64,000 nucleotides of DNA, from NCBI GenBank assembly GCA_964415885.1, contig CAYQCE010000006.1, positions 18,467 through 82,466 on the forward strand. Direction: 5' to 3'. The notes under the pieces were generated by a model. The model ran no database searches, was not told where the DNA came from, and was given only the letters and a program-made list of their open reading frames with translations. The translations under genes and the position numbers were made by a program. The stretch comes from an uncultured Ignavibacteria bacterium (lineage in GTDB: Bacteria > Zixibacteria > MSB-5A5 > JAABVY01 > JAHJOQ01). This document shows, piece by piece, positions 1 through 64,000 of the stretch (position 1 is the stretch's first letter; each line of letters opens with the position of its first letter).

Positions 1-222
1 AAATCCGCATGGCAGATATCGAACATCTGCTCGATATCCGTCTGGATCGATCCATATTTTGAGCGGCGTACACGGCCCCATAGGGTGAGCTTATGAAGAT
101 ACCCCTTGGAGTCTCACCGTCCATCCCTCATAATAGAAACGACCGATATGGCTGTGTACATTTGAGTCCCCGTTTGAGCTTTTGTAAAAAAATGTTTAGC
201 AACCGCTTTTTCTTCGGATGAG

Positions 223-711
223 GTGACAATGAGAATTCAACAGATAGGTACAATCCATACTCCATTCAAAGAGCAGAAAGGTACGCCGATTCAACCGAAG
301 ATGGGAAAGGACATCGCGGGCACGATTGGAATATTCGATGAATTCGTCCCGGCATTGAGAGACCTCGACGGGTTCTCACACATCATCCTCCTCTTCTATC
401 TGCACAAGTCGGAGGGATTCAACCTCGAAGTTGTGCCTTATATGGATGACAAGAAACGTGGCCTCTTTGCTACTCGCGCACCTCGGAGGCCATCGCCTAT
501 CGGTCTCTCGATCGTGCGACTCGTGAAGGTGGATGGAAACCTGTTGCACATTAAAGACGTTGATATTCTTGACGGCACGCCGTTGCTCGATATCAAGCCG
601 TACGTTCCGGCATTCGACGAGCCACAGGAGATTCGAACCGGCTGGCTGGAAAAACGAGCACATAAGGCGAGTGACAAGAAGGCCGACGACAGATTCGATA
701 AATCGGATTGA
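223..711 (+). CDS. trmO: tRNA (adenine37-N6)-methyltransferase TrmO/TsaA (YaeB family)
   Basis: 162-aa ORF with YaeB/TsaA-family hallmarks, including the conserved RPSPIGLS segment and the DG..LLDIKPY C-terminal strand. Confidence 0.7.
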   Translation: MTMRIQQIGTIHTPFKEQKGTPIQPKMGKDIAGTIGIFDEFVPALRDLDGFSHIILLFYLHKSEGFNLEVVPYMDDKKRGLFATRAPRRPSPIGLSIVRLVKVDGNLLHIKDVDILDGTPLLDIKPYVPAFDEPQEIRTGWLEKRAHKASDKKADDRFDKSD

Positions 712-817
712 GCATGCTCCTGAGACGGTCGAGAGGTTTGACAATGCGAGCATTTTATGCATTATTAGGTGCAGCAGCGAAAGACGAACAGGTTTATTTT
801 ACATAACTGGAGGCAGA

Positions 818-1312
818 ATGGCGGAAGATTTTACGTTGCGCGAGAGCATTCAGCTCGCGGTCACGACCGAGCAGCTTGGTGCCGAATACTACGAGAAGAT
901 GGCACGCAGATTCAGCGATGAGAAAGAGATAGTCGGCATCTTCAATCAGCTCGCGAAGGACGAGAAGGTTCACGAACAGCAGTTCAAGGCAATCCTCGGT
1001 GATGTTCCGAAGGAGGAGGATCGTCCGAAGCGGTACGAGCTGGAGCAGTTCCTGAGGGCTACTGCGATATCCGAATTTTTCCAGAAAGACTACTTCAAGA
1101 ATCTGGAGGGGATAGACGAGACCCGTGATGCTCTCTCGAGAGCTCTTAATTTCGAGAAGGCTACCCTTCAGTACTATCAGGCGATCGCGGATGTACTCGG
1201 CGAGAATGAGCAGTTGAAGGCAATAATCGACGCCGAGAGAAATCATGTAATCTCGCTGGTGAAGATTATCCCGACCGACGCCGTGTTTCGCGGCTTGAGT
1301 GATCGATTTTAG
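818..1312 (+). CDS. ferritin-like / rubrerythrin-family diiron-type protein
   Basis: ATG at 818 is preceded by GGAGG (809-813). The ~164-aa product is all-helical with paired Glu/His-containing helices (EYYEKMARRF, EKVHEQQF, NFEKATLQYYQ, ERNHVISL). The N-terminal extension in track ORF 533.. has no coding support. Confidence 0.55.
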   Translation: MAEDFTLRESIQLAVTTEQLGAEYYEKMARRFSDEKEIVGIFNQLAKDEKVHEQQFKAILGDVPKEEDRPKRYELEQFLRATAISEFFQKDYFKNLEGIDETRDALSRALNFEKATLQYYQAIADVLGENEQLKAIIDAERNHVISLVKIIPTDAVFRGLSDRF

Positions 1313-1342
1313 AGCAGAACGCATGAATCTGAGAATTAAACG

Positions 1343-1376
1343 GCCGTCGGGTTAGCAAACCCGGCGGCTTCTTTCG
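1343..1376 (+). terminator. rho-independent terminator after the rubrerythrin-like gene
   Basis: An 11-bp GC-rich stem (GCCGTCGGGTT/AACCCGGCGGC, one G-U pair) with loop AGCA is followed by TTCTTTCG. Confidence 0.5.
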
Positions 1377-1440
1377 TATGTACTATAGAAGGAGATAAAC
1401 CAGACAAATTTGGAACTCTTTAGCTTTTAACACTTTGTGC

Positions 1441-1469
1441 TTGACAACTACTCGGCAGATTGTTAAAGT
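1441..1469 (+). promoter_or_regulatory. candidate sigma70-type promoter for the repeat-protein gene
   Basis: TTGACA (1441-1446), a 17-nt spacer and TAAAGT (1464-1469) lie about 60 nt upstream of the 1529 start. Confidence 0.35.
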
Positions 1470-1528
1470 ATTCACAATCTGGAATGGGCGTTCATTTCAG
1501 TGTTTTGCGGGTGCAGGAGATTAGGTGA

Positions 1529-2794
1529 ATGGACAACTCTGAGAAGTTCGACTGGACTCCCGGAAAAAGAGAAATTGTCAATATTGCCGATATAAGAGGG
1601 CGATTCCCGCAGGTTCACGAATTTACTGCGAGCCTCGACGGCGAGCGAATAGCCGCGCCGGTCAAGACCGAGGATAACCAGTTTTCGGCTTGCGTCAATG
1701 GCGAATTGTGGCCGGATCCGGTCGAGCTGCTCTGGTATCTAAGGTATCTCGACGACGGCCGACTTATCGGGCTCGCGCGGATCGATGACATGTGGACCCT
1801 CATCGTTGATGGCAAACCGTGGGAACAGCGTTTCGAGTATGCGTGGCAACCGAAGGTTGCCTCCGGCAGCGGCAAGATCGGCCTCAAATACAAGCAGAAC
1901 ATGGAATACGGCGTCGCGGTGGATGACGAGCCGTGGGACAAGTCATACGTCGCAATCCGCGATTTCTGCATAAGCCCCGACGGCTCGAAGAGCGCTGCAA
2001 CGGTCCAGATAGAATCGTTAAAGGAAGCCGATATCTTCCATTTCTTCGAGGGTGTGTGGTCGGTTGCGGTCAATGGCGAACCGTGGGACAAGAAGTTCGT
2101 CAACTGCTGGAATCCGAGCTTCAGCCCCGACAATTTGAGACTCGCCACCGAGATACGCACCAATATCGCAGAGTATTCCGTCGCGGTGGACGGAAGCACA
2201 TGGGATAGCAAGTTTGGCTGCGTATGGGCGCCGTCGTTCAGACCCGGCAAAAACTCGGTTGTCGCGCCGGTCAGGACCGAAGGCAAGTGGACTCTCGCCG
2301 AAGACGGCAAGCCGATATGGGACAGACGGTTCATCCAGCTCTGGAATCACAGATTCAGCATGGATGGGAAACGAATCGCCGCCAATGCTGCGCCGGAGTA
2401 CGGCAAGTGGACTATTGTCGTGGACGGGGAGCCGTGGCCGGTACGTTTCGCGGAGATGGTCTTAGCTCCCGTTGTTTCGTTTGATGGTTCCAAAGTCGCA
2501 GCGGTCGTCAAACAGGATGATCGCTGGTCGATCTGTGTCGATGGCAAGACATGGAAGAAAAATTTCGCAATGATCTGGGACCCGGTCTTCACGCCAGACT
2601 CCGCCCACATTCTCGCGATGGCTGAGCAGGACGGGAAGTACGACATCGCCGTTGATGGCGAGACAATCGGTATCAATGCCGAACAGATGTGGGAACCGGT
2701 AGTAAAATCGGATGGCGAATTGGTGCTGCTGCGATACGTTATCGACGGCAAGTACATAAGGGATGTAAGATATCTTAGCGAATTGGTGAGGTAG
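1529..2794 (+). CDS. tandem-repeat (beta-propeller-like) protein with about nine 46-aa repeats
   Basis: 421 aa with no signal peptide. Recurrent units of the form fSPDG..A..V.......W.i.VDG.PWdk.F...W.P are visible (e.g. NGEPWDKKF, DGSTWDSKF, DGKPIWDRRF, DGEPWPVRF, DGKTWKKNF). Confidence 0.55.
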   Translation: MDNSEKFDWTPGKREIVNIADIRGRFPQVHEFTASLDGERIAAPVKTEDNQFSACVNGELWPDPVELLWYLRYLDDGRLIGLARIDDMWTLIVDGKPWEQRFEYAWQPKVASGSGKIGLKYKQNMEYGVAVDDEPWDKSYVAIRDFCISPDGSKSAATVQIESLKEADIFHFFEGVWSVAVNGEPWDKKFVNCWNPSFSPDNLRLATEIRTNIAEYSVAVDGSTWDSKFGCVWAPSFRPGKNSVVAPVRTEGKWTLAEDGKPIWDRRFIQLWNHRFSMDGKRIAANAAPEYGKWTIVVDGEPWPVRFAEMVLAPVVSFDGSKVAAVVKQDDRWSICVDGKTWKKNFAMIWDPVFTPDSAHILAMAEQDGKYDIAVDGETIGINAEQMWEPVVKSDGELVLLRYVIDGKYIRDVRYLSELVR

Positions 2795-2796
2795 AA

Positions 2797-3444
2797 GTGT
2801 ACGAATTCGTAAGAGGACCGCTGGTCTGGGCGGCGTTCATTATCTTCATCGGTGGGGTGATCTACCGAATTGTCCACATGATGACACTCGCCCGCGAAGA
2901 CAAGGTCATACACCCGTACATTAGCTTCAGATTTGGCCTGAGATCGATTCTGCACTGGCTGACGCCATATGCCACGGTCAATATGCGCATGCGACCGGCA
3001 TTCACCGCGATTTCATTCATCTTCCACGTCTGTCTGCTTATCACTCCGATATTCGCGCTCGGCCATGTAATGTCGTTCAAGGAATCATGGGGCATATCCT
3101 GGCCGGCGTTTCCAGATCCATTCACGAATGCGCTTACGATCGTGGTTGTCCTGACCGGCATAGTATTTCTCCTCCGGCGATTGGGCGACCCCGGCGTGCG
3201 GTTTGTCACGAACTGGAAAGATTTCACGCTTCTGGCCATAGTGCTGATGCCATACATCACGGGAATAATCTGCTACTACCAGATTATGGAGTACACGACC
3301 GCAATAACCGTGCATATAGCCTCGGGTGCGCTCTGGCTGATGATTATCCCGTTTACGCGGGTAGCGCACATGATCTTCTTCCCATTGACTCGAATATACA
3401 TGGGAAGCGAATTCGGATTCGTCAGGAATTCGAAAGACTGGTAA
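2797..3444 (+). CDS. hmcE: HmcE-like membrane b-type cytochrome (NarI/DsrM-like subunit)
   Basis: GTG start follows a GGTGAGG SD. The 215-aa product has 5-6 TM helices with conserved His residues (HMM, HVCLL, HMIFF) typical of NarI-like dihaem cytochrome b. It is immediately followed by an HdrD-like gene. Confidence 0.6.
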   Translation: MYEFVRGPLVWAAFIIFIGGVIYRIVHMMTLAREDKVIHPYISFRFGLRSILHWLTPYATVNMRMRPAFTAISFIFHVCLLITPIFALGHVMSFKESWGISWPAFPDPFTNALTIVVVLTGIVFLLRRLGDPGVRFVTNWKDFTLLAIVLMPYITGIICYYQIMEYTTAITVHIASGALWLMIIPFTRVAHMIFFPLTRIYMGSEFGFVRNSKDW

Positions 3445-3481
3445 ATCGGCCTCTGACAGAGGCATTGGAGGATAGAGCGGG

Positions 3482-4819
3482 ATGCTGCAAGAACTTCCGG
3501 AAAAACAAGTCAAAGACGCCGGAATTGATGAAGGGATAAAGAAGCTAACACCTGAGAAGATCGCGGCTGTTGTCAATCGGGTGATGGACAAAGAGACTGC
3601 CGCGCGTATGAAGATATATCTCGATACCTGCGTGCATTGCGGCCTCTGCAACGAAGCGTGCCACACCTATATTTCACGCGGCAAGGACCCGCGCTTCTCC
3701 CCTGTCGGCAAGGTCAAGCAGACGATCTGGGAGATCCTGAAGCACAAGGGCAAAATCGAGCCGGAGAAGCTTCGCGATATGGCACGGATAGCGTTCACCG
3801 AATGCAATGTCTGCAGACGCTGCTCGATGTACTGCCCGTTCGGTATCGACATAGCGTATCTTCTCCTCACAATGCGTCGAATCTGCAATCTGCTCGGCGT
3901 CGTTCCGCAGTATCTTCAGGACACGACAAACAGCCATGCCGCCACTCTCAACCAGATGTGGGTCAACCAGGATGAATGGATTGACACACTCCAGTGGCAG
4001 GAAGAGGAGAACCAGCTCGAGATGCCGGATCTTCGCATTCCCCTCGAGAAAGAGGGCGCGGAGGTAATGTACTCGGTGATCGCGCCGGAGCCCAAAATCC
4101 TGGCGCAGTTGATCGGATATATGGCGCAGATTTTCACCGTGGCTGGAGTCGACTGGACAATGCCCGCCACTGACGGCTGGGATAACTCGAATATGGCGAT
4201 GTATTCCGGCGACTTCGAGGTCATGGGGCGTGTTGAGCGCCTGCATTGGGAAACGGCCGCACGGTTGAAAGTCAAGAAGATCGTGATGGGCGAATGCGGA
4301 CACGCATTCCGTGGCGCTGTTTATGACGGTCCCCGCTGGCTCGGATGGAAATTCCCGCCGATCAAAATGGTCCATGCGATTGAGTTCTACTATGACCTCA
4401 TCAAGAGCGGGCGAATTAAGATCAGAGAGAAATACAAAGAGCACGTTACGATTCAGGATCCGTGCAACACGGTGCGAGGGCTCGGTCTGGGACAAAAGCT
4501 AAGGTATGTCGTAAATGCGACATGCGAGAATTTCACGGATGTCACCCCCCGTTTCGAGCACAATTACTGTTGCATGGCAGGCGGCGGGACAATCAACTGC
4601 GGACCGCCATGGAAGAGATCGCGAATGGTCTCGAATAAGGTCAAGGCCGAGCAATTCAAACGAACGGGCGCAGATATTATCATAACGCCCTGCCACAACT
4701 GCCATTCGGGAATCGAAGATATCGTCGGCTTCTACAACCTCGGGATGCATGTCAAGTTCATAAACGAGATTCTCGTTGAAGTGATGGAAATCCCGGAGCA
4801 TCTGAAGCCAGCATCATAA
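3482..4819 (+). CDS. hmcF: HmcF-like cytoplasmic Fe-S protein (HdrD/DsrK/GlpC-like, CCG domains)
   Basis: 445 aa with two ferredoxin-type CxxCxxCxxxCP motifs (CVHCGLCNEACH, CNVCRRCSMYCPFG) and two CCG-type Cys-rich domains (CCMAGGGT, PCHNCH). Confidence 0.7.
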   Translation: MLQELPEKQVKDAGIDEGIKKLTPEKIAAVVNRVMDKETAARMKIYLDTCVHCGLCNEACHTYISRGKDPRFSPVGKVKQTIWEILKHKGKIEPEKLRDMARIAFTECNVCRRCSMYCPFGIDIAYLLLTMRRICNLLGVVPQYLQDTTNSHAATLNQMWVNQDEWIDTLQWQEEENQLEMPDLRIPLEKEGAEVMYSVIAPEPKILAQLIGYMAQIFTVAGVDWTMPATDGWDNSNMAMYSGDFEVMGRVERLHWETAARLKVKKIVMGECGHAFRGAVYDGPRWLGWKFPPIKMVHAIEFYYDLIKSGRIKIREKYKEHVTIQDPCNTVRGLGLGQKLRYVVNATCENFTDVTPRFEHNYCCMAGGGTINCGPPWKRSRMVSNKVKAEQFKRTGADIIITPCHNCHSGIEDIVGFYNLGMHVKFINEILVEVMEIPEHLKPAS

Positions 4820-4832
4820 GGTACGACCGGAT

Positions 4833-6377
4833 ATGACGAGAACGATAGCAAGGACAGCAGCGGGATATGGGATTCTTCTTGGAGTCCTCATTATAGCATC
4901 CGGCTTCCTGACCGCATGCGGTGAGACGCAGGCGAATACCCCTGAGTATAGACCGGACGCGATTTCGATCGACGCCATGTCTGTGTTCGGACCGCTCGAC
5001 AGAGCACCGGTACCGTTCGGACACGACAAACACACGAAAGCGCTCGAGCCGGAGGGTAAGGACTGCGGGTACTGCCATCCCAAACGGGATGACGGCACAC
5101 TGTCGCTGAAGTTCATGCGGGTCGAAAATACGAATTACGATGAAGTGATGAGTTTATATCATGACAACTGCATCGACTGTCACAAGGAGATGGAAGAGAG
5201 CTTGAAGAAGCAGCTTCCGATCACCTGCGGCGAGTGTCATCAGCGAGACCCGAAGTTCGTTTCGAACGCTGTTCCGATGCAGATGGATAAGTCGCTTCAT
5301 TATCGGCATATTGCAGCGGTAAACGACAGTTGCAGCCAATGTCATCACGAATATGACGAGGTTGGTGACAGCCTGTATTACGTCAAAAATGAGGAGAGAT
5401 CGTGCCGAGACTGCCATCTCGATGCCACGGTCGATAATCGAATCTCGTTTCGTCTCGCCGCACACGAACAGTGCATTTCCTGCCACCGCGATCGCGACAA
5501 GGGATTCGTGATGTGCGGCGGATGTCACGATCCGGCGACACGGGCTGAGATCGAAGTGGTCGACGACCCGCCGAGACTCGATATCGGACAGGATGAGTTC
5601 ATGCTGGTTGCGGCAGCGGAAAGCGAACGTAACCAGACCAAGCTCGGTTCGGTACCGTTCTCGCACATCGGACACGAGCAGTCCCATGACAACTGCCGCG
5701 TTTGCCATCATGTCCGGATGGATCCGTGCACAGAGTGCCACACTCTCGATGGCGGCGAGAAATCCGGCGGAGTTCGTTTGCAGCGCGCGATGCACGACAT
5801 GAACTCCGAGCATTCCTGCGTGGGATGTCACGAACAGCAGAAGGAGAATCCGGAATGCGCATCGTGCCATTTCATGATCGAGAAAGGCTCCCTCTCGGAG
5901 CATGCATGCGAGATATGTCATTCCGGGCCGAAACCGAATATGCTCGCGCAGGTTGGGGATCGATACAACTCGATCGACCAGTTTACTCCGAAGCCGTCCG
6001 AGATGAAACTGACATTTTCTGAGGCTCAGATTCCCGATACAGTCACTATCAGCATACTCTCGGATCAATACTATCCGGCGAAATTCCCCCACAGACAGAT
6101 TGTGTACAATCTGCTGGGGCATATAAATGACAATAAGGTTGCGAAGTACTTCCACGGCCACGAAGATCTGGTGTGCCAGGGTTGCCACCATCACAGTCCG
6201 GTCGGCGTGGAGCCGCCGCTTTGCGAGAGCTGTCACGGCGAGCCGTTCGACGATTCGAAGCTGTTTACGCCGGGGCTCTTCGGAGCCTATCACCGGCAGT
6301 GTATCGGGTGTCATGAAAAGATGGCGATTAGCAAGGCAACCGATTGTGAGAAATGCCATAAGAAGCGAGATATATAG
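4833..6377 (+). CDS. hmcA: 16-haem high-molecular-weight cytochrome c (HmcA), lipoprotein
   Basis: 514 aa with a lipobox (LTACG). I counted 16 CxxCH haem-binding motifs, from CGYCH through CEKCH. Confidence 0.85.
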   Translation: MTRTIARTAAGYGILLGVLIIASGFLTACGETQANTPEYRPDAISIDAMSVFGPLDRAPVPFGHDKHTKALEPEGKDCGYCHPKRDDGTLSLKFMRVENTNYDEVMSLYHDNCIDCHKEMEESLKKQLPITCGECHQRDPKFVSNAVPMQMDKSLHYRHIAAVNDSCSQCHHEYDEVGDSLYYVKNEERSCRDCHLDATVDNRISFRLAAHEQCISCHRDRDKGFVMCGGCHDPATRAEIEVVDDPPRLDIGQDEFMLVAAAESERNQTKLGSVPFSHIGHEQSHDNCRVCHHVRMDPCTECHTLDGGEKSGGVRLQRAMHDMNSEHSCVGCHEQQKENPECASCHFMIEKGSLSEHACEICHSGPKPNMLAQVGDRYNSIDQFTPKPSEMKLTFSEAQIPDTVTISILSDQYYPAKFPHRQIVYNLLGHINDNKVAKYFHGHEDLVCQGCHHHSPVGVEPPLCESCHGEPFDDSKLFTPGLFGAYHRQCIGCHEKMAISKATDCEKCHKKRDI

Positions 6378-6426
6378 TTGCAATCGAAAGCAACTTGCGC
6401 ATAGAGTTCGAAAGGTTGTGATATAG

Positions 6427-7491
6427 ATGAGCGTGTCTCGCAGGAGATTCCTTCAGGTGCTCGCTGCCGCATCCGCGGGAGCGGCAACAACAAAAACGGG
6501 TCAGGCCGCGCACGGCGTCTTTTCGGGATATCCCGAGAGCTACGGCGTCCTGCACGACACCACCCTGTGCATCGGCTGCAGATCGTGCGAGCAGGCCTGC
6601 AACGAGGTCAATGACCTCCCTGAGCAGGACAAGCCGTTCGATGATCTTTCGGTCCTTGAAGAGAAGCGCCGCACCGATGCGACCCGATATACTGTTGTTA
6701 ACAGATACAAGACATCGGACACGGATCGCCCGATTGTCAATCGCAAGAACCAGTGCAATCACTGTCTTGAGCCGGCGTGTGCGTCATCCTGCTTCGTCGG
6801 CGCATTCACGAAGACAGCGCAGGGTTCGGTGATCTACGATGAGAGCGTCTGCGTAGGCTGCAGGTATTGCCTGATAGCGTGCCCGTTCGACATCCCGACT
6901 TTTGAATACGATGATGCCACCTCGCCAAGGGTTCAGAAGTGCACGCTCTGTCATCCGCGTCTTCTCGAAGGCAAACTCCCGGGATGCGTGGAAGCCTGCC
7001 CGATGGAGGCATTGACATTCGGCAAACGTATCGATCTGATTACCATTGCTCGCGAGCGAATCCGGAAGTACCCGGAGCGCTATGTGGATCACATTTACGG
7101 CGAGTATGAGATGGGCGGCACGAGCTGGCTCTATATCACAAGCGCAGATGACATCAACGAGATCGGCCTGAGGGACGATCTCGGCAGGACACCTGCTCCG
7201 GAATTCACTTCCGGCGCGCTCTTGATGGTCCCGATTGCGATCGGAATCTGGCCGGTGCTCCTCGGTGGAATTCACAAGATAAGTGAGCGCAAGGCGAAGA
7301 TGGCCGAACAGGAGAAGAAGGAAGCCGTTGCCAATGCTGTCTCCGAGACCGAAGAGGCGGCACAAGAAAAACTTTCCAAGCGCGAACAGGCGCTCGCTGA
7401 GCAGCGAGAGAAGGCTGTCAAGTCAGCCGTTGACAAGGCGCTCAAGGAGGCCGGGGTCGAGAAAAAGGATGACGGGGAGGAGTCGAAATGA
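6427..7491 (+). CDS. hmcB: HmcB-like Tat-exported 4Fe-4S ferredoxin subunit (NrfC/DmsB family) with C-terminal TM anchor
   Basis: Twin-arginine signal ([17 protein letters not shown]) and four Cys clusters ([42 protein letters not shown]...CVEACP). A TM helix sits near the C-terminus, followed by a charged tail. Confidence 0.8.
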
Positions 7492-8660
7492 ACGATTATC
7501 CCATGCCTAAGAAGCGGTCGATGTTCGGGCCTTTCAATATCATCGCCGGGATAATAATCCTCGTCGGCCTTTACCTGACCTTTAAGAGATTTACGGGCGG
7601 TCTCGGGGCGGTCTCGAATTTGAACGACAACACGGCCTGGGGCATCTGGATCGGATTCGACCTGCTGACAGGCGTCGCGCTCGCCGCGGGCGGGTATGTC
7701 ACTGCAGCAGCAGTGTACATCTTCGGGAAAAAAGAGTATCATTCAGCGGTCCGACCCGCAGTTCTGACAGGGTTCCTCGGCTACGCTATGGTCGTGTTGG
7801 CTCTTCTGTACGACGTCGGAAGACCGTGGCGTCTCCCCTATCCATTTTTCGTCAGTCAGGGCGTGACATCGATAATGTTCGAGGTAGGTGCGTGTGTTAT
7901 GCTCTACCTCACGGTTCTGTTCATCGAATTCTCACCGGCTGCAATGGAATGGCTCGGGATGAAGAAGGTGCGAAAGGTCGCAGTTGGGCTTACGATGCTC
8001 CTGACGGTCCTCGGAGTCGTTTTATCGACGCTTCACCAGTCATCGCTCGGCGCACTCTTCCTGATCGCGCCGTCCAAGCTCCATCCGCTCTGGTATTCAC
8101 CCTATCTGCCGGTGTTTTTCTTTGTATCCAGTATCGCGGCGGGACTTTCGATGGTGATCGTGGAATCGACGCTCGCGCACCGAAATTTCCACGATTTAAT
8201 GGACAAGCCGCATAACAGGGAACGCGATAAAATCACACTCGGATTCGGGCGTGCGGCATCACTGGTGCTCGCCGGCTATTCATCGATCAAAATTTTTGGT
8301 ATTGCCGCTGACAATAACTGGCATTATCTGCTGACCGACTACGGTTTGTGGTTCCTCGTGGAGCTGCTCGGATTTGTAATGCTGCCGAGCTTCCTGTTTG
8401 CGATGGGAGTTCGTGAGAAGAACTTGAAACTGATCCGTTTCACGGCGTTTCTGACCGTAATTGGAATAATGCTGAATCGCCTGAATGTGGGCCTCATAGC
8501 GTTCAACTACCATCTGCCGGAAGGCACGGGTTACACTCCACATTGGATGGAGATCGGTATCACTCTCTTCGTGATAACAGTCGGATTGGTGATTTACCGA
8601 TTCGTCGTAACGAGAATGCCGATCTTCTACGAGCACCCGGAATACAGGGAAGCTCACTGA
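7488..8660 (+). CDS. hmcC: HmcC-like integral membrane subunit (NrfD/PsrC family)
   Basis: 390 aa with about 10 TM helices. The ATGA start overlaps the hmcB stop, indicating translational coupling. Confidence 0.7.
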
Positions 8661-8673
8661 GCGAGGTGATATT

Positions 8674-8817
8674 ATGGAGAGCACGATACATACACTTCAA
8701 GAGTTCATGATTCGAACCAAGGGTATTGTCTACATTCTCGCCATCGGATACCTGATCGGTTTTACAGCCTTCTGGAAATTCCTCTTCGCAAGAGACAAGA
8801 GCGAGGACATCGAGTAG
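8674..8817 (+). CDS. small single-TM protein, HmcD-like (not in ORF track)
   Basis: ATG at 8674 lies 5 nt after GAGGTGA. The 47-aa product (MESTIHTLQEFMIRTKGIVYILAIGYLIGFTAFWKFLFARDKSEDIE) has one hydrophobic helix. The ORF sits between hmcC and the terminator, the same position and size as HmcD in Desulfovibrio. Confidence 0.35.
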   Translation: MESTIHTLQEFMIRTKGIVYILAIGYLIGFTAFWKFLFARDKSEDIE

Positions 8818-8846
8818 ATTATTCAACAGATGAGGGATAAATGAAA

Positions 8847-8876
8847 GGCCCCGCCAATCGGCGGGGCCTTTTCTTT
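8847..8876. terminator. bidirectional rho-independent terminator between convergent hmc operon and peptidase gene
   Basis: GGCCCCGCC-AATC-GGCGGGGCC forms a 9-bp GC stem. It is flanked by TTTTCTTT on the + strand and by TTTCATTT on the - strand (preceded by AAAG). Confidence 0.65.
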
Positions 8877-8923
8877 ATCGAGTCAGAGCCTGTTCTTATC
8901 TTATTCAGGCACGTTTGTTGACT

Positions 8924-11900
8924 CTACGGACAGTCGGCGCACGGCTCCGGACCACCGCTGAAGACATATGCTATCGTGTACACGATATCATCAATGTCTA
9001 CAGAGTCGTTGCAGTCTACATCTCCAGCTTCGACCGGCTCCGGTGCCGGACCGCTGCCGAAGACGTATTCGATTAGCATCACTACGTCATCAATGTCTAC
9101 AGCGAGGTTTCCGTCGCAGTCACCGCAAACATACTGCTGCTCCTCTTCAACGAGGAGATTGACCGGGATTGACCACGGGTTGTCCGGTGTATCCGGGTCA
9201 TTGGAGTAGATGTTCACAGCGCACGCGTATTCGCCGATATCGAGACCGAAGGTATTCACCCTGGCAGTGATAGTGTTCTCGCCCATCGGCTCAATAGTGC
9301 CGGATGTCGGGGTGAGAGTCAGCCATTGTGCCGGGGCCGAGAACTCGACCGCGAGATTGTCCTTCAGGTACGAGGTGTTGAACGCAACCGTAAGACCATC
9401 GTCACCGGCCTCGTTCTCAATACCGATTGTCGCGCTCTCATCGGCGTCAAAGCCGGACGCAACCGTCTGGTACTGGAACTTGATTCGGCCGCTGGCGTAG
9501 AGTATGATCTCGGCATTGATTACGTCGCCGGCAGACGCCTGGTATTCCGAATAGTCGACGAACTGGATCACCAGCCTGTTGCCATCGGAATGGTAGTACA
9601 CCTTGCTGGTGTTGTTGGAGTTGGTCGGATCGAGATCGTCCCAACACCAGGCGAGGATGTTGTTCGGCGGATCATCATCCGGCAATAGCGTATTGTTGCG
9701 GCTGTAGTAGCCTGCGTCGGGACCGAACCCGATAAATCCGTTCGAGGCTATATAGAGCTCGTCATACGAGACTCCGTAGTAGCTGAAACTGAATCCGATC
9801 GGAACCGGGCCGAAGTAGTTGTCGTCACCGAGACTGTCGGCGGCATCCCTGATCGGGACTTCCGTACCGACTGCCTGGACATCAATCCAGTCGAACACAG
9901 GTCCACCCGGCTCATCCGAATCAACCCAGATATAGCCGAAGTTATCTGGACCGCCTGCGTCACGCTCGACAGCCGGACCCTCTCGTGTATCCGGAGTGCC
10001 CTTGGGCAGATCCGGCAACTCTTCGACTTCGTAATCCTCAAGGTAGTTGTACGGCGAGGTGAACAGTTCCCCAATGGCTCCGCGGAATACCGGTACGCTC
10101 TGCACCGTGTAGTTCAGCGTCCCGGGGCCGCCATTCTGAACCGTGATCATCGCGGAAGCAGAATCTCCCTCGATCAACTGGAAATCAAACGAGGCCGGTG
10201 TCACAGCAATCGACGGGGCGAAGTCGACTCTGATATCGTCAACATACCAGTAGTCATCGCCAGCCGTATTTCCGTAGCTGTGTACTCGCAGCTGGAATGT
10301 CTCGTGAAGCGCGTCGCCGGTCAGAACGACCTCGACATACTCGAATGACATCATATCCTCGCCGCTACCGAGCTGTCTGCTCGCCTCGACCCATTCACCG
10401 GAGGAGTTCTGGTACTCGAATACGAGGTCTTCGCCGGTCTCAGGCGAATCACCGGGACCCTTACGCTCGTAGTAGTAGGTAAGCAGCGCGGCGTCCTGAC
10501 CAGTGAGATCTATGAGCTGAGATATGAGCGTATCACATCCGCCATCCAGAAGCAACGAATACGTTCCGCTCGGTGTATTGTAAGCGTTTGAGGCAATTGC
10601 TCCGCCGATGTTCACCATCCACTTGCTCATATCGAGCGTGGCTGTCGGGAACTGCTCCTCCCACGGCACTGACGCCGGGAAGCCGGCAGAGATCGCGCAG
10701 ATGAAGGCTCCGCCGGAGATACTCGGATCGCCGTTCGAACGAGCCATCACCATTATAGTATCTTCGGAATTGAGCGGCGTAGCAGCCGGAATCTCGACCT
10801 TCGCGATTATCATCGCGGAATCGAGCGGCTCTATTATGCCTGTGGATGTGATCTGGCTCGTCGCCGCCTCATCCCAGAAAGTGACGTTCCACTGCGCCAG
10901 AGAATCATACAGAGAGAACTGATCGGAATAGAGACCCTTATTCTTCACAAAGAGCGTGAACGTGGCCTCACCTTCGGCAGGACCATACTGCTCCTGGAAC
11001 GAAGGCATCACCTGCACCTCGTATGACGGCGGGTGACCGATGTAGATGTCATCCACGAACCAGTCATCGTAACTGCCCGCAGTACCAGTACTTGAGAAAC
11101 GGATTCTCATTCCTGCATGCATCGCACCAGCCGGAAGCTGTACGATATTCTCCTCGAACACAGTCATGTCCGGATCGGCACCCGGATGCGTATCGAGAGT
11201 GTGCCAGACTCCGTTGGAGTCGAGATACTCGACATCGAGATCATCGCCGGATTCCGGACTGTCGCCGTCGCCGGTCTGCTGGAAGTAGTACCGCAGTATT
11301 ACATTGCTCTCATTCCGGAGGTTGATAGCCTCGGATTCGAGAGCATCGCCGCCGCTCGGGTTGCCGTCGAGATTGATCGAGTACGGCGCCGACGGCTCAT
11401 CGATACCGCTGGTGCTGACTTCGGCACCACCGGCGTCCTCCCACTTGGTCATATCGAGATCGGCGGTGAGGAACGACTCGGTGAATGGAATCGGCCATGG
11501 CTGTCCCGCGGAAACGGATATGATGTCCGCTCCGGCGGCAAATGAGGGATCGCCGACAGATGTCGTAACGACGCGTATACTGTCGCTCTCACCTTCCCAG
11601 CTCGATGGAACCAGTACCTGTACCTGGAAATCGAATGTCTCATCTGCAGACAGCAGATCCGTCTGCGTTATCTCTGTAGTGCCCGTTGCATCCCAGACTG
11701 TCGTTGCCCAGTCCACATCCTCAACGCTGATCGAGTAGGTGTCGTCGAGGACACCGTCATTCGTCACCGTCAGAGTATAGGTCAGCGTGTCGCCAACCGG
11801 AGCGGTCTGACTCTGATAGCCCGGACCGAGCAGAAGACCGTAATCGATAACCGAGAACGAATAGACCTCGGTCGTATCCGCAAGCCCGTTCGTGGTCTTC

Positions 11901-14104
11901 GCGAAGAAGTAATAGTCGATCTGCGTACCGGGTGACTGAGCCGGAATGGTTCCGTAGAACTCATTGTCGCCGGCGCCCTCCTGCAGCAGATCGGCCATGT
12001 ATCCACCGCCGTCTATGCTGTAGTAGAGAAGAAGCGAATCGGTGTCCAGCGCCTCCTCGGTGTAGATCATACACTCGGCGGTATAGTCATTTGTGTAATC
12101 CTTGGTGTCGGTCAAAGGACTCGGCACGATAACCGCGAGGTCGGATGTCACAACTACGGCTTCCTCGACCGTCGCAAGGTTGTAGCCGGTGACGGTCAGA
12201 GTGATCGACTGACCAATCGGAAGAAGTCCCTCGATCGGTATTGACGCGGTGCCATCCGGACCGGTGTAAGCCGAACCAAAGAGTTCGCCGTTATGGTAAA
12301 GAGCGCACAGGGCACCTTCCTGGCCGACGACCTCGATATCATACGTGTCCATAGCGAAGAAAACCGCTCCGCCGTGGTTTACAGTGATCGCCTCGGGAAC
12401 GTCGGTCCTGACCTGAACCGACGGATCGCCGAAGATATGCCATGTGTTATACATTGACACACCACCGGAGCCGTTGATGTCGATCATCTTGCACGAACCG
12501 TTGAAACAGAGTCCGCCGTACGTGTTCATCTGTTCCTGAATCAGGAGGTGAACCACCTCGTCCTGGCCATCCATCGGAGGATTCCAGGACTGGTTGATCG
12601 ATGACATGTATGCACCGATCGCGCCGGTCGGGCTGGAACCGTTCGTGGCGCGCAACCATGCCTCACCGAAACATGTGTAACCGTCGAACTGACCGTTAAC
12701 GCATGCCACACTGATGATGAACGGCAGCATATTATCATTCACGAGGGCGTTCACATTACTGTTCGAGAAGCCGGAGGAACTCCAGGCGGTAGTCGAACCG
12801 TGTCCCGTGTAGTTTATGATACTGCGACCGTCATTGAGAGCGGCAGCAACCGCCGCAGAGCTCGCGGTCGGATCGTATATCTGGTCGACATACGTGTAAG
12901 TGTAAGAGAACAGCGAATCCCGAATGTAATCGAGGTGCTCATCGTCGTACTCACCGCCGTTGTGTCCCGGACCCTGATTGGACCCGACGCCGGTGCCCTT
13001 GTGGAACCAGCTTCCAGCGAGAGGATTCTTCTCGTACGTGATCGTACGGTCTACCTGCGTTGTCACCTGGGTGCCGTTCTCCGCGGAGAAACGCCCGACG
13101 AAAAGATCCGGGTAGTTATCGGTCGTCATAAGAGCGTATGACGGGTCAGATGATCCACCGGAGGCGTATGGTGTCGCTACCTGTGCGGCGTCTCCAACCA
13201 GAAGGACATAGCCGAGATCAGAAGTGTTATAGATGTTCTGAATGTACGACTTGATTGCGGTAGAATTGTTGCCGATATCAGATACGTTTACCAACGTGGT
13301 CGGAAGACCCTTCTGGTTCTTCCAGTTCACGAACGGAATCATCTCATCCATGAAATCAGCGTAGCAGATTACGAGGAGATCGCCCTCTTCCTGCACGGGC
13401 GTGTACTTGCCCTGGACGAAATCATAGTTGATGAAACGACTCTCGTAGAGGTTATCGAATTCCGGTAGCAGCGTGAAATCGCTCTGCCGGTTCTGGAACA
13501 CGTTGATCTCGCCTGCACCGGCAGCGACAACTTCAACGGTTACCGAAGTATAGACGCGGAGCATGTTCTCGTCAGGCTTAACCTGGAACGGAAGGATCTC
13601 CACGACCGCGCCACGGTAGTCCCTCAGGATATAGGGACTTCCCAGTGAAACTGTGTTGGTCGGATAGAACTCGTTCGAGCTGTAGACGGGACCGAACGCG
13701 TAGGGAACGTCCTCGGGATTCACTGTTCTGAGCAGATTACCCTTGGACGGCACCACCGGAGTATTCGCTATGTCGACAAAATCCGTCGACAGAACGCGAA
13801 TGTCCATCTTGGCGTTGTCGGGAATGATGATACTCCGGCATATTTTCGGAAGCTCGGGTTCGGACTCGTTAAGAAGGATTCCCTCTCTATTGAGGGCAAT
13901 TCTGTAGTAAGTCTGGCCGTTGATATCCACGGCTTCTTTCTCGAAACCCCCAACTTCGAATCGAATGACAGTCCGAATGTCGTTCGACTCTTCAACCGTT
14001 ACTACGACGTCTTCTCCAAAGGCCCTGAGGTCGACATGCTCTCCATATGTCAACGCAGAAAGCGCAAGAAGAAGAACGACAGACAGAAGCACTCTCCTAT
14101 GCAT
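8924..14104 (-). CDS. giant secreted peptidase C25 (gingipain-like cysteine protease) with C-terminal dockerin-like Ca-binding module
   Basis: 1726 aa. An N-terminal signal peptide (MHRRVLLSVVLLLALSALTYG) precedes a propeptide-like region. The C25 catalytic region has a NYTGHGS...W His motif and an ISVACVNGQF Cys motif. About 1000 aa of beta-rich repeats follow. The C-terminus carries paired DxDxDG-type repeats (GDCDGNLAVDIDDVVMLIEYVFG ... GDVDCNDSVDIDDIVYTIAYVFSG) typical of dockerin type I. Confidence 0.75.
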   Translation of the reverse strand: MHRRVLLSVVLLLALSALTYGEHVDLRAFGEDVVVTVEESNDIRTVIRFEVGGFEKEAVDINGQTYYRIALNREGILLNESEPELPKICRSIIIPDNAKMDIRVLSTDFVDIANTPVVPSKGNLLRTVNPEDVPYAFGPVYSSNEFYPTNTVSLGSPYILRDYRGAVVEILPFQVKPDENMLRVYTSVTVEVVAAGAGEINVFQNRQSDFTLLPEFDNLYESRFINYDFVQGKYTPVQEEGDLLVICYADFMDEMIPFVNWKNQKGLPTTLVNVSDIGNNSTAIKSYIQNIYNTSDLGYVLLVGDAAQVATPYASGGSSDPSYALMTTDNYPDLFVGRFSAENGTQVTTQVDRTITYEKNPLAGSWFHKGTGVGSNQGPGHNGGEYDDEHLDYIRDSLFSYTYTYVDQIYDPTASSAAVAAALNDGRSIINYTGHGSTTAWSSSGFSNSNVNALVNDNMLPFIISVACVNGQFDGYTCFGEAWLRATNGSSPTGAIGAYMSSINQSWNPPMDGQDEVVHLLIQEQMNTYGGLCFNGSCKMIDINGSGGVSMYNTWHIFGDPSVQVRTDVPEAITVNHGGAVFFAMDTYDIEVVGQEGALCALYHNGELFGSAYTGPDGTASIPIEGLLPIGQSITLTVTGYNLATVEEAVVVTSDLAVIVPSPLTDTKDYTNDYTAECMIYTEEALDTDSLLLYYSIDGGGYMADLLQEGAGDNEFYGTIPAQSPGTQIDYYFFAKTTNGLADTTEVYSFSVIDYGLLLGPGYQSQTAPVGDTLTYTLTVTNDGVLDDTYSISVEDVDWATTVWDATGTTEITQTDLLSADETFDFQVQVLVPSSWEGESDSIRVVTTSVGDPSFAAGADIISVSAGQPWPIPFTESFLTADLDMTKWEDAGGAEVSTSGIDEPSAPYSINLDGNPSGGDALESEAINLRNESNVILRYYFQQTGDGDSPESGDDLDVEYLDSNGVWHTLDTHPGADPDMTVFEENIVQLPAGAMHAGMRIRFSSTGTAGSYDDWFVDDIYIGHPPSYEVQVMPSFQEQYGPAEGEATFTLFVKNKGLYSDQFSLYDSLAQWNVTFWDEAATSQITSTGIIEPLDSAMIIAKVEIPAATPLNSEDTIMVMARSNGDPSISGGAFICAISAGFPASVPWEEQFPTATLDMSKWMVNIGGAIASNAYNTPSGTYSLLLDGGCDTLISQLIDLTGQDAALLTYYYERKGPGDSPETGEDLVFEYQNSSGEWVEASRQLGSGEDMMSFEYVEVVLTGDALHETFQLRVHSYGNTAGDDYWYVDDIRVDFAPSIAVTPASFDFQLIEGDSASAMITVQNGGPGTLNYTVQSVPVFRGAIGELFTSPYNYLEDYEVEELPDLPKGTPDTREGPAVERDAGGPDNFGYIWVDSDEPGGPVFDWIDVQAVGTEVPIRDAADSLGDDNYFGPVPIGFSFSYYGVSYDELYIASNGFIGFGPDAGYYSRNNTLLPDDDPPNNILAWCWDDLDPTNSNNTSKVYYHSDGNRLVIQFVDYSEYQASAGDVINAEIILYASGRIKFQYQTVASGFDADESATIGIENEAGDDGLTVAFNTSYLKDNLAVEFSAPAQWLTLTPTSGTIEPMGENTITARVNTFGLDIGEYACAVNIYSNDPDTPDNPWSIPVNLLVEEEQQYVCGDCDGNLAVDIDDVVMLIEYVFGSGPAPEPVEAGDVDCNDSVDIDDIVYTIAYVFSGGPEPCADCP

Positions 14105-14510
14105 GACGCTCCTCTCGTAAATGGATTGAGTGATTTGAAGTACTTGTAATTTTTATTTTTCCCGTAATGAGAACAAAACAGTAGAATACCAGGCCCGTAT
14201 ATACTTCCCGTAATATAATATCATCCATCAATTTGGCAAGGTAAAACATGAGTGCGAGAGTCGATGCAAACACGCGGGTGTGGGTGTAGCCTGGTGCCAC
14301 AAATCCTCCGATGACATGCGCAAAACCGGCGAGACCGCGTCCCGGTCGAATCCTATTCGACAACTGAAAAGGCACGAAAGCGCAGCCCGCCTCTAAGACA
14401 TTGCAAAGCATTAGCTTACGAAGCAGGGCGGGATTACGTCGCTCCGCCGGTACACATTGTCTTATAGAAGACTACGAAGTATACCATACACTCTATTTGC
14501 AGCAAGAAGA

Positions 14511-14544
14511 ACGAGGCCGATCCATTTTTGTGAATCGGCCTCGT
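14511..14544 (-). terminator. candidate terminator downstream of the serpin gene
   Basis: A perfect 11-bp stem ACGAGGCCGAT/ATCGGCCTCGT with a 12-nt loop lies 30 nt 3' of the serpin stop. The T-run after it on the - strand is weak (TCTTCTTGCT). Confidence 0.4.
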
Positions 14545-14575
14545 AAATCATCGAGATCTGAATTGAACGGATAAC

Positions 14576-15802
14576 TCAGAAAACGGGTTCCTCGACTTTC
14601 CCGATAAAGAGGATTGAGTTCGAATTTGATTCCCAGATCGCGAACAGGAAGGGATGATCGGCAATGAAGATCGAATGCGGGCTCGAAGTTATCCCCATCT
14701 CCACCGATGTTACTGCGGCGGCCTCGGTGCCTTCCTCGTCGATGCGCACGAACGACTTATGTTTGACATCCGTTATCGCGAGACCCGTAGTATCGCTCAT
14801 GCCTCTGAAATTCGCTAACGGCGTGAAGGCTATCCCCATACCCATTGAGGCGAGAATCTGATTCAGGCTCTTCTCATACTCAAATTTGAGTTTCGGAAAA
14901 CCGAGAGTGATCTCCTCTTCCGCAAACGAGCTCATCAGGTTGTCCCACATCAAATCATCGAGAGTAGCCGCAAGTTCTGTGGGCGAGTCCTGCTTTGGCA
15001 GGATTGCAATGAGGTTATAGTGCTTATAGCCGTATGGCAGTTTCACAGCCTTCAGTGCATCATTCTCGAAATACTGCACATCCACCTTGTGCTTCGACAT
15101 CATCTGGCACTGGATCGTGGAACCGTCGGAGAGATGGAATAGACCGTTGTGAGTATTCTCAGGATCGAACGGTTCGGTCCAGAGAGCGTTGAAATAGACC
15201 GCGTTAATGAGGTACATCACAGCATAATCCGGGATCCGGTTAAGTATCGAGGTTATCTTCCCGTGAGTTTTCTCATCGACCCAGGAGTTGATTACGCCAG
15301 GAGCTTTGGGATCAGTGAAATCGAGTTTCTGTACCTCGGCATCATAGTACTCCCGAAGTCTCCCGAGAAACTCGTCCTTGACATCAAAATCGTCTCGGGG
15401 CCACACGGAGTTCGCGATCTCCAAAGTTACCGACGGATCGATTGTCATCAGGAATTCAGCAAGCGTCTCGTAGTTACGATTGATCTCTTCGTCGGTCAAT
15501 CCCGCAAGCTCGAGTGTCTGGACGAGTGCCTCGCGCGTTTCACCCTGGGCGCCGTTCAGCACCATTCCAAATGCAGTCGAAACAGACAGGGGTGAGATAA
15601 ACACATTTGCATTCCGGTCATCCCGACAGATCGCATCGAACAGCTTGAAACCGAATGCGTTGCCGCTCTCGGAGAGAGTCATCTCGGCCTGAGTCAGAGC
15701 GCGTACCGACGGTACAGGATCAATCGGTGATTCCGATTCACCAGAGCATGCTACCAAAAGCAGCATAGTTGTTAGTATGGCACAGATTGAACGTGACATC
15801 AT
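14576..15802 (-). CDS. serpin (serine/cysteine protease inhibitor), lipoprotein
   Basis: 408 aa with a lipobox (LLVACSG). It has a serpin hinge and C-terminal signature (EEGTEAAAVTSV ... FIADHPFLFAIWE). The C-terminal region also matches the typical serpin NAVYFNALWTEPF motif. Confidence 0.85.
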   Translation of the reverse strand: MMSRSICAILTTMLLLVACSGESESPIDPVPSVRALTQAEMTLSESGNAFGFKLFDAICRDDRNANVFISPLSVSTAFGMVLNGAQGETREALVQTLELAGLTDEEINRNYETLAEFLMTIDPSVTLEIANSVWPRDDFDVKDEFLGRLREYYDAEVQKLDFTDPKAPGVINSWVDEKTHGKITSILNRIPDYAVMYLINAVYFNALWTEPFDPENTHNGLFHLSDGSTIQCQMMSKHKVDVQYFENDALKAVKLPYGYKHYNLIAILPKQDSPTELAATLDDLMWDNLMSSFAEEEITLGFPKLKFEYEKSLNQILASMGMGIAFTPLANFRGMSDTTGLAITDVKHKSFVRIDEEGTEAAAVTSVEMGITSSPHSIFIADHPFLFAIWESNSNSILFIGKVEEPVF

Positions 15803-15943
15803 ATCCTCCCTTGTTTTTTGCCTTGCCGCGAAATAGGAACTGTAAAAGGGACGAGCCTGTCCCCGTTCTGTTGAATTCCAATCACAATCAAGAGATGCCG
15901 CTCATCAACTGATTCATAGTCAAGTCTCAAAGAAATACGAAGG

Positions 15944-16330
15944 TCAAATTTTGCCGATCTCTTCCACGGTCCAGTCATCTCCGACCCAGACCCCGTAGAT
16001 ATCGGCCTTGAGATGCCATGACCGGACCTCCTCCATCGCCTTTCTGACATGCTCGAGGTGCATCTCCTTGTCGCCCGGATTGCCCGCGCAGTCGTGGTGC
16101 CCGACGATCACGATTGCCTTGGATCCGTGCTTCTCGACTGAAATAAGGACTCTCGTTTTGATCGAGTCGATCAGTTGAGGCTCGCCTCTGGCGATTATGC
16201 CATCCGGGCCCGGCTCGGTGACCGAGTCGACATAGTCGACACCGAATCTCTCTTTCATCCACTCAATTACGGGAAGCTGTGTACGGCCATCCATGCAGTT
16301 GATGGCTGTCGCGAAAGTGCCTTGTGCCAT
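15944..16330 (-). CDS. hypothetical protein with beta-carbonic-anhydrase-like Cys/His motifs
   Basis: 128 aa containing CMDGR and HHDCAG motifs that resemble the CxDxR / HxxCxG zinc ligands of beta-CA. It is too short for a canonical beta-CA, so it remains tentative. Confidence 0.3.
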   Translation of the reverse strand: MAQGTFATAINCMDGRTQLPVIEWMKERFGVDYVDSVTEPGPDGIIARGEPQLIDSIKTRVLISVEKHGSKAIVIVGHHDCAGNPGDKEMHLEHVRKAMEEVRSWHLKADIYGVWVGDDWTVEEIGKI

Positions 16331-16450
16331 TGAAGAAATCCTTTGCGAAGATTATCCTTCCATTTGACACAATAACGCAATTGCGACATGTTAAGGCAAG
16401 AACTTAGGCAAGAACTGTAATGATCTGTTCTATTATGAGGAAAGAGGTCT

Positions 16451-16735
16451 TCAGGATTTCTTCTTGGACTTATCGATCATTTTCTTCATCGCGCCTGTCT
16501 TGTCCCACTTCTCAGATAGATAGAAGCCGAGCGCTCGGTCGACTATTTCCTGTACGGGCTTGTCCTCGAAGTGAGCTATGACCTTCAGCTTGCCAAGGTA
16601 CTCTTCGCGAATCCAGACAGCTTTGCGCTGCCATGTTTTCCCGGCCTTGTCGATGCGGACGTCCTTGACATACACTGACTTCTCGGATTTGGGGTCTTCC
16701 TTCGAATTGCCTTTGACCTTATCGATTATACCCAT
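16451..16735 (-). CDS. small lysine-rich hypothetical protein
   Basis: 94-aa ORF with good coding periodicity and no recognisable family. Confidence 0.4.
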   Translation of the reverse strand: MGIIDKVKGNSKEDPKSEKSVYVKDVRIDKAGKTWQRKAVWIREEYLGKLKVIAHFEDKPVQEIVDRALGFYLSEKWDKTGAMKKMIDKSKKKS

Positions 16736-16902
16736 AAAATCCTCCTCATTTAGACTATCGGCCGTGATCGGTTCAATCTACACAGGATTGAGCTTAAAAC
16801 CGTTCTCACCTGAAACATAGTGCCCCAAAACCGTAATCATCTGCATCAGTCTTCCGATAATAGAGATGAATTAGATCATGTTACGATTTGGAGGGAGAAA
16901 CC

Positions 16903-17886
16903 ATGTCAACACCTGCGAAATGCCTTATCCTGTTCACAGCATTCGCGACAATATTCGTCGTCGGTTGCGGAAGCTCCGATGATCCGACCTCTCCGGGTGG
17001 ACGAAACTCGGCAAGTTTCCAGAACTACGAGCAGTACATCCGAGAAATCGCGCCGCCGGAGTTCACCCAGATTGCCGCATCACCCCGGGCATACGGCGAT
17101 TGGACCGAAGGGGAATATCCGCTTCTCGCGAAAGTGTTCAGCGAGAACGAACCGATGTCGCTATACAGCAATACCGAAACACTCGACAACCTTATCGACG
17201 AGCTGAATGAGCATGTGGGCACGGATGAATCCGGCAAGTACGTTAAACTCATTGACACAGACAGCACTCTCACCCTCACTGAGTTGACATCGAACCTGCC
17301 GATTCCGACGCATCTACAATCGCTGTTCGGAATGTCGTCTGTTAATCTCGATTATCTTGCCGTTCTGGAATACGAGAAGTTGCCAACATCGGTAAGGAAG
17401 ATCGGATTCTCTCAGACCGACGAAACCGAGGAATTGCTGCTGTTCTACAAAGCGCCCTATGGCTCACAGACCACAACCCACCTGTACTATGCTTTCGTCG
17501 ACAAGACCATCGACTCGATAGTGATTATCGGAGCAGAGAGCAAGGCCGAGACAGCGTCACCGTCGAACGTGACGGCAAACTGGAGCTACAGAATCAGCAC
17601 TGTCAATGAGACGGATTTCGATTATATCATGGCATGGGGCGGTATAGAAGCCGATTTCATGGGCAAGGTCATCGGCGGCGGCAATAAAGACGTCAAATTC
17701 GCTTTGCGATACCAGGGCTTTAATCCGTCAACTGCAGCCGAGCCGCATGAGGACATGACACAGATGTTCGGGCCAAACTTCTCGGATGAGGGCACACTCA
17801 CTACCGGCTTTGACTACTTTATCTCCGCGGACCGATTCCTTCAGCGGAGCGATCTTGCATATACTTTGATTGAAATATCATTCTGA
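16903..17886 (+). CDS. hypothetical lipoprotein
   Basis: ATG at 16903 lies 7 nt after GGAGGGAG. The product has a signal peptide plus lipobox (FVVGCGSS) and no recognisable family. Confidence 0.5.
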   Translation: MSTPAKCLILFTAFATIFVVGCGSSDDPTSPGGRNSASFQNYEQYIREIAPPEFTQIAASPRAYGDWTEGEYPLLAKVFSENEPMSLYSNTETLDNLIDELNEHVGTDESGKYVKLIDTDSTLTLTELTSNLPIPTHLQSLFGMSSVNLDYLAVLEYEKLPTSVRKIGFSQTDETEELLLFYKAPYGSQTTTHLYYAFVDKTIDSIVIIGAESKAETASPSNVTANWSYRISTVNETDFDYIMAWGGIEADFMGKVIGGGNKDVKFALRYQGFNPSTAAEPHEDMTQMFGPNFSDEGTLTTGFDYFISADRFLQRSDLAYTLIEISF

Positions 17887-17934
17887 TCAGGTCTTTTCGC
17901 CTGTCAAACGCGCGGTCGATCGGCCGCGCGTTTT

Positions 17935-18537
17935 CTATTTGGCGAGCTTTTCGATCTCGGGATAGCGGAAGCAGTCTACGAGATGGTCGTTCACCATCCC
18001 GGCCGCCTGCATGAAGGCATAACAGATCGTCGATCCCACGAACTTGAATCCACGCTTCTTTAAGTCCCTACTCATTGCATCCGACTCATCAGATGTCGCC
18101 GGGATTTGATCGAGTGTTTTGAAACCGTGGTGAATCGTACCGCCTCCTGTGAATTGCCAGATGTATCTATCGAATGATCCGTACTCATTCCGAATCGCAA
18201 TGAAGTTTTTCGCGTTCGCGATTGTTGCGCCTATCTTCTGGCGATTGCGGATTATGCCGGCATCCTGCAGCAGCCTGTCAACCTTGGGTTGCTTGTACTT
18301 TGCGATCTTCTCAAAGTCGAAATCATCGAGCGCCTTGCGGAAGTTCTCGCGCTTGTGAAGCACCGTTCTCCAGGAGAGTCCCGCCTGGAAGGCGTCGAGC
18401 ACCATGTACTCGAACAACTTGCGGTCGTCGTGCACCGGCACACCCCATTCGCGATCGTGATATTCGATCATGAGATGGTCATCGGCCGGCCATGGGCACC
18501 GCGATTCTTCCCTAACTGACACTGTAAGTCCTTTCAC
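17935..18537 (-). CDS. tag: DNA-3-methyladenine glycosylase I (Tag)
   Basis: 200 aa with typical Tag sequence (CPW...YHDREWGVP...FQAGLSWRTVL...RNR.KI.A...NA) and Zn-ligand Cys/His positions. Confidence 0.85.
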   Translation of the reverse strand: MKGLTVSVREESRCPWPADDHLMIEYHDREWGVPVHDDRKLFEYMVLDAFQAGLSWRTVLHKRENFRKALDDFDFEKIAKYKQPKVDRLLQDAGIIRNRQKIGATIANAKNFIAIRNEYGSFDRYIWQFTGGGTIHHGFKTLDQIPATSDESDAMSRDLKKRGFKFVGSTICYAFMQAAGMVNDHLVDCFRYPEIEKLAK

Positions 18538-18570
18538 TATCGACTTTCACGCAGTCACACCGAAATACCA

Positions 18571-19338
18571 TCACTCCTCATCGGGTTTGACCCCGTACCA
18601 TATCTGCCTCGGAACCATCGGTGTCAGAGTCGCGCCGTCATAATCGCCGAGGATACCGACCGTAGTGAGGCCGGAGCGCTTAACGAGATGTCCGAATCTC
18701 TCCGGCGGATAAAGCCGAACTCGCTCGGTATAGTCACGCTTGCCTGCGGGATCATCAACCGTGATCTTCTTCACCACACAATCACGAACGAGCTTGCGGG
18801 TTTCAGTTACATGCGCCGGACCATTGGGCCCCTTCAGTTCGCGCTCAGAGCGTGGCACCAGGTGCGCCTCCAGATGGGCCGGATTCGGAATATCGATCCA
18901 CCACCATCCGCCGGTCCGGAGAACACGCTTGACCTCGAGAAGTACCCGAAGGTCCTCGCTAGGATTTTCGAAGTACCCGAAGGATGTAAACCACATAGTC
19001 ACCCCGTCGAATTCCTCATCGAACGGCAGCTCCCGCATGTCGGACTTCACGAGCAGGGCATCGATTTCGGCTTCTTTGAGACGGCTCCGTGCCTCCGCCA
19101 GAAGCGTTTCGGAGAGATCAACACCGGTCAGTTCCGCGCCAAAATCCGAAAAAGCGAGCATATGTCTTCCGGCGCCACACGCCAGGTCGAGAATTTTCTG
19201 CCCGGACTTAAACGGCAGATGTTTAACCGCGGTCGCGACCTCCTTTTCGGCGGCCTCCTCGGATCGATGAGAGTAGAGCCAGAGATAGTCGTCCTGAAAT
19301 GCGCTTTTGTACCACTCATCCGATTTCGCTCTGGCCAT
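18571..19338 (-). CDS. class I SAM-dependent methyltransferase
   Basis: Start taken at MARAK (complement of 19336-19338) after AGGAGG. Motif I is ILDLACGAGRH and the post-I acidic residue is in GVDLS. Confidence 0.7.
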   Translation of the reverse strand: MARAKSDEWYKSAFQDDYLWLYSHRSEEAAEKEVATAVKHLPFKSGQKILDLACGAGRHMLAFSDFGAELTGVDLSETLLAEARSRLKEAEIDALLVKSDMRELPFDEEFDGVTMWFTSFGYFENPSEDLRVLLEVKRVLRTGGWWWIDIPNPAHLEAHLVPRSERELKGPNGPAHVTETRKLVRDCVVKKITVDDPAGKRDYTERVRLYPPERFGHLVKRSGLTTVGILGDYDGATLTPMVPRQIWYGVKPDEE

Positions 19339-19524
19339 CGTTCCTCCTGATAACGATCCGAATCCTATGTATCCACAATGATACCACACGCCGCGTTCCC
19401 CTGCAAGGATATTGCCCGAGCGTCATCGTTTCATCAGGTCCGTGCATGTGCAAGAGTGTATCGCAAGTAAACGATTTGACGGTCGGTCTTGACAAAACTC
19501 GGTTGGATACAGCATATTTGTGGT

Positions 19525-20523
19525 ATGCCGGCGAATTTGACACCACAGTACAAGGAAGCGGAAGATCGCTACAAACAGGCCAAGTCTGATGAGGAGCGGC
19601 TGGCGTGCCTCGAGGAGATGATGCGTGTCATCCCCAAGCACAAGGGGACCGAGAAGATGCGCGCCGACATCAAGTCGCGCATGGCGAAACTCCGTCAGCA
19701 GCTCGAGTCTCCGAAGAAGCAGACGGGCGGGAGCCGTCAACAGGCCATCGACCATGTCGAAAAACACGGCGCCGCGCAGATCGTCCTGCTCGGACCACCC
19801 AACAGCGGAAAATCGTTCTTCCTCACGACCGTGACCGCCGCCGAGACCGAGGTCGCCGAATATCCATACACAACTCGGACGCCAACACCCGGCATGATGG
19901 AATTCGAGACGATTCAGTTTCAGATGGTGGACTTGCCTCCTATTGCGCCGGATTTCTTCGAGAATTGGATGACGAACATCATCCGAAACAGCGATTTTAT
20001 CATGCTGATGGCCGATCTTGCAGCAGATGATCTTCTCGAGGGCATGGACGCCGTAGTATCGAAGCTCGATGAGCTGAAGATGATCCTGGTAAGAAAGGAG
20101 ATCCCTGAGGATTACGAGGGGTCGCAGTTCTGCAAGAGGGCCGTCGTAGCCGCGAACAAGTCGGACGCTTCCGGAGCCGGGGATCGGCTGGAGATCCTGA
20201 AGGAATTCTATGCCGACAGATTCGATATCATACCGATATCATGCAAGAAGCGCGAGGGGATCGCGCGGCTTCAGCGGCACATCTTCGACGCCCTCCAGAT
20301 TATGCGAGTTTATACCAAGACTCCAGGCAAGGATGTGAAGTATGTCGATCCGATAGTCCTCCCGATAGGATCGACCGTGGAGGACGCAGCTTTCGAATTG
20401 CACAAGGATTTCGCTCACAAGCTTCAGTTTGCGCGGGTCTGGGGGGATGGCAAGTTCGACGGGCAGCGGGTTACGCTGAAGTATGAATTATCGGACAAGG
20501 ATGTCGTCGAGTTTCATATCTGA
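19525..20523 (+). CDS. DRG-family GTPase (Obg superfamily) with C-terminal TGS domain
   Basis: G1 GPPNSGKS, G3 DLPP and G4 NKSD are present. The N-terminal coiled region (MPANLTPQYKEAE...KLRQQL) and C-terminal TGS (MRVYTKTPGK...WGDGKFDGQRV) match the DRG/Rbg architecture. Confidence 0.65.
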   Translation: MPANLTPQYKEAEDRYKQAKSDEERLACLEEMMRVIPKHKGTEKMRADIKSRMAKLRQQLESPKKQTGGSRQQAIDHVEKHGAAQIVLLGPPNSGKSFFLTTVTAAETEVAEYPYTTRTPTPGMMEFETIQFQMVDLPPIAPDFFENWMTNIIRNSDFIMLMADLAADDLLEGMDAVVSKLDELKMILVRKEIPEDYEGSQFCKRAVVAANKSDASGAGDRLEILKEFYADRFDIIPISCKKREGIARLQRHIFDALQIMRVYTKTPGKDVKYVDPIVLPIGSTVEDAAFELHKDFAHKLQFARVWGDGKFDGQRVTLKYELSDKDVVEFHI

Positions 20524-20527
20524 CCGA

Positions 20528-21259
20528 CTACTGCATTGCATCCAGTCTTTTGCGCTCCAGGAGTGCCTTCATATCTGCGGCCATCTCACGTGGCCTGCTG
20601 TGGATCACGCCGTCCTTCAGATACACGACCCGATTTGTCCGTGTGGCAACGGTCGAGTCATGAGTGATCATGAGGATTGTTGATCCCGCTCTCCAGAGCT
20701 CTTCGAAGAGATCGATGATCGCCCTGCCCGACTTCGAGTCGAGATTGCCGGTCGGTTCGTCCGCGAGGATCAGCTTCGGCTTGTTGGCGAGCGATCGCGC
20801 GATCGCGACACGCTGCATTTCACCACCCGAGAGCTCCCTCGGCTTGTGATCGAGACGATCCCCGAGGCCCACGCGCTCCAAAAGCTCCGTAGTCCGTTTC
20901 TTTCGCTCCTTCGCGTTGACATTCCCGAAGATCATCGGCAGCTCGACATTTTCATAAGCGGTCGCGTACGGCAGCAGATTAAACGCCTGAAACACGAAAC
21001 CAATCTTACGGTTACGTGTTTCCGCCAGACGGGACATACTCAGGCTCTCAACATACTCGCCATCGAGCTGATACTTGCCGTCGGAAGGTGTATCGAGGCA
21101 GCCTGCGATGTTCATGAGGGTCGATTTGCCGGAACCGGATGGTCCGACGATCGAGACGAATTCTCCGCCGTCAATTTCGAGATCTATGCCCTTGAGCGCC
21201 TCGACTTTGATCTTGCCCGTATTGTAGTGCTTGCGAATTGCTTCCATCTTGATCATCAT
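20528..21259 (-). CDS. ABC transporter ATP-binding protein (MacB/LolD-like)
   Basis: Walker [10 protein letters not shown], signature [15 protein letters not shown], Walker [12 protein letters not shown] and an H-loop are present. Confidence 0.85.
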
Positions 21260-21271
21260 GATGCTACCTCC

Positions 21272-22552
21272 CTACTCGTATCTGAGCGATTCGACCGGGT
21301 TTACGGATGCCGCACGTCGCGCCGGAAAAAACCCGGAGACAAGACCTATCATGGCGAGAACAGCAATCGTAATCATCGCGATTGGAACGGAGATCGTTGG
21401 CGTACCGAGCCACTGCATCGCATCCGAGTCCATCGGCAGAGAACCGAGAATTCCCGCAATCGTGAATGATGCAAGCAGACCGACGGCGCCGCCGATTCCG
21501 GCAATGAGCAACGCCTCGAGCATAAACTGAACCATGACCTGCCCGCGTTTCGCACCCATCGCCATCTTGACGCCGATTTCCGCTGTCCGTTCGCGCACGG
21601 CAACGTACATAATATTCGCCACGCCTACACCGGCAACGAGCAGTGTCAATCCGCCGATCACGCCGAAGAATATCTGCATTCCGATCATGACTTTGTTCAT
21701 CACTTCAGCATCCTCGATTACGTTCCAGATCGAGAGAGCGCGACGATCGTCCGGATCGAACTGGTACTTTGAAGAGAGGATGTCATAGAGCCGATCCTCG
21801 ATCTGCTCGGTTTGGCTGATATCTCTCGGTTTGACTACGAGATTGTTCAAAACGCGGCGATTGAATATCGTGCCGAATGTCGTTCGTGGAATAAATGCGG
21901 TGTTCCAGTCGGGACCGGAATACATCCCCATCTGTAGTTTCTTCTGCATTACGCCAATCACGGTGAACTGCACGTCGTTTATTTCGATTGTCTTGCCGAT
22001 GGGATCGATCGCACCGGGGCTGCCCGGCTCCCCAAACAGATCGTCGCGAATCTCATTGCCGATGAATGTCACCCGGCGTTTCTCCTCCATGTCGAGCCGG
22101 TTGAAGAACCTGCCGCCCTGTTCGGGATACATCGAGCGCATAATCTCATACTCGGGAGTTACTCCGTTGACTTTGTTGTTTATGCTTTTCTTCCCATGTG
22201 AAATCTCGCGTCCCCACGTTATGAACTCACCGGACACATATTCCAACTCCGGCACCTGTTCCCTTATGTAAGGAATTACATCTTCCCGTAATCGAATTGG
22301 TCTGCCGCGGGGCAAGCCCTTGTATGGTTTCTCGGTCTGGCCGCCCCAGATAATCAGGATACCGTCCCCGAGACCCTTCTTGTTGATCTCGAGCTGGTTC
22401 TTCAGACCCTCGCCGAACGCGAGCAGCATCGTGATCGAGAGAGTACCCCAGACAATCGCGGCCATAGTCAGCGACATGCGAAGCTTCTGGCTCTTCAGCT
22501 CGCGAAAGAAGAGCCTGGTAATGAGCCGTATGTTACTCCAGATACTGCGCAT
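21272..22552 (-). CDS. ABC transporter permease (FtsX/MacB-type) 2
   Basis: 426 aa with an N-terminal TM, a large periplasmic domain and a C-terminal 3-TM FtsX-like domain. It is paralogous to the upstream permease. Confidence 0.75.
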   Translation of the reverse strand: MRSIWSNIRLITRLFFRELKSQKLRMSLTMAAIVWGTLSITMLLAFGEGLKNQLEINKKGLGDGILIIWGGQTEKPYKGLPRGRPIRLREDVIPYIREQVPELEYVSGEFITWGREISHGKKSINNKVNGVTPEYEIMRSMYPEQGGRFFNRLDMEEKRRVTFIGNEIRDDLFGEPGSPGAIDPIGKTIEINDVQFTVIGVMQKKLQMGMYSGPDWNTAFIPRTTFGTIFNRRVLNNLVVKPRDISQTEQIEDRLYDILSSKYQFDPDDRRALSIWNVIEDAEVMNKVMIGMQIFFGVIGGLTLLVAGVGVANIMYVAVRERTAEIGVKMAMGAKRGQVMVQFMLEALLIAGIGGAVGLLASFTIAGILGSLPMDSDAMQWLGTPTISVPIAMITIAVLAMIGLVSGFFPARRAASVNPVESLRYE

Positions 22553-22554
22553 TG

Positions 22555-23784
22555 TTACATCTTCAATGATTCGACCGGGTTAAGATTCGCGGCGCGCCTG
22601 GCAGGGAAAAACCCGGCGAGCACACCAATTAGCATCAGAAGCGATACTGAAAGCACCGCCTCGACAGTCGAGACACTTGGAACCCCAACGTAGTCTTCTA
22701 TATCCATCGAACCGATCAGCTTGATCAGCAGCATAGCGAAGGCGAATCCGGTAACACCGCCGATGATTGTGATGAAAAGCGTTTCCAGCAGGAACTGCGT
22801 CAAAATGAAGCCCTTCCTGGCTCCGAGAGACAGCTTCAAACCGATCTCACGCGATCTTTCCTTAACGACGACATACATGATGTTCGCCACACCGATTCCA
22901 CCGACGATGAGGGTTGCAAAGGAGATCATCAGCAGGAATATCCTGAAACCCCAGAAGAAAGATGAGAAGAACTCCATGTTTTCCGTCGTGTCCCACATGG
23001 ACAGGGCCTGCTTGTCATCGGGACTGAACTTGTACTTCTTGCCCATCAATTCGAAGATTTTGCGTTTGGCAACATCGTGGACTTCGAGTGATTGAGCTTT
23101 CCAGATCACAATGTCCGCGTATTTGTGCCCAAACATCATGGCGGAGGTCGTATACGGCATGAATACCTTGTCCTCGTCTCGGCCGCTGTACGAGGAGTCT
23201 TGTCCCTTCTCGACCATCACGCCTATCACGGTGAACGGCACACCCTGGATTTCTATAACCTTGCCAATTGGATCCTCGTCACCGAATACATCCACTGCAA
23301 GATCATTCCCGAGAAAGCACACTCTGCGGCGCATCTCGACATCCACATCATTAATGAACCTGCCGCCCCAATCGGGTATGACATTCCGCATCGTGCCAAA
23401 CTCGGGTGCCACACCGGCAATCTGAGCGGAAACTCGCACCCTGTCACGCTTCACCGAAACTCCCCAGTTCTGGTATTCAATGGACGCTGACTGCAGCTCG
23501 GGTATCTGCTCCTTCATCAGGGCGACATCGGATTCGCGGAGCATTATTCCGCGACCTTTCGGAAGTCCTTCATAGGTGATCGAGGTCCGCCCCGGGAACA
23601 TTATGACAATATTCTCGCCGAGGCCCTTGAATTGCTTCTCCTGATGCTTGTGGATACCGTGACCAAACGCGCCGAGAAGTATCAGTGCGGCCGTCCCCCA
23701 GAAGATGCCGAACAGAGTCAGCCCCGAACGCAGCTTCTGTGCCCGCATGTCGCGGAGAATCTGTCTGATAAACATGAGATGCAT
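22555..23784 (-). CDS. ABC transporter permease (FtsX/MacB-type) 1
   Basis: Start taken at MHLMFIRQ (23784), 7 nt after the HlyD stop. It has the same architecture as the 21272..22552 gene. Confidence 0.7.
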   Translation of the reverse strand: MHLMFIRQILRDMRAQKLRSGLTLFGIFWGTAALILLGAFGHGIHKHQEKQFKGLGENIVIMFPGRTSITYEGLPKGRGIMLRESDVALMKEQIPELQSASIEYQNWGVSVKRDRVRVSAQIAGVAPEFGTMRNVIPDWGGRFINDVDVEMRRRVCFLGNDLAVDVFGDEDPIGKVIEIQGVPFTVIGVMVEKGQDSSYSGRDEDKVFMPYTTSAMMFGHKYADIVIWKAQSLEVHDVAKRKIFELMGKKYKFSPDDKQALSMWDTTENMEFFSSFFWGFRIFLLMISFATLIVGGIGVANIMYVVVKERSREIGLKLSLGARKGFILTQFLLETLFITIIGGVTGFAFAMLLIKLIGSMDIEDYVGVPSVSTVEAVLSVSLLMLIGVLAGFFPARRAANLNPVESLKM

Positions 23785-23791
23785 CTGGCTG

Positions 23792-24886
23792 CTACTCGAT
23801 GGTTTTCGGAGGTTTCTCGACGATTTCCTGGCCCTCGGAGAGGCCGGAAACAATCTCGACCGTTATCCCGTCCGACAATCCGATTTCGACCGGCATCTCA
23901 GCGATCGTACCAATGGAATCACGCACATCGACAAAGGTTGAGTCACTCCTGAAGGTAATGAGGCGTTCCGGCACGACGAGCACCTCGTTCTTCTCGTCTA
24001 CGATGATCTCCGCATTGGCGGAATATCCTGCTCGGAGTGTGGAGTTGCCGGTAGAGGAGGATATCCTGACCTCGACATCAAACACCGTTGTATTGTCCTG
24101 CTTGCGCGCTTTCGGGGAAATCTTGTACAGCATGCCGTAGATCGTGTCGTTCGGAATCGCGCCGATCTGAAGCTGTACGTTCATACCCTCCTGCAGCTTG
24201 CCTACATCGATCTCATCCACCGTGCCTCGGAAGATCAGGCTGTCCATCGCAGCGAGAGCCATTAGTTCGGTTCCCTGCTGGTACGAGGTCAACGGCACTA
24301 CCGGATCGCCCTCATCCACGAACCTCTGCAGAACGACTCCCGAGATCGGTGCGCGAATAACATTCTCGACTTCACGGCCGGCGATATTCGTCTTCCCCTC
24401 TTGAATCAGCGAGAGCTTCTCTCTGGCGGATGCCAGACGAACCTTTGCCTCCTCGTAGGCCTGCTGAGAATCCTCCAACTCGCTCTCGGAAATGAGGTTC
24501 TTCTCGAACAGCCCCTTTATCCGCTCGTATCCTCGTTTTGCATTCTGAAAAGTAACGTCGGCGAGTTCAACCTGGCGTTTCGATTCTGCGTACTCGATCG
24601 GAGTTGGCTGTGGTGCAATATCAAACAGCGGATTCCCAACTTCAACTCTGTCGCCGACTTCGACATAGGCGCGGGATACTATACCGGAAATCTGCGATTT
24701 TACAACAATGTCACGTTCGGGCTCTATCTGCCCTATTGCCATAGCCTTATCCACAACATTGCCGCGCTCGACCGTGTGTATGGTCATGCCCTGCTCATTG
24801 CTCGAGGATGATTTGGAGAATCCGAAGACGATCGCGACGACCACCACGACGAGTACAACGCCGATGATTGCCAGTTTTTTGCCCAT
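23792..24886 (-). CDS. efflux periplasmic adaptor subunit (HlyD/MFP family, MacA-like)
   Basis: 364 aa with an N-terminal TM anchor, a coiled-coil hairpin and beta-barrel/lipoyl-like segments. It is the first gene of the adaptor-permease-permease-ATPase operon. Confidence 0.8.
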   Translation of the reverse strand: MGKKLAIIGVVLVVVVVAIVFGFSKSSSSNEQGMTIHTVERGNVVDKAMAIGQIEPERDIVVKSQISGIVSRAYVEVGDRVEVGNPLFDIAPQPTPIEYAESKRQVELADVTFQNAKRGYERIKGLFEKNLISESELEDSQQAYEEAKVRLASAREKLSLIQEGKTNIAGREVENVIRAPISGVVLQRFVDEGDPVVPLTSYQQGTELMALAAMDSLIFRGTVDEIDVGKLQEGMNVQLQIGAIPNDTIYGMLYKISPKARKQDNTTVFDVEVRISSSTGNSTLRAGYSANAEIIVDEKNEVLVVPERLITFRSDSTFVDVRDSIGTIAEMPVEIGLSDGITVEIVSGLSEGQEIVEKPPKTIE

Positions 24887-25064
24887 GAGCTATCTCCCAA
24901 TCTGACTTTACATACTCGGTATGTTCGTTCCTGTTGATAGCTTCTATACGGAGAGCGATTCGTTTATGTTTCAATGATTCAGAAAAGGGGCGGGATGATA
25001 CATCTGTCTTCGATGACATTATTTCGTGGCTGATGTACGTCCTGAGGCCGTCCCGGAAGGCACC

Positions 25065-25227
25065 AAAACGGTTACGGCAGATCCTGATCCCGATGAGAAT
25101 CGGGATTGTGATCTGCCGTCAGCTCGGTCACGCTCATGTTAGTCTGCGACTTATGAACGGTCAGGTCACACCTGCCTGCGGCGGGCAGGACCTGACCGAA
25201 CTTCACTACCCGCCTTTTTCAACAAGC
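25065..25227. repeat. intergenic repeat element copy 1 (family sharing GGTCAGGTCAC and TTTTTCAACAAGC motifs)
   Basis: AAAACGGTTACG...GTGATCTGCCGT...GGTCAGGTCACAC (25159-25171) is embedded in a nested palindrome GGTCAGG..CCTGCC-tgcggcg-GGCAGG.CCTGACC. It ends with TTTTTCAACAAGC (25215-25227). About 100 nt are alignable to copy 2. Confidence 0.4.
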
Positions 25228-25332
25228 TCCAGATAGCCCTGGGCCACAATGTGTGCATACGCATTCACATTCCGGCAGTTCTTGCCCGGCAATCGCCGGG
25301 TGTGAACTGCCAGCAATCCAAAACTCAATCTA

Positions 25333-26157
25333 TCAGTTCCCGCCGAGGATCAACGGCAGACCTTCCTTGCCCGCACCGATCACGACGACCTTGGCATTCG
25401 GAGAATTCGAGAGCTTCTCCGTAGCCTCGATACCCTTCCATTTCAGCAAGTTCTGAGTCAGACCCGCAGACACGATTTTCTGGAAGTCCGAGATGCCCTG
25501 CGCCTCGATTCGTTTACGCTCGGCCTCCTGCGTCTCTTTTCGGAGCACGAATTCCATCCGTTGAGCTTCCTGATCGGCAGCGAGTTTCTCATTGATAGCA
25601 TCCGTGATCTTCTTCGGCAGAGTAACATCGCGTACGATAACATCATCGATCTCGATGAATTTCTGCGCCATCTGCTTCTGCATCCCTTCCCTGATCAGTG
25701 TCGCGATTTCCTCCCGCTTGGTCGAGTAGATCTCTTCCGGCTTATAGAGTCCAACCGTGCCACGCGCGATTCCGCGAAGCGCCGGTTTTATCACGATGTC
25801 CATATAGCGCGGACCGATAGTAATCTGGAGGCTGTCAAGCTTGGCGGCAATCGGCCGGTACCACACAGATACATCCAGGGCAATCGTTGCACCATCAGAT
25901 GAGAGTACGTTCAAAGTCTCCTTTGTGTCCTGAGTCTGCGTGCGATAGACATAAACGGAGTTCCACGGCAAATGCCATTGGAATCCCTCACCGTAGATTT
26001 TGCCCATTTCCGTTCCGCCACTGAACTTGAGATACTTGACCCCATGATGTCCCGATGGCACCTGCGTGCCGCAACCGGTCGTCAGGAGCGGTACGGCAAA
26101 CAACAGAACCGCAGCCAGTGCGATTTTGAGTACTTTTCTGGAATGCGTTTTCAACAT
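25333..26157 (-). CDS. SPFH/band-7 (prohibitin-like) domain lipoprotein
   Basis: 274 aa with a lipobox (LLTTGCG). It has an SPFH core and a C-terminal coiled coil (AADQEAQRMEFVLRKETQEAERKRIEAQG). Confidence 0.8.
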   Translation of the reverse strand: MLKTHSRKVLKIALAAVLLFAVPLLTTGCGTQVPSGHHGVKYLKFSGGTEMGKIYGEGFQWHLPWNSVYVYRTQTQDTKETLNVLSSDGATIALDVSVWYRPIAAKLDSLQITIGPRYMDIVIKPALRGIARGTVGLYKPEEIYSTKREEIATLIREGMQKQMAQKFIEIDDVIVRDVTLPKKITDAINEKLAADQEAQRMEFVLRKETQEAERKRIEAQGISDFQKIVSAGLTQNLLKWKGIEATEKLSNSPNAKVVVIGAGKEGLPLILGGN

Positions 26158-26303
26158 GATCGGACCTCCTTGTATTGTTATTGAGTCTCAATTCCGTTGA
26201 TCTTCCCTTATCTTACATGAGATATCCAATTAAAACAGCAAAAAAGTGGCTTCACTGTTTCCAAAAGTCTGGACTAAAGCAGCGATTTTTGTAAATTCAC
26301 GGC

Positions 26304-27689
26304 ATGAAAGTAGTCAAGACACCAGAAGAGGCGATAAACTCGCAGATCGTAAAGCCGGGCAGTGTAATCTACACTTCCGGCAACGCCGCGACTCCACAGG
26401 ACCTTCTGCTGCAGCTCGCTCAGGATACCTCCATTCAGCATGTCGCGCTGTATAGTGTACTTCCTCTCGGTGAGCGGATACTCCCCTTGTTTTCTGAAGA
26501 ACGCTGCAAGACACTGACGCACCGGGTGCTTTTTAACAGCCACATTTCGCGCGAAGCAGTAAACAAGGGGTGGGCGAAGTATCATCCGATGCATCTCTCG
26601 GAAATCCCGAAATACGCCAAACGGGAAGGCGGCCCGAATGTCGTGCTCTTGACAGTTCAGGGGCCTGATTCCGGCGGCAATTACTCGCTGGGAACCACGG
26701 TTGAGAGCGTTTTGGCAGCTATATATTCCGCGAAGAGACGCGGGGGGCTGGTGATAGCCGAGCGAAACGCCCGGATGCCGTTCGTACTCGGCACAACCAT
26801 ACCGTCGGAGTACATAGACTTTCTCGTTGACTCGGATTATGAGCTTCCATCCAGTCCCGTCAAACAGCCGGATGACCTCGCGGTGAGAATCGGGGAGATC
26901 ATTGCCGCACTCTATGTCCGGGACGGCCGCGGGAATGAACCCGGCTCGACACTTCAGTACGGCATAGGCGAGGTCCCCGAGGCCGTGACGTCCGCGATCC
27001 TGAAACGCGGTGTCGGCGATCTCGGGATTCACACCGAGTTGTTCGCTTCCGCGATGCAAAGACTGATCGAAGAGGGTGTTGTGACCAACCGCTGGAAGAG
27101 CAATATCAATTTTTCGATATCATCGATCTTTCTTGCCAAGGACCAGAAGGGGTATGAGTGGCTCAATTACAACAGCTCAGTGCAGAGCCGGCCGTCCGAC
27201 TACACGAACAGCGTATTTCGAATCGCCCAGCAGCCGAGAATGGTCACGATAAACAGCGCGATCGGTGTGGATCTGCAGGGTAACATCTGGGCCGACTCGC
27301 TCGATGCCAGAAAGATATATTCCGGCGTGGGAGGACAGAGCGACTTCATACGTGGCGCACAATACTCAGAAGGTGGCGTGGCAATCATTGCGCTGAAATC
27401 CAAGACCGGTAAGGGAATTTCGAAGATAGTCGACCGGTGCCCGGCGGGAATCACTACTACCGCTATTCCGGCAGATCAGGTTATCATAGTTTCCGAGCAC
27501 GGCGCATTTGACCCGAGACGGCTGAGCCTCGGTGAGCGTGCGGTTGGTATTGCACATCTTGCGGCGCCCGAGAAGCGAGATGAGCTGCTAAAGATAATCC
27601 GGGATGATCCGGCATTCCACCGTCCGAAACTGGAATCGAACAAAATTCCGGGATTCACATCATACGAGGAAGCGCTGGAGAGAATGTAA
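26304..27689 (+). CDS. acetyl-CoA hydrolase/transferase family protein (CoA-transferase, Cat1/ASCT-like)
   Basis: 461 aa with family-typical N-terminal (VIYTSGNAATPQ) and C-terminal (GGQSDFIRGA) segments. Confidence 0.75.
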   Translation: MKVVKTPEEAINSQIVKPGSVIYTSGNAATPQDLLLQLAQDTSIQHVALYSVLPLGERILPLFSEERCKTLTHRVLFNSHISREAVNKGWAKYHPMHLSEIPKYAKREGGPNVVLLTVQGPDSGGNYSLGTTVESVLAAIYSAKRRGGLVIAERNARMPFVLGTTIPSEYIDFLVDSDYELPSSPVKQPDDLAVRIGEIIAALYVRDGRGNEPGSTLQYGIGEVPEAVTSAILKRGVGDLGIHTELFASAMQRLIEEGVVTNRWKSNINFSISSIFLAKDQKGYEWLNYNSSVQSRPSDYTNSVFRIAQQPRMVTINSAIGVDLQGNIWADSLDARKIYSGVGGQSDFIRGAQYSEGGVAIIALKSKTGKGISKIVDRCPAGITTTAIPADQVIIVSEHGAFDPRRLSLGERAVGIAHLAAPEKRDELLKIIRDDPAFHRPKLESNKIPGFTSYEEALERM

Positions 27690-27695
27690 CGGGGG

Positions 27696-29840
27696 TCATT
27701 TGCCCGTCTCGACCTTCTCTACTATGAAACGAGCATCTACGGCGGCGGTATTTTCTGCGTCAGCCGCGATGATAAACGGGTTAACGTCGAATTCCTTGAA
27801 CTCGAGGAAATCCGCAACGAGTTGAGACAGACGCAGGATAGCCTCTATCAGCAGATCGAGATCGACCGGTTCCGATCCACGAAATCCTCGTAGCAACTCG
27901 TATCCGCGCAGGCGCTGAACCATCTCGCGAGCCTCGATATTGGTAACCGGGTTGACCCGGAACACAACATCTTTCATCACCTCGACGTAGATTCCACCGA
28001 GACCGAACATGAGAAGCGGACCAAACGCCGGATCGGTCGACATGCCCATCACGGTTTCGATTCCGCCCCTGACCATCGCCTGTATCGCCACGGAGAACGG
28101 CTCGTCCGAGTCGACTTCCCTTCGCACGTTCTTCTCCATCTCATCCCATGCAGCCCTTATCTCCTTCTCATCGCGGAGATCCACCTTGACCGCGCCGATC
28201 TCGGTCTTGTGCAGAATTCTCGGGGTGCTCACCTTCATCACGACTGGGAACCCCAGCTTTGCGGCAGCCTCGACAGCCGAATCGGGAGAGAATGCATACT
28301 CGTACTGGGCTACGTTGATACCGTAGGCTTCAAGTATCTCAAGTGCCTCGCGGCCGATAATCTCGAACTGCTCTTTCTTGAGGTGCTCGTCGATAATCCT
28401 GCGCACACGCTTACGGGCGACATCGAAGGACGGGAACTTGCCTTCCTCCCTATCGCGGAATTTCCGATATTTCTCTATCTTGACGAGCGTCTTGCTGATT
28501 GACTCAGGAAAAATGTAAGCCGGGATATTGTTCTTTTTCAGGTATTCGAAGCCTTCCGAATACCACGATACACCCATGAAGCAGGCATAGAGCGGTTTGT
28601 CGTATCGGTTCTTCACATCAACAATACTCTCGGCGACCTTCATCTGGTCGACCGTAATTGGCGGGACGAAGATCGAGAGCACCGAGTCGAAACTGTCATC
28701 CTGGATTGCGGCCTCGAGTGCAGCCTTGAATTCAACGTGTGTGGCACCGGCCACCAGATCAAGTGGATTGTGGATCGGCGTGTCGGGCGGCATATGCGGA
28801 CGAATCTTTTTCTTTGTCTCTTCCGTATAGTCCGGCATCTCCATCCCGAGACTGATAAGCGCATCTGTCGCAAGGATTCCCGGTCCACCGGAATTCGTCA
28901 CAATGCTGACTCTATTGCCCTTGGGGACAGGCATTCGAGCCAACGCGGACGCCGTGTCGAAGAGTTCCTCGATCGACGACACACGTATCACGCCGGTCTG
29001 CTCGAACAGTGCGTCGACAGCGACCTCGGTACCGGCGAGTGCGCCCGTATGTGAGGATGCGGCTGCGGCACCTTTGGTCGTGGTGCCGGATTTTACGACC
29101 ACTATCGGCTTCTTCTTCGTTACTTCTCTCGCAATAGAGGTGAAGTGGCGGGGATTGCCGAAATTCTCGAGATACATCAGGATGATATCGATGTCGGGAT
29201 CGTCCTTCCAGTATTCGAGTAGATCGTTAGCCGAGATGTTCGCCTTGTTTCCGATCGATGCGAATTGCGCAAGGCCGAGATTCATATCGGTTGCCTGCGC
29301 CAAAATCGCCTCGCCGAGAGCTCCCGACTGTGAGATAAACCCGATCTTGCCGCGCCTGGGGTAGACCTTCGAGAACGTGGCGTCCATCATGATCTCGGGA
29401 TTCGTGTTGATGATCCCGAAACAGTTCGGACCAATCATCCGCATGCCCCAGTATTCAACCCTCTCAATCAGCTCGAGTTCGAGCTTCAGACCGGTCGGTC
29501 CAACTTCACGGAATCCGGCGGTTATGATCACGAGTCCGCGAACACCCTTCTCCCCGCACTGATCGACTACCGCAGCGACCTTCTCTCGGGGCACGATGAC
29601 GACCGCGAGATCCACGCGATCCGGAACATCCAGAATGCTCGAATATGCCTTTATCGAGTGTATGACGCTATGATTCGGATTTACGGGAAAGATCTTTCCG
29701 TTAAACTCGTACGTGATCAGATTGTGGAGTATTTCTCGACCGATCGAGCCCTTTCTCGGCGTAGCGCCGATAACCGCAATCGATCGCGGACGCATGATAT
29801 AGTCTAATTCCTGTCGACCGGACCGTGATTCCGTTGCCAT
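27696..29840 (-). CDS. acyl-CoA synthetase (ADP-forming), fused alpha/beta (acetate--CoA ligase ACD-type)
   Basis: Start taken at MATESRSG (29840). It has a CoA-binding Rossmann domain (IAVIGATPRKGSIG), a succinyl-CoA-synthetase-like ligase-CoA domain and a C-terminal ATP-grasp domain. Confidence 0.8.
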   Translation of the reverse strand: MATESRSGRQELDYIMRPRSIAVIGATPRKGSIGREILHNLITYEFNGKIFPVNPNHSVIHSIKAYSSILDVPDRVDLAVVIVPREKVAAVVDQCGEKGVRGLVIITAGFREVGPTGLKLELELIERVEYWGMRMIGPNCFGIINTNPEIMMDATFSKVYPRRGKIGFISQSGALGEAILAQATDMNLGLAQFASIGNKANISANDLLEYWKDDPDIDIILMYLENFGNPRHFTSIAREVTKKKPIVVVKSGTTTKGAAAASSHTGALAGTEVAVDALFEQTGVIRVSSIEELFDTASALARMPVPKGNRVSIVTNSGGPGILATDALISLGMEMPDYTEETKKKIRPHMPPDTPIHNPLDLVAGATHVEFKAALEAAIQDDSFDSVLSIFVPPITVDQMKVAESIVDVKNRYDKPLYACFMGVSWYSEGFEYLKKNNIPAYIFPESISKTLVKIEKYRKFRDREEGKFPSFDVARKRVRRIIDEHLKKEQFEIIGREALEILEAYGINVAQYEYAFSPDSAVEAAAKLGFPVVMKVSTPRILHKTEIGAVKVDLRDEKEIRAAWDEMEKNVRREVDSDEPFSVAIQAMVRGGIETVMGMSTDPAFGPLLMFGLGGIYVEVMKDVVFRVNPVTNIEAREMVQRLRGYELLRGFRGSEPVDLDLLIEAILRLSQLVADFLEFKEFDVNPFIIAADAENTAAVDARFIVEKVETGK

Positions 29841-29961
29841 GTGAATCCTCGTTTCCTTTCTGTTGAAAACACAGAACGATATAGCCCATGTTCGCCACAA
29901 GTCAAGCTGTTTTTCATTCACCGGCGGAGATACGCAGATGACTCAGTCTCGCGCACGAAGA

Positions 29962-29992
29962 AAGCGCCGAAGCTCAAGTAGCTCCGGCGCTT
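29962..29992 (-). terminator. candidate terminator after ppdK
   Basis: An 8-bp stem AAGCGCCG/CGGCGCTT with an internal AGCT/AGCT extension lies 32 nt downstream of the ppdK stop. The following T-run is weak. Confidence 0.35.
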
Positions 29993-30023
29993 AACAAACC
30001 AATTTACCAGAATCAACTGTCGG

Positions 30024-32960
30024 CTATTTCTTCTTCTTGCGAGAAGTCTTCTTCGTTGCCTTCTTCGTGGTTTTCTTCCCTGCAGACTTCTTCTTTGCCG
30101 CCGTCTTCTTCGTGCTCTTCTTCTTTGCGGCCTTCTTTGCCGTCTTCTTCGTCGTCTTCTTCTTTGTCGTTTTGCCGGCAGGCTTCTTCGTTGTCTTCTT
30201 AGTCTTGCTCGTCTTCTTCTTCGGCGCACTCTTAGCCCTGGTGGTCGTACCGCCACCCTCTTCGATCACTGCCTGCGCTGCTGCGAGACGGGCGATCGGG
30301 ACCCTGAACGGCGAGCATGAGACATAGTCGAGACCGGCGCGATGGCAGAACTTGACCGATGCCGGATCACCGCCGTGCTCACCACAGATACCGATCTTCA
30401 ACTCTTCCTTGGTGGCACGTCCCTTGTCGACACCCATTTCCACGAGCTGTCCCACACCGGTCTGATCGAGAGAGACAAACGGGTCCTTCGGCAGGATGCC
30501 CTTGTCCACATAATACTTGAGGAATCGACCGGCATCATCGCGCGAAAAACCCATCGCCATCTGAGTCAGGTCATTGGTTCCGAAAGAGAAGAACTCAGCG
30601 ACTTCAGCGATCTCATCCGCAGTCAGTGCGGCACGCGGTATCTCGATCATAGTGCCGACCTTGTACTCAATTTCGGTGTTATATTGACGCATCACCTCTT
30701 CGGCAACACGCACAACAACCTCGCGCTGATTCGCGAGCTCATTGACATGACCGACAAGCGGGATCATAATCTCCGGATAGACCTTCTTACCGGCCTTCTT
30801 CAGCTCACAAGCCGCCGTGATGATCGCACGGGTTTGCATCTCGGTTATCTCAGGATAAGTGATTCCGAGACGGCACCCTCTGTGTCCGAGCATCGGATTA
30901 AGCTCGTGAAGCTCCTCGAGGCGTCTTCGGATAACTCTCTGCTTCTCTATCTTCTTCTCATCAGCGCCCTTCTCCTCGAGCTCGCGGATCTTGGCGTCGA
31001 CCTCCTCCATCCTCGGGAGGAACTCATGAAGCGGCGGATCGAGAGTACGGATTGTAACCGGCAGGTCCTCCATCGCGGAAAGAATGCCCTTGAAATCGGC
31101 TTTCTGGAACGGCAGAAGCTTATCGAGCGCCGCCTGCCTGTCGGCCTGCGACTCGGAGATAATCATCTGCTGTACGATCGGCAAACGATCCTCTGCGAAG
31201 AACATATGCTCAGTCCTGCAGAGACCGATACCCTCGGCACCGAACGCCCTCGCGGTAGTCGAATCGTCAGGTGTATCAGCGTTGGTTCGAACTCCGAGCT
31301 TGCGGTATCCATCAGCCCATTCCATGAACTCGCCGAATTCGCCCGAGAGCTCTGGATCGATCGTCTCGACTTCGCCCTTCATAACCTCACCGGTCGAACC
31401 GTTGAGCGTGATGACATCGTTCTCCTTGAATACCTGCGTTCCAACCGCAAACTGGCGCTTGGCCTCGTAGACTCTGATATCCTCGCATCCGGCGACACAG
31501 CACTTGCCCATGCCCCGCGCTACAACAGCGGCGTGCGAGGTCATCCCGCCGCGGGCGGTCAATATACCCGCCGCTGCGGCCATACCGTGAATGTCGTCAG
31601 GATTGGTCTCGGTTCGCACGAGGATTACCTTCTCACCGGTTTCTGCGCGTTCGACCGCCTGATCAGCGGTGAACACAACCTTGCCCGATGCGGCTCCCGG
31701 TGATGCCGCGAGACCCCTGGCAATCACGTCATAATGGGCATCCGGGCTAATCCGGGGATGCAGCAACTGATCGAGGTCCTCGGGACGGACCCGCATCAGA
31801 GCTTCATCGACCGAAATCAGATCCTCTTTGACCATATCGACGGCGATCTTCACAGCCGCCGGAGTTGTCCGCTTGCCGGAACGAGTCTGGAGCATGTAGA
31901 GGATGCCCTCTTCGATAGTGAACTCGAAATCCTGGACATCTCTATAATGAAGCTCGAGCTTATCGGTGATATCGCGGAGTTCCTTGAACACCGCCGGCAT
32001 ATCCCTCTGCAGCTCGATAATCGGCTTCGGCGTGCGAATACCCGCGACAACGTCTTCACCCTGCGCATTGATCAGATATTCACCGTAGAATTCTCTGTCA
32101 CCGGTAGCGGGGTTCCGTGTGAATCCGACGCCCGTTCCGGAGGTGTCACCGAGATTGCCGAATACCATCAACTGAACATTGACACCGGTCCCGGTTTCCT
32201 CGGTAAGATCGTTGAGCTTGCGATATGTTATTGCGCGTGGATTATTCCATGAGCGAAAGACCGCGTCACGAGACATCTTCAACTGACGATTCGGGTCTTC
32301 CGGGAAGTCCTCGCCGGTCTTGTCCTTGATTATCTTCTTGAACTTGTCTGCAACATCCTTGAGATCATCCGCGGAAAGAGAGGAATCGTGACGGACCTGG
32401 CGCTGCTTTTTCTTCTTTTCCATTACATCATCGAAAATCTCTTTATCGATTCCGAGCACAACATCACCGAACATCTGTATAAACCGGCGGTAAATGTCAT
32501 AGGCAAACCGCTCGTTGCCTGTCTTCTCGATCATTCCCTGCAACGTCTCGGAGTTAAGGCCGAGATTCAGCACCGTATCCATCATACCCGGCATAGAAAT
32601 CGGGCCGCCGGACCTGACCGACACGAGAAGTGGATCTTCCTTGCCGCCAAATTTCCTTCCGGTAAGCTTCTCAAGCCTGGCGATTGCCTTGTCGATTTCC
32701 TCTTCGAGCCCGGGAGGGGAACTCATGTTGTTCTCGTAGAAGAGCTTGCATGCTTCGCAGGTGATAGTGAATCCGGGAGGAACCGGGATACCCGCGTTGG
32801 TCATCTCAGCGAGTCCGGCTCCCTTTCCCCCCAGAAGTTCTTTCATCGACCCGTTGCCTTCGGCCTTACCTCCGCCGAAGAAGTACACCATTTTGGGTTT
32901 CTTTTTGCGAGTGCTCTTTTTTGAAGTCCTTTTGGTGGCTCCAGCCGTCTTCCTTGCCAT
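30024..32960 (-). CDS. ppdK: pyruvate, phosphate dikinase with lysine-rich N- and C-terminal extensions
   Basis: The ATG encoding MARKTAG lies 9 nt after AGGAGA. The PPDK core runs from MVYFFGGGKAEG (canonical PPDK N-terminus) through the GGMTSHAAVVARG phospho-His region to the PEP-utilising TIM barrel. In frame before it is a 23-aa basic leader (MARKTAGATKRTSKKSTRKKKPK). In frame after ...AAAQAVIEEGGG is an ~80-aa tail of K/T/A repeats (KKKTSKTKKTTKKPAGKTTKKKTTKK...). Confidence 0.85.
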   Translation of the reverse strand: MARKTAGATKRTSKKSTRKKKPKMVYFFGGGKAEGNGSMKELLGGKGAGLAEMTNAGIPVPPGFTITCEACKLFYENNMSSPPGLEEEIDKAIARLEKLTGRKFGGKEDPLLVSVRSGGPISMPGMMDTVLNLGLNSETLQGMIEKTGNERFAYDIYRRFIQMFGDVVLGIDKEIFDDVMEKKKKQRQVRHDSSLSADDLKDVADKFKKIIKDKTGEDFPEDPNRQLKMSRDAVFRSWNNPRAITYRKLNDLTEETGTGVNVQLMVFGNLGDTSGTGVGFTRNPATGDREFYGEYLINAQGEDVVAGIRTPKPIIELQRDMPAVFKELRDITDKLELHYRDVQDFEFTIEEGILYMLQTRSGKRTTPAAVKIAVDMVKEDLISVDEALMRVRPEDLDQLLHPRISPDAHYDVIARGLAASPGAASGKVVFTADQAVERAETGEKVILVRTETNPDDIHGMAAAAGILTARGGMTSHAAVVARGMGKCCVAGCEDIRVYEAKRQFAVGTQVFKENDVITLNGSTGEVMKGEVETIDPELSGEFGEFMEWADGYRKLGVRTNADTPDDSTTARAFGAEGIGLCRTEHMFFAEDRLPIVQQMIISESQADRQAALDKLLPFQKADFKGILSAMEDLPVTIRTLDPPLHEFLPRMEEVDAKIRELEEKGADEKKIEKQRVIRRRLEELHELNPMLGHRGCRLGITYPEITEMQTRAIITAACELKKAGKKVYPEIMIPLVGHVNELANQREVVVRVAEEVMRQYNTEIEYKVGTMIEIPRAALTADEIAEVAEFFSFGTNDLTQMAMGFSRDDAGRFLKYYVDKGILPKDPFVSLDQTGVGQLVEMGVDKGRATKEELKIGICGEHGGDPASVKFCHRAGLDYVSCSPFRVPIARLAAAQAVIEEGGGTTTRAKSAPKKKTSKTKKTTKKPAGKTTKKKTTKKTAKKAAKKKSTKKTAAKKKSAGKKTTKKATKKTSRKKKK

Positions 32961-33175
32961 ACTGTATAGTCTCCTCATGATATGTAGAATTTCCACCGTA
33001 AATCATAGACTCAATTTGGCACAATTCTACGTAAGTTGAATTCCTCACGCAAGATGTTTCTTGACATAATTGAGCCATAACACCGAGGCGGGCGATTCTG
33101 TTTCAGAAAAGACTAGAACTGTAGGACCCGGTATCAGATTTTCGCTCCGACACGGCGAGCCACGAGCCGCTTCAT

Positions 33176-33493
33176 CTACATGGTGAAGTATCGCTCGCCC
33201 GAGATAATCTTCTCGAGCATCTTGAGGGTCTTCTCCACCGGAGCATGCATGAGATCGTGAGTGTTTAGCGTGCCCTTGGCCTTCTCACGCCGATACTCAA
33301 CCCCATTTGCGCCCTTCAGCCGCTGCTTCTTTTTGTGAGTGAGATTATACAATCTCTGATACTCTCTTGCTTTTTCGCGATGTGCCAGATAATACTTTCT
33401 CTGGTACTCAGCGCGCGCGGCCTTAATTTCCTCAGGAGTCATGTCCTTTTTGCTCTTGCGGCGCTTGGGTTTAGAGATTTGGATCTTTCCCAT
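33176..33493 (-). CDS. small basic hypothetical protein
   Basis: 105 aa, Lys/Arg-rich and helical, with no family recognised. Confidence 0.4.
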   Translation of the reverse strand: MGKIQISKPKRRKSKKDMTPEEIKAARAEYQRKYYLAHREKAREYQRLYNLTHKKKQRLKGANGVEYRREKAKGTLNTHDLMHAPVEKTLKMLEKIISGERYFTM

Positions 33494-33796
33494 AGTACCG
33501 TCCTTGGTTACTGCCGAAATACTTCAGCCCTCTAATTAGCAGTGTTTCAATGACTTACAGAGGTGGTGGAAGCCGAAGCATCCTCCCCGTGTAAGTAATT
33601 TAACAATAATCGGTTAACGTGTCAACAGAAAAGTGCAACAAAATACAGCTTTTCTGCAATGAGTATCGTTGACCTGAAATCCCTGTGAGACAGTTAGATA
33701 CGAAGTACTAAATCATAGGCAAAACCCTCCATACACATCCGCTCTTAACACTCTTATCAACCCTCATAACTCCCTTACCCGCCTACACTTAACGGG

Positions 33797-34435
33797 TCAG
33801 GAGAAATAACTCACCACCATGTAGTACCAAGACTCGATAAATGCTATCCTCTGTACGAAAAGTGAAACTCGAGCCATTACCGTATATCCGAAACTCGATC
33901 CGAATCCGAGCATAAGGATCCAGATTCCGAATTTCGCCGCGCCTCCGAATGCTCCCTTGTGTTCCTTCGAAAAGAAGAAGTACATGAGCCCCGTGAGTAC
34001 ACCGATCACTATAACTATATTCCAAAACTCTGTCAAGGAGGCAAAGCCAAGATTGAGGTCCAAAGTTGCAGAAAGCTGTCTGTTCACACTGTTGTACATG
34101 TAAAGCGGTATTGCAACACCGGACGTGCCAATATAGAATGCGATCGGATAGCGTGATAGCCACGCCAGTTTCTTCGAAAACCTGAACCACATCATTGCGC
34201 CGAGGAGTCCCGGAATGAGGTACCACCATTCACCGGCGATCACCGGATCGAACAGCTTCGGCTTGAGACTGTTCAGTACCAGGAGGACGGCGAAATAGCC
34301 TGCTCCGACACCGACAACCAGATGCTCTGCAAATTTGTAAAACGGGTTGTCCTTATACAGAAAGCTGAACGTCGCGATTGTCAAAAGCACCGCGAGTGTC
34401 GTCCATAAGAGTTCTACAGTCGGGCCATCTTCCAT
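33797..34435 (-). CDS. module copy 3, protein D: 6-TM membrane protein (uncharacterised family)
   Basis: 212 aa. It shares FLYKDNPxYKFxE, FFFSKEHKGAFGGAAK and FGxSFGYTVMARxSL motifs with 37215..37958 and 40814..41503. Confidence 0.7.
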   Translation of the reverse strand: MEDGPTVELLWTTLAVLLTIATFSFLYKDNPFYKFAEHLVVGVGAGYFAVLLVLNSLKPKLFDPVIAGEWWYLIPGLLGAMMWFRFSKKLAWLSRYPIAFYIGTSGVAIPLYMYNSVNRQLSATLDLNLGFASLTEFWNIVIVIGVLTGLMYFFFSKEHKGAFGGAAKFGIWILMLGFGSSFGYTVMARVSLFVQRIAFIESWYYMVVSYFS

Positions 34436-34450
34436 TTACCTCACCTCCTC

Positions 34451-35302
34451 CTACAGCTTAATTTTCTTCTTACGATCGGACATAAGATATCCGATGTTTC
34501 CAATTAGGATGAACAGCACGATGGTCAGATGCGCGACGACCTGTGCAGGCATACCCTGGTTGGCGTCCGCTTCCTGTCCGACAAGCTGTTCATACTCTGC
34601 AGCACCCACCCAGCCTCCAATAAGGCCGAAGAGTGCGTTGCCGAGATATGGATAGTAGTCGGTGGCCATAACTCCGGTCACCCCGAGAGCGAGAGGCATA
34701 TCGTATCTCGCGTTGCCGTAGATGATCCACATATCGGATGTCGTACCTGATGTTATCGTTACGACCCCCTTAAGGTCATCGTAGTTTCGCACCCTATGCA
34801 TGATCGGGAGCTCATCGAGAGGAGTGTCGTAATAGTCTCTCGGGAAAAACACGCGGAAGTTCTCGCCCATTCCGAGGATCACAAATGCCGGGTATGGACG
34901 ATACCCGAGGAAGCAGTAATCCTCGCCATAGACGACCTCTCGGCCATATATCTCCGCTGCATCCTCCGAGACCTCCCGTGTCACCTGCTCTACCATACCT
35001 GCGCCGTACTGCGAAAGAGTGACGGTGACTACCTTAACACCTTTTCGGAAACAGTGCAGCATGATAGCGCGTGACATGGGATGCAGCTCAGCGAGAGAAC
35101 TGGGGTCGTAATCGAACGACATCAGTATCTTCTCTCCAGGCTCCGCATTCTCGATAAAGTTGTATATAGACTTGACCTCATCGGTGGTTACCACTCCCAC
35201 GGTAAACACGCTTCTCAGGAAGTACGCCATTGACACAACGACGAACAGGAAGAGAAAGACCCAGCGCCTGTCAAGTTCTACCATTCTTTCAAATATATTC
35301 AT
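34451..35302 (-). CDS. module copy 3, protein C: bitopic protein with N- and C-terminal TM helices and ~220-aa periplasmic domain
   Basis: 283 aa, paralogous to 37955..38857 and 41505..42368. Shared segments include SFDYDPS..EL.PM..A and GLLGG..GAAEYE. Confidence 0.7.
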   Translation of the reverse strand: MNIFERMVELDRRWVFLFLFVVVSMAYFLRSVFTVGVVTTDEVKSIYNFIENAEPGEKILMSFDYDPSSLAELHPMSRAIMLHCFRKGVKVVTVTLSQYGAGMVEQVTREVSEDAAEIYGREVVYGEDYCFLGYRPYPAFVILGMGENFRVFFPRDYYDTPLDELPIMHRVRNYDDLKGVVTITSGTTSDMWIIYGNARYDMPLALGVTGVMATDYYPYLGNALFGLIGGWVGAAEYEQLVGQEADANQGMPAQVVAHLTIVLFILIGNIGYLMSDRKKKIKL

Positions 35303-35314
35303 ACCGGCATCCTC

Positions 35315-35938
35315 CTAATCTCTACCGAGGTAAGCCCGTTCAATGCCGAGCATGATTTTGAGTGCAGTTGCGACCGCTCCGAGACCGATTCCGATAATGA
35401 TCGCGCGCTTGGCGGCCAGATTCGGGACCTTAAGAATCCATGTAGCGAGATTAGCAACCGGTTCCGAGATGAATCCCATCGGAACGAATCTGATCATTAT
35501 AACCAGGCCCGCAATAAGGAGCAAAGTCGCCAGAACCGATCTGGCCCGGAATGCCCTGAATGCGGCAGAGGCTATAAAGAAAGCGAGCAATGAGAACATT
35601 GTTGCCTGGATCGGAACCAGAATATGGAAGAAAAAGTGCTCGTACACATAGTTGTTCAGATTTCCACCGCCGGGGAAAAAGCCAAAGATCAGCATCACGA
35701 AAAGTCCGACGAGTGTAACAACTGCGAATCCCCAGTTCTCCGATCTACGGCTGATTTTCCCCCAGTTTACCCGAAGAAGTGACCAAATTCCGAGCAACAG
35801 GGCGAACACGCCGATAACAATTGTCCAGTCGATCAGGTACTGGTACATCCAGGCCCAACTGTCGAGCGGGACGAAATACTGGACGACCATGAACACACTG
35901 ACCATGAACACCATTATCAAGGGAATCCGTTGTTTCAT
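35315..35938 (-). CDS. module copy 3, protein B: 6-TM membrane protein (uncharacterised family)
   Basis: 207 aa. It shares SAxFRAFRARxV.ATLLLIAG, NLAxxRAIxIGIxLG and LGIERxYLG motifs with 38866..39549 and 42368..43021. Confidence 0.7.
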   Translation of the reverse strand: MKQRIPLIMVFMVSVFMVVQYFVPLDSWAWMYQYLIDWTIVIGVFALLLGIWSLLRVNWGKISRRSENWGFAVVTLVGLFVMLIFGFFPGGGNLNNYVYEHFFFHILVPIQATMFSLLAFFIASAAFRAFRARSVLATLLLIAGLVIMIRFVPMGFISEPVANLATWILKVPNLAAKRAIIIGIGLGAVATALKIMLGIERAYLGRD

Positions 35939-35950
35939 AACATATCCTCC

Positions 35951-37189
35951 TTACAGATTCACCCTGACAATTTCGCGGAAGCCCTCCCAGCCGAGTGCGA
36001 CTGCGACAACTCCCACCGCCAACAATACCATCACTATCGCCTTGCCCCAGTCCTCGGCTTTGAGCGACCCGAGAAGCAACGGGTCTCTTCCGAGATACGC
36101 CGAGGCGGCATAGAGTTCTTCGCCGATCAGCGTGTAGTCGCATGCCACGACGAAGAACGGAATTTGCGTAACCTGATCGGTACCGGCAATCTGAATTGCA
36201 CCGATTGCGTTACCCGTCTCCGCGAGAATCAGGGATTCTGCAGCGAAGTAACCCAGGTAGAAGTTCGTAGCCGGGAGATCACGAACCATGATACCGTTCA
36301 CACCCGCGACATACGCGAACTGCGCGTTTGTCACGAAGTAGACCTGATCGTCGGAATACTGATCAGGACGACCGGCTTCGAGATATGACGACTTTACGAC
36401 ATCCTGCGCGACCGACATAACGATCGGGTCGTAGCACGGCACGATCAGGTCTGTCTGATATTCCGCGACCTTCTTTGCGACCCTGCCGAGAATAGTAAAC
36501 GACGCGATCGTCGCAATCTCGGCGGCGGTTCCAATTCCGAGAACATACAGTATGGGCTTCCCCATCTCCGTAGCTCTGCCGATAGCCTCATCCACAGCCT
36601 CGATTCCCGCAAGCGGTCTGACAAACAGATCCTTGCCCTTCTTGGCTACCTGGATGAAGTATATCGTGAACGCCGTGAAGAGAAGTACAGCGACAAGTAC
36701 CGGGACCTTGCCAGTGTGGAACCACTGGCCTTTTGCCTGGAAAGGCCCACCGATTTCCGACTCGGTTGTCTGACCTTCCTCGCCTATAGCCACCACCTTG
36801 TAGTAGTAATCCTTGTCGTTGGCCAGGTAATCTTCATTTGCCGGATCGCTGTCCCCGATATCGAAGTACTCGAAGAAAGTCGACGGGGACCGACCTCGCA
36901 ACTTGAACTCACCGTCCGGAGACTCTGCCCGATAGACCTTGAAGTGATCGATCATATCGACGGCCTCCTCCGGATACTCCCATATGACAGTGAGCTTGTG
37001 CCCGTTGTCGTTGGGATGATCCTTGCCGGAGACAATCACCGGTTTTGGTGGAGGTTCTGTCTCTGCCGGTTGCATGAGCGTATCAGCACCCTCTTCTGCC
37101 GGTTCATCCTGCGCCATTACTGCGGCAGGAATCATCAACAGAAGGAGCAGTGCTGAAAGGAAACACGGAAATATGTACTTCATACGCAA
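35951..37189 (-). CDS. module copy 3, protein A: signal peptide + FN3-like periplasmic domain + TM + conserved cytoplasmic domain + C-terminal TM
   Basis: 412 aa, paralogous to 39556..40812 and 43025..44266. The cytoplasmic core IQIAGT....Q.PFFV.ACDYTLIGEELYAASAYL is nearly invariant. The periplasmic part has a Y.YRV/YYYKVVA FN3-like signature. Confidence 0.7.
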   Translation of the reverse strand: MRMKYIFPCFLSALLLLLMIPAAVMAQDEPAEEGADTLMQPAETEPPPKPVIVSGKDHPNDNGHKLTVIWEYPEEAVDMIDHFKVYRAESPDGEFKLRGRSPSTFFEYFDIGDSDPANEDYLANDKDYYYKVVAIGEEGQTTESEIGGPFQAKGQWFHTGKVPVLVAVLLFTAFTIYFIQVAKKGKDLFVRPLAGIEAVDEAIGRATEMGKPILYVLGIGTAAEIATIASFTILGRVAKKVAEYQTDLIVPCYDPIVMSVAQDVVKSSYLEAGRPDQYSDDQVYFVTNAQFAYVAGVNGIMVRDLPATNFYLGYFAAESLILAETGNAIGAIQIAGTDQVTQIPFFVVACDYTLIGEELYAASAYLGRDPLLLGSLKAEDWGKAIVMVLLAVGVVAVALGWEGFREIVRVNL

Positions 37190-37214
37190 CCTCGATGGAT
37201 TTGTAGTGAACTTA

Positions 37215-37958
37215 TTATCCGATCATACCGAGCCAGTCGCCGAACAGGTACTGCATTCGTCCGACGAGCAGAGATATACGCGCCATAACCGTATATCCGA
37301 ATGACGCGCCGAAAGTTATCATCAGCACGATGATACCCATCCTGGCTCCTGCACCAAACGCTCCCTTGTGCTCCTTGGAAAAGAAAAAATAGATGAGCCC
37401 ACAGAAAACGCCAATGAATATAACGATGTTCGATAGCGTCTGGCCGAAGTCGAAACCGGCGGCAGACGATATATATAACGAAAAAGTCGTGTTGTTTATC
37501 TGTTGTATAAAATCGGATCTCAGGTACCGCACAAGATTCAGACCTGCAGTGGTTCCGACAATAAATGCCAGCGCCCATCGGGATATCCAGCCCGCATTCG
37601 GCGCGAGCCTCATCAGAAGAAGGATGCCGAGAATGAGCGGGATAATCATGAGCGGTTCCGCGGGATTATCCTTAAGCGCCGGAAGCACCCCACCGACCAT
37701 CGGAGGATAGAGTTTGCCGAAGAGATTTGGCACCATCGTGCCCCAGAATCCCATGCACATCCAGTAGGCGGCACTCACCCCAACGAACAGATGTTCCGCG
37801 AACTTGTAGTACGCGTTATCCTTGTAGAGGAAAGAGAAAATGAACAGCGTCAGAAACGCACCTACCGTTACCAGCGGACCTTTGAGCGCCACGCTGACCG
37901 CGAAAGCGATTATGACAATACCTAACAGAATCCAGGATGCCAGCTTGCTACCGTTCAA
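37215..37958 (-). CDS. module copy 2, protein D: 6-TM membrane protein
   Basis: 247 aa, a paralog of the other D proteins (FLYKDNAYYKFAE, FFFSKEHKGAFGAGAR, FGASFGYTVMARISLLVGR). Confidence 0.7.
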   Translation of the reverse strand: MNGSKLASWILLGIVIIAFAVSVALKGPLVTVGAFLTLFIFSFLYKDNAYYKFAEHLFVGVSAAYWMCMGFWGTMVPNLFGKLYPPMVGGVLPALKDNPAEPLMIIPLILGILLLMRLAPNAGWISRWALAFIVGTTAGLNLVRYLRSDFIQQINNTTFSLYISSAAGFDFGQTLSNIVIFIGVFCGLIYFFFSKEHKGAFGAGARMGIIVLMITFGASFGYTVMARISLLVGRMQYLFGDWLGMIG

Positions 37959-38857
37959 AGCCGCCCTCCTTCGATTCCGTCTGTCTTGTGTTTCCTCCGA
38001 TGTAAGAAGTAGAGCACATTGCCGAATATTATGAAGAAGATTATGACCATGTGCGAAACTGTCTGGGATACCATCAGGCTCATCCCGGCCATCCAGCGAT
38101 CCTTGTACTTCGGATACTGAGTAATGAGCGCATTCTCGTATTCAGCGGCTCCTTTCGCTCCACCGAGAAGGCCGATCAACTGATTCGGATAGTACGGATA
38201 CAGAAGCGGCGCGGAGACCGCGGTACATCCACCTCCAACCGGAACATCACCCGGATCACCCGCATAGAGCACCCATTCCTTGATACCAGGGAATCCGCCA
38301 CCGAATGAGACGATCAAATCGAAATTCCTTACGTTGTTGATATTCTTCATCATCGGAATGGAGTCGATTGCGGTACCTTTGGCATCGGTGGAGTACATTC
38401 GCTTGAAATCGACCAAGAGCAGCCGAATAAGCCCCTGATTACCAGCTTTGTAGCCGAGGTTCACATAGTCCTCGCCGTACTCATAACCGGGAAACTCCGG
38501 ACGCAGTATGGTTTCTATTGTCTCGCCGGTAATGTTATGACCTGTCGCCCAGACAGCCATCATATACAGCCTGCAGTTTCGCTCTGCCAAGTGCCGCACC
38601 AAGGCGTCTGCCATTGGTTGAATCTCGGGAGCGGTTGTCGGGCCGTAATCGAAGGACAGGAGCACTCTCGAGTCTTCCGGCAGATTCTCGACGTAGTCAA
38701 AGAAAGCCTGCACGATCGGAGTGGTCTCCTCTTTCATCGTTGCACCGACCAGCAGCGGTATTACGACGGCAAATGCGATGAAGACGAAGATAATCCGCCT
38801 GTCGATAAATTGAAGTCTCTCGACCATACTCTGTTTATTTGTTTCGTTCGCCGCCAT
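37955..38857 (-). CDS. module copy 2, protein C: bitopic periplasmic-domain protein
   Basis: 300 aa, a paralog of the other C proteins. It overlaps the D gene by 4 nt. Confidence 0.7.
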   Translation of the reverse strand: MAANETNKQSMVERLQFIDRRIIFVFIAFAVVIPLLVGATMKEETTPIVQAFFDYVENLPEDSRVLLSFDYGPTTAPEIQPMADALVRHLAERNCRLYMMAVWATGHNITGETIETILRPEFPGYEYGEDYVNLGYKAGNQGLIRLLLVDFKRMYSTDAKGTAIDSIPMMKNINNVRNFDLIVSFGGGFPGIKEWVLYAGDPGDVPVGGGCTAVSAPLLYPYYPNQLIGLLGGAKGAAEYENALITQYPKYKDRWMAGMSLMVSQTVSHMVIIFFIIFGNVLYFLHRRKHKTDGIEGGRL

Positions 38858-38865
38858 ATATCAAC

Positions 38866-39549
38866 CTAATCCGTATCCTGTCCGAGATATGTTCGCTCGA
38901 CGCCGAGGATAACTCGCAACGACATCGAAATAACCCCCAGTGCAATGCCGATCATAATTGCTCTCTGCCCGGCAAGGTTCGGCACGTCCATTATCCAGTT
39001 TGCCATTGTCGGTATCTGGAGGAACGACCAGCCACCTGTCAGATCCTGAGTAAGCCAGAGTCCGAACGGGGTCCGTCCGAGCAGGATTATAAACGCCGCT
39101 ATTAGCAGAATCGTGGCCTCGATGTTCTTGGCGCGAAATGCGCGATATGATGCCGATCCGACGAAGAACGCCAGGAGTGCGAACATAGAAGCCTGAAGCG
39201 GCGTAAAGATGTACAAATATAGATCGTTGAAGAGTGAGCCGAAAGCCGCAACGTCGCCCTGAATCCCATCCGGATTGTTAATCTTGAATATTCCAGCCGC
39301 AAGCATTACGAGAAATCCTCCGAGCGTCACCAGCGAAAACGGCCAGTCTTCCTTCTTCCGGTTGACTTTTGTCAGGTGCACGCGAACGAGATTGCCGCCG
39401 CCCAGGAGGAACGCAAAGACCGCGATGATATCGAAATAGAGCGAGAAATCATCCCCGAGGTTGCCGAACGGCTTGTGCGGGATGAAATCCGCGAGAACCA
39501 GAACGGTTCCAACGATGAATGTTATTGCAAGCGGTACGGTTCGTTTCAT
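38866..39549 (-). CDS. module copy 2, protein B: 6-TM membrane protein
   Basis: 227 aa, a paralog of the other B proteins. Confidence 0.7.
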   Translation of the reverse strand: MKRTVPLAITFIVGTVLVLADFIPHKPFGNLGDDFSLYFDIIAVFAFLLGGGNLVRVHLTKVNRKKEDWPFSLVTLGGFLVMLAAGIFKINNPDGIQGDVAAFGSLFNDLYLYIFTPLQASMFALLAFFVGSASYRAFRAKNIEATILLIAAFIILLGRTPFGLWLTQDLTGGWSFLQIPTMANWIMDVPNLAGQRAIMIGIALGVISMSLRVILGVERTYLGQDTD

Positions 39550-39555
39550 TTCAGA

Positions 39556-40812
39556 CTAACTCGCTGAGAATATCGATCTAAATGTTTTAGCCAGCGACAG
39601 CAGGCTTTCAGAATTGGCTATTGTCGCAACCGTGAAAAGCCCGCATCCTATTATAATGGCGGCCATCGCTATCATCTTACCAACATCCTGCCCCTTGAGA
39701 GACCCGAGCTGTTTCGGTTCGCCTGAGAGATATGCCGATGCCGCAAATAGCTCCTCACCGATTAGAGTATAGTCGCACGCGGCAACAAAGAACGGAAGCT
39801 GCGCGGGCATTGCTGTGCCGGCGATCTGTATTGCCCCGATCGAGTTACCGGTCTCCGCCATAATCAGTGACTCCGCGAAAAACGCACCCAGATAGAAACA
39901 TGTAGCGGGCTTCTCACGGACCATGATACCGTCGACTGCGGCGACATACCCGAACTGCTCGTCGGTCAGGTAATGAACCATGTCGTCAGAGTAAGCCTCC
40001 GGTCTGCCCGCAGCGACATACGCCTGCTTGACAGTCTCACGCGCGGTGGTCATAACGATCGATCGCGAGACCGGCATGTTGAGCTTTGTATCATAATTTG
40101 CTATTGTCCTTGCAATTCTGCCGAGGATTGTTATTCCAGCAACCGTCTGGACATCATCCATATCGAGAATGCCGGGAATGAAAAGAATGGGACGTCCCAT
40201 CTCGGTCGCACGTCCAATCGCTTCGTCAACCGCCTCGAGACCCGCGATCTTTCGCAGATAGAGCTTCTTGCCTTTTTGGGCAGCGAAGATGAAGAATATG
40301 ACCGAGACAGAGATTATCAGGCCAATGATGAATGTGTCGAGGTCTTTGATGCTGAACCACTGCGCGGATGATGTAACAGGGCGTGAAATCGACGATCTCG
40401 AGGATTCCCCGTCCGCAAAAGTTTCGACGTAGTAATAGTATTCCTCGCCATCGGTCGTGGTCGCATCCTCGAATTCGGTCAGTCCCCTCGAGGCTGAACC
40501 GATGACCTCGAACGGTCCGGTCGGGCTTTGGCTGCGGTAAATGACGTACGAAGTCACATTATCATCGCCTGCGCCGTCATCGGGTGACAATGTCCACGAA
40601 ACATGAATCGAACTACCCGCATCGCCCGGATTGTCCTGCACGACATCGATCCTGGCCGGCTCGGGCGGATCGGCGGGCATGGCTTCCTCGACCGCCATCG
40701 CGGTATCCACCATCGTAGTATCAGGAGTGTCTTCCTCCTGCGCGAGCACCGAAACATGCGCAAAGGCAAAAAACGCGAGTATCGCGAGTATTTTGATACC
40801 CAGACTCTTCAT
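39556..40812 (-). CDS. module copy 2, protein A: FN3/TM/cytoplasmic-domain protein
   Basis: 418 aa with signal peptide MKSLGIKILAILAFFAFAHVSVLA. It is a paralog of the other A proteins. Confidence 0.7.
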   Translation of the reverse strand: MKSLGIKILAILAFFAFAHVSVLAQEEDTPDTTMVDTAMAVEEAMPADPPEPARIDVVQDNPGDAGSSIHVSWTLSPDDGAGDDNVTSYVIYRSQSPTGPFEVIGSASRGLTEFEDATTTDGEEYYYYVETFADGESSRSSISRPVTSSAQWFSIKDLDTFIIGLIISVSVIFFIFAAQKGKKLYLRKIAGLEAVDEAIGRATEMGRPILFIPGILDMDDVQTVAGITILGRIARTIANYDTKLNMPVSRSIVMTTARETVKQAYVAAGRPEAYSDDMVHYLTDEQFGYVAAVDGIMVREKPATCFYLGAFFAESLIMAETGNSIGAIQIAGTAMPAQLPFFVAACDYTLIGEELFAASAYLSGEPKQLGSLKGQDVGKMIAMAAIIIGCGLFTVATIANSESLLSLAKTFRSIFSAS

Positions 40813-40813
40813 A

Positions 40814-41503
40814 TCAACTGAATGTCCCTATAAACCATGTGTTGACCAGAAAATCGAGCCTTCCGATCAGAAGCGACATACGGCTCATCACAGTGTATCC
40901 GAATGACGCCCCGAATGTTATCATCAGGAACCATGTACCCACCTTGGCTGCTCCGCCGAAGAAACCCCGGTGCTCCTTCGAGAAAAAGAAGTACACGAGA
41001 CCGGTAAATGTCCCCACCAGTATAAGGGCATTTCCGAATCCATGCCAGAAATCTCTTACCGGTTCCACACCTCCGGCGTCGGAAATCGGCCCGAATATCG
41101 GAACGATCGTGTTGTATATCTGGACCACGCCGTTGGATACGAGATAGTTGATGAACTGTAGTCCTGCGGTCGCGCCGACAACCAGCGCAAGCGGCCATCT
41201 CGAAATCCAACCTATCGGCGGCACGAGCCGCATGAGCATCATCAGGCCGAAGATGCCGGCGATCACGTAGAGCAGTCCGTCGGTGATCTCGCCGCGCGCG
41301 AAGAGCGCCTCGAGTGCGGGCCAGAGATTGTCCCAGAGCTTCGATACCAGATTCTGCCAGAAGAGCGACACAAACCAGTAGCCGGCCGAGAGGCCGACGA
41401 AAATAGCCTCGGAGATCTTATACCATGGATTGTCCTTGTACAGGAAAGACATGATCCCGAGCGTAAGAAATGCGGCTATCCAGACTCCGATATCGAAAGT
41501 CAT
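40814..41503 (-). CDS. module copy 1, protein D: 6-TM membrane protein
   Basis: Start taken at MTFDIGVW (41503), 1 nt after the stop of the C gene. The longer track ORF runs back into the C gene. Confidence 0.65.
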   Translation of the reverse strand: MTFDIGVWIAAFLTLGIMSFLYKDNPWYKISEAIFVGLSAGYWFVSLFWQNLVSKLWDNLWPALEALFARGEITDGLLYVIAGIFGLMMLMRLVPPIGWISRWPLALVVGATAGLQFINYLVSNGVVQIYNTIVPIFGPISDAGGVEPVRDFWHGFGNALILVGTFTGLVYFFFSKEHRGFFGGAAKVGTWFLMITFGASFGYTVMSRMSLLIGRLDFLVNTWFIGTFS

Positions 41504-41504
41504 A

Positions 41505-42368
41505 TTACTGTTCCACGTCCAGTTTGCTCTTGCCCCTGCCGGTAATGGCATAGGCGAGATTGCCAACGATAATAAAGAAGATCACTATTGCATGCGCGAA
41601 CGTCTGCGACAACATGAAAGTCGTCGCCTTCGCTGTAAACCCGGTTACTTCCTCGAATTCGGCTCCGCCTCTCATTCCGCCCAGAAGCCCCACGAGCTGT
41701 CCGGCGCCAAGGTAGGGATACGCCAGCGGCGCCTGCACGGCGGTGTTACCAGCACCGAGCACGACACCATATCGGTCGACAGCGACCTGCACCCATTCGA
41801 CAGTGCCGGGGTATCCGGCCGAGAAATTGAAAGCGAAATCTATGTTCGAATAGTTCTTAACATTGTTCAGCAGCGGGATATCCTCGTAGCGGTTACCCCG
41901 AACATCCTTGGAGAAAGCCTCACGGAAGTCCGATCCCATGCGCTGAATCACGAATTCATTCCCTGCCTGGAACCCGAGATTGACGTAATCCACGCCGTAT
42001 TCGATATCTTTGTCTTTAAGCTCCGGACTGGCGAGTGCGCGCTGGATAGATATCTCCGCCTGCTGCGGCCCCTGTGGCCAAAGTCCCATGATGATGAGTT
42101 TGAGATCATTCATGAACGCATACTTGACGGCAGCATCGGCCATCGGCTGAAGCTCAGGTGCAGACGGCGGGTCATAATCGAATGACATCAGGACCTTCGA
42201 ACCGGGTGGAAGGTTCTCGTAAGCCTCAAAGAGACCTGCGGTTTCGGGTGATATGAGAAGCTCGTATTCAACGGCCATGAACGGCAGCATGGGCAAGAGG
42301 AGAGAGATGCCGACGAAGAGGAATATCCATCGTCGGTCGATGGCAAGCATTTTATCCCAGAATCCCAT
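41505..42368 (-). CDS. module copy 1, protein C: bitopic periplasmic-domain protein
   Basis: 287 aa. Its start overlaps the B stop by 1 nt (TGATG). Confidence 0.7.
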   Translation of the reverse strand: MGFWDKMLAIDRRWIFLFVGISLLLPMLPFMAVEYELLISPETAGLFEAYENLPPGSKVLMSFDYDPPSAPELQPMADAAVKYAFMNDLKLIIMGLWPQGPQQAEISIQRALASPELKDKDIEYGVDYVNLGFQAGNEFVIQRMGSDFREAFSKDVRGNRYEDIPLLNNVKNYSNIDFAFNFSAGYPGTVEWVQVAVDRYGVVLGAGNTAVQAPLAYPYLGAGQLVGLLGGMRGGAEFEEVTGFTAKATTFMLSQTFAHAIVIFFIIVGNLAYAITGRGKSKLDVEQ

Positions 42369-43021
42369 CAGTCGCCTCCCCCGAGGTAGGACCTCTCTAT
42401 TCCGAGAATTATCCGCAGTGCAGTCGAAACAGTTCCGAGTGCAATACCGATCATAATAGCTCGCTGGCCGGCGAGATTAGGATAGTTCATTATAAAAGAG
42501 GATATCTCGGACAACGGCTGGAAATCCTGCACCCATGGTCCGAAAATAATGTCATCGAACAGCACTCGTCCCATCATGACAAGAAATCCTGCCACCAGAA
42601 GCAGCGTTGCCTGCACATTTCTCGCCCTGAAGGCTCGATATGATGCTGATGCCACGAAGAACGCGAGGATCGCGAACATTGTGGCAGACAGCGGTGTGTA
42701 GATATTCACATACAACCAATCGAACGCGGTGCCCGGTGTCTGGAATCCGCGGCCTCCCGCGAATCCGGCAATTGCCATCGCAAGCCAGGAAATGATGATT
42801 ATTATCGAGTACGGCCAGTCTTTTTGCTGACGCTGCACTTTGATGATCGACAGTTTCAGGAGATTGAGCGCGCCGAGCCATATTGCGCACGCAGCAATTA
42901 TGAAAAACCAGTCAGAGAATAGCTGTTCGAATTTGTCGAATGGCGAGTGCGGTATAAAATACTGCACAACGAATGCTATCCCGACAACCGCCGTTATTAT
43001 GAGTGGTATCTCTCGTCTCAT
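42368..43021 (-). CDS. module copy 1, protein B: 6-TM membrane protein
   Basis: 217 aa, a paralog of the other B proteins. Confidence 0.7.
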   Translation of the reverse strand: MRREIPLIITAVVGIAFVVQYFIPHSPFDKFEQLFSDWFFIIAACAIWLGALNLLKLSIIKVQRQQKDWPYSIIIIISWLAMAIAGFAGGRGFQTPGTAFDWLYVNIYTPLSATMFAILAFFVASASYRAFRARNVQATLLLVAGFLVMMGRVLFDDIIFGPWVQDFQPLSEISSFIMNYPNLAGQRAIMIGIALGTVSTALRIILGIERSYLGGGD

Positions 43022-43024
43022 AAC

Positions 43025-44266
43025 CTAATTCGCTGTCACTTTAAACAGACTCGCGAAGTCGTATATTCCGAGTGTTTGAATTATGACTCCGATTGCTATC
43101 ACTGCCAGAATAACTCCCTTGCCGACATCCTGCCCCTTAAGCGATCCGAGGAGTTTCGGTTCCTTCGACAGATACGCCGAAGCTGCGAAGAGTTCCTCGC
43201 CGATCAACGTGTAATCGCATGCCGCGACGAAAAACGGCAACTGTGCCGGCATGGCTGTCCCGGCTATCTGTATCGCGCCTATGGAATTTCCAGTCTCTGC
43301 GAGAATCAGAGATTCGGCATAGAACGCGCCCATGTAGAACATGGTAGCGGGCTTCTCGCGCACCACCATTCCGTCGATAGCGGCCGCATATCCAAACTGA
43401 TCGTCAGTCAAATAGTGTACCGTATCCTCGTGAAATGCATCCGGGCGTCCGGCATTCAGATACGCTTCCCTCACAATCTCTCGCGCGGTTACCATGACGA
43501 GCGAACGCGAAACCGGGACATCAAGAGCAGTGTCATACTGCGCAGCGAGCCGTGCCACGCGGCCGAGTATTGTCACTCCGGCAATTGTCTGGATATTTTC
43601 CATATCCTGAGTGCCCGGCACATAGAATATCTTCTTCCCCATCTCCGTTGCGCGTCCCACAGCCTCATCAACCGCCTCAAGTCCTGCGATCTTGCGGATA
43701 AACAGCTCCTTGCCCTTGCGAGCCTGAGAGATGTAGTAGATGATCAGAGACCCGATCACGATTGCGAAGATCAACACAATCGTACGATTTGTGTTGAACC
43801 ACTGTGCTTTGGCTTTAACCGAGCCTGACGGCTCCGAGTAGGATTTCATCTCAACCCATTCGCCGGGAGCCTGCTCAACCCTGTCAACCGTGACTATGCG
43901 ATAGACATACTCGACGCCATTTTCGGCGTAATTGTCGGTGATTCTGGTCTGACCGGATGTCGCGTTGCCCATCACTTCGTAGGTTGCATCGTCAGCGTTT
44001 ATCTCTTTTCGTTCAATATCATAACGGTCGATGACCCCGTTGGTATCATCCGGGGACAACTCCCAGTGAATCTGGATCGAGCCTCCGTGATCGTTGGGAG
44101 TATCATTAGCAGTGACGTTGGCAGCAGGGCGTGGAGCCTCGGGCAGAGACTCAAGCATCTCCGTCTCAGCAAGGGTATCCGTCACAACCCGTGTCGTATC
44201 TTCCTGCGCAAACGCGAACGCACAGGAGACAGAGAGAATCAATATCGTTACAACGGCTTTCTTCAT
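43025..44266 (-). CDS. module copy 1, protein A: FN3/TM/cytoplasmic-domain protein (first gene of 12-gene operon)
   Basis: Start taken at MKKAVVTILILSVSCAFAFA (signal peptide). The 20-codon N-terminal extension in the ORF track is a translation of the upstream terminator hairpin. Confidence 0.7.
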   Translation of the reverse strand: MKKAVVTILILSVSCAFAFAQEDTTRVVTDTLAETEMLESLPEAPRPAANVTANDTPNDHGGSIQIHWELSPDDTNGVIDRYDIERKEINADDATYEVMGNATSGQTRITDNYAENGVEYVYRIVTVDRVEQAPGEWVEMKSYSEPSGSVKAKAQWFNTNRTIVLIFAIVIGSLIIYYISQARKGKELFIRKIAGLEAVDEAVGRATEMGKKIFYVPGTQDMENIQTIAGVTILGRVARLAAQYDTALDVPVSRSLVMVTAREIVREAYLNAGRPDAFHEDTVHYLTDDQFGYAAAIDGMVVREKPATMFYMGAFYAESLILAETGNSIGAIQIAGTAMPAQLPFFVAACDYTLIGEELFAASAYLSKEPKLLGSLKGQDVGKGVILAVIAIGVIIQTLGIYDFASLFKVTAN

Positions 44267-44289
44267 AATTGTGCTGACTACTAAAGAAA

Positions 44290-44320
44290 AGAGACCGTCA
44301 ATAAAGAGCGGACGGTCTCT
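44290..44320 (-). terminator. intrinsic-terminator-like hairpin in the leader of the 12-gene operon (candidate attenuator)
   Basis: A perfect 10-bp stem AGAGACCGTC/GACGGTCTCT with an 11-nt loop is followed on the - strand by TTTTCTTT. The hairpin ends 15 nt before the ATG of the first operon gene. Confidence 0.5.
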
Positions 44321-44419
44321 GGTCAAAATCTATCAAAAGGCTAAGTATGCGAGTTCTTCTGTCGAAACAATCACGTGCAAGCCTTCTTAGCTGGATAATG
44401 TCGATTTCCAAGTTCACCT

Positions 44420-44448
44420 AATTTATTCCAGCACAAGATTCAAGTCAA
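44420..44448 (-). promoter_or_regulatory. candidate sigma70-type promoter for the 12-gene membrane-module operon
   Basis: On the - strand, TTGACT (44448-44443), a 17-nt spacer and TAAATT (44425-44420). It lies immediately downstream of the preceding gene's stop and upstream of the leader hairpin. Confidence 0.4.
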
Positions 44449-44461
44449 GCCAAAACTGGCA

Positions 44462-45589
44462 TTAAGCTTCGATCAGTTCAACGTTTGCGCGCGGAATGAT
44501 CGCCTTCTCACCGTCCTCGAATTCGACACCCAGAATACGAGCCATCGACTCCGACTCGAGCTTGTGAAGTTCCGGCTGCAGATCGGTCACCTTGCCGAGC
44601 TTGCCGAAGTACGGCTGACGGATCACGCGGATCGGCGATCCGATTCCGAGGCCGGCGGACTTCTCCTCGTCCTCGTCCGACATAACACGCTTTTCGCCCT
44701 CGAAGGGGATTACGACTTCGGGACGAATGACACCCGCACGGATCTGCGTGGCACCGTTTATACAGGCCATCATCCCTTCCTTCGACTTGAGAAGCTCAAA
44801 TGTGCGTCCGGCCATCATAATCTCGCCGAAACCCTCGGTAACCACGAGTGAAACACCGACATCCTCGTTGCCGGTGATCGCGACACCGATGTCCTGGCCG
44901 AGGAAATCACGGAGATCCTGGTCATCAAATCCACCTACGACAATGCCCTTGGCCTTGACATCGACGGCCTTGCGGATAGCATCGGCGGTAACGAGACTGC
45001 CACCGACAATCACTTTGTCCTTGCAGGAGTCATCGATCAGAGAATCGGTCAGGACCTGGCTGCTGTTGTCGACTACCATCTTGATTTCGCCGTGTGTCTC
45101 GCCACCGATTCCGAAAATACCCTGCACGAACGTGCCGACTGTCTCGACGACTACGCCCTCCGTCTCGATAACCTCCTTAACCGTGCCGTCGAGATAGGCT
45201 TTCACCTCGACAGGTATCGGATGTCCGCGGAGCAGTACCTGTCCGGTAACGTTCGAGACATTCTCCACGCTGCCGTCGATTTTGGACTTCGCCTCGGACT
45301 TGAACAGACCGAAGAAGCTCTTGGTCATGGCGATGGTCTCGCCTTTTTCGATCGGCTCGCCTTCCTTTTTGAGCATTGCATCCGGTACATCCTCCGGCGG
45401 AAGACCGAGAATGTTCGCAACATTCATCGGCTCGACGTTTCCAGGAAGGTCCGTCCGGGCAACCACTGTGTCCGGTTCCACACTGTCACCGACTTTGACG
45501 ACAACTTCGCCCTTGAGCGGGAGGATTCTCCGTTTCCGGATAACCATCTTCTCCGTGACTTTCAGGCCGGGCGTATATGCATGAGCCAT
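44462..45589 (-). CDS. conserved hypothetical protein (375 aa, Gly/Val-rich beta-type), partner of the ASKHA ATPase
   Basis: Clean ORF with no TM helices. It lies 62 nt downstream of the ASKHA-ATPase gene on the same strand. No family is recognisable from sequence. Confidence 0.5.
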   Translation of the reverse strand: MAHAYTPGLKVTEKMVIRKRRILPLKGEVVVKVGDSVEPDTVVARTDLPGNVEPMNVANILGLPPEDVPDAMLKKEGEPIEKGETIAMTKSFFGLFKSEAKSKIDGSVENVSNVTGQVLLRGHPIPVEVKAYLDGTVKEVIETEGVVVETVGTFVQGIFGIGGETHGEIKMVVDNSSQVLTDSLIDDSCKDKVIVGGSLVTADAIRKAVDVKAKGIVVGGFDDQDLRDFLGQDIGVAITGNEDVGVSLVVTEGFGEIMMAGRTFELLKSKEGMMACINGATQIRAGVIRPEVVIPFEGEKRVMSDEDEEKSAGLGIGSPIRVIRQPYFGKLGKVTDLQPELHKLESESMARILGVEFEDGEKAIIPRANVELIEA

Positions 45590-45651
45590 TAATCTAACTC
45601 CTATCTATCAACGACGAATATTCTCGGGTATCATCAAACGACTTGCGCCAT

Positions 45652-47517
45652 CTAATCAAGCTTCTTCTTCAGGGCATCAACCGGGTAGATGTCGAGCTCG
45701 GCTATCCACTCGAGTAACTTTTCAACTCTTCGGCTGTCTTCCTCAGGTGGCGTGAATGGCCTCCCGCGGCCATCGAGGATTATACCCACCACTCCACCGG
45801 AAATTGTCGTCTCGACCTGATGACCCTTTCCATTGCCGACATCATGATTCCGATCCGGCTTCAGAGCGGCCTTTGCCTTGAACGGCAGGTCGGTTTCCTT
45901 GTCGAAACCGAGCTTTATAAGCTTCATCTGACCGGGCACCAGTTCGCCCTCCTCGCTCTTGCCATCGGGAAGCTCTATCTTGTAGTGCATGAGGGGCTTA
46001 TTGCCCTTCTGCTCCCCGATAGGGGCGATGCACGTCCCGAGATGAATCAGGCAGTCCTTCTCGAACACCTCGGTCGCTGCCGCCTGATGAACCTCTGCCA
46101 GCACACCGAGCTGCGGCATCATAAAGATCGAATCGACCGCGAGCCGGGTTATACCCTCCGGCTGGAATGCGTCGATCATCATCAGAGCCGACTGCTGGCG
46201 GCGAGGAGCGTGCGATAGCACACCGCCGGAGCCGATCAACATATCGAGAGACATCATATTGACGAGTGTTTTTCCCGATGCGCTCTGGCTGAATGCGTCC
46301 GCGATAGTTCTCTGCTGCTGCACGCCCTTGAGCACGGTCGCGAAACTCTTGTGCTGCACCAGTGCAAGCCTGAGCGCCTCGCGAGCGATCGCCTGCTCGA
46401 ACACGAGCTCCTCCATCGACTGCGGGATAGTGGTCGGACGGATCATCTTGTTTTTCACGCGGTTACGCAGGTCGCGCTCATCGAGATGGAACGGCACCCA
46501 CCGCATGACATTCTTGATACCCGCTTCCTTGAACACATTCGACACCGAATAGCTCATTCCGAGGTTCGCGGACACTGTCCTGTTGAATACATCCTGGAAA
46601 ACAGAGAAGACATCGGTGGTCGCCCCGCCGATATCGACTCCGAGAGCCTCTATATCGTTTATATCTGCAATAGTCTTGATAATCGATCCCACCGCACCCG
46701 GCGTCGGCATGATCGGAGCATCTGTCCAGCTCATCAACTTGCTGTAGCCGGGAGCCTGCGCCATTACGTGCTCCATAAAGAGATCGTGGATCTTCTCACG
46801 CGCCGGCATCAGGTTTTCTCTCTCGAGCACGGGTCGGATATTGTCTACAATCTCGAGGTCGACCTTGTCGGCAAGTGTGTCGGATATCTTATCGCGGGCG
46901 TTCTTGTTACCGGCATAGATCACCGGCAATTGATAGCCGGATCCGAGGCGCGGTCTCGGGTCGGCGGCGGAGATCAACTCTGCGAGTTCCACGACGTGAG
47001 TCGTCGTGCCACCGTCAATACCTCCGGACAGGAGTATCATGTCGGGGCGAAGATGACGGATACGTTCAATCTGCTCGTGAGGCTGGCGCTTGTCGTTGGA
47101 CGCTATAACATCCATCACTATCGACCCGGCACCCAACGCGGCGCGCTCAGCGGATTCCGCGGTCATCGTACGAACCACGCCCGCAACCATCATCTGAAGG
47201 CCACCGCCTGCGGATGATGTCGAGAAGTAGGCATCAGTTCCCACCCGGCTGCCGTTCTTGTCCGCTCTCGGGGAGATAATGCGGTTTTCCTCATCGAGCA
47301 GCTTTCGTCCGGACAGCTCCTCGATTTCCTGTACGGCATTGAGCACTCCCATAGTGACATCCTCGAAGGGAGCCTCCACAGTCGTCGGCGCTTCACCGCG
47401 TGAGATAAGCCGGTATTCACCCTCACGCTTTTCGATCAGGATCGCCTTGGTGGTGGTCGATCCACAATCCGTCGCGAGAATGACTTCAATATCTTCAGGT
47501 TTAAGATTCTTGGCCAT
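45652..47517 (-). CDS. ASKHA-fold (actin/Hsp70/sugar-kinase-like) ATPase resembling GlmL(MutL)/EutA-type proteins
   Basis: 621 aa. The N-terminal phosphate-1 motif is ILATDCGSTTTKAILI. A second nucleotide-binding motif is GVDIGGATTDVFSVF. There is an internal SGGIDGGTTTHV segment. The pattern matches the glutamate-mutase-associated GlmL / EutA family, but no B12 mutase gene is nearby. Confidence 0.45.
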   Translation of the reverse strand: MAKNLKPEDIEVILATDCGSTTTKAILIEKREGEYRLISRGEAPTTVEAPFEDVTMGVLNAVQEIEELSGRKLLDEENRIISPRADKNGSRVGTDAYFSTSSAGGGLQMMVAGVVRTMTAESAERAALGAGSIVMDVIASNDKRQPHEQIERIRHLRPDMILLSGGIDGGTTTHVVELAELISAADPRPRLGSGYQLPVIYAGNKNARDKISDTLADKVDLEIVDNIRPVLERENLMPAREKIHDLFMEHVMAQAPGYSKLMSWTDAPIMPTPGAVGSIIKTIADINDIEALGVDIGGATTDVFSVFQDVFNRTVSANLGMSYSVSNVFKEAGIKNVMRWVPFHLDERDLRNRVKNKMIRPTTIPQSMEELVFEQAIAREALRLALVQHKSFATVLKGVQQQRTIADAFSQSASGKTLVNMMSLDMLIGSGGVLSHAPRRQQSALMMIDAFQPEGITRLAVDSIFMMPQLGVLAEVHQAAATEVFEKDCLIHLGTCIAPIGEQKGNKPLMHYKIELPDGKSEEGELVPGQMKLIKLGFDKETDLPFKAKAALKPDRNHDVGNGKGHQVETTISGGVVGIILDGRGRPFTPPEEDSRRVEKLLEWIAELDIYPVDALKKKLD

Positions 47518-47801
47518 CTACCATATCCTTACTGTAATATGTAGAAACAGAATACACATTTCTCCTCCAGGACGGATGCACTCCCGTCACCTCGAACTTT
47601 TAAGGTGCACAAATTAAACAAACCTGTCCGCTTTTGTCAAGCCGTCTGAGGTCGGTGACGATTGATTCGCCCGATGCAACTCCCGATGCCGAACCATATA
47701 CGACTATCTTTTTGCTTGAAAACAGATCAAAGATTCGTACCATTCCTGTGTGGAAACTGCCCCGCGCCGGTGTCGGGGCATGGTAAGAGGGCGAATCCTA
47801 A

Positions 47802-48764
47802 ATGAGAATCCTCATTGTCGGTCCGATACCTCCGCCCTACGGCGGGATATCGGTGTATGTCTACCGCCTGGCACACAGGCTTACCCGCGAGGGACACATT
47901 GTCCGAATTGTAGACTACGGCAGGAAGTCCCGGTTCGGACGCTTGCTCGCGCTGATTAACATCCTGCTCTCACGAAAAGACTATATCCACGTCAACTGCA
48001 GCTCTACCGGCATAGCGTTGCTGTTGACCTGGTCGCGACTCTCGCGCAAAACGCAGTTCACCGCGCACGGTGAGGGAATCCGGGGGTGGAGCAGGCGTAA
48101 ACTCAAGATTATGGACAGAGTCCTGAGGCGATGTGATACCGTAATGCTTGTCGGCGACCATCTTAAGAAGCTCTATGACGATTATCTGAGCGAACCTCTG
48201 CACAATATAAAGATAAACAGCGCGTTCATACCGCCGCCGCCGGAAGATGAGGCTGGTATACTTGCTTTATACTCGGAGGCAACCAAAACCTTCGTGGACC
48301 AACACAAACCTCTGATGATCGCCAATGCGTACAGGATCGAGTTTCACGACAACACCGACTTGTACGGTATCGATATGTGCATTGATCTCGTCGAGAGGCT
48401 GAAACCGGACTACCCGAACATAGGTCTGCTATTCGCTCTGGCTGATATTGGAGACTACCAGTATTTCGACGGCATGAAGCGCAAAGTCTCCGATGCTGGT
48501 TTGAATGAGAACTTTCTCTTTCTGACCGGTCAGAAAGAGCTATGGCCCCTTTTCAAGAAAGCTGACCTGATGGTACGCCCGACATGCGTCGACGGCTTCG
48601 GGATCAGCATCGCAGAGGCGCTTCACTTCGGCTGCCCGGCTGTTGCGAGCGATGTCTGCGCACGCGCCAAAGGGACGAGAGTATTCCGAAACCGCAACTT
48701 GGATGATTTTGAAAGAAGATGTCGCATAGCGCTTGAAGAAAAGATCGAAACCACGGTCAATTGA
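47802..48764 (+). CDS. glycosyltransferase (GT4-like, short form)
   Basis: 320 aa with an N-terminal Rossmann fold (MRILIVGPIPPPYGGISVY). The C-terminal half has a GT-B EX7E-like region (FGISIAEALHFGCPAVASD). Confidence 0.5.
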   Translation: MRILIVGPIPPPYGGISVYVYRLAHRLTREGHIVRIVDYGRKSRFGRLLALINILLSRKDYIHVNCSSTGIALLLTWSRLSRKTQFTAHGEGIRGWSRRKLKIMDRVLRRCDTVMLVGDHLKKLYDDYLSEPLHNIKINSAFIPPPPEDEAGILALYSEATKTFVDQHKPLMIANAYRIEFHDNTDLYGIDMCIDLVERLKPDYPNIGLLFALADIGDYQYFDGMKRKVSDAGLNENFLFLTGQKELWPLFKKADLMVRPTCVDGFGISIAEALHFGCPAVASDVCARAKGTRVFRNRNLDDFERRCRIALEEKIETTVN

Positions 48765-48770
48765 CGCGGA

Positions 48771-50006
48771 ATGACATTGCGAGGCAAAATGAAGATCGAA
48801 AAATGCAGGTACTTTAACGATCACAGGACGTCCTGCTCGCTTATGATCGACGATCTGTCGAACACGGCGACGACCCTCGACGGCGAAGTGAGACCTTGGA
48901 ACGACTGGGGCTACGGTAAAGACTCTGAGCACAGTCTCTATAGCTATCTCAAGCGGACACTTCTCGCGCAGTTTCCGGAGATCAAAGGCACCTTCTTCTA
49001 CCCCATCGCCTCGCACGCAGTCCAGAATCCAAGCTCGAACTGGAGGATACTCCAGGAGCCGGTGGACGCTGAATTCATCGGGTTCATCTCGGAAATCTCA
49101 GACAGATTCGATCTCGCCTTTCATGGCACGAGCCACGGTAGATACATTGATTTTGACAATCCGGAAATCGCCGGAAACTTCGAGCAGGAGTTCTCCTATC
49201 TAACCGAAAGTGACATTCCTCGCATCAAAAAGCAGATTGACACAGCGGAGGAGAGCCTCGGGGTAGTGTTCACCGGCGGCAAATGTCCAGGCATCGTGAA
49301 GAACGAATTCACGGACGGGATTATCCGGGCACTTGGTTTCAAGTGGTGGACTCTCAATGAGGTAGTAGTGAACCGTAAACATGATAAGAACAGGCATACC
49401 TACATGGATGCCGACGGTCCCCTCCTGCTCCCGATGAACCTGATCGGCAACTGCCTGTCCCGATGCGTAAAAGACGGGGGCGGCTCACGGCAGTTCATTC
49501 GCGGGCTCAGACGCAATGTCGCGCATTTCCGCATCGAGAGGTTCATCGGCTACCTGTACGATCGGGGATATCCGATCACTATACAGGAACATTTCCAGAA
49601 TCAGCGAACAGACGGAAAAAGGCAGCTTCCTAATCTTTTCGACGACCTCCCTTCGGTGGAACAGCTCTATGGCATCCTTCGAGGAGCCGATATATGGCAT
49701 GCAACATCTTCGGATATCGCACACTCTCTCGAAAGCTGTGACAGGTCGGAAGTGATTCGACAGGACGACAACGCTTTCACAGTTGAGTATGATGGTTCAT
49801 GGGAGCGACCCTTCCTATCTCTGAAGTGCGATACTCCGGTGCTGACAGAAGTTGAATCCGGTATCGCACACAAGGGCATATACAAGCAGGGAATGTGGAT
49901 ATTCAACAATGTCGCCGAGGGCATGTATCGCGTCGGTGGTATCGAATATAGGGGAAGCAGGTTGGCAGACAGAGTTACCCGCCACAAAAGCGGAGGAAAA
50001 GCATGA
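48771..50006 (+). CDS. hypothetical protein, possibly CE4/NodB-like polysaccharide deacetylase fold
   Basis: 411 aa with an MIDDLSN (DD motif) and an FHGTSHG (HxxxH-like) motif. The assignment is weak. Confidence 0.3.
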   Translation: MTLRGKMKIEKCRYFNDHRTSCSLMIDDLSNTATTLDGEVRPWNDWGYGKDSEHSLYSYLKRTLLAQFPEIKGTFFYPIASHAVQNPSSNWRILQEPVDAEFIGFISEISDRFDLAFHGTSHGRYIDFDNPEIAGNFEQEFSYLTESDIPRIKKQIDTAEESLGVVFTGGKCPGIVKNEFTDGIIRALGFKWWTLNEVVVNRKHDKNRHTYMDADGPLLLPMNLIGNCLSRCVKDGGGSRQFIRGLRRNVAHFRIERFIGYLYDRGYPITIQEHFQNQRTDGKRQLPNLFDDLPSVEQLYGILRGADIWHATSSDIAHSLESCDRSEVIRQDDNAFTVEYDGSWERPFLSLKCDTPVLTEVESGIAHKGIYKQGMWIFNNVAEGMYRVGGIEYRGSRLADRVTRHKSGGKA

Positions 50007-51004
50007 TAGAGTACAAGGTAGATGAGATCAGATATGAGGAGATGATCACACTGCAGGAGGCGAACAACATCCGCAACGAAATGACCGAAGATCGATTCAA
50101 CTGGCTCTACTACAAGAATCCGTTCGGCAACAGCTACTTCTATTGCGCCTACGATGACGGTCGCCTCGTTGGGACTCAGGTGTCGCTGCCGCTCACAATG
50201 CAGGTCAATGGCGAGACAGTGAACACTGTTATGTCGATGAACTCCCTGATCGATTCGAGCTGCCGGGGGAAGGGAGTCTGGAAGAAGCTGATTAACATGA
50301 ACCACGAGGACCAGGCCGAGCGGGGTACCGCATACATATGGGGCTTTCCGAATGATGCCTCTTACCCGATCTTCATTAACAAGGTCGGATGGAAAGACAT
50401 CTGCTATGTCAATTACTACCGCTGCGTCTTAAAGGACTCAGAAACGGGCTCAATTGGGAGACGAGTTGCCGAGAAAGGGATCGGTCTCGTCACGAGGACT
50501 ACAACCGGGGGCAGAAGGAAGAGACTGTCCATTGAGCTTGCCGACTTTGATCTCGACGCAATCCGGGCCAAAGACGATGAGATATCGGTGCTCCAGTCAG
50601 TAGAATACGTCAAATGGCGTTTCATCGACATACCGGAGGGCGGCTACGCGCTGAAGACCATTCGTAGAGGAAGAGGAGGCGACCCGGTTGGGTTTGTGGC
50701 GTACAAGGTGCGTGACGGGATCATGCATGTATTCGATTATCGGATAAGTGACAAGACGCTTGAAAAAGAGATTCCGTTTCTGCTTCAGGCGGAAGCGTTG
50801 GACCGTGACTTCCGAAGGATCGATATCTGCCTGTCGACATCGACCGGCGCGATTCCGCACTTCGAAGCGGCGAAATTCATCAAGAGAGAGGGTGCGGTCA
50901 CAGGCGGCCGAGTGTTTGACCTGACATATGCCAATGCGTTCGACCAGCCGTGGAGCATAAACATGGCTGATCTCGATATATACTTCAACAAACCGTTCGA
51001 GTAG
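50003..51004 (+). CDS. GNAT-fold acyltransferase-like protein (FemAB/GNAT superfamily)
   Basis: 333 aa. Its start overlaps the upstream stop (ATGA). The N-terminal half resembles an acyl-CoA N-acyltransferase fold (..LVGTQVSLP..NSLIDSSCRGKGVWKKL..). Confidence 0.35.
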   Translation: MIEYKVDEIRYEEMITLQEANNIRNEMTEDRFNWLYYKNPFGNSYFYCAYDDGRLVGTQVSLPLTMQVNGETVNTVMSMNSLIDSSCRGKGVWKKLINMNHEDQAERGTAYIWGFPNDASYPIFINKVGWKDICYVNYYRCVLKDSETGSIGRRVAEKGIGLVTRTTTGGRRKRLSIELADFDLDAIRAKDDEISVLQSVEYVKWRFIDIPEGGYALKTIRRGRGGDPVGFVAYKVRDGIMHVFDYRISDKTLEKEIPFLLQAEALDRDFRRIDICLSTSTGAIPHFEAAKFIKREGAVTGGRVFDLTYANAFDQPWSINMADLDIYFNKPFE

Positions 51005-51028
51005 TGATCGTTCGGAGGAACCTCGGTC

Positions 51029-52318
51029 ATGAACAGAATCGCTCTGACATTGAAAGGACTGACTGACAAGGGGTTCTTTCATCTGCTATCCGCGAATTTC
51101 GTGATCGGGTTTCTCGCTTTCGGCTCACAATTGCTCGTAGCCAAGTTTCTCTCGCCCGAAGAGATCGGAAGGATCAAGACGATGCAATCGTACATCGGCA
51201 TCGCGACGATCCTTGCGGGATTCGGGTTCAACACCGCTGTTCTCAAACTCTGCTCCGAGAGAAGACCGGACCCGGAGAAGGGATTCATCCTCAAGAGAAA
51301 TCTTCTCTATACTGTCGTGCCACTCGCGGCGGTTCTCGCGATAATCGCTATTGCTGCGAGTCTCGGCTGGACCTCGCCGGACTCGAAGATCAACCGCTGG
51401 CTTGTCGTCTTCATGCTCATGCTGCCCGGTTCGGCATACACGGCGTTACTGATCGGCTACTTACAGGCTCGAAAGCGGATTCATCTGATGGCCTATGCCC
51501 AGACCACTGTGCGGGTGGCGGGTGCCGCTCTGCTCGTGGCAGCCACATACCTCTTCGGGTTTCCGGGATTCGTGTATACGTCCGTAGCTGTCAGCACGGC
51601 GGCGATAATACCGCTTTTCGGTCTGGTGAAACAGGACCTGAAACACTTGTCGAAGGTAGCTAATCCATTCCGGAAGAGCTTCTACTACGCCAAATGGAGC
51701 ACTGCAAACAACACGCTCGGCACTGTAGCGAGTTTTCTCGATATTCTGTTTCTCAATTTCATGGTATCCGACAGAACCGAGTTCGGATATTACGGCATCG
51801 CGACAATATTCGTGGTCGGCCTGAATTCCGTGACTACGACAGTGCAGAAGATCGCCATGCCGTACTTCTCCGAAAAAAGCGGAGACGAGCGGGAGTTTAG
51901 ACGCGTTCTGAACAAGTATCAGAAGCAGCTTGTCATGCTCACGGGAGGTGTTGCGCTCGCTTCGATAGTAATAGTACCGGAGTTCATAAAGATCGTCTAC
52001 GGCAAGTCCTATTCGCCGGCAGGCGTCTACTTCCAGATTCTTGCTGTGAAATACTTCTTCTGGAGCTGTTCAGTTCTCTATGGCGTAGCGATCTGGGGAA
52101 TCGGCAGAATGCAAAGCCTCTTTTCCTGTCTCGCGGCAATGGCACTGTTTTCTGCCGTAGCACTCTACCTGCTGATTTCCAAGTTCGATATAATGGGTGC
52201 CGCGATAGCGCAGACTCTATCTCATGGCTTTCTGTTCGTACTCGTATATTTCACGGCGCGACATGTAGTCAGCAAGCATTTCAGTGAACTCAATGCCGAT
52301 TCCGGGATCGGGAGGTGA
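51029..52318 (+). CDS. wzx: polysaccharide/O-antigen flippase (Wzx, MOP superfamily)
   Basis: 429 aa with 12-14 TM helices. The N-terminal region is typical of the PST family (LSANFVIGFLAFGSQLLVAKFLSPEEIG). Confidence 0.7.
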   Translation: MNRIALTLKGLTDKGFFHLLSANFVIGFLAFGSQLLVAKFLSPEEIGRIKTMQSYIGIATILAGFGFNTAVLKLCSERRPDPEKGFILKRNLLYTVVPLAAVLAIIAIAASLGWTSPDSKINRWLVVFMLMLPGSAYTALLIGYLQARKRIHLMAYAQTTVRVAGAALLVAATYLFGFPGFVYTSVAVSTAAIIPLFGLVKQDLKHLSKVANPFRKSFYYAKWSTANNTLGTVASFLDILFLNFMVSDRTEFGYYGIATIFVVGLNSVTTTVQKIAMPYFSEKSGDEREFRRVLNKYQKQLVMLTGGVALASIVIVPEFIKIVYGKSYSPAGVYFQILAVKYFFWSCSVLYGVAIWGIGRMQSLFSCLAAMALFSAVALYLLISKFDIMGAAIAQTLSHGFLFVLVYFTARHVVSKHFSELNADSGIGR

Positions 52319-52327
52319 TGCGGTAAG

Positions 52328-52981
52328 ATGCAATTCAGGGACATTTTCAACCCATTCAAGTACTACAGGTTCGCACGGATCAGAATCAAGCGGTACGCGC
52401 TGATGCGTCGTTTGAAGTCCGTCGGCGATAATTTCCTGTTCGATGTCGAGAGCTACATACTTGCTCCCGAGCAAATTGAGATCGGCAACAATGTCTTCAT
52501 AGGAGAGCTTGCGCACATATCCGCAGACCTCAAGATCGGTAACAACGTCATGTTTGGCCCGAGGCCAATCATAATCGGAGGGAATCACTACTTCGGTGTC
52601 AAGGGACGGAGCAATTTTACGCTTCGTCCGCAGGGACGCGAGAACACGGAGCTGATTACTATCGAGGATGATACCTGGTTCGGTGCCGGCGTTGTGATTC
52701 TGAAGGGAGTCACCGCGGGCATCGGGACTATTGTCGGAGCCGGAAGCGTGGTCACGAAGTCCCTGCCGCCGTTCTGTGTGTCGGTAGGGAATCCATGCCG
52801 CCCTATCAAACTGGTATTTGACGACGTCACGATATACGACCATCTCGTGCAACTCGGCTATGATGAAGAATTTGCCCGGAAGACTGTCCAGCGAAGAAAT
52901 ACCGAGTTGGAAAAATGGGGTATGGAGAGTCTCTCGGTGATCGATCAAACGAGCACATATTGGGAGACGAAAGATCAGTAA
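52328..52981 (+). CDS. hexapeptide-repeat (LbH) sugar O-acetyltransferase
   Basis: Left-handed beta-helix repeats are visible (IGNNVFIGELAHIS, IGNNVMFGP, GAGVVILKGVTAGIGTIVGAGSVV). Confidence 0.8.
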   Translation: MQFRDIFNPFKYYRFARIRIKRYALMRRLKSVGDNFLFDVESYILAPEQIEIGNNVFIGELAHISADLKIGNNVMFGPRPIIIGGNHYFGVKGRSNFTLRPQGRENTELITIEDDTWFGAGVVILKGVTAGIGTIVGAGSVVTKSLPPFCVSVGNPCRPIKLVFDDVTIYDHLVQLGYDEEFARKTVQRRNTELEKWGMESLSVIDQTSTYWETKDQ

Positions 52982-53153
52982 CGGGGACCTACAACGCCAC
53001 TATGACTGCAGAAAACATGGATTATTTGTTGATTACATCATCTCAATACCTCAAGATAGAAGATGGAAGCTGTGTCGTAAGGGCTCGGCGAGCTTCAAGT
53101 GAACACATCGTGACTTTGGTCAGCATCGGACATGACCTTGAGGAGGCTTGTTT

Positions 53154-53885
53154 ATGAAGAGGGTCGTAATCGTAACCGGGGCAAACGGCGGAATAGGTTT
53201 CGCCACGGTCAAGGCTATCCTCGATAAGACAGATTTTGCGGTTCTGGCAACTATCAACGAAAACGAAAAGAACGTAAGATCTTTCGACACCGACAGGGTG
53301 ATCCCCTGCCGCTGCGACATCACAGAACCCGACTCCGGAGAGAAGCTGCTCGATTGTATCGGCGCAAAGGAGAGCGAGTTCGAGATACATGGTCTGGTGA
53401 ACAACGCAGGGATAAACCGGGACTCGCTTTTCCTGAAGATGGATCCGTCCAGGTGGAAAGAAGTGATCGACACCAATCTCAGCGCGCTGTTCAACGTGAC
53501 ATATCCGATAGTCAAATACATGATCGACAACCAGCCGCAGGAACAGACCAAGTATATCATTAACATCTCCTCGATTATCGGTGAGTCGGGCGGATTCGGA
53601 CAGACGAACTACTCCGCCGCCAAGGCGGGGATTCTCGGGTTCACGAAATCACTCGCGCTCGAGACGGCGAGATTTAACATCCTGGTCAATGCCATAGCGC
53701 CCGGTTTCATCAAGACACCGATGACCGCGGCGATCCCGGACAAGGTTAAAGACATTCTCTTCAAGAAAATCCCGCTGGGGAGATTCGGAGAGCCGGAGGA
53801 TATAGCGAATACAGTGCTCTTTCTTATGTCATCGAGGTACGCAACGGGAAGCGTACTCAACATAAACGGCGGTCTGTACATGTAG
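53154..53885 (+). CDS. SDR-family oxidoreductase (FabG-like 3-ketoacyl reductase)
   Basis: ATG at 53154 lies 8 nt after AGGAGG. It has TGANGGIG (Gly motif), NNAG and a YSAAK catalytic Tyr/Lys. Confidence 0.85.
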   Translation: MKRVVIVTGANGGIGFATVKAILDKTDFAVLATINENEKNVRSFDTDRVIPCRCDITEPDSGEKLLDCIGAKESEFEIHGLVNNAGINRDSLFLKMDPSRWKEVIDTNLSALFNVTYPIVKYMIDNQPQEQTKYIINISSIIGESGGFGQTNYSAAKAGILGFTKSLALETARFNILVNAIAPGFIKTPMTAAIPDKVKDILFKKIPLGRFGEPEDIANTVLFLMSSRYATGSVLNINGGLYM

Positions 53886-53962
53886 TTTTTGGCTTGCCAT
53901 GCGGACCATCAAGCTGGTTATTGGCGAGTAAGAGATTGGGCTGTACGGGGGCAATTGATCAG

Positions 53963-53975
53963 GGTCAGGTCACGC
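53963..53975. repeat. isolated copy of GGTCAGGTCAC(G/A)C motif (repeat family fragment)
   Basis: GGTCAGGTCACGC is preceded by GCTGTACGG, which resembles the GCTATACGG preceding the same motif at 56290. Confidence 0.3.
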
Positions 53976-54065
53976 GTCCGTGTAATGCCTTCCAAGGATA
54001 CAATCATCTATACTGCACGATCCTGAGTTGCACACAAATCCGTGAATGTCAACACGGGAGGAGCG

Positions 54066-54944
54066 ATGTTGAAGAAGACAATCAAGCAGATACTCCCAAA
54101 CCGCATCGCCAACTACCTGAGCGACGCCAAACGGGAACGTGAACGCGCAAAGCGCAGGGCATTGACTCCCCTGACCGAGGGAGAATTCAGGCGCATTGTC
54201 GAAAATGACCTCGAAGTGAGAAAAGGCAGCATCGCTTTTATTCACAGCGGTATCGGAGGAATTCGACCGGGCTTCACTCCGGACAGAGTCATAGAGCTGC
54301 TTCTGGAAATCGTTGGCGATGAAGGTACGTTGCTCTTCCCCACCTATCCGAAATTGACCTCGTATGAGTTTCTTCTTGCCAATCAGGTGACCGACATTCG
54401 TACTTCCAAGTCGTATACAGGCATACTTAGCGAAAAAGCACGGACTCATCCCGAAGCAGTGCGAAGCCTGCATCCCACCAAATCAGTCTGCGCGATCGGC
54501 AAATACGCCAGAGAGATGACCGCAACGCATCAGGATTCGCCGTATCCATACGACGCCTGTTCGCCATATTATAAAGCCGCCGAATACGAAGGCCGGATTG
54601 TCGGGCTCGGAGTTCCGACGACATATATGTCTTTCGCTCACTGCGCCGATGATTATCTTAAGGATGAGTTTCCGGTCCAGCCGTATCTGGACAAGCTCTT
54701 CGATGGTAGAATAATCGACTATGACGGCAAAGAGAGAATCATAAGGACATACACGCACGATAAATCGAAAATGCTGCACGACGTGCCGAAGTATGTCAAG
54801 AAACATCTGCCGGATAAAATCTGCTGTGATGTCACGATCAAGAAGCGGAGCTTTTTCACCGGCGACGCGGCACAGTTGTTCGAGAAGATGGTGGAGCTTG
54901 CCCGCGAGGGTATAACGATGTATCCTCGGTCTGTCTACAAGTAA
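54066..54944 (+). CDS. AAC(3)-family (aminoglycoside 3-N-acetyltransferase fold) sugar N-acetyltransferase
   Basis: ATG at 54066 lies 5 nt after GGGAGGAG. AAC(3)-like segments include AFIHSGIGGI...GDEGTLLFPTY...HP..S..AIG. Confidence 0.55.
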   Translation: MLKKTIKQILPNRIANYLSDAKRERERAKRRALTPLTEGEFRRIVENDLEVRKGSIAFIHSGIGGIRPGFTPDRVIELLLEIVGDEGTLLFPTYPKLTSYEFLLANQVTDIRTSKSYTGILSEKARTHPEAVRSLHPTKSVCAIGKYAREMTATHQDSPYPYDACSPYYKAAEYEGRIVGLGVPTTYMSFAHCADDYLKDEFPVQPYLDKLFDGRIIDYDGKERIIRTYTHDKSKMLHDVPKYVKKHLPDKICCDVTIKKRSFFTGDAAQLFEKMVELAREGITMYPRSVYK

Positions 54945-54958
54945 ACAAGGAGCCATTA

Positions 54959-56161
54959 TTGCGGCTCGGTCTCGTGTTGACAAATGATTGGGAACTGTTC
55001 GGTGATGGTTCCGGGGATTACTTCGAAATCCAGCACAGGCCGTTGTACGAGCTGTTGGATACGATCGAGGCGCATGGCGCCAGGCTGACACTCATGGCCG
55101 AACTCGGTCAGCAGTGGGGGCATCTCGGCCTCGCACCCGACAACCCGAGATCGGCGGAAATCGCGACAGCGTGGGAATCCGCAGTTAAAGATACCGTCCG
55201 AAGGGGGTCGGATGTCCAGTTGCATATTCATACCCAGTGGCTTGATGCGAGGTTCATCGACGGCGAATGGCGGCTGAATCTCGATCGCATTTCAATCGCG
55301 AAACTCGAAGAGGCTACGATTGCTGACGCCATCCGGCGGGGAAAGGACTACCTCGACAGTCTATTGCAGTCCCTTGATCCGGACTATGAATGTATCGCGT
55401 TTCGAGCCGGAGCATATGCTCTTCAGCCGTCGCGGAGAGTAGTGGAGCAGTTGCTCAAAGTCGGTATCAGGTGCGATACGTCCGTGACAAAAGGACTCCT
55501 GAATCACAAGCTCTATGATTTTCGCAAGGCCTGCTACGGCTGCCGGCCGTACTTCGTGCGATCTGACGATATTACACAAGAAGCTGAAACGAAGGAAGGA
55601 CTACTCGAACTGCCGATCTACTCGTATCAGACCCCGGATACCGCGGTGATTCGCAAGGCTATCGGCGACTGGCAGTTCTACCGCCTCACCCTCGGCGCCA
55701 GGACCGACCGGGAAGACGAGAAGTGGTTTGCGGAGAAAAGACGTATTACTCTCAAGCGATTCCCCGCCAATAGACGGCTCAAGGCACTCGATGACAATCC
55801 GCTGCACGACATCCGCGGGTCGAAGATAAATGCACTCAGGTGGGGGTTTTCCAAGATTGCGGGAAGACGCACTATTCATCTCGATTACGATGGTCTGCCA
55901 CCGGATATGTTCGTTCGATGCCTCGAGAAGGCACTTGTTTCGAAAGACCTGGCGGATTTGAGGGACACCGATGTTACTGTCCCGATCGTGGCTCTGGGTC
56001 ATATCAAGTCGATGCATAGCCCGGAGAATATTGACCGCATACTGGGTCTCGCCAAACAGCGGCTCGGAGACAGAATTACATTCTGGACATTGCGTGAGGC
56101 TGTAAACTACTGGATTGAATTAGCTAAATCGGGAGTATCGAGGGGTTTCCATCAGGTTTAG
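54959..56161 (+). CDS. hypothetical protein (polysaccharide-cluster associated)
   Basis: 400 aa. The TTG start is 9 nt after AAGGAG. No family was recognised, although it is possibly a TIM-barrel hydrolase/deacetylase-like protein. Confidence 0.35.
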   Translation: MRLGLVLTNDWELFGDGSGDYFEIQHRPLYELLDTIEAHGARLTLMAELGQQWGHLGLAPDNPRSAEIATAWESAVKDTVRRGSDVQLHIHTQWLDARFIDGEWRLNLDRISIAKLEEATIADAIRRGKDYLDSLLQSLDPDYECIAFRAGAYALQPSRRVVEQLLKVGIRCDTSVTKGLLNHKLYDFRKACYGCRPYFVRSDDITQEAETKEGLLELPIYSYQTPDTAVIRKAIGDWQFYRLTLGARTDREDEKWFAEKRRITLKRFPANRRLKALDDNPLHDIRGSKINALRWGFSKIAGRRTIHLDYDGLPPDMFVRCLEKALVSKDLADLRDTDVTVPIVALGHIKSMHSPENIDRILGLAKQRLGDRITFWTLREAVNYWIELAKSGVSRGFHQV

Positions 56162-56192
56162 GCGCGCAAAGCACCGTCGTCTACACGTATGG

Positions 56193-56302
56193 GCTTGTTG
56201 AAAAAACCGTTACGCCAAATCCTGCGGCCTCGTTTCGCGGGCGTGTGATCTGGCGTTCTTCGAATCGGCCTTTGTTTATGCGGCTATACGGTCAGGTCAC
56301 AC
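56193..56302. repeat. intergenic repeat element copy 2 (GCTTGTTGAAAAA ... GGTCAGGTCACAC)
   Basis: Starts with GCTTGTTGAAAAA (56193-56205). It contains AAAACCGTTACG and GTGATCTGGCGT and ends with GGTCAGGTCACAC (56290-56302), abutting the stop of the cysteine desulfurase gene. Confidence 0.4.
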
Positions 56303-57544
56303 TTACTTCGAACCCATCGCCGGCTGATTGATCTCTTCAGCCCGCTTTGCTATCTCCTTCAGGGCCTCGATTGACTTGTCTACATGCTCTTCAGTGTTAA
56401 ATGGACCAATCGAGAATCGAACGCCGCCGTGTATCTTATCTATCCCAAGTTGCCTGTGCACCAGTGGCGCACAATGCAGACCGGTTCGAGTCGCGATATT
56501 GAAATCGACATCGAGCATTATTCCGACATCACCGGCATCCAGCCCTTCGACATTTATCGTGATAGTAGAGATGTGGTTATCCATGCAATCGCAGCAATAC
56601 ATGATGACACCGCCAATTTGCTTGACAGCATCCACGAATCTCCGCGCGAGCTTCATCTCACGCCTGTGAATCTCTTCCACTCCACCCTGATCGCGAATCC
56701 AATCCTGACCCGCCCAGAGTGACGCCACCCCTACCATATTCGGAGTGCCAAATTCCATTCGGTACGGGTACTCATCGAGGTGATATGGAAAAGCAGACCG
56801 GACACCCGTCCCACCGCTTCTTGTGTGCCGAAGCTTAACATGCTGACGGATGCAGAGTCCGCCGATCCCGGTCGAACCCATCAGTGATTTGTGGCCGGTA
56901 AAGGCGAGGATGTCTATGTTCATCTTCTGCATGTTGATCGGGATCATCCCGGCAGACTGGGAGGCATCCACCGCAAATATAACGCCTGCTTTTTTGCAGA
57001 CGTTGCCGATCTCCGTAACCGGCTGAATTGTCCCGATGACATTGGAGGCGTGATTCAGTATCACGAGCCGCGTATTCGGCTTTATCGCAGCGCGGATATC
57101 ATCCGGATCGACGAAACCATCCTGATCGAACGGCACGTACGTTGCCTCAACGCCGTGATCACGAACCATGTGATTGACCGGCCGTATAACGGAGTTGTGC
57201 TCAAGATTGGTCGTGACCACATGGTCACCGTCGGCGAGCATACCCTGCACGATCAGGTTGAGGGAATCGGTGGCGTTGTAGCCGAAGCATAGTCTCTCCG
57301 GAGTCGCCTCGTCCCCACCGAAAAACCGTGTAAGCCGTTTCCGCAGGTTCTCGAGAAGATCCCCCGCCTCAATTGCGCGATCGAATCCACTTCGCCCGGG
57401 ATTGACCCCGCACGATTTGTAGAATTCGATCATGTAGGAGTAGACATTGTCGGGTTTGGGCCACGAAGTTGCGGCGTTGTCGAGATAGATGAGATCTTCC
57501 AATTTGCACACCTCGCTGGAAGAGCCGGGAGCCTGACCGTGCAT
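56303..57544 (-). CDS. cysteine desulfurase / class V aminotransferase (NifS/IscS/SufS-like)
   Basis: 413 aa. The N-terminus is IYLDNAATSWPKP. A PLP-Lys region (TGHKSLMGSTGIGGL) and a conserved C-terminal SIGPFNT segment are present. Confidence 0.8.
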   Translation of the reverse strand: MHGQAPGSSSEVCKLEDLIYLDNAATSWPKPDNVYSYMIEFYKSCGVNPGRSGFDRAIEAGDLLENLRKRLTRFFGGDEATPERLCFGYNATDSLNLIVQGMLADGDHVVTTNLEHNSVIRPVNHMVRDHGVEATYVPFDQDGFVDPDDIRAAIKPNTRLVILNHASNVIGTIQPVTEIGNVCKKAGVIFAVDASQSAGMIPINMQKMNIDILAFTGHKSLMGSTGIGGLCIRQHVKLRHTRSGGTGVRSAFPYHLDEYPYRMEFGTPNMVGVASLWAGQDWIRDQGGVEEIHRREMKLARRFVDAVKQIGGVIMYCCDCMDNHISTITINVEGLDAGDVGIMLDVDFNIATRTGLHCAPLVHRQLGIDKIHGGVRFSIGPFNTEEHVDKSIEALKEIAKRAEEINQPAMGSK

Positions 57545-57628
57545 CAGGCTCCGTTTATATACTTGATGTGCAAATTAGGATTTATACACAATCCGCACAA
57601 GCTGTTTTTCGGCTGCAGGATTGCAGCA

Positions 57629-60600
57629 CTACTGCGAGTCAATCTGCCTCAGCAGTATCTCGACCGCCTTCTCGAGCTGCTTATCTTGACCCTCAACCAC
57701 GGTTTCAGGATCATTGTCGACAAGATAATCCGGCTCAAGCTGGGCATTCTCGAGGTAGTTACCACGGTTATCGATTATGCCCACTTCCGGAATCCCGAAG
57801 TAGAGCGATCTATCCTGCAGAGTCTCCCACCAGACCGAGGTTGCAGTGCCGGGCACAGGCATACCGACCAGTTCGCCGATACCGAGTTCACGATACGCCC
57901 ACGGGAAGTAATGGGCGTCGGAGTAATTGCCCTCGCTCATAACTACGATTGATGGACGGTTCCATTTGTCCCACGGCTCCTCGCCGACCTTTTGGCCTCT
58001 CGGCACATTGCTGGCGTAAACTTTGCCGCTAAAGAAAGTCACGAGCTGGTTGGTAAGATTTCCGCCTGAGTTAAACCGCGTGTCGACAACCAGCCCCTCC
58101 TTGTCGGCATTGCGACCCAGAATCTCCGAATAGACATCTCTGAAGCTGCGATCACTCATACTGCGGATATGCACATATCCGAGTCTTCCATCGGAAAGAC
58201 GTTCGGTTTCGGCGCGACGGCTCTCTATCCACCGTTCGTAAAGAAGCCCCCGCTCCGCCCCGAGGCTGATCGGCTTCACAACTTCGTTGAATGTGCCGTC
58301 ATTGTCACGCAGGTTCAATCGCACGTTCTTACCGGCCTTGTGATTAAGAAGTGGATAGAAGTTCATCCCCTCCTCGATCGGGACACCATCGATTTCGAGT
58401 ATGACCGTTCCTTCAGAGATTTTCGTCCCCGGTTTCGAAAGCGGCGATTTTTCAATTATCTCCGCTATTCTCACTCCGGGACCATCATGCTCCGAATCGT
58501 AGAACGCACCGAGTGCCGCCGTGGCGTCTCCGCCCTCCACATTAGAACGATAGCCTGCACCGGTGTGGGATGCGTTCAGCTCGCCGAGCATTTCCGAGAG
58601 CATGTCTGCAAAGTCATGATTGTTGGTTATGTGCGGAAGAAACCGCGCGTACTCCTTCTTGTAGAAGTCCCAATCGACTCCATGCAGGTCCTTCTTGTAG
58701 AATTTCTCTCTTACCTGCCGCCACACGTGTTCAAACAGATGCTCCCGCTCCGCAGCCGGATCGAGATACATCCTGGCGCTGTGACTCACAGGTTTCTTGT
58801 CGCCGCTCCCGATTTCGATCTTCACGAGCTTGCCGTCGGCCACCATGTAAGCGTTCTTACCCTCATCGTCGAGAATAAACGATGAGATTCGCCTTGCATC
58901 GAGCTTCGTGAGAAGCTTGATCTCGGACTCACGGTGCTTGTAGCTCCAGAGATCATAGTTCTTCTCGAACCGAACCAGATACAGCAACTGCTCGCCGTCG
59001 GGCGTGAGGAGAGCGTCCGCCATCCGGGATGAGTGTATGGTCTGGCGCTTCGTTCGGTTTTTGATGTGATCGAGATCATATTCTACGGGGTCCGGAAGCT
59101 CCTTCGGGGTGAACCAGGCAGATTCGTCCTTATCATCGTCTTTGTCGTCATCGTCATCGTCATCTTTCTTGTCTTTGTCATCCCCGTCCTTACCGTCCTT
59201 TTTCTTTGATTTCTCTTCCTTCTTCTTCCAGATTGCGAGTTCGGATTCGCTGAGGTTGTATTTGTACCACGATTCCTCTGTGAAGAATGTCAGCATGACA
59301 TCATCTTCCGACCCCCAGCTACCGTGGGTTCTCATGCCGTATCGATCGGTCAGGTAGACCATGACCTCGCCGTCGAGCGCCCAGCGTGGCCGGAAGTCCT
59401 CGTAGCCGCTGTTCGTGAGATTGGTAACTTCTCCGCCATCAGCGGACACAAGACCGATCTCCGATGACCATCTGCCGCGATCGATGAACTCGACCAAAAA
59501 ATGGCTGCCGTCAGGGGACCAGCTATACCACTGGTCGCTGTCGGTATACGAGTAGTTCATATCGCCCGGCAGTACGACACGGGTCTTGCCGCTCTCCAGA
59601 TCGATCACCTTGAGCGTAGTTCGATTCTCAAGGTACGCCACTTCTTTTCCATCGGGAGAGTAGCTCGGTCGGAACTCCTCGTTCGCTGTAGCGACAATCT
59701 TCTTCTCATTGAAAGACGTTGCTGCGAAGAAATACGGTTCGTTGTCGTCCGCTATGCTGATCGAGAGAACATCCCAGCTCGTGTCCCGCTCGGCGGCAAA
59801 GAGAATCGATCGGGCATCCGGTGAAAATGAGATCGACCGCTCCTGCTGTGGGGTATCGGTCAGCCGACGGGTATCGCCATGCTCTATCGATGTGACGAAA
59901 ATCTCGCCACGCATGATGAACGCCAATTCCTCGCCTGTCGGTGAAAGCGCGAGTTCGGTTACTCCGCCCGGCGGTGTTATATATTTCTTCTCAGCCATCT
60001 CGCGGTCTGAGACAATCTCGATTTCGAGCTTCCGCTCATCAGCGGCTCCGTAGTCAAGAAGATATATTTCGCCGTTGTAGGTATAGCAGAGATCGCCGTT
60101 GTCAGAGGCTGTCAGGAAACGAACTGGATGATTGTCGTGATTCGTGATTTGAGTCGTTTCACCGGTCTGCAGGTCCCTTCGCCAGACATTGAAAGAACCG
60201 CTCTGTTCGCTCAGATAGAACATCGAATTCTGATCAGGTGCGAAAACGGGATTACGGTCTTCACCCGCGAAATCTGTCAGCTTCTGATGTTCTCCCGTGC
60301 GAGTGTCGTAAAGCCACACATCACGGGCAATTGAGGATGTGTGGTGCTTGCGCCAGTCGTCCTCCGGGCCCTTTCTGTCGTAATAGATGATTCGATTTCC
60401 TGTTTTGTCGTATTTCGCGCCAATTGCCGGCGTAGAAAGAACGCGAACCGGTTTGGCGGCATCGAGCGAAACCGAGTACAGCTCCGGAAGGCTGCCGGAT
60501 GGAAACTGAGCGTTCCGGTGATCGTCGATCCTTGCGGCGGTGAAAAGAACCGTCGAGCCATCCGGCGAAAAACCGCTCGGGAAATCGCCGGTCGAATAGT

Positions 60601-60934
60601 AGGTCAGCCGCTTCGCATCTCCCCCGGAACTCGGCATAACATAAATATCGAAACTGCCGTTTCGGTCGGATGCGAAGGCGATCCTGCTGCCGTCGGGCGA
60701 AAAAACCGGCATGAAATCGTGCGACTCATGTAACGTCAAAGGTATGGCCTCGCCTCCAGATGAAGAGATGCTGTACAGGTCTCCCTTGTATCCGAACACT
60801 ACCTGCTCCCCGTCGGGTGATATTGCCGGATATCGAAGCCATAGTGGCGAGGCGGAAAGGACTGCGGGGAGCATAATCAGAATTAGTAAAGACACTGTTA
60901 AAGTTGAAGCCTTTTGTTCTGGTAGGTCGTTCAT
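57629..60934 (-). CDS. tricorn-type protease (PD40 beta-propellers + PDZ + S41 peptidase)
   Basis: 1101 aa with a signal peptide. It has multiple FSPDG TolB/PD40 repeats and a C-terminal S41 domain (RFNSGGN). There is an internal Asp/Lys low-complexity insert (KKKEEKSKKKDGKDGDDKDKKDDDDDDDKDDDKDE). Confidence 0.8.
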   Translation of the reverse strand: MNDLPEQKASTLTVSLLILIMLPAVLSASPLWLRYPAISPDGEQVVFGYKGDLYSISSSGGEAIPLTLHESHDFMPVFSPDGSRIAFASDRNGSFDIYVMPSSGGDAKRLTYYSTGDFPSGFSPDGSTVLFTAARIDDHRNAQFPSGSLPELYSVSLDAAKPVRVLSTPAIGAKYDKTGNRIIYYDRKGPEDDWRKHHTSSIARDVWLYDTRTGEHQKLTDFAGEDRNPVFAPDQNSMFYLSEQSGSFNVWRRDLQTGETTQITNHDNHPVRFLTASDNGDLCYTYNGEIYLLDYGAADERKLEIEIVSDREMAEKKYITPPGGVTELALSPTGEELAFIMRGEIFVTSIEHGDTRRLTDTPQQERSISFSPDARSILFAAERDTSWDVLSISIADDNEPYFFAATSFNEKKIVATANEEFRPSYSPDGKEVAYLENRTTLKVIDLESGKTRVVLPGDMNYSYTDSDQWYSWSPDGSHFLVEFIDRGRWSSEIGLVSADGGEVTNLTNSGYEDFRPRWALDGEVMVYLTDRYGMRTHGSWGSEDDVMLTFFTEESWYKYNLSESELAIWKKKEEKSKKKDGKDGDDKDKKDDDDDDDKDDDKDESAWFTPKELPDPVEYDLDHIKNRTKRQTIHSSRMADALLTPDGEQLLYLVRFEKNYDLWSYKHRESEIKLLTKLDARRISSFILDDEGKNAYMVADGKLVKIEIGSGDKKPVSHSARMYLDPAAEREHLFEHVWRQVREKFYKKDLHGVDWDFYKKEYARFLPHITNNHDFADMLSEMLGELNASHTGAGYRSNVEGGDATAALGAFYDSEHDGPGVRIAEIIEKSPLSKPGTKISEGTVILEIDGVPIEEGMNFYPLLNHKAGKNVRLNLRDNDGTFNEVVKPISLGAERGLLYERWIESRRAETERLSDGRLGYVHIRSMSDRSFRDVYSEILGRNADKEGLVVDTRFNSGGNLTNQLVTFFSGKVYASNVPRGQKVGEEPWDKWNRPSIVVMSEGNYSDAHYFPWAYRELGIGELVGMPVPGTATSVWWETLQDRSLYFGIPEVGIIDNRGNYLENAQLEPDYLVDNDPETVVEGQDKQLEKAVEILLRQIDSQ

Positions 60935-61048
60935 GGTGACTCTCCGAAAAACGTGAATGCCTGCTTCTGCTGTTGACGGTCGTGCTTCCGCACAACCGAA
61001 TCAGAGAAATATACGATATTTACAGACGGCCAAACCCAATAATTTGGG

Positions 61049-61225
61049 GCTTGTTGAAAAACCACAGGACAACGATCATTGCGAGTGAGCGTAGCGAGCG
61101 TGGCAATCTCAAAGCAGCCGTATAGTATTTCCTGACTATGAGATCGCCGCGCCATTCCGCCTCCGCGGGACTCCTCGCGATGACAGCTTTTCCAGCAATA
61201 CGCAATACGAACTTTTTCAACAAGC
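61049..61225. repeat. MITE-like element with perfect 13-bp terminal inverted repeats
   Basis: GCTTGTTGAAAAA (61049-61061) and its exact reverse complement TTTTTCAACAAGC (61213-61225) flank 151 bp of non-coding sequence. The same 13-mer occurs at 56193 and 25215. Confidence 0.45.
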
Positions 61226-61352
61226 TCATTTGTTTCGGGGAACTCATCTGTCTGTCGGATTGTCGAATAGCTTGCGGATAATGGCCAAACACGCCATATT
61301 CAGTGCTTGATACGACGGAGTCATTGAATTCAGGCTCAATAAGGAGCGAAAC

Positions 61353-61700
61353 TTGAGAATCGACAACGATTTTCTGCTGATTATTAAGTCATCGGCTCTC
61401 GGAGAGGGCGAAATCGATCTCGGATCGAAATTGATGGGCAGCTTTCTCACCATGATTCTCGAGTCGGGCAGATTGCCGGAGAAGTTGATATTCTTTAATT
61501 CGGGAATCTACCTGACAACAGAGGGCTCTTCGGTTGCGGAAACGCTGCAGGGATACCTCGAAGCGGGAACCAAAGTGCTGACCTGTGGTACATGTCTCGA
61601 TTATTATGATCGAAAGGAGAATCTGATTATCGGCGAGGCCACGAACATGAAAGATACGGTGGATGCCATCAATTCTCACGGGAAGGTTGTGACCGTCTGA
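61353..61700 (+). CDS. DsrE/YchN-like (YedF C-terminal-domain-like) protein, candidate selenium-handling partner of SelD
   Basis: 115 aa. Residues LIIKSSALGEG...LTCGTCLDYY...GKVVTV align to the DsrE/YchN pattern (..KLCKTC....KVLTF). Its stop overlaps the selD ATG (TGATG). Confidence 0.5.
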   Translation: MRIDNDFLLIIKSSALGEGEIDLGSKLMGSFLTMILESGRLPEKLIFFNSGIYLTTEGSSVAETLQGYLEAGTKVLTCGTCLDYYDRKENLIIGEATNMKDTVDAINSHGKVVTV

Positions 61701-62746
61701 TGCACAGAAGAGATGAGATAATTAAGCTGACCGCTATGGTTTCCTGCGCGGGGTGAGCCTCGAAACTGGGAGCGGGTCCGCTCCGAGAGGTGCTCGCGCA
61801 GTTGCCGCAGGCAGCCAACCCTGATTTGATCGTCGGTTCCAACGCCGCCGATGATGCGGGAGTGTATCGTCTAAACGAAACGCAGGCGCTGGTCGTGACG
61901 TGCGACTTCTTTCCGCCGATAGTCGACGATCCTTACATGTTCGGCCAGATCGCAGCCGCAAATGCTCTCTCCGATGTCTACGCCATGGGCGGTCGGCCTC
62001 TGGTTGCTTTGAACATCCTGTGCTTCCCGTACGGCAAGATCGATGACAGCATAATGGTGAAGCTGCTGACCGGCGGGCACGACAAGGTCGTGGAAGCCGG
62101 AGCTGTGGTCGCTGGCGGTCATTCGGTCAAAGACAGTGAGATGAAATACGGCCTTTCGGTAACGGGTATCGTAGAGATCAACAGAATCATGGCCAATTCG
62201 ACTGCTCGCACCGGTGACAGGCTGATCCTGACAAAGGCACTCGGCACCGGTATTGTTTCTACGGCAATGAAGAAAGATATGGCGCCTGATCATCTCGTCG
62301 AGTGTACCGTTCAGCAGATGGCGCAACTGAACCGACACGCATCCGAGGTCGCGCTGAAATACCGTACGTCCGCAATTACCGATATCACCGGTTTCGGTTT
62401 GATCGGGCATACGCTCGAAATTGCACAGGGTTCCTGTAAGGCGATCCGCATAGACAGCGAGTCGGTTCCAGTGATTGACGGTACAGCGGATCTTGCGATG
62501 AAGGGCTGTCTGACAGGCGGGGGGAACGACAACCGCAAATACGCCGAAGCGTGTGTCAAGTACGAAACCGATTTGCCGGAGTCGATGATACACGTGCTCC
62601 ATGATCCGCAGACCTCGGGCGGGCTCCTGATTGCGATCCACCCGGATGACGCCGAATCGGCTATAGCCGAGATCAGGACTGAAATGACTGAAGCGGAAAT
62701 CATCGGCGAAGTCATCGACGGGACACCGGGTATCACGATCATATGA
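61700..62746 (+). CDS. selD: selenide, water dikinase (selenophosphate synthetase) SelD, selenocysteine-containing
   Basis: ATG at 61700 opens MHRRDEIIKLTAMVSCAG-U-ASKLGAG..., matching the E. coli SelD N-terminus IRLTQYSHGAGCGCK. The in-frame TGA (61754-61756) sits at the Cys17 position. The track ORF (61790..) is the same frame after the TGA. Downstream are the PurM-like SelD domains (DDAGVY, SDVYAMGG, GGHS). Confidence 0.8.
61769..61784 (+). promoter_or_regulatory. bacterial SECIS-like hairpin directing Sec insertion at the selD UGA
   Basis: A 6-bp stem GGAGCG/CGCTCC with a GGUC tetraloop begins 12 nt after the UGA. The loop G and U fall at positions +23/+24 from the U of UGA, as in the E. 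coli fdhF SECIS. Confidence 0.5.
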
Positions 62747-62824
62747 TTCCCACTCGAAACTGCTGATTGACACCGTCCGATTCTCTGATTAGCTTCTAAT
62801 ACCAATTCAAACAGAGGGTTGAGT

Positions 62825-64000
62825 TTGCCCGGTTTATCATTCTATTTCCGCACGATACCTATCGACCCTGATTGTAGTGAGAGACTCGCTGTAGCGGCAG
62901 ACTCATTGAAGCTCTTTCCGGAATATCAAGTCGAACTTCTGTACGGCGATGATCACATACGTTTGTATTTCAGCGGCTATCCGGAATATCCCCAGACCAC
63001 ACTAAACACGAGTCGCTACTTCATTCTTCTCGAGGGCAAGATATATGACCGCGACGATAGTAAGGTGTCGCAGCTCTTATCAGAAGTCGCGGAGGCAGGT
63101 ATCGAGTCTGGCAGAGACACGGCAGAGTTTGCCGAGTTTCTCGGGCAACGACTCTCGATGGCAGACGGTGATTACAATATTGTCGTTATTGATAAGCGTG
63201 ACGGTAACTTCCTGATTCTGAACGACTCATTCGGGAAACTCATGTTGTACAGGTATTCCGACGAGAAACAACTCGCGGTCTCACGGGAAGTGAAGTTCAT
63301 TCAAAACGCGACCGGCATTTCGGAAATTGATTCGTACGGTGCCGCGGAATTCCTGATGCTCCGCCATACCCTCGGCGGTAAAACTCTGCTGAAGAACGTA
63401 CACCGCGTTCCGCATGGCTCGTTCATCAGATCAGTCGGCGCCATTGATCCACAGAGCCGGCCCTACGTTGAATGGGATGTTGCGGAACAAGACTACGGTA
63501 GTAGCAGAACAGAAAATGCAAAACATCTGGCAGAGCTCTTCCTGATTGCTACAGCGAATAGAGAAAGAAAGAAATCCCAGCCTGTGTCTCTGCTCGGCCT
63601 TTCAGGTGGAATGGACTCCCGGTGCGTGCTCGGCTCCCTATACAGATGCGAATCCGATTTCGTGGCAGTGAGTACAATCTCGAATTCGAAAGCCAATCTG
63701 CACGATGTGAAGATTGCCGGTGAACTCGCGAGGTCGTTTGATACGGAATTCATAAGCTGGGTACTCAAGCCGACGCCGCTGAGTGATCGACAGAAACTCG
63801 TTGAGTGCAGGGATGGGCTGAACGGATGCCACATGGCTGTGGCGTTCCAGCTTTACCGGGAAACTTTGTCGAGATTTGGGTCTGGAACAAACTTCTATAC
63901 CGGTGACGGCGGCGCACGAATAAAGACTCCATATCGGCTTTTCAAGAGATTTTCGTCACCGCGTGACGTAATCGAATACGCATTTCTCAGAGTATCGAGG
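62825..64000 (+). CDS. asparagine synthetase (AsnB)-like PP-loop amidotransferase homolog, 5' region (partial, runs off window)
   Basis: Open frame from about 62789 to the window end. It has an SGGMDSR PP-loop ATP pyrophosphatase motif (63605-63625) and a VPHGSFI segment typical of AsnB. There is no N-terminal Cys nucleophile (MCG). The start is uncertain; TTG at 62825 lies 6 nt after AGAGGG. Confidence 0.5.
   Translation, partial: MPGLSFYFRTIPIDPDCSERLAVAADSLKLFPEYQVELLYGDDHIRLYFSGYPEYPQTTLNTSRYFILLEGKIYDRDDSKVSQLLSEVAEAGIESGRDTAEFAEFLGQRLSMADGDYNIVVIDKRDGNFLILNDSFGKLMLYRYSDEKQLAVSREVKFIQNATGISEIDSYGAAEFLMLRHTLGGKTLLKNVHRVPHGSFIRSVGAIDPQSRPYVEWDVAEQDYGSSRTENAKHLAELFLIATANRERKKSQPVSLLGLSGGMDSRCVLGSLYRCESDFVAVSTISNSKANLHDVKIAGELARSFDTEFISWVLKPTPLSDRQKLVECRDGLNGCHMAVAFQLYRETLSRFGSGTNFYTGDGGARIKTPYRLFKRFSSPRDVIEYAFLRVSR

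What the first reader, a model, noticed from the sequence alone, without database searches (positions are those of the whole stretch)
44264..44461. Promoter followed by a terminator hairpin immediately upstream of the first start codon: candidate attenuator/riboswitch leader for the 12-gene operon
On the - strand the arrangement is a sigma70-like promoter (TTGACT-17-TAAATT, 44448-44420), then a ~90-nt leader, then a perfect 10-bp stem-loop (44320-44290) with TTTTCTTT, with the ATG of gene A only 15 nt further on. No room remains for a promoter downstream of the hairpin. Transcription of the operon must therefore read through an intrinsic terminator. That is the classic architecture of transcription attenuation or a riboswitch expression platform. 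The ORF-track N-terminus of gene A (MTRDRPLFIDGLFSLVVSTI) is simply the hairpin translated.
Basis: partly seen in the sequence, partly recalled or inferred. Interest (0 to 1): 0.6.

Follow-up and report, generated by a model that had tools for sequence, protein, structure and literature searches.

The report
Leader-peptide attenuator before a membrane operon
The hairpin is a real, evolutionarily conserved transcription terminator sitting between a conserved promoter and the first gene of a 12-gene operon of unknown function, and it is preceded by a conserved 13-codon mini-gene whose stop codon lies 12 bases before the hairpin, so the operon is most likely switched by whether a ribosome is translating that mini-gene (a known kind of control, newly seen here in an uncultivated phylum), not by a riboswitch.

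Summary
On the - strand there is TTGACT-17-TAAATT (44448-44420), then a perfect 10-bp hairpin (44320-44290) with a T-run, then gene A's ATG (44266) 23 nt later.

- **Chance:** such hairpin+T-run sites are about 12-fold rarer by chance (5 in the window vs 0.43 expected).
- **Conservation:** twelve distinct orthologous leaders from Zixibacteria-like metagenomes keep the promoter, the hairpin (with compensatory changes) and the T-run.
- **No riboswitch signal:** there is no Rfam hit and no conserved structure other than the hairpin. The leader has no excess folding energy, and nothing in it is unusually complementary to the terminator's 5' arm.
a conserved leader ORF (GTG 44374 to TGA 44333, 13 codons, SD-like AAGAAGG 7 nt upstream). 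Its length is invariant and its peptide sequence is not. Its stop lies 11-15 nt before the hairpin in all 12 leaders (chance about 1e-10).
- **Other clades:** leader ORFs in other clades end -3 to +10 nt from their terminators (8/13 vs 1.9 expected).

Best reading: a pyrE/pyrBI-like translation-coupled attenuator that also ends the upstream GlmL-like operon. It is a new member of a known kind. The mechanism is inferred, not measured.

The parts
44443..44448 (-). -35 hexamer TTGACT of the operon promoter. [quoted passage not shown]
   Evidence: consensus scan. CTTGACT is invariant in 15 sequences / 12 distinct leaders. TTGACN-16..18-TAnnnT was found 70-280 nt upstream of 56 DUF6754 gene starts in related loci.
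44420..44425 (-). -10 hexamer TAAATT, 17-nt spacer. The predicted transcription start is about 44413 and has not been measured.
   Evidence: TAAATT/TAGATT is conserved at the same spacing in most leaders of alignment A2 (TAACTT in L164, TTAATT in L165).
44382..44388 (-). Shine-Dalgarno-like purine tract AAGAAGG, 7 nt upstream of the leader ORF start.
   Evidence: A GAAGG/GAAAG/GAGG/CAGG tract sits 7-8 nt before the start in the 11 leaders that have the 13-codon ORF (upstream-20 column). It is weaker than the SDs of most other genes in the window.
44333..44374 (-). Leader ORF (uORF): GTG + 12 sense codons + TGA, peptide M-IVSTEELAYLAF.
   Evidence: translation. Start and stop codons are the most conserved leader positions outside the promoter and terminator (G91 T92 G93, T130 G131 A132). 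The ORF is exactly 42 nt in 11 of 12 distinct leaders while all flanking segments vary in length. The stop is kept through a TGA-to-TAA change in L161. Chance about 3-6% per leader, 1.4e-10 over 7 sub-clades.
44321..44332 (-). 12-nt A/T-rich spacer between the leader-ORF stop codon and the base of the terminator stem.
   Evidence: The spacer is 11-15 nt in all 12 distinct leaders. This lies within the distance range (<27-30 nt) at which a ribosome at a stop codon represses an intrinsic terminator in E. coli (PMC4824070).
44290..44320 (-). Intrinsic-terminator hairpin: 10-bp perfect stem AGAGACCGTC/GACGGTCTCT with an 11-nt loop.
   Evidence: -15.2 kcal/mol, pairing probability about 1. It is the only consensus structure in alignment A1. 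It is 85.5% paired vs 27-55% when the register is slid, with 4 pairs showing double changes. Anchored table for 12 leaders.
44283..44289 (-). T-run TTTCTTT (U-tract) directly after the stem.
   Evidence: A T-run follows the hairpin in all 12 leaders.
43025..44266 (-). Gene A, the first gene of the operon: signal peptide + FN3 + DUF6754, ATG at 44266-44264. It has no Shine-Dalgarno motif.
33797..44266 (-). The controlled 12-gene operon: three tandem diverged copies of a four-gene module A-B-C-D.
44462..47517 (-). Upstream co-directional genes: a GlmL/MutL-like ATPase at 45652-47517 and a 375-aa protein at 44462-45589. Their transcripts run into the same leader and terminator.
   Evidence: Synteny is conserved across phyla and the genes overlap (ATGA) in some. 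Homologs elsewhere usually carry their own terminator 23-45 nt after the stop.

Best explanation
This is a ribosome-dependent (translation-coupled) transcription attenuator in the 5' leader of the DUF6754 operon.

Proposed sequence of events:
1. A sigma-70-type promoter directly after the upstream gene starts a leader of about 147 nt.
2. The leader carries a 13-codon ORF (GTG 44374 to TGA 44333).
3. The ORF's stop codon lies 12 nt before a strong intrinsic terminator (44320-44283), which itself ends 16 nt before gene A's ATG.
4. If a ribosome translates the leader ORF close behind RNA polymerase and sits at or near the stop codon when the 3' arm emerges, it hinders closure of the hairpin. Polymerase then reads into the 12-gene operon.
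5. If the leader ORF is untranslated or the ribosome lags, the hairpin forms and a leader RNA of about 130 nt is released.

No RNA antiterminator helix is involved. Because the upstream GlmL-like/375-aa genes have no terminator of their own here, the same element also ends, or gates read-through from, that operon. This is 'operon polarity control', as at rph-pyrE.

Shown: the sequence elements, their conservation, their spacing and their statistical significance. Inferred: that the promoter fires, that the ORF is translated, that the hairpin terminates, and that translation relieves it. Unknown: the physiological signal.
For: 1. Promoter conservation: invariant in 12 distinct leaders, and the motif class is found upstream of 56 related DUF6754 gene starts.
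2. Terminator: the hairpin+T-run is one of 5 such sites in the window vs 0.43 expected. The other four lie in gaps between long ORFs (for three of them), so the organism appears to use such terminators.
3. Terminator conservation:
   - It is conserved, with compensatory changes, in all 12 leaders.
   - A leader terminator 10-45 nt before the start is present in 16/57 leaders vs 2.95+-1.4 in shuffles.
   - It is present even where the upstream gene has its own terminator-like hairpin before the promoter (L114, L122, L125, L097) and where the upstream MutL gene is divergent by tblastn (L138).
4. Leader ORF: fixed at 42 nt, with conserved start, stop and SD-like tract but an unconserved peptide. 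The stop lies 11-15 nt before the hairpin in 12/12 leaders. Chance is 1.4e-10.
5. Independent clades repeat the design with unrelated ORFs of 15-29 codons. These end -3 to +10 nt from the hairpin base: 8/13 vs 1.92 expected, P=8e-5.
6. No alternative RNA structure and no Rfam family, as expected for this mechanism.
7. Established knowledge:
   - In E. coli an intrinsic terminator is almost fully repressed when it lies a few nt after a translated stop codon.
   - It regains full efficiency only beyond about 27-30 nt.
   - Repression disappears when translation is uncoupled (PMC4824070).
   - pyrE expression depends on how close the rph stop codon is to the attenuator (PMC2784333).
Against: - Nothing is measured: there is no TSS, no 3' end and no read-through ratio.
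- A ribosome protects only about 10 nt beyond the A site. A 12-nt gap therefore gives at most marginal direct occlusion in the window clade, so the effect would rest on steric or kinetic hindrance as in the E. coli tR2 series. In that series efficiency at 17-18 nt ranged from 0.12 to 0.8 depending on sequence.
- The SD-like tract is weak (GAAGG/GAAAG) and the start is GTG.
- L167 lacks the canonical 13-codon start and only has a 22-codon ORF with the same stop.
- There is no run of regulatory codons and no conserved peptide, so the sensed signal is unknown. The element could equally be a constitutive, growth-rate-linked 'leak valve'.
- About 70% of DUF6754 leaders in other lineages have no leader terminator.
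- Hairpin presence correlates weakly with a promoter that abuts a co-directional upstream gene (9/18 vs 6/30, p=0.05). This fits a role as the upstream gene's terminator.
Confidence: 0.55

Rival explanations
1. The hairpin is just the intrinsic terminator of the upstream GlmL-like/375-aa operon. The DUF6754 operon is then expressed by unregulated leak through it, and the leader ORF is irrelevant.
For: - In 17 of 30 Zixibacteria-like loci the 375-aa gene's stop is followed by a terminator-like hairpin with a T-run, in 16 of them starting 23-45 nt after the stop. L026's stem (AGAGACCGC/GCGGTCTCT) is almost the same sequence as the window's.
- The window clade has no other terminator for that gene, because the promoter starts 9-16 nt after the stop.
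- Hairpin presence is somewhat associated with a promoter abutting a co-directional gene (9/18 vs 6/30, p=0.05).
Against: - A conserved promoter lies upstream of the hairpin, not downstream.
- The leader terminator also occurs where the upstream gene has its own terminator-like hairpin before the promoter (L114, L122, L125, L097) or where the upstream MutL gene is divergent (L138).
- The leader ORF, with its fixed length and fixed distance to the hairpin, is far beyond chance.
- This role is probably real, but as a second function rather than the only one.
Confidence: 0.15
2. The element acts mainly on translation or mRNA stability of gene A, not on transcription. The hairpin and U-tract 16-23 nt before an SD-less ATG would serve as a ribosome standby/S1 site or as a stabiliser. 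Ribosomes finishing the leader ORF might re-initiate at gene A.
For: - Gene A has no SD although most genes in the window do.
- The window-clade relatives also show no purine-rich tract between the T-run and the ATG (sequences).
- The distance from the T-run to the start codon is narrow (16-28 nt in most leaders).
Against: - The hairpin+T-run has every feature of the terminators found between long ORFs in this window.
- Clade-2 leaders keep the terminator although their gene A has an SD-like AAGGAAA/AAGGGAA.
- The stop-to-ATG distance is about 66 nt, which is long for re-initiation.
- This reading does not explain why the leader ORFs end exactly at the hairpin base in other clades.
Confidence: 0.1
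3. Read-through is controlled by a trans-acting factor that recognises short conserved leader motifs (A[AG]CTT[TG] at the TSS, the TGAT region) and makes polymerase terminator-resistant. Candidates are a NusG-paralog type processive antiterminator or an RNA-binding antiterminator protein.
For: - A long (about 10.5 kb) operon of membrane and exported proteins with a long leader is the typical client of RfaH/LoaP/UpxY-type systems (general knowledge).
- Short invariant leader motifs exist outside the promoter and terminator.
- No RNA antiterminator is present.
Against: - The conserved 'TGA(T)' motif is explained by the leader-ORF stop codon, which changes to TAA in L161, and 'GTG' by its start.
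- No such factor gene was identified next to the operon. The window was not fully scanned for one.
- The mechanism does not predict an ORF of fixed length.
Confidence: 0.08
4. The conserved promoter plus terminator define a small-RNA gene of about 130 nt whose product acts in trans. Operon expression would be a by-product of read-through.
For: The unit promoter, about 130 nt, intrinsic terminator is the canonical sRNA gene layout, and the layout is conserved.
Against: - Leader sequence is poorly conserved apart from the ORF start and stop (61% mean column identity).
- There is no conserved structure and no Rfam match.
- The element is always glued to the start of the DUF6754 gene.
- A trans role of the terminated leader cannot be excluded and would not contradict attenuation.
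Confidence: 0.05
5. It is a metabolite-binding riboswitch, or a classical trp-type attenuator with mutually exclusive antiterminator and terminator helices.
For: Only the general architecture of promoter, long leader, terminator and ATG.
Against: - No Rfam hit, even at E<=10 on the leader and E<=0.1 on 11 related loci.
- The only consensus helix is the terminator.
- Pre-terminator leader folding z = -0.2.
- Complementarity of the 5' arm to the upstream leader equals that of shuffles (mean z -0.01).
- The terminator has pairing probability about 1 in the window leader.
- There are no runs of regulatory codons in the leader peptides.
Confidence: 0.03

Closest known systems
rph-pyrE attenuator of Escherichia coli (UTP-modulated, translation-coupled 'operon polarity control'; Bonekamp et al. 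1984 and Jensen 1993 as cited in PMC2784333)
   Same: - An intrinsic terminator lies between an upstream ORF and the regulated gene.
- There is no antiterminator helix.
- Read-through depends on a ribosome reaching a stop codon that lies close to the terminator hairpin.
- The same element ends or gates transcription coming from the upstream gene (for the published description; for the geometry here).
   Different: - Here the ORF that ends at the terminator is a dedicated 13-codon leader ORF with its own promoter, not the end of a full-length enzyme gene.
- The regulated genes are not pyrimidine genes.
- UTP-sensitive pausing is not shown.
- The organism belongs to a different phylum.
pyrBI leader-peptide attenuator of enteric bacteria
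   Same: A leader ORF plus an intrinsic terminator just before the first structural gene. A closely following ribosome physically prevents terminator hairpin formation. The position of the stop relative to the hairpin is critical (described in PMC4824070).
   Different: In pyrBI the 44-codon leader ORF runs through the terminator, whereas here it stops 11-15 nt before it (-3 to +10 nt in other clades). The signal (UTP) and the pathway are unrelated, and pause sites are not identified here.
Generic ribosome repression of stop-codon-proximal intrinsic terminators (lambda tR2 position series, Li et al. 2016, PMC4824070)
   Same: The geometry is the same: a stop codon 11-15 nt upstream of the first stem base falls in the range where termination efficiency is strongly reduced by coupled translation and is restored when translation is uncoupled.
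   Different: That is an engineered E. coli system. Here the geometry is a conserved natural arrangement in a 5' leader, which implies selection for it.
Classical amino-acid leader-peptide attenuators (trpL, hisL, pheL, leuL, thrL, ilvL)
   Same: A short leader ORF and an intrinsic terminator in the 5' leader. Ribosome position decides termination.
   Different: Those need alternative 1:2 / 2:3 / 3:4 helices and runs of regulatory codons. Neither is present here.
tnaC (tryptophanase operon leader peptide)
   Same: A short leader peptide whose ribosome acts while at its UGA stop codon by covering the RNA immediately downstream.
   Different: tnaC blocks Rho loading rather than an intrinsic hairpin, and it depends on a conserved peptide sequence that senses tryptophan. 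The peptides here are not conserved.

Membership tests
Intrinsic (Rho-independent) terminator | A G+C-containing stem-loop immediately followed by a U-tract | tested here: met
   10-bp perfect stem (6 G-C), -15.2 kcal/mol, then TTTCTTT. One of 5 such sites in the window vs 0.43 expected.
Intrinsic (Rho-independent) terminator | Actually releases transcripts (3' ends at the U-tract) | not testable with these tools
   Needs Term-seq, 3'-RACE or in vitro transcription.
Riboswitch | A conserved ligand-binding aptamer (conserved sequence core and covarying helices) upstream of the expression platform | tested here: not met
   No Rfam match. RNAalifold finds only the terminator helix or nothing. Leader MFE z = -0.2 over 12 leaders.
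Riboswitch | An antiterminator (or P1) strand that competes with the terminator 5' arm | tested here: not met
   Duplex energy of the 5' arm with the upstream leader equals that of shuffles (mean z -0.01, n=17; window -0.11). Terminator pairing probability is about 1.
trp-type leader-peptide attenuator | A short translated ORF in the leader | tested here: met
   A 13-codon ORF conserved in frame, length, start, stop and SD-like tract. Translation itself is not shown.
trp-type leader-peptide attenuator | Tandem regulatory codons for the cognate amino acid | tested here: not met
   The peptides (MIVSTEELAYLAF, MEYFILVLSTVNC, MKQFVVNRTSLFR...) have no codon runs and are not conserved.
trp-type leader-peptide attenuator | Mutually exclusive antiterminator and terminator helices | tested here: not met
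pyrE/pyrBI-type translation-coupled attenuator | An ORF whose translation ends at, in, or a few nt before an intrinsic terminator located upstream of the regulated gene | tested here: met
   The stop lies 12 nt before the stem in the window, 11-15 nt in 12/12 leaders, and -3 to +10 nt in 8 leaders of other clades.
pyrE/pyrBI-type translation-coupled attenuator | No alternative RNA structure; the ribosome itself prevents hairpin formation | tested here: inconclusive
   Absence of an alternative structure is shown. Ribosome-dependent read-through is inferred only from E. coli data on comparable spacings.
pyrE/pyrBI-type translation-coupled attenuator | NTP-sensitive polymerase pausing in the leader that sets the ribosome-polymerase distance; pyrimidine genes downstream | not tested
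   Pausing cannot be measured with these tools and no pause-site analysis was attempted. The downstream genes are DUF6754-module genes, not pyrimidine genes. This is therefore a functional analogue and not a homolog of the pyr attenuators.
Small regulatory RNA gene | An own promoter and terminator, with a conserved sequence or structure module independent of the neighbouring gene | tested here: inconclusive
   Promoter and terminator are present. There is no conserved structure or seed-like block apart from the ORF start and stop. The unit is always fused to the DUF6754 gene start.

The most novel reading that the evidence does not exclude
A previously undescribed and widespread family of 'stop-codon-proximal terminator' attenuators. 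In Zixibacteria-like lineages (mostly unclassified metagenome contigs), independently diverged leader ORFs of 13-29 codons all end within about 15 nt of an intrinsic terminator in front of the same uncharacterised DUF6754 membrane-module operon. Expression of this envelope system, and read-through from the linked GlmL-like ATPase operon, would then be gated directly by the cell's transcription-translation coupling state or by a ribosome-stalling signal, without any RNA switch.
Probability: 0.4. Interest if true: 0.6.

Novelty: new member of a known kind. Interest (0 to 1): 0.45.

Why it matters
Translation-coupled attenuators without an antiterminator helix are known from very few textbook cases (pyrBI, pyrE). 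They are invisible to riboswitch and covariation screens, which look for structure. Here comparative genomics alone exposes one in an uncultivated phylum, and it recurs in several lineages in front of the same operon.

It gives three things:
1. A concrete, testable regulatory handle on a conserved, completely uncharacterised 12-gene membrane system and its linkage to a GlmL-like ATPase.
2. A natural example of the stop-codon/terminator distance rule so far measured in engineered E. coli constructs.
3. A search recipe for finding more such elements: a short ORF of fixed length whose stop sits 15 nt or less from a leader terminator.

It does not change any principle.

Tried and rejected
1. Rfam was run at gathering score on the whole window, at E<=10 on 44150-44600, and at E<=0.1 on 11 related loci. 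Only noise came back.
2. Thermodynamic search for an antiterminator. The MFE and constrained folds of the window leader and a duplex-vs-shuffle statistic on 17 leaders found none.
3. Consensus structure. RNAalifold on 5 leaders gave only the terminator. On 15 leaders it gave nothing, because MAFFT mis-registered the hairpin arms, so I anchored the hairpins by hand.
4. The 39-codon GTG ORF 44417-44298 that ends in the 3' arm. It was rejected as a leader peptide because its start lies at or before the predicted TSS and it is not conserved (L080 has an early stop).
5. A second promoter inside or after the hairpin (TTGACC-17-TATTGA; TTGACG in the 3' arm). The -10 candidates are poor and not conserved, and L080/L111 have TCGACG.
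6. Hairpin as a dispersed repeat. It is unique in the window.
7. Hairpin only as the upstream gene's terminator. The association test was borderline and there are counter-examples.
8. Exact-match look-up of the 375-aa protein found nothing on record.
9. Function of the operon. Pfam, NCBIfam and the literature give nothing beyond DUF6754/FN3/GlmL-like.
10. The primary pyrE papers and the Turnbough & Switzer review are not held in the library. The published mechanism is therefore cited through PMC2784333 and PMC4824070.
Full report
**1. Observation**

On the - strand the 375-aa gene ends with TAA at 44464-44462. TTGACT (44448-44443), a 17-nt spacer and TAAATT (44425-44420) follow.

A perfect 10-bp hairpin, AGAGACCGTC / 11-nt loop / GACGGTCTCT, occupies 44320-44290 and is followed by TTTCTTT (44289-44283). 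Gene A's ATG is at 44266-44264.

The longer TTG-initiated reading of gene A is the hairpin translated. The ATG start gives a signal peptide.

The hairpin alone folds at -15.2 kcal/mol, and in the whole leader its pairs have probability about 1.

Perfect stems of at least 8 bp followed by a T-run occur 5 times in the window against 0.43 expected. The other four lie in gaps between long ORFs (for three of them). The hairpin sequence is unique in the window.

**2. Context**

The downstream 12 genes (33797-44266) are three diverged tandem copies (30-55% identity) of a four-gene module. The first protein of each copy carries DUF6754. The genes are packed with gaps of -62 to +31 nt.

Upstream lie a GlmL/MutL-like ATPase and a 375-aa protein that matches no family.

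Homologs of the 375-aa protein place the window among Zixibacteria-like MAGs (best 72% identity). The order MutL-like, 375-aa gene, DUF6754 gene recurs in records labelled as six candidate phyla or classes. In five loci the DUF6754 ATG overlaps the upstream stop.

**3. Is the hairpin simply the upstream gene's terminator?**

In 17 of 30 Zixibacteria-like loci the 375-aa gene is followed by a terminator-like hairpin with a T-run, in 16 of them starting 23-45 nt after its stop. L026's stem is almost identical in sequence to the window's. That role is therefore plausible.

But closer relatives tell more. They came from a metagenome scan with gene A and from contigs encoding its closest homologs. 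Twelve distinct leaders (gene A 69-92% identical) all have the following, in order:
- the promoter 9-16 nt after the upstream stop;
- a pre-terminator leader of 89-98 nt;
- a hairpin of -11.5 to -20.5 kcal/mol followed by a T-run;
- the start codon 8-25 nt later.

The promoter block (T-run, CTTGACT, 17 nt, TAAATT/TAGATT in most leaders) is invariant or nearly so. A TTGACN-16..18-TAnnnT motif was found 70-280 nt upstream of 56 DUF6754 gene starts in related loci.

A terminator-like hairpin with its T-run starting 10-45 nt before the start codon is present in 16 of 57 leaders, against 2.95+-1.4 in dinucleotide shuffles.

It is present in L114, L122, L125 and L097 although the upstream gene there has its own terminator-like hairpin before the promoter. 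It is also present in L138, where the upstream MutL gene is divergent by tblastn.

Its association with a promoter abutting a co-directional gene is only borderline (9/18 vs 6/30, p=0.05).

No promoter-like element is conserved after the hairpin.

The hairpin is therefore a conserved component of the DUF6754 operon leader. In the window clade it is also the only available terminator for the upstream genes.

**4. Riboswitch or RNA antiterminator?**

Rfam gives nothing.

On five leaders the only consensus helix is the terminator. It is 85.5% paired, against 27-55% when the register is slid, and four pairs carry changes on both sides. An anchored table over 12 leaders shows A-T/T-A/G-C and T-A/C-G exchanges.

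The pre-terminator leader is no more stable than shuffles (mean z -0.2).

The 5' arm of the terminator has no better partner in the upstream leader than in shuffled leaders (mean z -0.01, n=17; window -0.11).

**5. What else is conserved: a leader ORF**

Inside the leader the most conserved columns are G91 T92 G93 and T130 G131 A132 of the window's intergenic sequence. These are a GTG at 44374-44372 and a TGA at 44335-44333, 13 codons apart (V/M-IVSTEELAYLAF-stop).

Eleven of the 12 distinct leaders have a GTG/ATG ORF of exactly 13 codons. A purine tract (GAAGG/GAAAG/GAGG/CAGG) lies 7-8 nt upstream of the start.

The twelfth leader (L167) has a 22-codon ORF with the same stop position. In L161 the stop is TAA instead of TGA.

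In all 12 leaders the stop lies 11-15 nt before the first stem base.

The ORF is 42 nt in every case, while all flanking segments vary in length (41-50, 11-15, 24-31 and 8-25 nt).

The peptides are not conserved between sub-clades and contain no codon runs.

In shuffled leaders an ORF of this kind appears in 3-6% of trials. Over seven sub-clades the product is 1.4e-10.

Leaders of other clades that carry a terminator show the same principle with unrelated ORFs of 15-29 codons. These end -3 to +10 nt from the hairpin base in L106, L120, L122, L125, L114, L126, L103 and L097. That is 8 of 13 against 1.92 expected, P=8e-5.

**6. Mechanism**

This is inference resting on established knowledge.

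In E. coli the lambda tR2 terminator is almost fully repressed when it lies a few nt after a translated stop codon. It regains full efficiency only beyond about 27-30 nt. At 17-18 nt its efficiency ranges from 0.12 to 0.8 depending on sequence, and repression vanishes when translation is uncoupled. The pyrBI attenuator shows the same dependence with a sharp boundary (PMC4824070).

pyrE expression likewise depends on how close the rph stop codon lies to the attenuator loop (PMC2784333).

The window's 12-nt gap is inside this ribosome-sensitive range.

I therefore propose the following. A ribosome translating the 13-codon leader ORF close behind the polymerase hinders terminator folding and lets transcription enter the operon. 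Without coupled translation the hairpin forms and a leader RNA of about 130 nt is released.

Transcripts coming from the upstream GlmL-like operon meet the same gate.

The sensed signal is unknown. Candidates are NTP-dependent pausing, general translation capacity, and a ribosome-stalling compound.

Weak points:
- No experimental data exist for any step.
- A ribosome covers only about 10 nt past the A site, so occlusion at 12 nt is marginal rather than direct.
- The SD-like tract is weak and the start codon is GTG.
- One leader lacks the canonical start.

**7. Comparison and verdict**

The element works like the pyrE/pyrBI translation-coupled attenuators and is not homologous to them.

It fails two defining features of trp-type attenuators (alternative helices and regulatory codons) and the defining features of riboswitches.

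It is a new member of a known kind of control. It was found in front of a widespread but uncharacterised operon, and no paper in the library mentions DUF6754.

The leader ORF, which is the key feature, was missed.

Noticed in passing
window 33797-44266 (- strand): The '12-gene operon' is a tandem triplication of a four-gene module: A = signal peptide + FN3 + DUF6754, B = about 215-aa multi-TM protein, C = about 285 aa, D = about 250 aa. The copies are 30-55% identical. Pfam and NCBIfam give no function, and no paper in the library mentions DUF6754.
   Followed up: partly
window 44462-47517; loci L013, L028, L032-L079: A GlmL/MutL-like ATPase and a 375-aa protein without any family are syntenic with the DUF6754 module in records labelled Zixibacteria, Eisenbacteria, CSSED10-310, Terriglobia, Planctomycetota and Fermentibacteraceae. 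In L058, L059, L064, L075 and L079 the DUF6754 start codon overlaps the upstream stop. This suggests a functional link between the ATPase pair and the membrane module.
   Followed up: partly
L026 4150-4185 and downstream to about 7100: In this Zixibacteria MAG the 375-aa gene is followed after 23 nt by a terminator (AAAGAGACCGCC...GGCGGTCTCTTT) whose stem nearly matches the window hairpin, although no DUF6754 gene follows. The next 3 kb or so are AT-rich with no ORF of 80 aa or more.
   Followed up: no
window 8844-8871 (+), 17906-17933 (+), 57528-57552 (+), 14511-14544 (-): These are the only other perfect hairpin+T-run sites in the window. The first two lie between convergent long ORFs and have A-tract/T-tract flanks, so they look bidirectional. 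The one at 14511-14544 lies 31 nt after the stop of a long ORF.
   Followed up: partly
L028 2270-2312: The DUF6754 gene here is preceded by TTGACA-17-TTAATT ending 7 nt before the ATG, with no SD. This looks like a leaderless mRNA, a different solution from the long leader seen elsewhere.
   Followed up: no
L106, L120, L122, L125, L114 leaders (about 190-230 nt upstream of the DUF6754 start): A second leader clade shares a CAGGGGGTGA motif near the 5' end, a homologous terminator (AAACCTTC...GAAGGTTT) and 24-29-codon leader ORFs ending at the hairpin base. AGGGGGU could pair with the terminator's 5' arm ACCUUCU, so an additional RNA antiterminator is possible in that clade only.
   Followed up: partly
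window 44266 vs other gene starts: Gene A lacks a Shine-Dalgarno motif, whereas most other genes in the window have GGAG/AGGA-type motifs. The window-clade relatives also show no purine-rich tract before the ATG. The U-rich tract after the hairpin may double as the ribosome landing site.
   Followed up: partly
L164, L166, L168, L167, L169 leaders: In this sub-clade the leader ORF frame stays open upstream to an ATG/GTG only about 8-10 nt after the predicted TSS, giving 22-24 codons. The translated leader peptide may therefore be longer there, and for L167 it is the only version with a canonical start.
   Followed up: no

What the first reader, a model, noticed from the sequence alone, without database searches (positions are those of the whole stretch)
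61353..62746. Selenocysteine-encoding selD (in-frame UGA + SECIS) translationally coupled to a DsrE/YedF-like gene
The track ORF for selD starts at 61790. However, the frame is open back to an ATG at 61700, interrupted only by TGA at 61754. The upstream peptide (IKLTAMVSCAG-U-ASK) aligns with the conserved SelD N-terminus, placing Sec exactly where E. coli has Cys17. The G and U of a GGUC hairpin loop fall at +23/+24 from the UGA, as in the fdhF SECIS. The selD ATG overlaps the stop of a 115-aa DsrE/YchN-like protein with a CGTC Cys pair. That makes this protein a good candidate selenium carrier or delivery protein (YedF-like) for SelD.
Basis: partly seen in the sequence, partly recalled or inferred. 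Interest (0 to 1): 0.6.

Follow-up and report, generated by a model that had tools for sequence, protein, structure and literature searches.

The report
Selenocysteine-containing selD with half-YedF partner
The selD gene here really does start 90 bases earlier than the automatic call and reads an internal UGA as selenocysteine, a correct but well-known feature of this enzyme family, and it is preceded by a small sulfur/selenium-carrier-like gene already linked to selD by comparative genomics.

Summary
An ATG at 61700 opens a 348-codon frame that is interrupted only by TGA at 61754-61756 and ends at 62746.

- **Identity:** the read-through protein is a full-length SelD (TIGR00476, 374 bits). 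The UGA falls exactly on E. coli Cys17 and A. aeolicus Sec13.
- **Relatives:** 77 of the 80 nearest genomic relatives carry TGA at this codon, and the other 3 carry Cys codons. The closest relatives are Zixibacteria.
- **Upstream peptide:** the 18 codons before the UGA evolve by synonymous change.
- **Hairpin:** a 6-bp hairpin puts a GGUC loop at +22 to +25, the same position as in the E. coli fdhF SECIS. It is codon-for-codon invariant in two relatives.
- **Upstream gene (61353-61700):** this 115-aa protein scores as selenium-metabolism YedF (TIGR03527). It contains only the C-terminal DsrE-like half, with an invariant CGTC motif, and lacks the TusA/SirA half. Its stop overlaps the selD start (TGATG).
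- **Neighbour:** a SclA/NifS-like lyase gene lies 4 kb upstream.
- **Not found in the window:** selA, selB and tRNA-Sec.

Sec-SelD is the second most common bacterial selenoprotein family, and the YedF-SelD link was published in 2008 and 2015. This is therefore an annotation correction plus a minor domain variant, not a new system. Interest is low.

The parts
61341..61346 (+). Shine-Dalgarno-like AAGGAG, 6 nt before the TTG start of the YedF-C gene
   Evidence: Read. All 115-aa homologues start at the same position.
61353..61700 (+). yedF-C: 115-aa single-domain DsrE-like protein, equivalent to the C-terminal half of selenium-metabolism YedF (TIGR03527)
   Evidence: TIGR03527 121 bits (cutoff 110), matching model positions 83-193 of 194 only. 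Pfam DsrE 17.3 bits, below the gathering score. AF2 model pLDDT 94.9; Foldseek top hits YchN, DsrE, TusD. 27 hits of 109-115 aa (26 of them 115 aa), plus an 82-aa fragment, in the protein database.
61584..61595 (+). Codons for C78-G-T-C81, part of the 'CGTCLDYY' motif (Cys, Thr and LDYY invariant; Gly varies)
   Evidence: C78, T80, C81, L82, D83, Y84 and Y85 are invariant across 22 one- and two-domain homologues. C78 sits at a strand-to-helix junction. A weak hhalign alignment places it on TusD Cys78.
61698..61702 (+). TGATG: the yedF-C stop and the selD start share one base
   Evidence: Conserved in L082/L083, from other samples.
61700..62746 (+). Full-length selD (348 aa including Sec19); the automatic ORF call from GTG 61790 is truncated
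   Evidence: TIGR00476 374 bits from residue 9; NF002098 336.7 bits (cutoff 299). Aligns from residue 7 to E. coli SelD 3u0o and A. aeolicus SelD 2yye.
61754..61756 (+). UGA selenocysteine codon (Sec19, equivalent to E. coli Cys17)
   Evidence: TGA at the same codon in 77 of 80 relatives, TGT/TGC in 3.
61766..61787 (+). SECIS-like hairpin: C13-G34 and U14-A33, G15/G32 mismatch, 6-bp upper stem 61769-61774 / 61779-61784, apical loop GGUC 61775-61778 (G23 and U24 from the UGA)
   Evidence: Same loop sequence and position as fdhF. Invariant in L001 and L082 apart from A33 to G, which keeps a U-G pair.
56303..57544 (-). SclA/NifS-like PLP enzyme (cysteine desulfurase / selenocysteine lyase family TIGR01977); possible selenium source and a looser member of the neighbourhood
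   Evidence: TIGR01977 403.9 bits (cutoff 377); SclA model 323 bits (below its cutoff of 525). Synteny kept in L082. Homologues next to selD in L006, L016, L046, L061 and L072.

Best explanation
The two genes form a small operon, yedF-C then selD.

**What is shown**
- selD is translated from ATG 61700.
- The UGA at 61754 sits at the codon that is Cys17 in E. coli SelD and Sec13 in A. aeolicus SelD. This residue lies in the glycine-rich N-terminal loop, next to the conserved Lys (K22 here).
- A hairpin begins 12 nt after the UGA. It presents a GGUC loop at +22 to +25, as in the E. coli fdhF SECIS.
- TGA is an ordinary stop elsewhere in this genome, so reading it as an amino acid must depend on local context.

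**What is inferred from established knowledge of bacterial Sec insertion**
- SelB carrying Sec-tRNA(Sec) binds the hairpin and inserts selenocysteine at the UGA.
- The result is a selenophosphate synthetase whose own synthesis depends on its product.

**The upstream gene**
- It encodes a 115-aa protein with a DsrE/TusD-type fold and an invariant Cys-x-x-Cys (CGTC here). This protein is the C-terminal half of the YedF family that comparative genomics ties to SelD.
- My inference is that it carries selenium as a perselenide or selenotrisulfide on C78/C81. The SclA-like lyase encoded 4 kb away may produce that selenium, and YedF-C may pass it to Sec19 of SelD.
- The 1-nt TGATG overlap would keep the two proteins co-expressed by termination-reinitiation.
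- The carrier role and the coupling are not demonstrated.

The confidence figure applies to the Sec-SelD part. For the carrier role I would give about 0.35.
For: - **Frame and codon positions:**
- **SelD identity:** equivalog models are passed only when the N-terminal extension is included, and the match starts at residue 9.
- **Residue alignment:** U19 falls on Cys17 and K22 on Lys20. The motifs DDAGVY, CDFF, SDVYAMGG and TDITGFGL are conserved against the E. coli and A. aeolicus structures.
- **Relatives:** 77 of 80 have TGA at the same codon.
- **Selection upstream of the UGA:** 15 of 18 residues are identical to L001, whose overall identity is 64%. Half of the identical-residue codons differ synonymously.
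- **Hairpin conservation:** codons are identical in 6/7 and 7/7 cases, against 34% and 67% elsewhere in the gene. The one change keeps a wobble pair.
- **fdhF comparison:** the loop has the same sequence and position.
- **Family-level enrichment:** SECIS-like hairpins are enriched in TGA forms and absent from Cys forms.
- **TGA as a stop:** TGA terminates 8 of 24 confident genes in the window, including yedF-C and selD themselves.
- **YedF-C:** TIGR03527 above its cutoff, invariant Cys-x-x-Cys and a DsrE/TusD fold.
- **Neighbourhood:** yedF lies next to selD in 7 of 80 loci from other phyla. SclA-like genes lie next to selD in 5 loci, and L006 has the order sclA-like, yedF, selD.
- **Literature:** SelD is the second most widespread bacterial selenoprotein family (PMC1794560, PMC13188914). 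YedF with a CGXC motif has been linked to SelD and Sec lyase (PMC5322559).
Against: - No selA, selB or tRNA-Sec is present in the 64-kb window or in the related loci examined. The Sec machinery is therefore inferred, not seen.
- No Rfam family matches the hairpin.
- On its own the hairpin is only modestly improbable, at about 5% under synonymous recoding.
- The hairpin lacks the bulged U of the E. coli fdhF upper stem.
- For the carrier idea, most stand-alone 115-aa YedF-C genes are not next to selD. The three other Zixibacteria selD loci have no yedF-C nearby. The adjacency is therefore confined to this lineage.
- The SclA-like gene lies on the other strand, separated from the operon by a tricorn-type protease gene.
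- The SD-like GGAAGG lies 13 nt before the selD ATG, which is longer than optimal.
Confidence: 0.88

Rival explanations
1. The UGA at 61754 is a real stop. SelD is made from GTG 61790 (or TTG 61802, as the gene caller chose in L081) as an N-terminally truncated enzyme, and the upstream 18 codons are untranslated or give a meaningless short peptide.
For: ORF finders and the gene caller choose the downstream start. TGA is a normal stop in this genome.
Against: The truncated form would lack the Sec/Cys-Lys loop that SelD models and structures include. The 18 upstream codons are 83% identical in a relative with 64% overall identity, and they show a synonymous substitution pattern. 77 of 80 relatives keep the same open frame with TGA in the same place.
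Confidence: 0.04
2. The TGA is an assembly or sequencing error, or a recent nonsense mutation (pseudogene), at an ancestral TGC/TGT Cys codon.
For: A single base separates TGA from TGC/TGT. Three relatives do have Cys codons.
Against: The same TGA is present in contigs from other samples (L082, L083) and in another Zixibacteria genome (L001), with the downstream hairpin conserved. The gene downstream is intact and conserved. L081 is 100% identical to the window and may come from the same data, so it is not independent support.
Confidence: 0.02
3. The UGA is decoded, but not as selenocysteine. It might be read through by near-cognate tRNAs as Trp or Cys, or the genome might lack the Sec machinery.
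For: selA, selB and selC were not found in the window.
Against: The aligned position is Sec or Cys in characterised SelD proteins. The hairpin matches SelB-type SECIS geometry. A 64-kb window cannot be expected to contain the machinery.
Confidence: 0.03
4. YedF-C is a sulfur-relay or general thiol-redox protein with no specific role in feeding SelD, and its position before selD in this lineage is incidental.
For: The DsrE/TusD fold is a sulfur-relay fold. Most stand-alone YedF-C genes sit in unrelated contexts. Other Zixibacteria selD loci lack it. Lin et al. note some YedF-containing organisms that lack SelD (PMC5322559).
Against: It passes the selenium-metabolism YedF equivalog model. YedF family genes flank selD in several unrelated phyla, sometimes together with a SclA-like lyase. 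The published YedF-SelD co-occurrence is strong (PMC5322559). The 1-nt overlap is conserved in L082/L083.
Confidence: 0.3

Closest known systems
Selenocysteine-containing selenophosphate synthetase (SelD / SPS2), e.g. Aquifex aeolicus SelD (PDB 2zod, 2yye)
   Same: It has the same PurM-like AIRS_N + AIRS_C architecture. Sec sits in the N-terminal G-x-G-U/C-x-x-K loop, and the UGA is followed by an in-frame hairpin. 77 of the 80 nearest relatives are also Sec forms.
   Different: Nothing substantive. This one comes from a Zixibacteria-like lineage; the best match is 63% identical. No published statement on Sec use in Zixibacteria turned up in two searches.
E. coli SelD (Cys17 form, PDB 3u0o)
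   Same: The alignment is full-length at E = 3e-68, and the catalytic-loop Lys and the Asp-containing motifs are conserved.
   Different: E. coli has Cys17 where this gene has UGA (Sec19).
E. coli fdhF SECIS
   Same: The apical loop GGUC occupies +22 to +25 from the U of the UGA. The lower helix starts at the UGA and there are internal loops below the upper stem.
   Different: The upper stem here is 6 continuous base pairs without the bulged U, and a G/G mismatch lies below it. The sequences are otherwise unrelated.
Selenium-metabolism protein YedF (TIGR03527; 'SirA-like' of Zhang et al. 2008 as cited by Lin et al. 2015, PMC5322559)
   Same: [quoted passage not shown]
   Different: It lacks the N-terminal TusA/SirA domain with CPxP, which Lin et al. 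treat as part of the family signature. No separate TusA-like ORF is present in the window.
DsrE / TusD / YchN sulfur-relay proteins and the UxxC 'DsrE-like' selenoprotein family
   Same: The predicted fold matches (Foldseek probability 1.0, TM about 0.66). A Cys lies at a strand-helix junction, tentatively equivalent to TusD Cys78. The C-x-x-C motif parallels the U-x-x-C of DsrE-like selenoproteins (PMC9312934).
   Different: Sequence identity is 10-20%, and the Pfam DsrE score is below the gathering threshold. No DsrF/H or TusB/C partners are present. Both motif positions are Cys here, not Sec.

Membership tests
SelD (selenide, water dikinase; TIGR00476 / NF002098) | Score above the curated equivalog cutoff over the full length | tested here: met
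   TIGR00476 374 bits (cutoff 125), model positions 1-310 of 311. NF002098 336.7 bits (cutoff 299).
SelD (selenide, water dikinase; TIGR00476 / NF002098) | AIRS N- and C-terminal (PurM-like) domains | tested here: met
   PF00586 90.4 bits and PF02769 65.3 bits.
SelD (selenide, water dikinase; TIGR00476 / NF002098) | N-terminal glycine-rich loop with Sec/Cys at the E. coli Cys17 position and Lys at the Lys20 position | tested here: met
   SCAG-U-ASK aligns with GAG-C17-GC-K20 of 3u0o and with SSG-C-AAK of 2yye. This holds only with the 61700 start.
SelD (selenide, water dikinase; TIGR00476 / NF002098) | ATP-dependent selenophosphate synthesis | not testable with these tools
   Needs an enzyme assay.
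Bacterial selenoprotein gene (UGA + SECIS) | In-frame UGA aligned with Sec or Cys in homologues, with conserved coding sequence on both sides | tested here: met
   77 TGA and 3 Cys codons in 80 relatives. The upstream 18 codons are under purifying selection.
Bacterial selenoprotein gene (UGA + SECIS) | Stem-loop shortly downstream of the UGA with G/U in the apical loop, roughly 16-37 nt from the UGA (the bSECIS model range as I recall it) | tested here: met
   6-bp stem with loop GGUC at +22 to +25. Conserved in L001 and L082. Same loop position as fdhF. Single-sequence significance is modest, about 0.05.
Bacterial selenoprotein gene (UGA + SECIS) | Match to a curated SECIS covariance model | tested here: not met
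   No Rfam hit at the gathering threshold or at E <= 10. This says little, because bacterial SECIS elements are short and diverse.
Bacterial selenoprotein gene (UGA + SECIS) | selA, selB and tRNA-Sec present in the same genome | not testable with these tools
   None in the 64-kb window or in the ten related loci scanned for tRNAs. The rest of the genome is not available.
Selenium-metabolism YedF (TIGR03527) | Score above the curated cutoff | tested here: met
   121 bits against a cutoff of 110.
Selenium-metabolism YedF (TIGR03527) | N-terminal TusA/SirA-like domain with CPxP motif | tested here: not met
   Only model positions 83-193 are matched. In the alignment, the two-domain homologues have about 85 extra N-terminal residues that the 115-aa clade lacks. 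The upstream frame shows no CPxP motif. No TusA-like ORF is present in the window.
Selenium-metabolism YedF (TIGR03527) | C-terminal DsrE-like domain with CGxC motif | tested here: met
   C78-G-T-C81, with both cysteines invariant in 22 homologues. The motif is described in PMC5322559.
Selenium-metabolism YedF (TIGR03527) | Genomic association with selD | tested here: met
   Overlaps the selD start. YedF family genes lie next to selD in 7 other loci.
DsrE/DsrF/YchN/TusD superfamily | DsrE-type alpha/beta fold | tested here: met
   AF2 model pLDDT 94.9. Foldseek top hits are 1jx7 YchN, 2hy5 DsrE and 2d1p TusD, probability 1.0.
DsrE/DsrF/YchN/TusD superfamily | Pfam PF02635 above the gathering score | tested here: not met
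   17.3 bits against 22.7.
DsrE/DsrF/YchN/TusD superfamily | Persulfide-carrying Cys equivalent to DsrE/TusD Cys78 | tested here: inconclusive
   hhalign places C78 on TusD Cys78, but at E = 0.03 and probability 1.7%. C78 lies at a strand-to-helix junction in the model.

The most novel reading that the evidence does not exclude
The stand-alone DsrE-like half of YedF could be the dedicated in-vivo selenium donor for SelD. In this reading it takes a perselenide from the nearby SclA-like lyase onto C78/C81 and hands it to Sec19 of SelD, and translational coupling sets the ratio of the two proteins. The loss of the TusA half in this 115-aa clade would then mark a minimal selenium-relay module.
Probability: 0.3. 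Interest if true: 0.5.

Novelty: new member of a known kind. Interest (0 to 1): 0.2.

Why it matters
**Practical value.** The automatic gene call (start at 61790 or 61802) removes the catalytic Sec/Lys loop, so selD here would be annotated as a truncated enzyme. The correct model starts at 61700 and has Sec at codon 19. A Sec-SelD also implies that this Zixibacteria-like organism runs the full selenocysteine machinery. I found no published statement on that in two searches.

**Scientific value.** The physiological selenium donor for SelD is still described as unresolved (PMC13188914). A minimal single-domain YedF fused in expression to selD, with a SclA-like lyase nearby, is a compact system in which that question could be tested. 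The YedF-SelD-lyase association itself was already predicted (PMC5322559).

Tried and rejected
- **Rfam:** scans at the gathering threshold over the whole window and at E <= 10 over 61600-61900 gave no SECIS or other relevant hit.
- **RNAalifold:** the five Zixibacteria-type sequences gave no usable covariation. The L002/L003 hairpin (GGCCAA-AGUUC-UUGGCC) is shifted by 1-2 nt relative to the window hairpin, so columns are not homologous. These loci do keep a hairpin at the same place despite a different peptide.
- **Shuffle z-scores:** they are weak (-0.7 to -1.4). The validated fdhF SECIS scores no better (-0.9), so this test does not discriminate.
- **tRNA-Sec, selA, selB:** ARAGORN found no tRNA at all in the window or in ten related loci. 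NCBIfam scans of 20 large ORFs found no SelA or SelB; the 621-aa and 461-aa candidates are a GlmL-like protein and a CoA-transferase.
- **A hidden TusA half upstream of yedF-C:** I tested whether it could be encoded behind the in-frame TGA at 61308. The translation of 61095-61352 shows no CPxP motif, and all 115-aa homologues start at the same Met. Rejected.
- **Other selenoprotein genes in the window:** a blind scan for TGA-interrupted frames gave about 120 candidates, dominated by antisense frames and adjacent genes. Nothing convincing emerged and I did not pursue it.
- **Organism name:** the cluster look-up returned no accession or name.
- **Sequence search of YedF-C against PDB:** no significant hit. 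The fold search was needed.
Full report
**1. What is in the sequence**

On the + strand, an ATG at 61700-61702 opens a frame that runs to a TGA stop at 62744-62746. Its only interruption is a TGA at 61754-61756. The mechanical ORF list reports only the downstream part, starting at GTG 61790. Gene callers on related contigs chose the codon equivalent to TTG 61802. No other in-frame ATG, GTG or TTG lies between the preceding stop and 61700 (read).

Just upstream is a 115-codon ORF at 61353-61700. It has a TTG start, with AAGGAG 6 nt before it, and ends in TGA at 61698-61700. Its stop and the ATG share one base (TGATG).

**2. The downstream gene is a full-length, selenocysteine-type SelD**

With the UGA read through (modelled as Cys), the 348-aa product passes two SelD equivalog models. 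These are TIGR00476 (374 bits, cutoff 125, match starting at residue 9) and NF002098 (336.7 bits, cutoff 299). It has the AIRS_N and AIRS_C domains.

Against solved structures it aligns from residue 7 with E. coli SelD (3u0o, E = 3e-68) and Aquifex aeolicus SelD (2yye, E = 1e-59). The UGA codon falls on E. coli Cys17, K22 falls on Lys20, and the segment SCAG-U-ASKLG matches GAG-C-GCKIS and SSG-C-AAKVG.

**3. Comparison with relatives**

A scan of one genome per species returned 80 loci. The best three are Zixibacteria MAGs at 63%, 55% and 53% identity.

- Translating upstream of each match shows the same conserved N-terminal peptide (x-LT-x6-G-*-A/G-x-K-I/L-G).
- The codon at this position is TGA in 77 loci and TGT/TGC in 3.
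- Against L001 (64% identity overall), 15 of the 18 residues before the UGA are identical, and 7 of the 14 comparable codons differ synonymously. Against L082 (88% identity, from another sample), 16 of 18 residues are identical with 5 synonymous differences.

This is the pattern of a translated, constrained peptide, not of a 5' leader. TGA also terminates 8 of 24 confident genes in the window, including both genes discussed here. The genome has therefore not reassigned TGA, and decoding it must depend on local context.

**4. The hairpin**

Counting the U of UGA as +1, the RNA folds as follows:

- a lower helix starting at +2;
- pairs C13-G34 and U14-A33;
- a G15/G32 mismatch;
- a 6-bp upper stem, G16-G21 with C26-C31 (window 61769-61784);
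- an apical loop G22 G23 U24 C25 (window 61775-61778).

I checked my recollection of the E. coli fdhF SECIS sequence against the E. coli collection. It is an exact match within fdhF in 5,413 genomes. That element folds with its GGUC loop at the same +22 to +25. The difference is that fdhF has a bulged U in its upper stem, whereas the window hairpin has six uninterrupted pairs.

Taken alone, the hairpin is not strongly significant.

- Its dinucleotide-shuffle z-scores are -0.7 and -1.4, though the validated fdhF element scores only -0.9.
- When the peptide ASKLGAGPLREVLAQ is recoded synonymously with this genome's codon usage, 5% of recodings give the same hairpin. The MFE is in the lowest 2%.

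The comparative data are stronger.

- The seven hairpin codons are identical in 6/7 cases against L001 and 7/7 against L082. The background for identical-residue codons elsewhere in the gene is 34% and 67%. The single change (A33 to G) turns a U-A pair into U-G.
- Across the family, 49 of 68 distinct TGA forms have a hairpin of at least 5 bp with GU in the loop at +16 to +37. The mean under synonymous recoding is about 6%. None of the three Cys forms has one.
- L002 and L003 encode a different peptide here (LGPKFLA) yet still form a hairpin at the same place (GGCCAA-AGUUC-UUGGCC, z = -4.1).

Formal covariation on five sequences was uninformative because of a 1-2 nt register shift. Rfam has no matching model.

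**5. The upstream gene**

The 115-aa protein scores 121 bits on NCBIfam TIGR03527, 'sulfurtransferase-like selenium metabolism protein YedF' (cutoff 110). It covers only model positions 83-193 of 194. Its Pfam DsrE score is 17.3 bits, below the gathering score of 22.7.

A database search found a clade of stand-alone proteins of 109-115 aa, some labelled YedF by their sources. It also found more distant 190-201-aa proteins that add an N-terminal TusA/SirA domain (PF01206).

- In the alignment, C78, T80, C81, L82, D83, Y84 and Y85 (motif CGTCLDYY) are invariant across both architectures. The window protein simply lacks the first ~85 residues, which carry the CPxP motif.
- No TusA-like ORF is present elsewhere in the window. 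The frame upstream of 61353 shows no CPxP motif.
- An AlphaFold model built on the alignment is confident (pLDDT 94.9). Its best PDB matches are YchN (1jx7), DsrE (2hy5_A) and TusD (2d1p_A), at probability 1.0 and TM about 0.66. The DsrE/YchN fold claim is therefore confirmed.
- C78 sits at the end of a strand and the start of a helix. A weak profile alignment (E = 0.03) puts it on TusD Cys78. That TusD Cys78 is the persulfide-carrying cysteine is my own recollection. The equivalence is suggestive only.

**6. Neighbourhood**

- The gene order SclA/NifS-like (56303-57544, minus strand), tricorn-type protease (57629-60934, minus strand), yedF-C, selD, asparagine-synthase-like is conserved in L082 and, where that shorter contig reaches, L083, which come from other samples.
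- The SclA/NifS-like protein passes TIGR01977 (403.9 bits, cutoff 377). It scores 323 bits on the SclA selenocysteine-lyase model, below that model's cutoff of 525.
- YedF-family genes flank selD in 7 of the 80 loci, including Sporomusaceae, Dehalococcoidia and Thermodesulfobacteriota.
- SclA-like genes flank selD in L006, L016, L046, L061 and L072. L006 has the order sclA-like, yedF, selD.
- In contrast, the other Zixibacteria selD loci have no yedF-C nearby. Three other stand-alone yedF-C genes sit in unrelated contexts: one alone, one before Hdr-like genes, and one after an HGD-D gene.
- The tight yedF-C/selD junction is therefore specific to this lineage.

**7. How it most likely works**

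*Shown:* the gene structure, the identity of both proteins, the alignment of the UGA with the Sec/Cys catalytic position, a conserved hairpin with SECIS geometry, and the overlap of the two reading frames.

*Inferred from the established bacterial mechanism:* SelB carrying Sec-tRNA(Sec) recognises the hairpin and inserts Sec at codon 19. This gives a selenophosphate synthetase with Sec in its N-terminal selenium-binding loop, the arrangement described for this family (PMC13188914).

*Speculative:* YedF-C carries selenium on its C-x-x-C and passes it to SelD. The SclA-like enzyme supplies that selenium from selenocysteine. The TGATG overlap couples translation of the two genes.

**8. Comparison with what is known, and verdict**

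- SelD is listed as the second most common bacterial selenoprotein family (38 of 285 selenoproteins in 2006, PMC1794560; 'second most expansive' in 2026, PMC13188914).
- YedF (TIGR03527, SirA-like plus DsrE-like domains, CGXC motif) was proposed to be linked to SelD and Sec lyase by Lin et al. 2015 (PMC5322559), who cite Zhang et al. 2008 for the earlier 'SirA-like' link.
- DsrE-like selenoproteins with a UxxC motif are also catalogued (PMC9312934).

The finding is therefore correct but ordinary. It corrects a truncated gene call and adds a Sec-SelD from a Zixibacteria-like lineage. The only mildly new element is the single-domain YedF variant whose stop overlaps the selD start. That variant fails the two-domain signature Lin et al. 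use for YedF orthologues, while keeping the conserved Cys motif.

Noticed in passing
window 1529-8660 (+): A run of genes for a sulfate-reducer-type transmembrane electron-transfer complex. It comprises TmcD-like (1529-2794), TmcB-like (3482-4819; 733 bits, just under the cutoff of 735), the 16-haem cytochrome HmcA (4833-6377), HmcB (6427-7491) and HmcC (7488-8660). This Tmc/Hmc hybrid set is notable in a Zixibacteria-like genome.
   Followed up: partly
window 56303-57544 (-): A cysteine desulfurase / selenocysteine-lyase family protein (TIGR01977, SclA-like) lies 4 kb from selD. Homologues lie beside selD in five loci from other phyla.
   Followed up: partly
window 57629-60934 (-): A tricorn-type protease homologue (1101 aa) contains a highly charged Lys/Asp-rich low-complexity insert (…KKKEEKSKKKDGKDGDDKDKKDDDDDDDKDDDKDE…) in the middle of the protein.
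   Followed up: no
window 39556-40812 (-) and 43025-44326 (-): Two paralogous DUF6754 proteins (414 and 419 bits) lie about 2 kb apart within a long minus-strand gene run. Their function is unknown.
   Followed up: no
window 8924-14104 (-): A very large (1726 aa) gingipain-like Peptidase_C25 protein with propeptide, Ig-like and BACON-like domains.
   Followed up: no
window 62825-64000 (+), runs off the window end: An asparagine-synthase-like gene with an SGGMDS-type PP-loop motif (598-599 aa in L081/L082, weak GATase_7 hit) immediately follows selD. It is syntenic in the close relatives, and any link to selD is unknown.
   Followed up: no
L086 6001-9683; L087 4712-6348: Stand-alone yedF-C homologues elsewhere sit next to heterodisulfide-reductase-like genes (Fer4, CCG, FAD/NAD proteins) or directly after a 2-hydroxyglutaryl-CoA-dehydratase D-component gene. 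The second context echoes the dehydratase/activase links that Lin et al. listed for YedF (PMC5322559).
   Followed up: no
L007, L009 and most Bacillaceae loci, +29 to +47 from the UGA: In Bacillaceae selD, the SECIS-like hairpin with a GU-containing loop is a second, more distal 8-bp stem (GGCGCAGG-UUC-UGCGUC). It lies downstream of a first GGUCC/GGACC hairpin. The SelD SECIS position therefore differs between clades.
   Followed up: partly
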